A stretch of DNA of 32,000 bases, taken from Nitrosococcus oceani ATCC 19707. GTDB lineage: Bacteria > Pseudomonadota > Gammaproteobacteria > Nitrosococcales > Nitrosococcaceae. Both the position numbers and the translations under genes were made by a program. Where the stretch lies: positions 930,001 through 962,000 of the forward strand of contig NC_007484.1 in the NCBI RefSeq assembly GCF_000012805.1, written 5' to 3'. The notes beneath the pieces are model-generated. The model saw nothing but the letters and a program-made list of their open reading frames with translations. It was not told where the DNA came from and did not search any database. Below are positions 1-32,000 of the stretch, one piece after another (the stretch's first letter is position 1; each line of letters begins with the position of its first letter).

Positions 1-4
1 CCAT

Positions 5-1312
5 TTGTTTGAAATTCTCCAACAATTATCTTCTTGTCACGGTTACCGGGTAGCCTACAGCGGCGGGCTGGATTCTCAAGTATTACTCTACAGCTTGGTG
101 CAGTTGAGTCCTAAATTGCCGGGAAGCCTTATTAGCGCTATTCACATAGATCACGGGCTGCACCCCCGCTCTGAAGAATGGTCTCTCCATTGCCGTGAAA
201 GCTGCGCCGCATTAGGGGTTGGGTATGAGGAGGTCAAGGTAAATGCCCATCCGAGAAAAGGAGAAAGCCCCGAGGCAGCTGCCCGTGAGGCCCGCTATGG
301 CGCGCTTCGGCGCCGGATAGCCCTAGGAGAATGCCTGCTAACCGCCCAGCATCAGGATGATCAAGTCGAAACCCTCTTGCTGCAACTTCTGCGAGGGGGA
401 GGACCTGCTGGGTTGGCGGCCATGGCAAAAGCGGCGCCGTTTGGGCAGGGCCGATTACTGCGTCCTTTACTTTCTTTCTCCCGATCTGAATTAAAGATCT
501 ATGCGGAACAGGAGGGCTTAGTTTGGGTTGAAGATCCCAGTAATTTTGATCTCGAGTTTGATCGTAATTACCTGCGCCATAAAATTTTACCCTTACTATG
601 GCAGCGTTGGCCAGGGTTAGGCCGGACCTTGTCTCGGGCCGCATTTCATCAGGCTGACGCCGCTTGGTTGCTCGACCAACAGGCCCAACGGGAACTGGTT
701 GCAGTTAGCGCCGGTAAACAGGGACTTTCAGTGCAGGCGCTCCAAGCGTTAGCGCCGCCCCAGCGGCGCAATTCCCTGCGCTATTGGTTTAAACAGATGC
801 AACTGCCTCTTCCTGATAGCATTCATTTACAGCGTATTCTGGAGGAAGTTTTGCCTGCTCCCGAGGATGCCCAGCCTCTGGTTGCCTGGCCGGGAGCAGA
901 GCTTCGGCGTTACCGCGACCGCCTATATGCCCAGAAACCTCTGCCTCCCCATGATGCGGCGGAGATTTTGGTTTGGGAGGGAGTCGAGCCTTTGGTATTG
1001 CCTGCTGGGGTTGGCGGGGTATTGGTTCCTAAACGGACCCGAGGGCTGGGTTTGGATGCAATGCGGCTGCGGCAAAATCCCATGACCGTTCGCTTCCGCC
1101 AGGGTGGGGAACGTATTCGCTTGGTAGAGCGAGGTTATCGCCGCTCCCTGAAAAAAATTCTCCAAGAGCGGGGGATTCCCCCCTGGCAACGGACCCGTAT
1201 TCCGATGGTCTATGTGGGCGATAAGCTTGCCTTTGTGGCTGGAATTGGCGTTGATTGGGATTTTGCTGCCGCGCCTGGGGAAGCAGGAATCGTTATCGAA
1301 TGGATTCTTTAA
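5..1312 (+). CDS. tilS: tRNA(Ile)-lysidine synthase TilS. The ORF opens with TTG at the window edge, so the true start may be at or just upstream of it.
   Basis: PP-loop motif AYSGGLDS lies about 18 aa from the ORF start. The C-terminal tail LKKILQERGIPPWQR is typical of TilS. The ORF is 435 aa. Confidence 0.9.
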   Translation: MFEILQQLSSCHGYRVAYSGGLDSQVLLYSLVQLSPKLPGSLISAIHIDHGLHPRSEEWSLHCRESCAALGVGYEEVKVNAHPRKGESPEAAAREARYGALRRRIALGECLLTAQHQDDQVETLLLQLLRGGGPAGLAAMAKAAPFGQGRLLRPLLSFSRSELKIYAEQEGLVWVEDPSNFDLEFDRNYLRHKILPLLWQRWPGLGRTLSRAAFHQADAAWLLDQQAQRELVAVSAGKQGLSVQALQALAPPQRRNSLRYWFKQMQLPLPDSIHLQRILEEVLPAPEDAQPLVAWPGAELRRYRDRLYAQKPLPPHDAAEILVWEGVEPLVLPAGVGGVLVPKRTRGLGLDAMRLRQNPMTVRFRQGGERIRLVERGYRRSLKKILQERGIPPWQRTRIPMVYVGDKLAFVAGIGVDWDFAAAPGEAGIVIEWIL

Positions 1313-1388
1313 AATCCCTGGCATTGAGGAAAAGCGGGGATTCTGTTAGCTTATATAGTTGTTCTGCGGTTACTCCCATCATATTTAA

Positions 1389-3056
<1,668 letters not shown>

Positions 3057-3060
3057 AAGC

Positions 3061-5207
<2,147 letters not shown>

Positions 5208-5228
5208 TAAAAAGCCTATCTATGTCCC

Positions 5229-5504
5229 ATGAAGTTCATTGTTGGCTTGTTATTAGTGTTGTTGTTAGCACTTCAATACCAATTGTGGATAAGCAAGGAT
5301 GGTTTGGGGGAACTGCGGCAGTTGAGTCGTAGTATAAAACAGCAGCGGCATGAGAATGCCACCTTGATTGAACGTAATCAGGTTCTAAAAGCAGAAGTCC
5401 AGGATCTAAAAAGCGGTCTTGATGCTCTGGAGGAACGGGCACGAAGCGGGTTAGGTATGATTAAGCAAGGGGAAACCTTCTTTCAAGTTGTCGAAGAACC
5501 ATGA
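5229..5504 (+). CDS. ftsB: Cell division protein FtsB
   Basis: 91 aa with one N-terminal TM helix followed by a coiled-coil/leucine-zipper region. Sits in the conserved position between eno and ispD. Confidence 0.85.
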
Positions 5505-6205
5505 GTTCCAGCTATTGGGCGGTGGTGCCGGCTGCCGGGGTAGGGAAGCGCATGGAGGCCGATATTCCCAAGCAATATCTTCCCCTTATGGGCAAGACGG
5601 TCATTGAGCATACTCTGGCCAGGCTATTGCAACATCCCCGCATTCAGGCAGTTGTGGTCGCCGTCTCTTCCGAAGATAGGTGGTGGTCCGAACGTCTTTT
5701 CCAGGATAACGAGCGTATTATCCGGGTAACAGGTGGTGCGGAACGGTGTCATTCAGTCCGCAATGGGTTGGAGTCTTTGATGGCTTTAGCGGCGCCCGAG
5801 GATTGGGTTCTGGTGCATGATGCGGCCCGGCCTTGCCTGCGGAAAGAAGATATTGACCGCTTAATAGAGACTCTCCACGATCATCCCATGGGAGGATTAT
5901 TGGCGTTGCCTATCAGCGATACCGTCAAGCGCGCCGATGCAGAAGGATCTGTGATGGAAACGGTTGATCGGAAAGGTCTGTGGCGGGCTATGACGCCCCA
6001 GATGTTTCCCCTTGCAAAACTCTATAATTCCTTGCGGGAGGCTATTGCCGCTGGCGTGCAGGTGACCGATGAGGCTAGTGCAATGGAGTGGGCTGGATTT
6101 TCCCCCCGGCTGATAGAAGGATATTCGGATAATATCAAGATTACCCATCCCCAGGATTTGGCCCAGGCGGAGGTCTTTTTGAAACGGCAGGAGCGTGGAG
6201 AATGA
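5501..6205 (+). CDS. ispD: 2-C-methyl-D-erythritol 4-phosphate cytidylyltransferase
   Basis: [10 protein letters not shown] nucleotide-binding motif. 4-nt overlaps with ftsB and ispF. Confidence 0.93.
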
Positions 6206-6678
6206 GAATTGGGCATGGTTTTGACGCCCATCGCTTTGGTTCGACGGGAAAGTTGATTTTGGGGGGTGTAGAAATTCCCCATGAGCAAGGTTTAATCGCC
6301 CATTCTGATGGTGATGTGGTGATTCATGCCCTGTGCGATGCTTTATTGGGCGGTGCGGCTTTGGGCGATATCGGGCGCCATTTTCCGGATACTAGCGCTG
6401 AGTTTAAGAATGCGGACAGCCAAAAATTGCTTCATCGGGTGATGGTCTTGTTGAAGGAACACGGGTTTAAGGTAAGTAACGGGGATATGACGATTATAGC
6501 GCAGATTCCCAAGTTGGCCCCTTATCTTCCAGCCATGCGTGAAACCCTGGCTCTTGCGCTTGGATTACCTCTGCAGCGTTTCAATATTAAGGCGACCACT
6601 ACGGAAAGGATGGGCTATATTGGGCGGGCGGAAGGTATCGCGGCCCATGCGGTAGTATTATTGCTGGAAGAACAATAA
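6202..6678 (+). CDS. ispF: 2-C-methyl-D-erythritol 2,4-cyclodiphosphate synthase
   Basis: [12 protein letters not shown] and HSDGDV zinc-site motifs; 158 aa. Confidence 0.95.
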
Positions 6679-7754
6679 TGGAGGCGGATGAGGCTGGGCA
6701 GCAAGTGCTTGCCTATGGCGGAGATCCGCCTTTGGCAACCGCCCTGCTTCGGTGTCGCCCAGAGGACTTCCAGGTGGTTGAGGAACTTCCCTTCGCTCTC
6801 TCTGGGGAGGGCGAGCATGTCTGGCTTCTGCTTTGTAAACGTAACACTAATACTGTCTGGCTAGCGCGCCAGCTTGCCCGCATTGCCGGAGTGCGGCTAG
6901 TAGATGTGGGTTACGCAGGGCTAAAGGATCGTCATGGGCTGACCACCCAATGGTTTAGCGTTAATTTGAGTGGAAAAAAAGAGCCAGCCTGGGCTACAGC
7001 GTTGGAGTCTGCCACGGTTCAAGTGCTTAAGGTTATCCGCCATTCCCGAAAATTACAGCGGGGCGCGCTCAAGGGAAACCGTTTTCTATTGACCTTGCGC
7101 CACTTCCAGGGTGATCGGGAGGTTGTTTGCGACCGCCTGACACAGATTAAAGTTGCGGGGACTCCCAATTACTTTGGACCGCAGCGTTTTGGCCGGGGGG
7201 GCCAGAATCTGGATCAGGTGCACCGTTGGTTTAGTGGAGGCAAGCCACCCAGGGGGCGTTATTTACGGGGAATGCTGCTTTCGGCAGCCCGCGCTTTTTT
7301 ATTTAATAGGGTCTTGTCGGAGCGCGTCCAGGCAGCTAATTGGTGGCAACCACTTCCAGGCGAGGCGCTTATTCTGGATGGCAGCCATGGCTTTTTTGTA
7401 GCGGAGACCATAGATGAAGCCTTGCAAGCCCGGGTGAGGCGCTTCGACTGCCATCCCAGTGGTCCTTTATGGGGGCGAGGGGAATCTCCCGCTAAGAGGA
7501 TGAGCCGGGCTCTTGAGGAAGAGGTATTGGCGGATTACGCATTATGGCGGGAAGGTCTGGAGCAGGCAGGCTTAAAGCAAGAGCGCCGTAGTTTGCGTTT
7601 AATGGTAGCTGATTTGGAATGGTCTTTTCCTCCTGCTATGGATAGCTTGCAGCTTCATTTTCGTTTACCCGCTGGGGCTTATGCCACCACTGTATTGCGG
7701 GAAGTGGTCAGGACCCAAGAGGCGGTGGGACAGCCTTTCCTTTTAGATGAATAA
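6678..7754 (+). CDS. truD: tRNA pseudouridine(13) synthase TruD
   Basis: YAGLKDRHG catalytic-Asp motif and NYFGPQRFG motif; 358 aa. Sits in the conserved position after ispF. Confidence 0.9.
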   Translation: MEADEAGQQVLAYGGDPPLATALLRCRPEDFQVVEELPFALSGEGEHVWLLLCKRNTNTVWLARQLARIAGVRLVDVGYAGLKDRHGLTTQWFSVNLSGKKEPAWATALESATVQVLKVIRHSRKLQRGALKGNRFLLTLRHFQGDREVVCDRLTQIKVAGTPNYFGPQRFGRGGQNLDQVHRWFSGGKPPRGRYLRGMLLSAARAFLFNRVLSERVQAANWWQPLPGEALILDGSHGFFVAETIDEALQARVRRFDCHPSGPLWGRGESPAKRMSRALEEEVLADYALWREGLEQAGLKQERRSLRLMVADLEWSFPPAMDSLQLHFRLPAGAYATTVLREVVRTQEAVGQPFLLDE

Positions 7755-7989
7755 AAGAGGGGGCAATGTGAGGCGGGAGAGTAGTTGTTCTGCAAACCCG
7801 TTTTTTCTCCCCGAAAAAAGGATTTGATGCGCATCCTCTCTGGCGCGCTCCTGGGAGCATCCTTCGGATGTCTCGATTCGCCAAAAGCGAGTTCATCGGT
7901 GCGGGGATTTCCCTATCCCCTGCCTCCAACCACCCACCCCTCTAATACTTCAAGGCTTTTGCCAAGAAACTAAAAGGGAAAAGCTCCTT

Positions 7990-9666
7990 TCAATGAGAGA
8001 GTCTGGGGTGGCCCGCCGCAACTTCGGTTGCTTGTCCTTGAGCGCCAGCTTTGAGTGTGGCGATGCTCTTCCGCAGGCTTTTTTCTACCCAGCGGGTGAA
8101 GTTGGGATGAGGGATCAAGCCTTGCCCATTCATGACGTATTCCAAGCCGTCCAAATAGGTGGCATAGGGTCCAGAGCCGTAAAGCCGATTGGAAATGACG
8201 ATGGCTCGACCCTCTCCTTTATTGGCCTGTTCGATAAAAGCGCGGATTTCGCGTACTGCTTTAGCCCGCTTATCGGGCCAGTCCTCCCGTAGGGACATAG
8301 CGCGGATGTCACGGAAGGGGGACGGGAGCGTGGCTTTGATAGCAGCAATATTATGCTCCGTGATGAGGGCAAGATCAGCTGCATTCGTTTCATCACTTCT
8401 GCTGCCATGGGAGAGAAGAAGAACACTCTCTTGTAGAGGGTTTTGGCTTACTTCTAAAATCCGGTCTTTAAGAATTTCTGAGATTAAAGGATCGGTCTGA
8501 TAGCCACCGGTGGTGACAAAGCCGATGGGGGTACGCACGCGCTCAGGTACTCCGCCATGGCTGTGGGCTGGCGGCATTGGGCGGAGTCCAAGAATATAGT
8601 CGCTGGCCTCGTGCAGATGGCGTGGCAAGGCGTAGAGACGTAAAAAGGCTCCGTGGCGTACTCCCGCGGCCTCTAGCTCATTCACTGCTTGACCCATAGT
8701 GAAAGGGCTCGCCATGCCGAAGGCAAAGGCTGTCGGGTAACGCTTCACTATGCTTGGCATAGCGGCGACGATACCGTCATTGTAGGGCATAGTCGAGCCG
8801 TGGGGCATGATGATGATGCCAAGGGTTTTTTCCGTCACCGGGACATGGGTATTGATCATCCGCTGGAGCCAGGTGCGCACCGCCGGATGGGGCATGATGC
8901 TCTCGGAAATGTGAGCGCCGCTGTGAGCGTAGCGCCGCGCTAGCGAGGTTTCAAGGGACATGCGGGGGGTGAATTTGGGGCCAATGGCTAAGGGGATAAT
9001 GAGAGTTTGTCCTATCTTGGCGAAGCGGTTCACAATTGCCGCCGCTTCGGTTTCTGCCGCTTCCGCTCCCGGACCGGCTGCCGTTTTGGAGTAAGTGACT
9101 GCGACTGCCGTTTTAGAAGAGGAAATGTGGGGACGAATATCGTTGAGAAGGCGCTCGCCCAGCAATTGCAGATTGGCAGCGCTTGTCGTATCGCTGGCGC
9201 CCGATAGCCAGAGGACAAGCTGTTCTACTTTTGACGTTTTACGGGCTGAATCGATTCGGTCGAGCACTATTTCCCGCAGGAGGTAGCTTTCTCCAAGGGC
9301 GGGTGTCCAGGTGAAATTTGCTGGCGCCATAGCGGCTTCGATCTTGCCGTGGAAAAGCCCGAGTAGATAATCGTCCTCCGAGATGAAAAGGGGAATAGCG
9401 ATAATTTTATTCACGCCATGTTCATGGAAAAAACTTCGGGCCTTTTTGATGTAGGCTGCATAGCCATTCTCGATACCTTGATGGTCGGCCCCGATGAGCA
9501 GGAGCCTTACTGGGTAGTCTGGATCTAGATCTGCAGTGGCAGCAGCAAGTTCCTGGTTGCCAACGGCACCCCGGTCCTGAGCGACAACGAGAACACCTAT
9601 TTTTTCTGAAGCGCCGGCAAGGAGTGGGAAGACAGATAGAACAAGTAAGAAAAACAGCCGAGACAT
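7990..9666 (-). CDS. Secreted protein made of four tandem CbiX/SirB-like (class II chelatase fold) half-domains
   Basis: Signal peptide MSRLFFLLVLSVFPLLAGA|SE. Four repeated beta-strand starts are visible. Two keep the CbiX HGS signature (GIIIMPHGS, VLLLSHGSRSDE). Two are degenerate (GVLVVAQDRG, LVLWLSGASD). A GAGGT Shine-Dalgarno sequence lies 11 nt upstream. Confidence 0.75.
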   Translation of the reverse strand: MSRLFFLLVLSVFPLLAGASEKIGVLVVAQDRGAVGNQELAAATADLDPDYPVRLLLIGADHQGIENGYAAYIKKARSFFHEHGVNKIIAIPLFISEDDYLLGLFHGKIEAAMAPANFTWTPALGESYLLREIVLDRIDSARKTSKVEQLVLWLSGASDTTSAANLQLLGERLLNDIRPHISSSKTAVAVTYSKTAAGPGAEAAETEAAAIVNRFAKIGQTLIIPLAIGPKFTPRMSLETSLARRYAHSGAHISESIMPHPAVRTWLQRMINTHVPVTEKTLGIIIMPHGSTMPYNDGIVAAMPSIVKRYPTAFAFGMASPFTMGQAVNELEAAGVRHGAFLRLYALPRHLHEASDYILGLRPMPPAHSHGGVPERVRTPIGFVTTGGYQTDPLISEILKDRILEVSQNPLQESVLLLSHGSRSDETNAADLALITEHNIAAIKATLPSPFRDIRAMSLREDWPDKRAKAVREIRAFIEQANKGEGRAIVISNRLYGSGPYATYLDGLEYVMNGQGLIPHPNFTRWVEKSLRKSIATLKAGAQGQATEVAAGHPRLSH

Positions 9667-9747
9667 TATAATTTATTACCTCATCTCATTAAGAAAGTAG
9701 AAGGGGATCGGAGTTAGGCCCCCTGGGGTTTATTTATCCTGTAAAAA

Positions 9748-10041
9748 TTAATGCCGACGTGGCTTCATGCTGACCGGCGCTAGGGGTTCATGGGAATAGG
9801 AGCGCCCCAAGGTTAAGTGCTGCCAATCATCTAGTAGATGTAAGTAGGTTGCGCGGCATTCCGGTTCGTTTTGGACTACAGGATGTTCGCTGAGTAGGCG
9901 CAGATAACGGGCGACAGTCGAGGCCAGGTAAGGGGAAGCGTGATGGGTGTAACGGAGCATAAGCCGGCAGGTGACCGCCTGGAGTTGAATAAGACCCTGG
10001 GGTGGGAAAGTGCTGGGGGAATATGCTTTATGATCAGCCAT
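9748..10041 (-). CDS. Hypothetical 97-aa protein, His-rich, with no signal peptide, lying between the receptor and the CbiX-like gene
   Basis: Strong AAGGAG Shine-Dalgarno sequence 7 nt upstream of the ATG. Co-directional with its neighbours, 32 nt after the receptor stop and 81 nt before the CbiX-like start. No family recognised. Confidence 0.5.
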   Translation of the reverse strand: MADHKAYSPSTFPPQGLIQLQAVTCRLMLRYTHHASPYLASTVARYLRLLSEHPVVQNEPECRATYLHLLDDWQHLTLGRSYSHEPLAPVSMKPRRH

Positions 10042-10073
10042 GAGGGGACTCCTTAGTTTAAGGTGGATGGGGG

Positions 10074-12104
10074 TTAAAATTGATAGGTGAGGGCTACCTT
10101 AAAGTTACGCCCCGCCTCCTCGATAACGGAAAGATAGCGCCTGTATGCTTTGTTAGTTAGGTTATCGATACCAAAATCCATTCGTAACCCTTTGACTCCG
10201 GCGGAGGAAGGCAGCCAAGTGGCGTATAGGTCATACACGCTATAGCCAGCCGCTTCCAGCACACCAGGAGGAACGCGATCCTGCTTGGCGACAAAGCGGC
10301 CCCGTCCACCGAACACAAGCCCCCAGGGGGAGAAACGGCCGCCTAGATTGACCACGCCCTTGGCGGGTTGTACGTTGGTGAGGGGCAAGCCAGTATTGAT
10401 GTTTTCACCGTACGTGCGGCCAAAACTGGCCCCGGCGAAAAAGTACTCACTATCATAGCGAACGCCCGTTTCGAAACCGTGGAGACGCGCCTTATCAAGG
10501 TTGGCGTTTTGCGTTGTACCACCCAGGGTATTGACCTTTAGATCGATAAAATTATCGGCTTTAGTATCGAAATAGGTAAATTCCAGATTTAGCCGATCCG
10601 TTGCTGTCAGTAACTCTTCCCAAGCGCTCTTGAAGCCGGCTTCCCAGGTATAAACCGTTTCTGGTTTAAGATCTGGGTTGGGGATGAAGAAGTTATCGGG
10701 AAGACGGCCTGGAACTCCTCGGAAGTGGAGTCCTTCAGTAAAACGCTCGGGCAGGGTAGGGGCGCGAAATGCCTTGCCGTAACTGCCCCATAGGTTGAGC
10801 CAGGAAGCGAGGTGGATCATTCCGCCGATACGGGGAGAAATGGCCTCATCGGTGGTGCTCCCGCCAGCCCTCTCTTCTATCTCTAACGTATAGCGGTCAT
10901 AGCGCACTGCCGGAATAAGACTGAGGTATTGCCCAAGGGAGATTTCGTCTTGAATGTAAAATCCCCACACATCGCTGTTCGCCTTGGGAAAGGAGGGCCG
11001 AGGATTGCCATCTTCCCGCCCTTCCTCTTCATCCTTGAAGTAATTTACCCCTAAAGTAATTGTTTGCATTAAAAAATCTTGAGGATCGCCAAAATCCATG
11101 CTGTTTTGGAGGTTAAATCCGGTGGTGACAAACTCGCTGGTGGTTTGCCTGCCGCTTTCCAAGCGATTTCGGCTGTCGCGCAACTCATTGCGGTAAGCAT
11201 TGAATTTGGGTTTAAACCAAGGATGAGCAGGATCATCATAACTATACTGGAAGGTGTAGGTGCGACGTTCGATTTTGGTTGCGGCATTCTCATTGGCCCC
11301 GTCCGATACGGTTTGGGGATTGGCAGGAAAAATACCTTCGGTACTAAAGTAATCGCCGCCAATACGCAGCCGATGGGCACCGGGTTTATAACTCACGCGG
11401 GCCAGTCCGGAAAAGTTTTCCGCAGCCGAGCTGTCTAGTTCTTGGCCGCTGGCCAGCGTGATATCGTCGGAATCCCGGTAGGAAAAATTACCTAGAAAAT
11501 CCCAGTCGGAAGCCCGTCCGAACAGGGCGGCGCTGGTTGAACTCTCATTGTTAACGCTTTGGTAACCGCCCTTGAGCCGAGCGCCGAAACGTTGGCCGGG
11601 GGCAAGAAAATCGCTTGCCTCCCGGGTGGTCATGGTAACAACTCCGCCGAGGGCGCCGCTGCCGTAAATTGCCGAGGCTGGTCCGCGCAAGACATCAACC
11701 CGTTTCAGTAGATCCGGTTCGATAAAAAAACGGCCAAGATGACCAATGCTGGAATCCTGCCGGGCGCCATCGATGGTCGTCAGGATTCGCTCGCTGCTCA
11801 GACCGCGAATCGTCAGGGTTTCGCCGATAGGACGGGGTCCGGAGGTGAAATCGACGTTAGGTAAGACCTGTAAGAGATCATCCATGCTTTGGGCCTGGCG
11901 GCGCATAATTTGTTCGCTATCCAGAACGCTTACCGAAGCTGGTAACTCCGCCAAGGAGCGTGCAGTGCGGGTAACGATGACGGTCATCGGCTCAAAAGCA
12001 TGATTCTCCTCATTCAAAGACGTCTCTGTTTCTGCTTTTGCGATCATCCCGACCCATAGGGTCGGGATGATCGCAATTCCCGCGTATCTTATTGTTTTTC
12101 TCAT
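10074..12104 (-). CDS. TonB-dependent outer-membrane receptor of heme/hemoglobin-receptor type
   Basis: Signal peptide ending AKA. TonB box EPMTVIVTR and plug domain are present, and the protein ends in the aromatic ...LTYQF. A FRAPTLPERFTEGLH...NPDLKPE (FRAP/NPNL) box maps to 10668-10769. Confidence 0.92.
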   Translation of the reverse strand: MRKTIRYAGIAIIPTLWVGMIAKAETETSLNEENHAFEPMTVIVTRTARSLAELPASVSVLDSEQIMRRQAQSMDDLLQVLPNVDFTSGPRPIGETLTIRGLSSERILTTIDGARQDSSIGHLGRFFIEPDLLKRVDVLRGPASAIYGSGALGGVVTMTTREASDFLAPGQRFGARLKGGYQSVNNESSTSAALFGRASDWDFLGNFSYRDSDDITLASGQELDSSAAENFSGLARVSYKPGAHRLRIGGDYFSTEGIFPANPQTVSDGANENAATKIERRTYTFQYSYDDPAHPWFKPKFNAYRNELRDSRNRLESGRQTTSEFVTTGFNLQNSMDFGDPQDFLMQTITLGVNYFKDEEEGREDGNPRPSFPKANSDVWGFYIQDEISLGQYLSLIPAVRYDRYTLEIEERAGGSTTDEAISPRIGGMIHLASWLNLWGSYGKAFRAPTLPERFTEGLHFRGVPGRLPDNFFIPNPDLKPETVYTWEAGFKSAWEELLTATDRLNLEFTYFDTKADNFIDLKVNTLGGTTQNANLDKARLHGFETGVRYDSEYFFAGASFGRTYGENINTGLPLTNVQPAKGVVNLGGRFSPWGLVFGGRGRFVAKQDRVPPGVLEAAGYSVYDLYATWLPSSAGVKGLRMDFGIDNLTNKAYRRYLSVIEEAGRNFKVALTYQF

Positions 12105-12183
12105 CTCCTACTGTTTCCTCTAACCCTCGATGCTCTGCCATCAATAATTCATTTGCTATCCGGCAGGCGGCAAATATACGCTA

Positions 12184-12216
12184 ATTATAATTGTATGATA
12201 AATAATAATCATTAAC
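12184..12216 (-). promoter_or_regulatory. Candidate Fur box overlapping the promoter of the receptor operon
   Basis: Positions 12198-12216 read ATAAATAATAATCATTAAC, which matches 14/19 positions of the Fur consensus GATAATGATAATCATTATC (13/15 over the core). A perfect TATAAT -10 on the minus strand lies at 12184-12189, 8 bp downstream of the box. Confidence 0.55.
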
Positions 12217-12280
12217 ATTTAATTAATCAATATTTTCTTTTGCTTACTACAGAAGGGTCCGTGGCGTTTTTATTTTCCGC

Positions 12281-12311
12281 TACAAGATGGGGGTATACCC
12301 CCCATCTTGTA
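12281..12311. other. Perfect 13-bp-stem hairpin of unknown role
   Basis: Sequence is TACAAGATGGGGG-TATAC-CCCCCATCTTGTA. No U-tract follows on either strand, so it is not a canonical terminator. Confidence 0.4.
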
Positions 12312-12330
12312 ACCTTGAAGGAGTACAGGG

Positions 12331-12516
12331 ATGTATGACGACCCCCAGCGAGCGTGCCTGCCTGTGCGTGTGCGCACGCAGACAGGCGAAGTGAAGCGGC
12401 GCATCGAGCGCGGGAGCCAAGATTGCTTGCGTTTCGCCATGAATTCGCACTATGATTTTCTCGCTCTCGGAGCCTGGGGTGGGGAGCACCCGAAATCAAA
12501 GCGCGTGGAGCAGTAA
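12331..12516 (+). CDS. Hypothetical 61-aa ORF in a GC-rich patch; may be a gene fragment
   Basis: GAAGGAG Shine-Dalgarno sequence 7 nt before the ATG. Third codon positions are visibly GC-rich, unlike the flanks. No family recognised. The ORF ends 20 nt before the IS630 insertion. Confidence 0.3.
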   Translation: MYDDPQRACLPVRVRTQTGEVKRRIERGSQDCLRFAMNSHYDFLALGAWGGEHPKSKRVEQ

Positions 12517-12553
12517 AAACCCCAAGACCAAGGTCATATAGCTAAATCTATAA

Positions 12554-13078
12554 TTACTGATACGCTGCAACGATATTCTCAAGGGTTTCATGTTCGTTGT
12601 ATTCTCTGATTTTTTTGATATTTCCGAAGTCTTTTTCTATGGGGTTAAAGTCAGGGGAATAAGGGGGGAGGAATAAAATTCCCGCCCCTGTTTTTTTGAT
12701 GATTTCACGTGAAGAAACGGCTTTGTGGAACGGAGCATTATCCATGATGACAATGTGGTTGCTGTTGAGCAAGGGGCAAAGCTCTTTTTCCAGCCATGCA
12801 TTGAACACAGCCGTGTTACAGGTTCCCTCAAATAGAAACGGCGCTTCAAAGCCTTCATCCATACGGGCGGCCAATAAAGAGGTTCGCGGTCTGCGATGAC
12901 CGGAGATCAGACCATAAACACGCCGCCCCTTTGGAGCGTAAGCGTAACGACGGGAAACCTCCGGCTCAAAACCGCTTTCATCAAGATAGACAAATCTTTT
13001 GCCGCGGCGGCGATAGCGTTCACGAAGGCGAAGAAAGCTCTTTCTTTTCATATTACAGCGCTGCGTGTACCCCGTCAT
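12554..13078 (-). CDS. IS630-family transposase, catalytic DDE part, orfB
   Basis: Catalytic residues in VYLDESG (D), IVIMDNAPFH (D) and NPIEKDF (E). There are 34 residues between the second D and the E, the DD34E spacing of the Tc1/mariner/IS630 superfamily. Confidence 0.85.
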   Translation of the reverse strand: MTGYTQRCNMKRKSFLRLRERYRRRGKRFVYLDESGFEPEVSRRYAYAPKGRRVYGLISGHRRPRTSLLAARMDEGFEAPFLFEGTCNTAVFNAWLEKELCPLLNSNHIVIMDNAPFHKAVSSREIIKKTGAGILFLPPYSPDFNPIEKDFGNIKKIREYNEHETLENIVAAYQ

Positions 13079-13388
13079 TTTTTTTACGGGTTAACCCCAT
13101 TTTGTGCATCGCATGCCAAATACAGTAATACGAAACGCCAAAATGCCGGGCGCGTTCTTTATAGGTGAGAGCAGCCTTGTCTTCCACATGGACCCGTAAA
13201 GCCTCCCAGTCCAGCTTGTGTGAACGGCGAGGGCCGGGACGCTCGTAACACAGCGCATCATCCTGCGACAACCAGCGATAAATGCTCGCGCGGCCTACCT
13301 GAAATCTCCGGGCCGCTTCCGCCTTGCTTCCACCGCCCCTTACAAAATCGATTACTCGTTTGCGCAAATCAATTGAACATCTCATCAC
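13053..13388 (-). CDS. IS630-family transposase, N-terminal (HTH DNA-binding) part, orfA
   Basis: Two helix-turn-helix segments: KAEAARRFQVGRASIYRWL and YKERARHFGVSYYCIWHAM. The ORF ends just after the A8 run. Confidence 0.85.
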   Translation of the reverse strand: MMRCSIDLRKRVIDFVRGGGSKAEAARRFQVGRASIYRWLSQDDALCYERPGPRRSHKLDWEALRVHVEDKAALTYKERARHFGVSYYCIWHAMHKMGLTRKKNDGVHAAL

Positions 13389-13646
13389 AACAGTATGAAT
13401 GAATATAACACAAATGTCTCAATATTTATAAATTTAGATATACTTCGGCGAGGACTGCTGAGAAACGCGAATTCTCCAGGCCGATGAAGTTTTGTAGGAA
13501 CAAAACTGCTATCCGTCATGGCGAAACTCCAAGCAACTACGGTGTCAGAACAGGATCAGTATTGGGCCTATAACCAGCAGGATTTTACAATAGATGGGGG
13601 CTTGCTCATCCGTTTATCCAGAGCGAGGGGAGAGGGAAAGTCCTTC

Positions 13647-15362
13647 TTAAGAGGAAGCTTTTTCCCCTTTCTCTTCCCACCACCGCTGCGCTTCAGGCAC
13701 ATCCAATGGCTTGCTGATGAAGTAACCTTGGACTAAATCGCAGCCTTGTTTCTGGAGATAAAGTAACTGCTCCGGCGTTTCCACGCCTTCCGCCACTACC
13801 TTAAGATTGAGGCTATGTCCCAGGGCGATAACAGCTTTAGTAATGGTCCGGCTTTCAGAGTCCGCGGGAATGCCATGGATGAAAGAACGATCAATTTTGA
13901 TACTATCAAAGGGGAGATTTTTTAAGTAGCTTAGAGAAGCATGGCCGGTACCAAAATCATCCACGGAAACATGGACCCCCAAGATGCTTAGGGACTGAAG
14001 TGTATTGAAGGCGGAGTCCATATCTTCGAGCAGGAGCCCCTCTGTAACTTCTATTTCTAGCGCGGATGGTGCCAGTCCCGTCTTCTCTAGTATGGTAGCA
14101 ATACTCCCCGCTAAATCCGGTTGGCGAAATTGGCGGGGAGAAAGGTTGACCGCCACTCGTAACGGCCCCGCTCGAAGTTGCCGCCAGCCCATACAAGTTT
14201 GGCAGGCGGTTTCTAACGCCCAAGCGCCAATGGGGACGATAAGTCCCGTTTCCTCCGCTAGACGAATAAAGGTTTGGCGGGCGAGCATGCCATGTTGGGG
14301 ATGGCGCCAGCGGAGCAGCGCCTCAAAACCCGAGGTTCTATGAGTTGCTAGGTTCAGTTGGGGTTGGAACTGCAAGTAGAGATTATCGGTCTCAAATGCT
14401 CTTTGCAGCTCTTTGGCTAGCGCCATCCGGGGATGGGCCCGGGCGTTGATGGCGGGGGTATATAATTGGTAGTTGTTCTGGCCTTCATGTTTTGCGTGGT
14501 ACATGGCGATATCAGCATTTTTGAGCAGTTGCTCCGCTTTATCTCCATCATTGGGAAAGAGGGTAATCCCAATACTGGCACTGTTATGTATTTCATGTCC
14601 TAGAATTTTATGGGGCCTAGCTATGGCGTCAAGAAGCCGTTGGGCAAGGAGGGTCGCTTTATCAACCCCTAGAGCGGGAGTTTGAATAATAGCGAACTCA
14701 TCGCCGCCGATTCGTAGAGCGGTATCCGTGGGTTCTAAACAGTCCTGGAGAACCTTGGCGACTCGGGCTAATTCTCTATCGCCAGCCTCATGGCCAAAGC
14801 TATCATTGATTTCCTTAAGCCGGTCAAGATCTAAGCACAAAAGAGCCAGTTGTCGAGCTGGTCCCATGGCCTGTTCTAACCGATTTCGAAGCACGGTATG
14901 ATTGGGAAGTCCAGTGAGGGTATCATACTGGACAGGGTGGTGGTCCGGGTTCTCCGTGGCTTGGTTTTTCTGTAGCTGGGCACGGGATAATTGCTGAGAA
15001 CGATAAAAACTAAGGGCGATCAATGTAAGCCCCAAAATCCTTAGTGCACCCTCTATAATAGTATCCCAGAGTCGGGGTTCCTGGGTGAATTCTTCTAATA
15101 GGCCCAGCAAAAGACTGCATAGGAGTAGTTCCCAGCCTCTAATCAAGATATTGCGATCCAAGCGTACAATAAAAGGATAGGTTATGGAGGCCGCCGCTAA
15201 AATTACCGCCTCAAGAATGATTTTGCTAATATCAAAGCTAGATTTGAGAGGAAAGGCGAAGAACCAACCTAAAGCGATGCCCAATGCGAGCAGCACCAAT
15301 CCTCCGCCCCTGTGCCATAGAGACAGGGGCCTTGAGCAGGCATACTGCAATTTATTGGGCAT
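13647..15362 (-). CDS. Membrane-anchored GGDEF-EAL protein (diguanylate cyclase/phosphodiesterase)
   Basis: N-terminal multi-TM region. Motifs present: RIGGDEFAI (GGDEF), FEALLRW (EAL), DDFGTG, KIDRSF, EGVE. Confidence 0.92.
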   Translation of the reverse strand: MPNKLQYACSRPLSLWHRGGGLVLLALGIALGWFFAFPLKSSFDISKIILEAVILAAASITYPFIVRLDRNILIRGWELLLCSLLLGLLEEFTQEPRLWDTIIEGALRILGLTLIALSFYRSQQLSRAQLQKNQATENPDHHPVQYDTLTGLPNHTVLRNRLEQAMGPARQLALLCLDLDRLKEINDSFGHEAGDRELARVAKVLQDCLEPTDTALRIGGDEFAIIQTPALGVDKATLLAQRLLDAIARPHKILGHEIHNSASIGITLFPNDGDKAEQLLKNADIAMYHAKHEGQNNYQLYTPAINARAHPRMALAKELQRAFETDNLYLQFQPQLNLATHRTSGFEALLRWRHPQHGMLARQTFIRLAEETGLIVPIGAWALETACQTCMGWRQLRAGPLRVAVNLSPRQFRQPDLAGSIATILEKTGLAPSALEIEVTEGLLLEDMDSAFNTLQSLSILGVHVSVDDFGTGHASLSYLKNLPFDSIKIDRSFIHGIPADSESRTITKAVIALGHSLNLKVVAEGVETPEQLLYLQKQGCDLVQGYFISKPLDVPEAQRWWEEKGEKASS

Positions 15363-15472
15363 GAGTAACCTTTTTAATAAAGGATGGATACCATCTGCTG
15401 GCTATGAAAACTATCTCAAATACTTAATTGATAATTATACCGGCATAGCTGGTAACCTAATATTATAAAAAG

Positions 15473-16879
15473 ATGCAATATCTCCCCATATTCCTAAATA
15501 TACGCGGGCAGCAGTGCCTGGTCGTCGGTGGAGGCACCGTAGCCGTCCGAAAAGTTGCGCTGCTTCGCCAGGCAGGCGCTGAGGTTAAAGTGATCGCCCC
15601 GAAACTGCATGAACAGTTGCAAGAATGGGCTGATAAGGGAAAAATTACCGCCCAGCAAGCTTCTTTTAGTGAAACTGAAATAAAAAGCTGTTATTTAGTG
15701 ATTGCGGCAACAGATGATTCTTCTCTCAACGAGCAGGTTTATCATTTGGCCACGGCTCAGGGAGTACTGGTTAATGTGGCGGATTGCCCCCGTTTCTGCG
15801 ATTTTATTTTACCCTCTATCGTGGATAGATCGCCGGTAATAGTGGCAGTTTCTAGTGGAGGAGCTTCCCCGGTATTGGCCCGTTTGCTCCGCGCCCGTTT
15901 AGAGACCCTTATTCCCCAGGCTTATGGCCGCCTAGGCCAATTTGCGGCGCGTTATCGCAGCCGGATTAAGCAACGGATTACAGGCATAAGAGCACGGCGT
16001 ATTTTTTGGGAAAAGGTACTGCAAGGTAGCATTGCCGAAAGGATTTTCGCAGGCCAGGAGGAGGAGGCCGAGGGCGCCCTAGAAGCAGCTTTGGAAGGCG
16101 GATTTGTGCCAGAGCAGGGGGAAGTTTATTTAGTTGGCGCCGGACCAGGGGACCCGGATCTTTTAACTTTTCGCGCCTTGCGTCTTATGCAGCAAGCTGA
16201 TGTGGTTTTTCATGATCGTTTGGTCAGCCCGGAAGTGCTTGCTTTAGTACGGCGTGAGGCGGAACGCATTTATGTAGGCAAAAAGCGCTCTTGGCACGCG
16301 GTGCGACAGGAGGAAATTAATATGATGCTGGTACGCTCTGCTCGGGAAGGGAAGCGAGTGTTGCGCCTTAAAGGAGGCGATCCGTTTATTTTTGGCCGGG
16401 GCGGGGAAGAAATTGCTACTTTGGCGGCAGAAAACATTCCTTTTCAAGTGGTACCTGGAATTACCGCCGCTTCAGGCTGCGCGAGCTATGCAGGAATTCC
16501 CCTCACCCACCGTGACCATGCCCATGCCTGTATCTTTGTTACTGGACAGCTCAAAGAGGGGCGTTTGAGTTTGAATTGGCAGGCTTTGGTTCAGCCTCAA
16601 CAAACTATTGTGGTTTATATGGGCTTATCAGGACTTGAGATCCTATGCCAGGAATTGATAGCCCATGGAATGCCTGCCGTCACGCCGGCCGCTTTAGTAC
16701 AGCAGGGCACGACTTCCCGGCAGCGGGTCTTGACGGGGACGCTGGCAACACTGCCTGATATTGTCCAGGGGGAAGACATTCATGCCCCCACCTTAGTTAT
16801 TATCGGTGGAGTTGTTGCGCTTTATCCCCAGCTTGCTTGGTTCAAAGTTCCCGATAGAGAGCCGCTCGATGCACGCTAG
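15473..16879 (+). CDS. cysG: Siroheme synthase (uroporphyrinogen-III C-methyltransferase / precorrin-2 dehydrogenase / sirohydrochlorin ferrochelatase)
   Basis: N-terminal Rossmann motif VVGGGTVA. C-terminal SAM methyltransferase motifs VGAGPGDPDLLT and LKGGDPFIFGRGGEE. 468 aa. Confidence 0.93.
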   Translation: MQYLPIFLNIRGQQCLVVGGGTVAVRKVALLRQAGAEVKVIAPKLHEQLQEWADKGKITAQQASFSETEIKSCYLVIAATDDSSLNEQVYHLATAQGVLVNVADCPRFCDFILPSIVDRSPVIVAVSSGGASPVLARLLRARLETLIPQAYGRLGQFAARYRSRIKQRITGIRARRIFWEKVLQGSIAERIFAGQEEEAEGALEAALEGGFVPEQGEVYLVGAGPGDPDLLTFRALRLMQQADVVFHDRLVSPEVLALVRREAERIYVGKKRSWHAVRQEEINMMLVRSAREGKRVLRLKGGDPFIFGRGGEEIATLAAENIPFQVVPGITAASGCASYAGIPLTHRDHAHACIFVTGQLKEGRLSLNWQALVQPQQTIVVYMGLSGLEILCQELIAHGMPAVTPAALVQQGTTSRQRVLTGTLATLPDIVQGEDIHAPTLVIIGGVVALYPQLAWFKVPDREPLDAR

Positions 16880-16896
16880 ACGCTTTTTGGCGCTAA

Positions 16897-18327
<1,431 letters not shown>

Positions 18328-18546
18328 TCAGGAAAATTTGTAAGTAGAACGCAACGCAGCGCCGTAACGGCTACAAGTAGGCCAAAAAAATGAGCTAATT
18401 AGGAGAAGAAGGTATTCTGTCCCCCGCCATTGTACCGATGTTAATATTAATTCTATATGATTTTCGTTTCATAGGTTTAGTATAAACAACCACTTATAGC
18501 CTTAGTAAATTACAACCTTTTGCTAAATCAATATAAAAACTTTCCT

Positions 18547-19383
18547 CTAAAAAGCTTCGGGAGTAAAGCGTATTGACAAATCTACGGCTCGGATATCCTT
18601 GGTCAAGGCGCCTACTGAAATATAATCGACTCCAGTTTCGGCAACCTGGCGAATGTTCTTGAGGGTAATGCCTCCAGAGGCTTCTAATTTGGCCCGTTGC
18701 TGGCTAATGCGGACGGCTTCACGGAGCGAGGGGGTATCGAAGTTATCAAGTAGTAGGATATCAGCACCAGCAGCAAGTGCCTGTTGCAACTCGTTCAGGT
18801 TTTCCACCTCTATTTCCACCGGGAGGTTGGAATTGGCGATACGGGCCCGCGCTATCGCTGCTGTAATGGAACCGGCGGCCAGGATGTGGTTTTCCTTAAT
18901 CAAGATTCCATCGTAGAGGCCGTGGCGATGATTGTGGCCGCCTCCGCATCGCACCGCATATTTCTGCGCCTGGCGCAGGCCAGGCAAGGTTTTACGGGTG
19001 TCTAGTATTCTAACGGGCAAGCCCTTTACGGCGGAGGCGTAGCGGTGGGCTATGGTTGCAGTCCCGGAAAGAGTCTGAAGGAAATTTAGAGCAGTGCGCT
19101 CGCCGCTTAAAAGGGGGCGTGCAAGGCCGTACAGAGTACATATTATTTGATTAGCAGGAACGAGATCTCCATCTGCCTTTGCCCAATCAATGGCAATGTC
19201 AGCATCTAATTGGTGAAATACTTCATTAAACCATGAGGTTCCGCATAATATTGCCGTTTCACGGCAGATAATGGTGGCGGTGATTTTAGTAGTGGCTGGG
19301 ATTAACGTTGTGGTGACATCACCGGTACCGATATCTTCGGCAAGCGCGCGGCGAACTTCTTCTTTAATAGAGACAGGAGACAT
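18547..19383 (-). CDS. nadC: Nicotinate-nucleotide pyrophosphorylase (quinolinate phosphoribosyltransferase)
   Basis: Motifs LSGERTALNFLQ, ILDTRKT and ENH. 278 aa. Divergent from ampD, as in enterobacteria. Confidence 0.93.
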   Translation of the reverse strand: MSPVSIKEEVRRALAEDIGTGDVTTTLIPATTKITATIICRETAILCGTSWFNEVFHQLDADIAIDWAKADGDLVPANQIICTLYGLARPLLSGERTALNFLQTLSGTATIAHRYASAVKGLPVRILDTRKTLPGLRQAQKYAVRCGGGHNHRHGLYDGILIKENHILAAGSITAAIARARIANSNLPVEIEVENLNELQQALAAGADILLLDNFDTPSLREAVRISQQRAKLEASGGITLKNIRQVAETGVDYISVGALTKDIRAVDLSIRFTPEAF

Positions 19384-19571
19384 GAAGTTATTTATAGCGA
19401 GTGGCTGAAATCAATTTTAAATTCTCAATTATAGCAATGATTATTAGACTGTTTTGCAATTTCCCCTATTTCACGGTACGAAAACTTGTTATTCCTCTCA
19501 TTGCTAAGCTTGGGGAGAGTGAAGTCTAGGGTAGAATTTCTCATCCAAATTTGGTGGAGCAGGCATAGGTA

Positions 19572-20144
19572 ATGGGCAAAGTCATTTCTGGGAAGTGGTG
19601 GATAGACGCGGATAGCGGCTGGCTTGCCAATGCCCGTCGTGTGGTCTCGCCTAACCAGGATGAGCGGCCACCAGGCATGGCTGCGGAATGGGTAGTGATC
19701 CATGGTATTAGCTTACCTCCTGGAGAGTTCGGAGGACCATGGATTGATGCCCTCTTTACCAACCGTCTTGAAGTGGCTGCTCATCCCTACTTTGATGGGA
19801 TTCGCGGGCTGCGGGTCTCCGCTCATATTCTCATTGCACGGGATGGCACTTTAACCCAATATGTGCCCTTTCATAAACGAGCTTGGCATGCGGGTGAGTC
19901 TATGCTTAAGGGGCGCTGCCGATGTAATGATTTTACTATTGGGGTAGAATTGGAGGGTGCCGATACCGTACCCTATGAAAAGATGCAATATCAGGTGTTG
20001 GCGAATCTGATAAATGTTTTGGCCGGAGCTTATCCGGCCTTTTCCAAGGAACGGATCGTGGGGCATAGTGATATCGCGCCCGGCCGTAAAACCGATCCGG
20101 GTCCTGCTTTTGAGTGGATGCGGCTCAAATCTTTACTTGCTTAG
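19572..20144 (+). CDS. ampD: 1,6-anhydro-N-acetylmuramyl-L-alanine amidase AmpD
   Basis: Motifs SPNQDERP, HGISLPPGEFGG, AWHAG and GHSDIAPGRKTDPGP. Confidence 0.9.
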   Translation: MGKVISGKWWIDADSGWLANARRVVSPNQDERPPGMAAEWVVIHGISLPPGEFGGPWIDALFTNRLEVAAHPYFDGIRGLRVSAHILIARDGTLTQYVPFHKRAWHAGESMLKGRCRCNDFTIGVELEGADTVPYEKMQYQVLANLINVLAGAYPAFSKERIVGHSDIAPGRKTDPGPAFEWMRLKSLLA

Positions 20145-20686
20145 CGGTGTTTCTCCCAAAGAATTTCTTTTGCTCCCGCTGTTCGGGTAAGTTCCCTGGC
20201 CATGACGAACAAAAGGTCTGAGAGGCGGTTAAGATATTTCAGGCTTTCCGCATTGACGGATTCCTCCTTGGCAAGGCTCACGAGTCGCCGCTCTGCCCGC
20301 CGGCAGGTCGTGCGAGCAAGGTGGCAAATACCCGCAGGAATGGTGCCTCCAGGCAAGATAAATTCCTTAAGCGGCGGTAATTCCTCATTTAGGTTGTCTA
20401 GCAGCCGCTCTAGAGCTTGAACCTGACTAGCTTGGATGATGAGAGTAGGAGGAATACTCAACTCCCCGCCCAAGTCAAAGAGCTCATGCTGGATAGGGGT
20501 TAAGCTCTGATGGAGAGAATGGGGTATGGAATGAGCAAGCAGCAAGCCGAGTAGGGCGTTTAGCTCATCAATGGTGCCAATAGCCTCGATGCGGGGATGG
20601 TCTTTAGGTACCCGCTGCTTGGGACCTAGGCCAGTAGTTCCCTGATCGCCCGTACGGGTATAGATCTTGGATAAACGGTATCCCAT
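20141..20686 (-). CDS. ATP:cob(I)alamin adenosyltransferase, PduO/MMAB type
   Basis: N-terminus KIYTRTGDQGTTGL. Also ELFDLGGEL and ARTTCRRAERR. 181 aa. Confidence 0.88.
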   Translation of the reverse strand: MGYRLSKIYTRTGDQGTTGLGPKQRVPKDHPRIEAIGTIDELNALLGLLLAHSIPHSLHQSLTPIQHELFDLGGELSIPPTLIIQASQVQALERLLDNLNEELPPLKEFILPGGTIPAGICHLARTTCRRAERRLVSLAKEESVNAESLKYLNRLSDLLFVMARELTRTAGAKEILWEKHR

Positions 20687-20745
20687 GATAGTGTATTAAC
20701 CTGTTATACATTCATGGGTAAGTATAAACTAAGTGGAGAAAATCT

Positions 20746-21063
20746 ATGGAGCAAGCAAAGGCCAAATTTACCATCGGCCAGATAGTGCGTCATAAATTAT
20801 TTCATTATCGAGGAGTAGTGGTTGACGCCGATCCCAGCTTCCAAGGCAGTCCGGAATGGTATGAGCATATGGCTTGCTCCCAACCGCCAAAAGATCGGCC
20901 TTGGTACCATGTTTTGGTCAACGATGCGGATTATGAAACCTATGTGGCTGAGCGAAACCTTGATCTTGATGGTTCGGGGCAGCCTATTAATCATCCCGCG
21001 GTGGAGATGTTTTTCGATGAGCTGCATGAGGGAGTCTACCGCTGCCAGCGTCATATCAATTAA
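20746..21063 (+). CDS. hspQ: Heat shock protein HspQ (YccV-like hemimethylated-DNA-binding domain)
   Basis: 105 aa. KFTIGQIVRHKLFHYRGVVVDADP and PWYHVLV are typical of HspQ. Confidence 0.85.
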   Translation: MEQAKAKFTIGQIVRHKLFHYRGVVVDADPSFQGSPEWYEHMACSQPPKDRPWYHVLVNDADYETYVAERNLDLDGSGQPINHPAVEMFFDELHEGVYRCQRHIN

Positions 21064-21598
21064 ATTCCCCTTCTTTTGCTTTAGCCTCCTCCCAAAGTGT
21101 ATCCATTTCCGCCAGGCTTGCCTCTGCTGGAGAAGAGGCACGCTTGGTGAGCATGTATTCGATATAGCGAAAGCGCCGTTCAAACTTATCGCTACAACTG
21201 TCCAGCGCTGCCTCCGGCATGATGCCGGTATGACGAGCCAAGTTGATGCAGGCAAATAATAAATCGCCAATTTCTTCTTGCAGCCTAGAGGAGTTTTCAT
21301 TGCTGGTAAGCGCTGCCCGGACTTCTTGTAGTTCCTCTTCTATCTTCTCTAGGATGGGGGCAGCGCTTGCCCAATCAAAGCCCACCTGGGCGGCGCGTTT
21401 TTGTAGCTCCAGGGCGCGGGCTAAAGCGGGCAACTCCTGGGGGAGGCTAGCAAAAGTCTTTGCCTTCCCTCCGGTATGGGATTGGCGGCGTTGTTCCTCG
21501 GCCACAGACGTTTTCCCGTCTAGCGTTGTATCGGCTCCAGAGGGCTGTTTTCCAAAGCCATGAGGTGAGCGCTGAGTTGTGTTTTTGGCGGTGGTCAT
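21056..21598 (-). CDS. mazG: MazG-family nucleoside triphosphate pyrophosphohydrolase with a single MazG domain and a low-complexity N-terminal extension
   Basis: Motifs EEELQEV and EEIGDLLFACINLARHTGI. DKFERRFRYIE also fits MazG. 4-nt ATGA overlap with upstream hslR. Confidence 0.8.
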   Translation of the reverse strand: MTTAKNTTQRSPHGFGKQPSGADTTLDGKTSVAEEQRRQSHTGGKAKTFASLPQELPALARALELQKRAAQVGFDWASAAPILEKIEEELQEVRAALTSNENSSRLQEEIGDLLFACINLARHTGIMPEAALDSCSDKFERRFRYIEYMLTKRASSPAEASLAEMDTLWEEAKAKEGEFN

Positions 21599-21993
21599 TG
21601 GTTTTTCCGAGTAAAACGGATAATCTGGCGGCGCTCTCGTTTAGAGGGACGGCCTTGGACGGCGGGCCCCTGGTATTCCCGTGCCTCTCTTAATTGCATG
21701 GCCAGGGTTTCCCGCTTTGTCTTGCTGGCATCGCTTTCCTGGTAAAGCAGGGAGGCTTCGGTTGCGGGGCGGCGCTGCCTGGACAGTTTATCAACGGTGA
21801 TTTCATGTTCGAAGTGGCCGCGGCGAATGATTAAACTATCGCCCACGGCAACCCTTTGACTTGCTTTAACCCGGCGGCCATTAAGGTGAACCTTGCCGCC
21901 GTTGATTGCTTCCACCGCAAGGCTGCGGGTTTTGAAAAAGCGGGCGGCCCAGAGCCATTTATCGAGACGAATTTTTTCGGCTTCAGAGGTCAT
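21595..21993 (-). CDS. hslR: Ribosome-associated heat shock protein Hsp15 (S4 RNA-binding domain)
   Basis: IRLDKWLWAARFFKTRSLA S4 motif with a basic C-terminal tail. 132 aa. Confidence 0.88.
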   Translation of the reverse strand: MTSEAEKIRLDKWLWAARFFKTRSLAVEAINGGKVHLNGRRVKASQRVAVGDSLIIRRGHFEHEITVDKLSRQRRPATEASLLYQESDASKTKRETLAMQLREAREYQGPAVQGRPSKRERRQIIRFTRKNQ

Positions 21994-22388
21994 AATTGTC
22001 CATCGACTTGCTTTTGGGTTGCCGCCAGCATGGTATCGATTTGCGCCTCCGCCTGGCGCCAGTTTTCCTCCGGGCTGCTATTTTGAGGCCCCCGTTCTTC
22101 AGCAATATAATAAGCCGCTTCCGCGATCATCTTCCAGCGTTCTTCAGGGCTAACAGGACCTGGTCCAGGTTTCTCTAGGCTGGTTTTATCGGGATCGGCG
22201 GCGGCTTTTTGAGGCGCCTCCGGCGTGTTGGTCCCTCCCGTAGGCGCAGAAGATGGGTGTGTATCTGAAGCGGAGTTCTCTAAACCTATCTCTTCTACCT
22301 TAGCAAGAATCCGGTTTAGTTGCTTAGCAGCCGTTTTTGATAGTTTAGCGGCTACCGTTCCAATGATATCTTTAAATGTTTGACTCAT
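21990..22388 (-). CDS. DUF2934-domain protein
   Basis: C-terminal segment SPEERWKMIAEAAYYIAEERG...EENWRQAE is typical of DUF2934. ATG at 22388 has an AAGGA Shine-Dalgarno sequence 8 nt upstream, so it is preferred over the ORF-track start at 22409. 4-nt overlap with hslR. Confidence 0.65.
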   Translation of the reverse strand: MSQTFKDIIGTVAAKLSKTAAKQLNRILAKVEEIGLENSASDTHPSSAPTGGTNTPEAPQKAAADPDKTSLEKPGPGPVSPEERWKMIAEAAYYIAEERGPQNSSPEENWRQAEAQIDTMLAATQKQVDGQL

Positions 22389-22470
22389 AGCGATAATCCT
22401 TGTCGCCATTAGACGAAGTGAGTGGCTTATTGCTGGTTAAGAATGTAAAAACGGGGGAGCATCATAGTAT

Positions 22471-23469
22471 TCACCCGCTAGCCAGGGCTATTTTTCCTGG
22501 AGTTTCTGTTTCTAAATATAGACTGAGAAATTCTGGAATTCTTTCCTCCAACCAATATTGGGGGCGCCATGGCCAGGGACCACCAATAAATCCCACATGT
22601 CCCCCTCCCGTGCTGAGTTCTAATTGGACGCTGGGGGAGAGATCCGAGGCCGAAGGAATAGCATCTTGGGGCAAAAAGGGGTCATCTATGCTGTGTAGAA
22701 GTAAAGTGGGAATTTGGATTTTGCGTAGAAAGGGTCGGCAACTGGAGCGCCGCCAATAGTCATCGGCATCAGCAAATCCATTGAGGGGAGCGGTCACTAA
22801 ATCGTCAAATTCCTTAAATGTCCGGACTCCTTTTAGGGTTCTGAGATCGAAAGGGCAGTCTGGATGGTTAAGTTTATACCGCACGGAACGTTGCAGGGCC
22901 TTTACCAGGGACCACTGATAGGCTTGGGAGAGGCCCTGTTCTAACTGCCAGGCCGCCCGGGCCAGATCGAAGGGAACGGAAATCCCAACCGCGGCCCTGA
23001 GATTTGCCTGGGAGCCGGTTTCACCAAGCCATTTGAGCAGAATGTTGCCCCCCAGGGAATAACCAACCGCTGCTAAAGGGGTAGCGGGTTCCCGCTGGCG
23101 CAGGCTGGAGAGCAGTGTTTGAAAATCCCCCGTATCGCCGGAGTGATAGCTGCGGGTTAGCCGGTTGGGTTCGCCGCTACAACCGCGCAGGTGTAGCAGC
23201 ACTCCGCGCCAGCCCCGCTGGGCAATAGCTTTGAGAATGCCAGAAGCGTAACGGGAGCGATAGGACCCTTCAAGACCATGAATAACGATGACGATAGGGC
23301 CTTTTTCCTTACCGCTCCAAGCGAGATCCACAAAATCCCCATCCGGCAGCTCTAACCGTTCCCACAAAATCTCTATCCGGGAGGGGGGGCGAAAGCGCGA
23401 CCCCCATACCGTTTGAATATGGGGGCCAGGCAGCCACCAGGCGGGCTGAAAATCGCTAAGGACGATCAT
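22471..23469 (-). CDS. Alpha/beta-fold hydrolase, YheT-like
   Basis: Nucleophile elbow GYSLGG, HGLEGS, and D/H in the C-terminal part. The conserved start is MIVLSDFQPAWWLPGPHIQT. The ORF-track extension to 23652 runs into the acs coding region and is rejected. Confidence 0.85.
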   Translation of the reverse strand: MIVLSDFQPAWWLPGPHIQTVWGSRFRPPSRIEILWERLELPDGDFVDLAWSGKEKGPIVIVIHGLEGSYRSRYASGILKAIAQRGWRGVLLHLRGCSGEPNRLTRSYHSGDTGDFQTLLSSLRQREPATPLAAVGYSLGGNILLKWLGETGSQANLRAAVGISVPFDLARAAWQLEQGLSQAYQWSLVKALQRSVRYKLNHPDCPFDLRTLKGVRTFKEFDDLVTAPLNGFADADDYWRRSSCRPFLRKIQIPTLLLHSIDDPFLPQDAIPSASDLSPSVQLELSTGGGHVGFIGGPWPWRPQYWLEERIPEFLSLYLETETPGKIALASG

Positions 23470-23476
23470 GGTCGCG

Positions 23477-25450
23477 CTATGCTTTGCCCTGAAGCTGGGC
23501 GAGAATCGCCTCGCTTTCCAGGGTCGAAGTATCCTGGGTAATTGTTTCACCCTGGGCGATAGTTCGAAGCAAGCGGCGCATGATTTTGCCGGAGCGGGTT
23601 TTCGGCAAGCCATCCACAAACCGGATCTCATCCGGTTTAGCAATAGGTCCAATCTGTTCGGCTACCCAGGCCCGCAACTCTTCAGCCAAGGGGGCGCCTC
23701 CGTCTCCATTTTTAGCGGGGCGGTCGCCTTTCAGAATGACATAAGCCAGGATAGATTCTCCTTTGATAGCGTCAGGGCGGCCCACCACGGCTGCTTCCGC
23801 CACCTTAGGATAAGCCACCAAGGCGGATTCGATTTCCATGGTTCCCAGGCGGTGCCCCGAGACGTTCAAGACATCATCCGCCCGGCCCATAATCCAGAAA
23901 TAGCCATCTTCATCCCGGCGGGCGCTGTCACCGGCAACATAGTATTTGCCGTCGAATTTGCGCCAATAGGTTTCGTAGTAGCGTTGATCATCCCCCCAAA
24001 TAGTGCGAAGCATGGCGGGCCAGGGCCGGGTAATGACCAGATACCCACCCCGATCAGCCGTGGTAATGGATTCTCCTTTCTCATCCACCACCGCGGCACT
24101 TATGCCCGGCAGAGGGAGCGTACAGGAGCCGGGTTTAGTGGGAATAGCGCCAGGAATCGGGGAGATCATGTGGACTCCCGTCTCTGTTTGCCACCATGTA
24201 TCGACAATGGGGCAGCGCTCGTTGCCGATAATGCGGTAATACCACATCCAGGCTTCCGGATTGATGGGTTCCCCGACGGTGCCTAGCAGTCTTAGTTGGG
24301 ATAAGTCATAGCTGGCGGGGAGATCATCTCCCCATTTCATTAAGGCGCGGATCGCCGTGGGGGCAGTGTAGAAAATAGTTACCTTATGATCTTGGCAGAG
24401 TTTCCAAAAGCGGCCAGGATCGGGAAAAGTGGGGACTCCTTCATACATGACCATGGTGGCGCCTACCGCAAGCGGCCCATAGGTCGTATAACTATGGCCC
24501 GTCACCCAACCCACATCGGCGGTGCACCAGAAGATATCTTCATCGCGAATATCAAAGACCCACTTCATGGTGGTAGCGGTGCCAAGTAAATAACCGGCAC
24601 TGGCATGCTGGATGCCCTTGGGTTTACCCGTAGAGCCGGAAGTGTACAGCAGGAATAGGGGATGCTCGGCGTTTACCCATACTGGCTCACAATGGCTATC
24701 CGCCTTGGCCTCGATTTGATGCCACCATAGATCGCGCCCGCCGGTCATGGCGATTTCGTGGCCCGTGTGTTGTAGGACAATAACACGTTGAATACTTACG
24801 CAGCCTCCTTGCAAGGCGCGGTCAGCGGCGGCTTTGAGTTGGATGATGCGCCCGCCCCGGTAGCCGCCATCGGCGGTAATGAGCAGTTTTGCCTCGGCAT
24901 CCTCGATGCGGCCTTTTAGGGATTCAGCGGAGAAGCCGCCAAATACCACTGAATGAATAGCGCCAATACGGGCGCAAGCCTGCATGGCAATGACCGCTTC
25001 GGGGACCATGGGCAGATAGATAACGACCCGGTCGCCTGGGACAATACCTTGTTCTTTAAGGACGTTAGCGAAGCGGCAAACCCGCTGGTGCAATTGGCGA
25101 TAGGTTAGGGTTGTGACCTCCCCCCGTTCCCCCTCAAAAATGATGGCCGCCTTATCGGCCTTTCCTTTCAAATGCCGGTCTAAGCAATTGAAAGAGACAT
25201 TTAGCTCACCCTCGGTAAACCACCGATAATAAGGGGGGTTAGTGTCGTCCAGGACCGTTTCAAAGGGTTTATGCCAAGTGAGTTCCGCCTTTGCCTGATC
25301 TGACCAAAAACCTTCGAAATTCTCGTCTGCGGCTTGGACCAAGGAATCGAAGGCGGCCCTATCGGGAATACGGGCTTTGGCGGAAAATTCAGCTGGAGGG
25401 GAAAAAAGGCGTTCTTCACATAAAGTGGACTCAATATTTTTGTCATTCAT
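23477..25450 (-). CDS. acs: Acetyl-CoA synthetase (AMP-forming)
   Basis: 657 aa. Motifs [18 protein letters not shown] and [14 protein letters not shown]. Confidence 0.97.
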
Positions 25451-25646
25451 AATCTTTTCCTGGCGCGGTAACTTATTGATTTGTAGATATAAGGAGCACC
25501 TGTTAGTAAAATAGATTTTTTGCCAAAGCGCAAGGCGCTTGCCGTGCAGATTGTTTTGGAGCGGCTTTGATCTGACCTTAATCCCCCGGTACAGTAAAGT
25601 ACCAGAGAATTATAGATGCAAACCTTGAACTTTAGAGGGAAATTCT

Positions 25647-25877
25647 TTGATCTTTCATTCTACCAAGGATGAGAAGCTCAGATGGGAGACCGCCCAACGC
25701 TTATTCAAGCGTGACTGTGCCAAATTTACGCCCCGGTGGGAGCAGGCGCTTAGGTACGGGCACACAAGAATGAGTTGGGGTAAGTTGGTAGATGGACTAG
25801 ACGTACCGTGGGATTGCATTATTGAGGTGGTGGCTCGGGGGGGTTACCGCAATATAGAAGAGGGCGCACTATCATGA
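25647..25877 (+). CDS. Hypothetical 76-aa ORF with TTG start; weak call
   Basis: This is the only ORF in the acs-to-DUF262 gap. No Shine-Dalgarno sequence and no family were recognised. Confidence 0.2.
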   Translation: MIFHSTKDEKLRWETAQRLFKRDCAKFTPRWEQALRYGHTRMSWGKLVDGLDVPWDCIIEVVARGGYRNIEEGALS

Positions 25878-26024
25878 TATTCGCCAGGTGCCGCGCTACT
25901 GTTACTTAGGTAGTATCGCTGGCAAGCTCCAGCTATTTGAAGGAGCCTTCCGGAGCGTTTTTGCGGAGGTGGATAATTCCACCCCAGGTTCTTAATGACA
26001 TTTACGTTCCTTAGTACCACTCTA

Positions 26025-27693
26025 TTATTGTAATAGGTATTGAAATTTTTCTAAAATCAGCCGCTTTCTCGCTTCAATAAAGTCTTCAAAACGATCCAAT
26101 TCCCATAAAGTCTTATCCTTGGGAATGAGATGGAGGTCTAGATATTCATCGTCTTTATCTCTAAACCACTGCATTGGTAAAGCATCGCTTTTGCCTCCTG
26201 CACCATTTTCTTGGGTTCTCAATAACATACAGTTTGCAATTTGGTCACGGAAGCCTGTTTTATAGCGCAATATATTTCTCCGCCCCGTTTCAGGATTTTC
26301 GTCTTTCACTGTCTTCAGCAATGATTGTGGGAATATATGGTCCACTTGGGGTAAATTGTTTTCATATGCCGGTTGGTAGTTAAAATCCCGGTACCAGAGA
26401 TTGAACAACAGGTGAATATCCTTTGAGCTGTAGCGAGTATTTAAAATAGTGTCACGAGTTACTTCAAGACTACGCCCATCTGCACGGATAACACCGAATA
26501 ACTCTGTGACATCAAAATCAGAAATTTCATCGATACGCCTAGTACATTTATCAATCAGAGTATCCGGTCTCCCACCAAAGGAACCAGTGAGGAGAGTCTG
26601 TAGAATATAACTATCTAAGTTACTAATATTTCCCCATTTTCCAGGAAATTTAAACCTAAAATAAATAATAGGTATCAGACCTAGGTAAGAGGGTAAAGCT
26701 CGGTCTGTGCGAATAAAGGTTTTCCCTTGTAAAAAATCTTTTACATCGCTAATAGCGGCCGATATTTCATCCCAGCGTTCAATAATGGCCTCTCTTGTTC
26801 TACCATCGCGAAATTTTGCAATATCATAGCTAGCGCCTTTACCTAACAGGGTCAGGCAGGTTTTTAGGACAAAGTCACGGGTGAAGTGATAACCAGGCCG
26901 GTTTAATTCATCAAGCAATTCCTCCATACGTTCATCCGAATCTTCCCAACTGGAGGTTAGAAGAGAGAATAGTAGATCGGATTTACCTAGCTTGGTCCCA
27001 CCAGAATTGGCGCGAATAAAGATCTCAACGATATCATTTTCCGTATAGGCATCTGGATTATCGACACTATCCAGCTCTTGATAGCTTAATGCCTCATGCT
27101 GTACAAACATCTGGATTGCCTTCCAGACATTCTCAGTAGTTCTGGCTATGTCATTATCACTTAATTCTCTATCTGCTTTTGCAATCACTTCATCAGCAAG
27201 TCTATTAGGCATGCCGTTATAGAAAACGATCTCCTTGAAACAAATCCAAGGAAATACGGCTTTGTAATTGCTAAGAAAGCGAAAACGATAACGAACATCT
27301 TCCGGTGCGGCCGATTCGCCACTTAAAATATCAAAGTAAAGTTCCTTCTTTTCATAACTACCTTTAAGCCCGATGAACAAGCTTTGCAAGCGTTGTTGCC
27401 CATCTAAAATAAGCATTTTGGCTTTAATTATTTTCAGGCACATAAAAATCGGTCAAACGTAAACCCTGCTTGTAGTTATCAACAAATTTGCGATGCCGAA
27501 TCTCCGCCTTAGTACGCCACACTAATAAGGTGCTTATAGGATATTCCCGCATGATTGAATCAAATAACCTTTCGATTTGATCTTCTGACCAAACAAAGGG
27601 ACGTTGAATGTTGGGTAGCCAATAACCACCGTCTTTCTCGTCATTATTCAAGTACGAGACCATCTTTCTGATCGATTCTTTCTGATTCTTCAT
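26025..27693 (-). pseudogene. DUF262/DUF1524 (GmrSD-like) nuclease gene, split by a +1 frame disruption near 27424-27443
   Basis: The 89-aa ORF carries the DUF262 N-terminal motif LPNIQRPFVW. The 472-aa ORF begins with the next motif of the same domain, LILDGQQRL. It ends with the DUF1524 His-Me finger, VDHIFPQS...NCMLLRTQENGAGGKSD. The two ORFs overlap by 20 nt in different frames. The region is visibly AT-rich. Confidence 0.8.
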
Positions 27694-27834
27694 TTTTTCT
27701 TATTTCCTTTATAGCCTAGCCATTGTGTGGTTATATTCATCTCCTAGGTGCTTCGATTAACAAAGTTTACTTTGGCCGCTCATTTTAGGTGGAGCTATCT
27801 TGCTAGAATTTGTTATTTAATCACCAAGATTATC

Positions 27835-28267
27835 GGCTAGCTTAGGGGGAGTCTTTAAAGGGTATCAGTGGCAAAAAGGATTAGATTAGGCAGCAATATC
27901 TTAATACAAGTAAGGCGGCCGCCGGTTGAGTCCTCCTTGTAGTCTTGGCGAAGCTGAAGTGAAGCTAGCGGGCGAAGGTGTTTCTGAACTGTAAGCTAAT
28001 TATGGTCCTAGTTGCTGAGTGTATTTCGTACGATATGATAAACGATAACGGCATTATTGGCTGGTGGTGACAAGTGTATCCTAGGTACAAGTATCCAAAC
28101 TACGTAAGATTTAGTACTTAAAACGGGATGCGCTTCGCATTCCCGCATTGCCTTACGGAGGCTAGTTCGGCTAGTTTTGAGCTTGGGAAGTAGAGTGATG
28201 GATTGGTTATAAAAATTTCGACACAGGCTCAGCGCTAGTAGGCTAGCTTAATCCAAGTCAAGGCTAG
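27835..28267 (+). repeat. Cluster of five same-strand GGCTAG(C/T)T motifs, plus further GCTAG/CTAG sites
   Basis: GGCTAG occurs at 27835, 28160, 28169, 28241 and 28262. GCTAG also occurs at about 27802, 27964, 28233 and 28386. Confidence 0.5.
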
Positions 28268-28360
28268 TCTTTTATCCTTGAAGGATTTATTAACTGGCTT
28301 ATGTCCCTTTAACCTGATCTGTACCTGATAGGAGTTACCTCTCTTTCTAATTGTAGTCAT
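28235..28360 (-). pseudogene. Tyrosine-recombinase (phage integrase) N-terminal stub of 41 codons
   Basis: MTTIRKRGNSYQVQIRLKGHKPVNKSFKDKRLALTWI resembles the arm-binding N-terminus of tRNA-associated island integrases. It is truncated by a stop, and no catalytic domain was recognised downstream. It lies 120 nt from the 3' end of tRNA-Arg. Confidence 0.55.
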
Positions 28361-28480
28361 AGTGTTTCTTACCTCTGTATTAGCAGCTAGCGAAGCTGTT
28401 TTTTTGTGACAGAGATAGATAACCATGCTAATTGTAGGGATATAAATATATAATGATTACTAATCAAATCATATATTTAA

Positions 28481-28557
28481 ATGGCGCCCCGGATACGATT
28501 CGAACGTATGACCTTCCCCTTAGGAGGGGGATGCTCTATCCAGCTGAGCTACCGGGG
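28481..28557 (-). tRNA. tRNA-Arg (anticodon CCT), CCA encoded
   Basis: Manual cloverleaf: acceptor GCCCCGG/CCGGGGC, D stem GCTC/GAGC, anticodon stem TCCCC/GGGGA with loop CTCCTAA, T stem ATACG/CGTAT with loop TTCGAAT, discriminator G, then CCA. Total 77 nt. Confidence 0.9.
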
Positions 28558-28909
28558 CAGAGATAATATTGTTGAGAGCTAAGTAGGGTTTGTGGGCTCT
28601 GCCATTTTCATGGGTGAATGAAGCCCCAATTTAACATATTCCCGCTCTTTATCGTGGAAGGGCAAATTTGCCTATGCATCTGGCAAATAGTGGCGCACAT
28701 TTTACCCTATGAGACTTGGGGAGTGAAGGGGGGGGTTAGATTTATATTTAGGCATGTCTACCCGGTTATCCATGCAGGAAGAGGGGCAAATTTTCGCAAA
28801 GCGGTGGATGTATCTAAGCTCCGGCGGATTACTCTAGTCACTATACGCCCTTTTTATACGCGCATTTGCTAAGAGTGGTTGAACTGCGTAATTATAGCTA
28901 AATCTATAA

Positions 28910-29434
28910 TTACTGATACGCTGCAACGATATTCTCAAGGGTTTCATGTTCGTTGTATTCTCTGATTTTTTTGATATTTCCGAAGTCTTTTTCTATGGGG
29001 TTAAAGTCAGGGGAATAAGGGGGGAGGAATAAAATTCCCGCCCCTGTTTTTTTGATGATTTCACGTGAAGAAACGGCTTTGTGGAACGGAGCATTATCCA
29101 TGATGACAATGTGGTTGCTGTTGAGCAAGGGGCAAAGCTCTTTTTCCAGCCATGCATTGAACACAGCCGTGTTACAGGTTCCCTCAAATAGAAACGGCGC
29201 TTCAAAGCCTTCATCCATACGGGCGGCCAATAAAGAGGTTCGCGGTCTGCGATGACCGGAGATCAGACCATAAACACGCCGCCCCTTTGGAGCGTAAGCG
29301 TAACGACGGGAAACCTCCGGCTCAAAACCGCTTTCATCAAGATAGACAAATCTTTTGCCGCGGCGGCGATAGCGTTCACGAAGGCGAAGAAAGCTCTTTC
29401 TTTTCATATTACAGCGCTGCGTGTACCCCGTCAT
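28910..29434 (-). CDS. IS630-family transposase orfB (DDE part), copy 2
   Basis: Translation identical to 12554-13078. Confidence 0.85.
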   Translation of the reverse strand: MTGYTQRCNMKRKSFLRLRERYRRRGKRFVYLDESGFEPEVSRRYAYAPKGRRVYGLISGHRRPRTSLLAARMDEGFEAPFLFEGTCNTAVFNAWLEKELCPLLNSNHIVIMDNAPFHKAVSSREIIKKTGAGILFLPPYSPDFNPIEKDFGNIKKIREYNEHETLENIVAAYQ

Positions 29435-29744
29435 TTTTTTTACGGGTTAACCCCATTTTGTGCATCGCATGCCAAATACAGTAATACGAAACGCCAAAAT
29501 GCCGGGCGCGTTCTTTATAGGTGAGAGCAGCCTTGTCTTCCACATGGACCCGTAAAGCCTCCCAGTCCAGCTTGTGTGAACGGCGAGGGCCGGGACGCTC
29601 GTAACACAGCGCATCATCCTGCGACAACCAGCGATAAATGCTCGCGCGGCCTACCTGAAATCTCCGGGCCGCTTCCGCCTTGCTTCCACCGCCCCTTACA
29701 AAATCGATTACTCGTTTGCGCAAATCAATTGAACATCTCATCAC
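29409..29744 (-). CDS. IS630-family transposase orfA (HTH part), copy 2
   Basis: Translation identical to 13053-13388. Confidence 0.85.
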   Translation of the reverse strand: MMRCSIDLRKRVIDFVRGGGSKAEAARRFQVGRASIYRWLSQDDALCYERPGPRRSHKLDWEALRVHVEDKAALTYKERARHFGVSYYCIWHAMHKMGLTRKKNDGVHAAL

Positions 29745-30123
29745 AACAGTATGAATGAATATAACACAAATGTCTCAATATTTATAAATTTAGATATACA
29801 ACTTTCTTCCCGGTAAAATCCTTATGGAGAGGCTTAGGAATATAATGGCAGGTATCGTGCTGAGATCAAAATTTATTCGGGGTGGTGGTAGATGTTTAAG
29901 GTTTTTAAATCCCTTGACATTTATAGGTATTTAGGTGCTTACTATAGGCCTGCGTAAACGGAGATGAAAAAAAACGGGAAGACCACATACACTGTTTCCT
30001 TGCTGATGTGGTTTCCCGCGTCTGCGATATAAAAATAAAAATAAGAGGCTTCGGTTGCCAGGGCTTTGGAAGCGCCTCGGGGCCGCCTTTCTGGCAAGCG
30101 AAAGCTTTTGCTAAACTAAATAG

Positions 30124-30154
30124 ACCACGCTCTTAGAGCGTGGTTCCTTTTTTT
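30124..30154 (+). terminator. Rho-independent terminator with no upstream ORF of 60 aa or more
   Basis: 9-bp stem ACCACGCTC / GAGCGTGGT with loop TTA, then TCC and a T7 run at 30148-30154. Confidence 0.6.
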
Positions 30155-30513
30155 ATAACGAAAAATAAGCTTTTTATCAAAATATGCAATAAAAACGAGA
30201 TATCGTGTGAAATTGTCTTGCCTCCTTGGCTAGGAGCGATGAAAACCCGCCCTTGTAGTCTATCATCAAAGAGAATAATTTAAGATTTTGTACCGAAAGG
30301 CAGCTGGCCTGCATTTTTTAGTGGGAGGCAGGAACTCCTAGCTACGAGCATTAGGTAGGTGAAGGGTACGTCTGAGTCGTTAAACTCTTTGCAGGGAACT
30401 TAGCCGAATTTATGCTTATTATCTCTTGATTTTAAGATAAAAATTGCTAAAAATTCCTTAATCTTCCTCCCCGGTAAATTCATGTTGATAACCTATCGAA
30501 AGGAGAATATGCT

Positions 30514-31113
30514 GTGAGCGTACTAGTTACACAAGTTGCCCCTGATTTTTCTGCTCCTGCCGTGATGGCTGATGGTACCATTAAAGAAAATTTCCGTCTT
30601 TCTGATGCGCGCGGTCAATATGTCGTCCTCTTCTTCTATCCTCTGGATTTTACTTTTGTTTGCCCTTCGGAAATCCTGGCCCATAACAACCGTTTGGAAG
30701 ACTTTAAAGAGCGCGGTGTAGAGGTCATTGGTGTTTCTGTCGACTCCCAGTATAGCCATTATGCCTGGCGTAATACGCCGGTAGTAGATGGTGGGATTGG
30801 CGCCATTGGATTCCCGCTGGTAGCCGATTTAAGCCACGATATTACCCGCGCTTATGGGGTTGAGCACCCTGATGGCGTAGCCCTGCGCGCTTCCTTTCTA
30901 ATTGATAAAAATGGCGTGGTCCAGCATCAGGTTGTCAATAACCTTCCCCTTGGCCGTGACGTAGAAGAAATGCTGCGCGTGGTAGATGCTTTACAATTTA
31001 CGGAAGAGCATGGCGAGGTATGCCCAGCAGGGTGGCGCAAGGGAGAAGAAGCTATCCGTCCTGATGCCGAGGGGGTGGCCGAATATTTGAGCAAACACGC
31101 AAGCGCCCTATAG
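30514..31113 (+). CDS. Typical 2-Cys peroxiredoxin (AhpC/Prx1 family)
   Basis: Peroxidatic Cys in DFTFVCPSE and resolving Cys in EVCPAGW. GTG start with an AGGAG Shine-Dalgarno sequence 8 nt upstream. 199 aa. Confidence 0.93.
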   Translation: MSVLVTQVAPDFSAPAVMADGTIKENFRLSDARGQYVVLFFYPLDFTFVCPSEILAHNNRLEDFKERGVEVIGVSVDSQYSHYAWRNTPVVDGGIGAIGFPLVADLSHDITRAYGVEHPDGVALRASFLIDKNGVVQHQVVNNLPLGRDVEEMLRVVDALQFTEEHGEVCPAGWRKGEEAIRPDAEGVAEYLSKHASAL

Positions 31114-31204
31114 TGTTGCTATAGGGATAGAGAAGTTTATATTTTATTTTGATTGCTGGGAGGAACTCTACGAATTTGCTTAGGCAGGTTTTGGGCGTTT
31201 TGGG

Positions 31205-31230
31205 GTGCCCCGTCTTTTTGGACGGGGCAC
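31205..31230. terminator. GC-rich hairpin between the convergent peroxiredoxin and dksA genes; possible shared terminator
   Basis: 10-bp stem GTGCCCCGTC / GACGGGGCAC with loop TTTTTG. There is no clear U-tract on either strand. Confidence 0.35.
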
Positions 31231-31240
31231 AGATTTCTAA

Positions 31241-31678
31241 TCAGGCCCGTTGTTTCTCCTTGATTTCGTCTAGTGTTTTGCAATCAATACAGAGGGTAGC
31301 TGTGGGACGGGCCTCAAGGCGCCGAATGCCAATTTCGGCCCCACAGCCATCGCAGTATCCGTAATCGCCCTTATCAAGGCTCCGTAGGCGTTCATTAATC
31401 TTTCCGATAAGCTTACGTTCCCGATCCCTAGCGCGTAGCGCTAACGTAAATTCTTCTTCCTGCGAGGCACGATCGCTGGGATCGGGGAAATTTGCAGCCT
31501 CATCCTGCATCTGGTGAACAGTCCGATCAACCTCTTCCATAAGCCGCTGCCTCCAGTTCAGCAAGAGTTCTTGAAAATGCTCAATCTGCGCTTCGCTCAT
31601 GTATTCTTCCCCCTTTTTTTGTTGATAGGGGGTAAATTCTTGGAGAGATTGCACCAGATTCCTGTCATTAATGGCCAT
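31241..31678 (-). CDS. dksA: RNA polymerase-binding transcription factor DksA
   Basis: Coiled-coil region followed by a C4 zinc finger, CDGCGAEIGIRRLEARPTATLCIDC. ATG at 31678 has an AAGGAG Shine-Dalgarno sequence 7 nt upstream. The ORF-track extension to 31768 is rejected. Confidence 0.92.
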   Translation of the reverse strand: MAINDRNLVQSLQEFTPYQQKKGEEYMSEAQIEHFQELLLNWRQRLMEEVDRTVHQMQDEAANFPDPSDRASQEEEFTLALRARDRERKLIGKINERLRSLDKGDYGYCDGCGAEIGIRRLEARPTATLCIDCKTLDEIKEKQRA

Positions 31679-31896
31679 ATTTTGGCTCCTTAAGTACGAC
31701 AAAAAATAGTCGCGGATATATACCAGAACCTTTTTGAAAGCACAATAAACGCTTGTCCCTATTGACAACTACTTGGTTTTTCGGATTGAAAATCCGTCTG
31801 ATTTTATCATAATAAAAAAGTATATGTTCACGCTTTTTAATGAGCTTGCTCCATCCTTAAGGGAAACGAGTTAATATTATTTGTTTGGAATGAGGA

Positions 31897-32000
31897 ATGA
31901 AACTTAAAGCATTAATTTTTGATCTCGACGGAACCTTTGCCGAAACGGAACGAGATGGGCATCGGGTGGCGTTTAACCGGGCCTTTGGCGAAGCGAGGGT
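31897..32000 (+). CDS. HAD-superfamily hydrolase, CbbY-like; 5' part only, truncated by the window end
   Basis: MKLKALIFDLDGTFAETERDGHRVAFNRAF contains HAD motif I (DxDGT), in a context typical of CbbY-type phosphatases. Confidence 0.65.
   Translation, partial: MKLKALIFDLDGTFAETERDGHRVAFNRAFGEAR

What the first reader, a model, noticed from the sequence alone, without database searches (positions are those of the whole stretch)
7990..12216. Fur-boxed operon pairing a heme-type TonB receptor with a secreted tandem chelatase-fold protein: candidate non-canonical periplasmic tetrapyrrole uptake/processing system
Seen in the sequence:
- Three co-directional minus-strand genes with gaps of 32 and 81 nt sit behind a promoter overlapped by a Fur-like box.
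- The receptor carries FRAP...H...NPDL at 10668-10769.
- The last gene encodes a signal peptide followed by four CbiX-like half-domains.
- The locus contains no periplasmic binding protein, ABC permease/ATPase, heme oxygenase or TonB-ExbBD.

Established knowledge:
- The FRAP/NPNL box is the hallmark of TonB-dependent heme/hemoglobin receptors.
- CbiX/CbiK/SirB/HemH class II chelatases act on the metal centre of tetrapyrroles and are normally cytoplasmic.
- A periplasmic, heme-binding CbiK paralogue has been described in Desulfovibrio vulgaris.

Inference: after import through the receptor, heme or another metalloporphyrin may be captured in the periplasm by the chelatase-fold protein. That protein could act as a binding shuttle or as a dechelatase releasing iron, replacing the usual HmuTUV-type route.
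Basis: partly seen in the sequence, partly recalled or inferred. Interest (0 to 1): 0.78.

Follow-up and report, generated by a model that had tools for sequence, protein, structure and literature searches.

The report
Haem receptor plus exported double chelatase
In the marine ammonia oxidiser Nitrosococcus oceani, an iron-regulated operon pairs a haem-type outer-membrane receptor with an exported protein built from two chelatase-like modules; this is probably a way to take iron from haem outside the cytoplasm, and it is a new variant of a principle already known from Porphyromonas and Bacteroides.

Summary
The window is Nitrosococcus oceani ATCC 19707. Three minus-strand genes, with gaps of 32 and 81 nt, follow promoter-like hexamers that overlap a Fur-like box.

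- **Receptor:** it passes the curated TonB-hemin cut-off and carries FRAP..H..NPDL at 10668-10769.
- **558-aa protein (Noc_0857):** it has a signal peptide and a high-confidence model of four CbiX-like half-domains, i.e. two class II chelatase folds. The C-terminal module keeps the CfbA-type histidines. The N-terminal module has lost them.
- **Conservation of the pairing:** 36 of 47 well-flanked relatives have a same-strand TonB-dependent receptor within 5 kb. HmuY, TonB, Fur, ferritin, PepSY_TM or MacAB-like exporter genes are often nearby.
- **Fur boxes elsewhere:** they precede homologous operons in many lineages, with 18/19 matches in Nitrospina.
- **The 97-aa gene:** it is restricted to Nitrosococcus relatives, so the trio as such is not conserved.

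The idea is not unprecedented. P. gingivalis IhtA/IhtB (FetB), D. vulgaris periplasmic CbiK and Bacteroidota HmuS already link exported chelatase homologues to haem iron. Whether this protein removes iron from haem or only binds it is untested.

Verdict: a real, iron-regulated system and a new variant of a known kind; interest moderate.

The parts
12198..12216 (.). Fur-like operator (ATAAATAATAATCATTAAC; 14/19 to the Fur consensus) inside a block conserved in three Nitrosococcus species
   Evidence: Consensus scan. Phylogenetic footprint; the N. halophilus version TAATGATTATCATTAT is closer to the consensus.
12173..12230 (-). Two overlapping sigma-70-like promoter candidates (TTGATT-17-TATTAT and TTATCA-17-TATATT) overlapped by the Fur-like box
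   Evidence: These are consensus matches only; their number equals the shuffle expectation.
10074..12104 (-). TonB-dependent haem/haemoglobin-family receptor, 676 aa, with signal peptide, TonB-box-like EPMTVIVT, Plug and 22-strand barrel domains
   Evidence: TIGR01785 514.9 bits against cut-off 316.85; TIGR01786 405.7 against 323.75.
10668..10769 (-). FRAP...H...NPDL haem-receptor box (residues 446-479)
9748..10041 (-). 97-aa protein with no signal peptide and no family match, restricted to the Nitrosococcus lineage; conserved LLSEHPVVQxEPECR..YLHLLDDW core; role unknown
   Evidence: Good ribosome-binding site.
9610..9666 (-). Signal peptide of the 558-aa protein (residues 1-19, predicted cleavage AGA|SEK)
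   Evidence: heuristic; 42/46 relatives have the same features. pLDDT is low only in this segment.
8836..9609 (-). N-terminal chelatase-fold module (residues 20-277; half-domains 1 and 2). The 'HGS' motifs are replaced by invariant D31-R32-G33 and by S-G-A, so it is predicted to be catalytically degenerate
   Evidence: (profile against SirB, E 1.5e-4).
8032..8835 (-). C-terminal chelatase-fold module (residues 278-545; half-domains 3 and 4). Invariant H289 (MPHGS) corresponds to CfbA His9 and H350 to CfbA His75; H420 (SHGS), M318, R460-E461-D462-W463, R494, Y496 and Y501 are invariant or nearly so
   Evidence: (profile against CfbA 6m25, E 3e-5).
7990..9666 (-). Whole gene for the exported tandem class II chelatase-like protein (Noc_0857, 558 aa)

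Best explanation
This is a Fur-repressed iron-acquisition operon.

1. When iron is scarce, Fur leaves the operator that overlaps the promoter near 12.2 kb, and the three genes are transcribed together.
2. The receptor, energised by a TonB-ExbBD complex encoded elsewhere, brings haem or a close metalloporphyrin into the periplasm.
3. The exported 558-aa protein receives it there. The protein is an internal duplication of a CbiX/SirB-type class II chelatase. The N-terminal module has lost the metal-ligand histidines and probably serves only for binding or docking. The C-terminal module keeps them and most likely runs the chelatase reaction backwards.
4. Iron is released and enters the cell through a general iron transporter. 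The porphyrin is left outside the cytoplasm.

Shown here: the gene layout, the receptor family, the export signal, the double chelatase fold, the retained and lost histidines, the conservation of the receptor-chelatase pairing, and Fur boxes across lineages.

Inferred: co-transcription, the substrate, the direction of the reaction, and the fate of iron and porphyrin.
For: **Receptor.** It is a curated-threshold member of TonB-hemin and has the FRAP/NPDL box.

**Exported chelatase fold.**
- Signal peptide.
- High-confidence four-half-domain model.
- The best PDB matches are D. vulgaris periplasmic CbiK, HemH/CpfC, CbiK, SirB (TM 0.72), CbiX (TM 0.70) and P. gingivalis FetB.
- Profiles of each module detect CfbA (E 3e-5) and SirB (E 1.5e-4) by sequence. 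H289 aligns with CfbA His9 and H350 with His75 (ligand identity from PMC11568245).

**Gene neighbourhoods.**
- 36 of 47 well-flanked tandem homologues have a same-strand TonB-dependent receptor within 5 kb.
- Every receptor sampled has TonB-hemin as its best or near-best family. Four independent receptors pass the cut-off.
- Neighbours include HmuY-domain proteins, hemP, TonB, ExbD, the Fur gene, ferritin-like genes, an FbpB-like permease, a second exported CbiX that passes Pfam, PepSY_TM (a possible periplasmic reductase) and a MacA/MacB-like exporter.

**Fur boxes.** They lie upstream of homologous operons in 31 loci, including 18/19 matches in Nitrospina, and as a conserved block in three Nitrosococcus species.

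**Other.**
- There is no cobalamin riboswitch.
- There is no haem ABC importer or haem oxygenase in the window.
- Precedents are IhtB/FetB and HmuS (PMC12094164, PMC13065792, PMC13227078, PMC6460266).
Against: - No experiment exists on any member of this family.
- The protein fails the Pfam CbiX threshold (no hit) and the NCBIfam CfbA threshold (29.5 bits against 120).
- The second histidine (H350) is present in only 28 of 46 relatives, so a canonical metal site is not a family-wide feature.
- The window operon encodes no reductase, although reductive dechelation needs one (PMC13227078). It also encodes no iron transporter or porphyrin exporter.
- Nitrospina homologues stand alone without a receptor.
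- Disruption of cbiK in B. fragilis reportedly did not affect use of haem iron (PMC6460266).
- The rest of the N. oceani genome could not be searched for HmuTUV or a haem oxygenase.
Confidence: 0.4

Rival explanations
1. Binding shuttle only. The exported protein holds imported haem in the periplasm, as a buffer or as a carrier to an inner-membrane transporter encoded elsewhere. It does no chemistry on the metal centre.
For: - The class II chelatase fold is a two-lobed fold like that of periplasmic binding proteins, and weak Foldseek matches to LacI/sugar-binding proteins appear.
- D. vulgaris periplasmic CbiK and FetB bind haem or metalloporphyrins (PMC13065792).
- H350 is variable in the family, and invariant Met318, Tyr496 and Tyr501 sit near the former metal site. 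From general knowledge, these residue types serve as haem axial ligands.
- The N-terminal module has lost its histidines.
Against: - No haem ABC permease or ATPase is linked in the window or in any of the 80 related loci.
- Where an inner-membrane importer is linked, it is an FbpB-like iron permease.
- H289 and H420 are invariant in 46 of 46 sequences.
- Exported CbiK homologues tested so far retain chelatase activity (PMC13065792).
Confidence: 0.25
2. Periplasmic metal-ion binding protein. The receptor imports iron or another metal complex rather than intact haem. The chelatase-fold protein binds the bare metal, as FbpA does downstream of transferrin-type receptors.
For: - The receptor also passes the TIGR01786 haemoglobin/transferrin/lactoferrin cut-off.
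- The invariant His, Glu/Asp and Tyr residues resemble, from general knowledge, the ligands of ferric-binding proteins.
- Stand-alone Nitrospina genes with near-perfect Fur boxes need no dedicated receptor.
- Cupredoxin (EfeO-like), multicopper-oxidase and FbpB-like neighbours occur.
Against: - HmuY-domain and hemP neighbours and the FRAP/NPNL box point to haem.
- The fold family acts on tetrapyrroles.
- No transferrin-like ligand is expected for free-living nitrifiers.
Confidence: 0.15
3. Forward chelatase or metal exchange in the periplasm. The protein inserts a metal into an imported or salvaged porphyrin (as FetB makes Mn-PPIX), or it maintains haem supply for the very cytochrome-rich periplasm of nitrifiers.
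For: - FetB catalyses metal insertion and is needed for Mn-PPIX formation (PMC13065792).
- The family is concentrated in Nitrosococcus, Nitrospira, Nitrospina and Manganitrophaceae.
- The C-terminal module retains chelatase histidines.
Against: - Derepression under iron starvation (Fur boxes) fits acquiring iron rather than spending it.
- Linkage to ferritin, Fur, TonB and iron-permease genes fits iron uptake.
Confidence: 0.1
4. No functional link. The chelatase-like gene merely lies downstream of the receptor and acts in cytoplasmic sirohaem or cobalamin synthesis.
For: - Some databases name the protein CbiX or sirohydrochlorin ferrochelatase.
- cysG lies about 3.4 kb upstream of the receptor's start codon.
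Against: - The signal peptide is conserved in 42 of 46 relatives.
- The receptor pairing recurs in several gene orders and phyla.
- Fur boxes are present.
- The N-terminal module is degenerate.
Confidence: 0.03

Closest known systems
Porphyromonas gingivalis Iht system: IhtA receptor plus IhtB/FetB, an exported CbiK-family haem-binding lipoprotein
   Same: - A TonB-dependent receptor is encoded next to an exported class II chelatase-fold protein.
- It was proposed to strip iron from haem outside the cytoplasm (PMC12094164, PMC6460266).
- FetB (PDB 9b86) is among the structural matches.
   Different: - FetB is a single 269-residue CbiK module, 37% identical to Salmonella CbiK (PMC13065792). It is a lipoprotein and is linked to an ABC importer, IhtCDE.
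- The window protein is a tandem duplication. It has no significant sequence match to CbiK or FetB (FetB E 0.38), is soluble, and has no linked importer.
- Transcriptomic analyses found iht operon expression unchanged under iron and haem starvation (PMC12094164).
Desulfovibrio vulgaris periplasmic CbiK (CbiK-P; PDB 2xvx)
   Same: - It is the best Foldseek match (E 4.9e-4).
- It is an exported class II chelatase that binds metalloporphyrins (PMC13065792, citing Lobo 2008).
   Different: - It has a single module with a CbiK-type active site.
- It shows no detectable sequence similarity to the window protein.
- It is not known to be paired with a haem-type TonB-dependent receptor.
Bacteroidota HmuY-HmuR-HmuS haem system
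   Same: - It has an outer-membrane haem receptor, often with HmuY.
- A chelatase homologue facing the periplasm releases iron from haem. Iron is then taken up by a general transporter and the porphyrin is exported (PMC13227078, PMC6460266).
- HmuY-domain genes sit in many related loci. One locus also has CobN/ChlI/VWA genes.
   Different: - HmuS is a membrane-anchored class I (CobN-like) chelatase homologue, an unrelated fold.
- The window operon has no HmuY and no CobN.
CfbA/CbiX-S, CbiX-L and SirB class II chelatases
   Same: - The half-domain architecture and the 'HGS' motif are shared.
- H289 and H350 align with CfbA His9 and His75.
- SirB and CbiX give the highest target-normalised TM-scores, 0.72 and 0.70.
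   Different: - Those enzymes are cytoplasmic biosynthetic enzymes of one or two half-domains.
- This protein is exported and has four half-domains.
- Two of the four have lost the histidines.
- It scores far below the family thresholds.
Canonical proteobacterial haem uptake (HemR/ShuA receptor, HmuT/HemT, HmuUV, HemS or haem oxygenase)
   Same: The receptor type, the FRAP/NPNL box and Fur control are shared.
   Different: There is no periplasmic HmuT, ABC permease/ATPase or haem-degrading enzyme in the window or in the related loci.

Membership tests
TonB-dependent haem/haemoglobin receptor (TIGR01785) | Plug domain plus TonB-dependent barrel | tested here: met
   PF07715 at 101.7 bits and PF00593 at 188.8 bits.
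TonB-dependent haem/haemoglobin receptor (TIGR01785) | Whole-protein score above the curated cut-off | tested here: met
   514.9 bits against 316.85.
TonB-dependent haem/haemoglobin receptor (TIGR01785) | FRAP and NPNL boxes with an intervening histidine | tested here: met
   FRAPTLPERFTEGLHFRG...NPDL, residues 446-479, coordinates 10668-10769.
TonB-dependent haem/haemoglobin receptor (TIGR01785) | Transports haem | not testable with these tools
   Needs uptake or growth assays.
Class II chelatase (CbiX/SirB/CbiK/HemH) | Two Rossmann-like half-domains forming the chelatase fold | tested here: met
   Model pLDDT 90.2. Foldseek probability is 1.00 to CbiK, HemH, SirB and CbiX, with TM 0.5-0.72 on the target. 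The fold is present twice.
Class II chelatase (CbiX/SirB/CbiK/HemH) | Passes the curated family model (Pfam PF01903 CbiX, NCBIfam CfbA) | tested here: not met
   No Pfam hit. NF002090 scores 29.5 bits and NF033198 26.8 bits, each against a cut-off of 120. Some relatives carry precomputed PF01903 or PF00762 hits, one checked being only 'faint'; a neighbouring single-module paralogue in Nitrospira passes, at 53.8 bits against 22.
Class II chelatase (CbiX/SirB/CbiK/HemH) | Metal-ligand/catalytic histidine pair (CfbA His9/His75, SirB His10/His76) | tested here: inconclusive
   In the C-terminal module, H289 is invariant. H350 is present in the window protein but in only 28 of 46 relatives. H420 is invariant without a partner. 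In the N-terminal module both are lost.
Class II chelatase (CbiX/SirB/CbiK/HemH) | Metal insertion or removal activity on a tetrapyrrole | not testable with these tools
   Needs an enzyme assay.
Exported haem-binding CbiK-like proteins (CbiK-P, IhtB/FetB) | N-terminal export signal | tested here: met
   There is an n/h/c region with AGA|S cleavage, and 42 of 46 relatives have the same. This is a heuristic, not SignalP.
Exported haem-binding CbiK-like proteins (CbiK-P, IhtB/FetB) | Sequence membership of the CbiK lineage | tested here: not met
   phmmer against PDB sequences found nothing. With a profile, FetB scores E 0.38. The affinities are with CbiX/CfbA/SirB instead.
Exported haem-binding CbiK-like proteins (CbiK-P, IhtB/FetB) | Genetic linkage to a TonB-dependent receptor (Iht type) | tested here: met
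   The genes share an operon in the window. 36 of 47 related loci show the linkage.
Exported haem-binding CbiK-like proteins (CbiK-P, IhtB/FetB) | Binds haem | not testable with these tools
   Needs spectroscopy on purified protein.
Fur regulon | Fur box overlapping the promoter | tested here: inconclusive
   The match is 14/19, no better than three other places in the window. It is, however, conserved in three species, and Fur boxes of up to 18/19 precede homologues in 31 loci. Fur binding and iron response were not measured.
Canonical HmuTUV / haem oxygenase route | Linked periplasmic binding protein, ABC permease/ATPase and haem-degrading enzyme | tested here: not met
   None is present in the window or in the related loci. 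The rest of the genome was not examined.

The most novel reading that the evidence does not exclude
A previously unrecognised, Fur-controlled family of exported tandem class II chelatases performs periplasmic iron extraction from haem. One module is a pseudo-enzyme and the other is active. On this reading the family gives the main lineages of nitrifying bacteria (Nitrosococcus, Nitrospira including comammox-type genomes, Nitrospina) and related chemolithotrophs a haem-iron route that needs neither a haem ABC importer nor a haem oxygenase. In Nitrospira, the linked PepSY_TM protein would supply electrons and a MacAB-like pump would dispose of the porphyrin.
Probability: 0.3. Interest if true: 0.75.

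Novelty: new variant of a known kind. Interest (0 to 1): 0.55.

Why it matters
Nitrifiers need a great deal of iron and haem, and they often live where iron is scarce. How they obtain iron is poorly known. If this family strips iron from haem in the periplasm, three things follow:
- Haem would be identified as an iron source for key players in the nitrogen cycle.
- A class II counterpart would be added to the recently described class I (HmuS) haem dechelatase.
- A function would be assigned to several hundred proteins now labelled 'hypothetical' or mislabelled as cobalamin or sirohaem biosynthesis enzymes.

The degenerate N-terminal module is also a clean case of a duplicated enzyme fold in which one copy has lost its catalytic residues.

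Tried and rejected
- **Cobalamin uptake:** no cobalamin riboswitch or any other Rfam element lies upstream of the receptor, and the BtuB models score far below cut-off.
- **HmuY remnant:** tblastn of HmuY and of the small neighbouring ORFs from related loci against 7900-12300 gave nothing significant, so the 97-aa gene is not a decayed HmuY.
- **Conserved trio:** the 97-aa protein has only three database relatives, all Nitrosococcus-like, plus one weak match in L007 at a different position.
- **Single-sequence searches:** phmmer of the 558-aa protein against PDB sequences found nothing. Only module profiles and the structure model revealed the relationship.
- **Link to experiments in Stenotrophomonas:** the Fur-regulated hemP-hemA-smlt0796-smlt0797 operon has two unexplained genes that are dispensable for hemin use (PMC9241770). 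A Thermomonas locus fuses DUF6607 to a chelatase module. I could not obtain the Smlt0797 sequence, so the link is unverified and not used as evidence.
- **N. oceani genome paper:** Klotz 2006 is not in the held library, and no paper mentions Noc_0857 to Noc_0859.
Full report
**Origin and gene layout.** The 558-aa product is 100% identical to hypothetical protein Noc_0857 of Nitrosococcus oceani ATCC 19707. On the minus strand lie a 676-aa gene (10074-12104), a 97-aa gene (9748-10041) and the 558-aa gene (7990-9666), separated by 32 and 81 nt. The first two have AGGAG-type ribosome-binding sites. Downstream, the operon converges on truD. Upstream lies one of two identical IS630-type copies (12537 onwards). 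N. watsonii lacks this insertion; there the GGDEF-EAL gene directly precedes the receptor. The window holds no TonB, ExbBD, ABC importer or haem oxygenase gene.

**The receptor.**
- It has Plug and barrel domains.
- It scores 514.9 bits on TIGR01785 TonB-hemin (cut-off 316.85) and 405.7 on TIGR01786 (cut-off 323.75).
- FRAP..H..NPDL lies exactly at 10668-10769.
- No riboswitch precedes it.

**Regulation.** The Fur-like box at 12198-12216 matches 14 of 19 consensus positions. It overlaps two promoter-like hexamer pairs. Alone this is weak, because three other places in the window also reach 14/19. Two comparisons strengthen it.
- The block ATTGATT..TAATGATTAT.ATTTAT is conserved upstream of the orthologous receptors of N. 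watsonii and N. halophilus, while the flanks diverge. The N. halophilus version is closer to the consensus.
- In 1.26 Mb of related loci, 31 of 73 sites with at least 14/19 lie within 400 bp upstream of the chelatase-like gene or its operon partners. These include 18/19 matches upstream of the stand-alone Nitrospina genes (L001, L023) and 17/19 in L008 and L080. By my own estimate, an 18/19 match is expected about 5e-4 times by chance in that much sequence.

Fur control of this family is therefore well supported by comparison, though it has not been measured.

**The 558-aa protein.**
- Pfam finds nothing. NCBIfam gives sub-threshold CfbA/CbiX hits to residues 283-404.
- The N-terminus is a typical signal peptide, as in 42 of 46 relatives.
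- AlphaFold with 46 homologues gives pLDDT 90.2 and pTM 0.87, with four beta-alpha half-domains.
- Foldseek ranks D. vulgaris periplasmic CbiK first. B. subtilis ferrochelatase, Salmonella CbiK, DR2241, SirB (TM 0.72), CbiX (TM 0.70) and P. gingivalis FetB follow.
- A profile of the C-terminal module finds CfbA (E 3e-5). A profile of the N-terminal module finds SirB (E 1.5e-4).
- The two modules are paralogues. The C-terminal module matches the N-terminal modules of relatives at about 23% identity.
- Aligned to the CfbA half-unit, half-domains 3 and 4 keep 'HGS' (H289 and H420, both invariant). H350 sits at the position of CfbA His75, as His in 28 of 46 sequences. Invariant M318 sits at the position of Glu42. 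Half-domains 1 and 2 carry invariant D-R-G and S-G-A instead. The CfbA metal ligands are taken from PMC11568245.
- The C-terminal module is the better conserved (35-53% identity against 24-38%).

**Family and neighbourhoods.** The profile finds 279 representatives at E<=1e-30 among 1.84 billion. Many are single modules of about 300 aa that correspond to the C-terminal half. Hosts are mostly Nitrospira, other Nitrospirales, Nitrospina, Manganitrophaceae and uncultured Gammaproteobacteria. Of 47 tandem-type loci with at least 4 kb on both sides, 36 have a same-strand TonB-dependent receptor within 5 kb. Most exceptions are Nitrospina. Four gene orders recur:
- (hemP)-receptor-HmuY-(cupredoxin or multicopper oxidase)-chelatase.
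- AraC-MacA-like-ABC-FtsX-FtsX-TonB-chelatase-receptor-exported single CbiX-PepSY_TM.
- receptor-spermidine-synthase/TPR protein-chelatase-HD-GYP.
- chelatase-receptor-HmuY.

Every receptor sampled has TonB-hemin as its best or near-best family. Those of L006, L007 and L032 pass the cut-off. Ferritin-like genes, Fur genes, ExbD and an FbpB-like permease also recur. The 97-aa gene does not recur.

**Mechanism.** The most economical reading has four steps.
1. The operon is derepressed under iron starvation.
2. Haem is imported across the outer membrane.
3. The exported protein captures it.
4. The histidine-bearing C-terminal module removes the iron, and only iron crosses the inner membrane.

This fits four observations: no haem importer or oxygenase is linked anywhere; iron-permease, ferritin and Fur genes are linked; a possible membrane reductase (PepSY_TM) is present; and a MacAB-like exporter is present in the Nitrospira loci. 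It parallels the need for periplasmic reducing power and the porphyrin export described for HmuS (PMC13227078, PMC6460266). It remains an inference.

A pure binding role, binding of bare metal, and a forward chelatase role are not excluded. The variable H350, the lack of a reductase in the window operon and the receptor-less Nitrospina genes all count against a simple story.

**Comparison with known systems.** The principle is known. P. gingivalis IhtA plus the CbiK-like lipoprotein IhtB/FetB has been proposed as a reverse ferrochelatase system (PMC12094164, PMC6460266). FetB is now known to be a chelatase structurally close to D. vulgaris periplasmic CbiK (PMC13065792). The present protein differs in five ways:
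- It belongs to the CbiX/SirB side of the superfamily.
- It fails the curated family thresholds.
- It is a tandem duplication with one degenerate module.
- It is soluble.
- It occurs in chemolithoautotrophs behind clear Fur boxes.

I rate it a new variant of a known kind, with moderate interest.

Noticed in passing
window 12537-13388 and 28893-29744: Two copies of an IS630-type element, each with 111-aa and 174-aa overlapping ORFs; the 300 nt reported are 100% identical. One copy sits between the GGDEF-EAL gene and the receptor promoter. N. watsonii has no insertion at that place.
   Followed up: partly
window 15473-16879 (+) and 20141-20686 (-): Other tetrapyrrole genes lie nearby. Sirohaem synthase cysG lies about 3.4 kb upstream of the receptor's start codon, and a cob(I)alamin adenosyltransferase lies further on. 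cysG is also near the operon in N. watsonii. This is probably coincidental.
   Followed up: no
window 26000-29000: A low-GC stretch (about 40% against about 52% elsewhere) carries a GmrSD-type restriction endonuclease gene (26025-27443). It lies next to a tRNA gene (28485-28558) and the second IS copy, and looks like an acquired island.
   Followed up: no
L080 8469-10849 (Thermomonas sp.): The locus reads receptor, 189-aa ORF, then a secreted protein that fuses DUF6607 (PF20311) to a single chelatase-like module. DUF6607 proteins of about 335 aa are common in Lysobacteraceae. They may correspond to the unexplained Smlt0797 of the Fur-regulated haem operon of S. maltophilia (PMC9241770), but this is unverified.
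   Followed up: partly
L020 3668-15421 and similar Nitrospira loci (L015, L024, L026, L033): A long operon reads AraC, MacA-like adaptor, ABC ATPase, two FtsX permeases, TonB, tandem chelatase, receptor, a second exported single-module CbiX with intact HGS and PH motifs, and PepSY_TM. Together these would be enough for reductive periplasmic dechelation plus porphyrin efflux.
   Followed up: partly
L001 7804-7822 and L023 9462-9480 (Nitrospina): Near-perfect Fur boxes (18/19) lie upstream of stand-alone homologues that have no receptor nearby. In L001 a called 36-aa ORF lies between the box and the gene.
   Followed up: partly
L003 10487-16942: Next to a hemP-receptor-145aa-HmuY-chelatase operon, on the opposite strand, lie CobW, a 1242-aa CobN/Mg-chelatase homologue, a MoxR/ChlI-type ATPase and a VWA protein. 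This set recalls the HmuS system of Bacteroidota.
   Followed up: no
L085 (N. halophilus) 2233-17674: The orthologous operon sits in a larger iron island. It has two further receptor genes, an HNH protein, an MsbA-like fused ABC exporter and TonB-ExbD-ExbB within 8 kb. None of these is present in the N. oceani window.
   Followed up: no
L010, L012, L014, L017 and L039 (neighbours of the chelatase gene): Two-domain multicopper-oxidase-like proteins occur, as do HmuY proteins with an N-terminal EfeO-like cupredoxin domain. They hint at iron redox chemistry or copper involvement in some versions of the system.
   Followed up: partly
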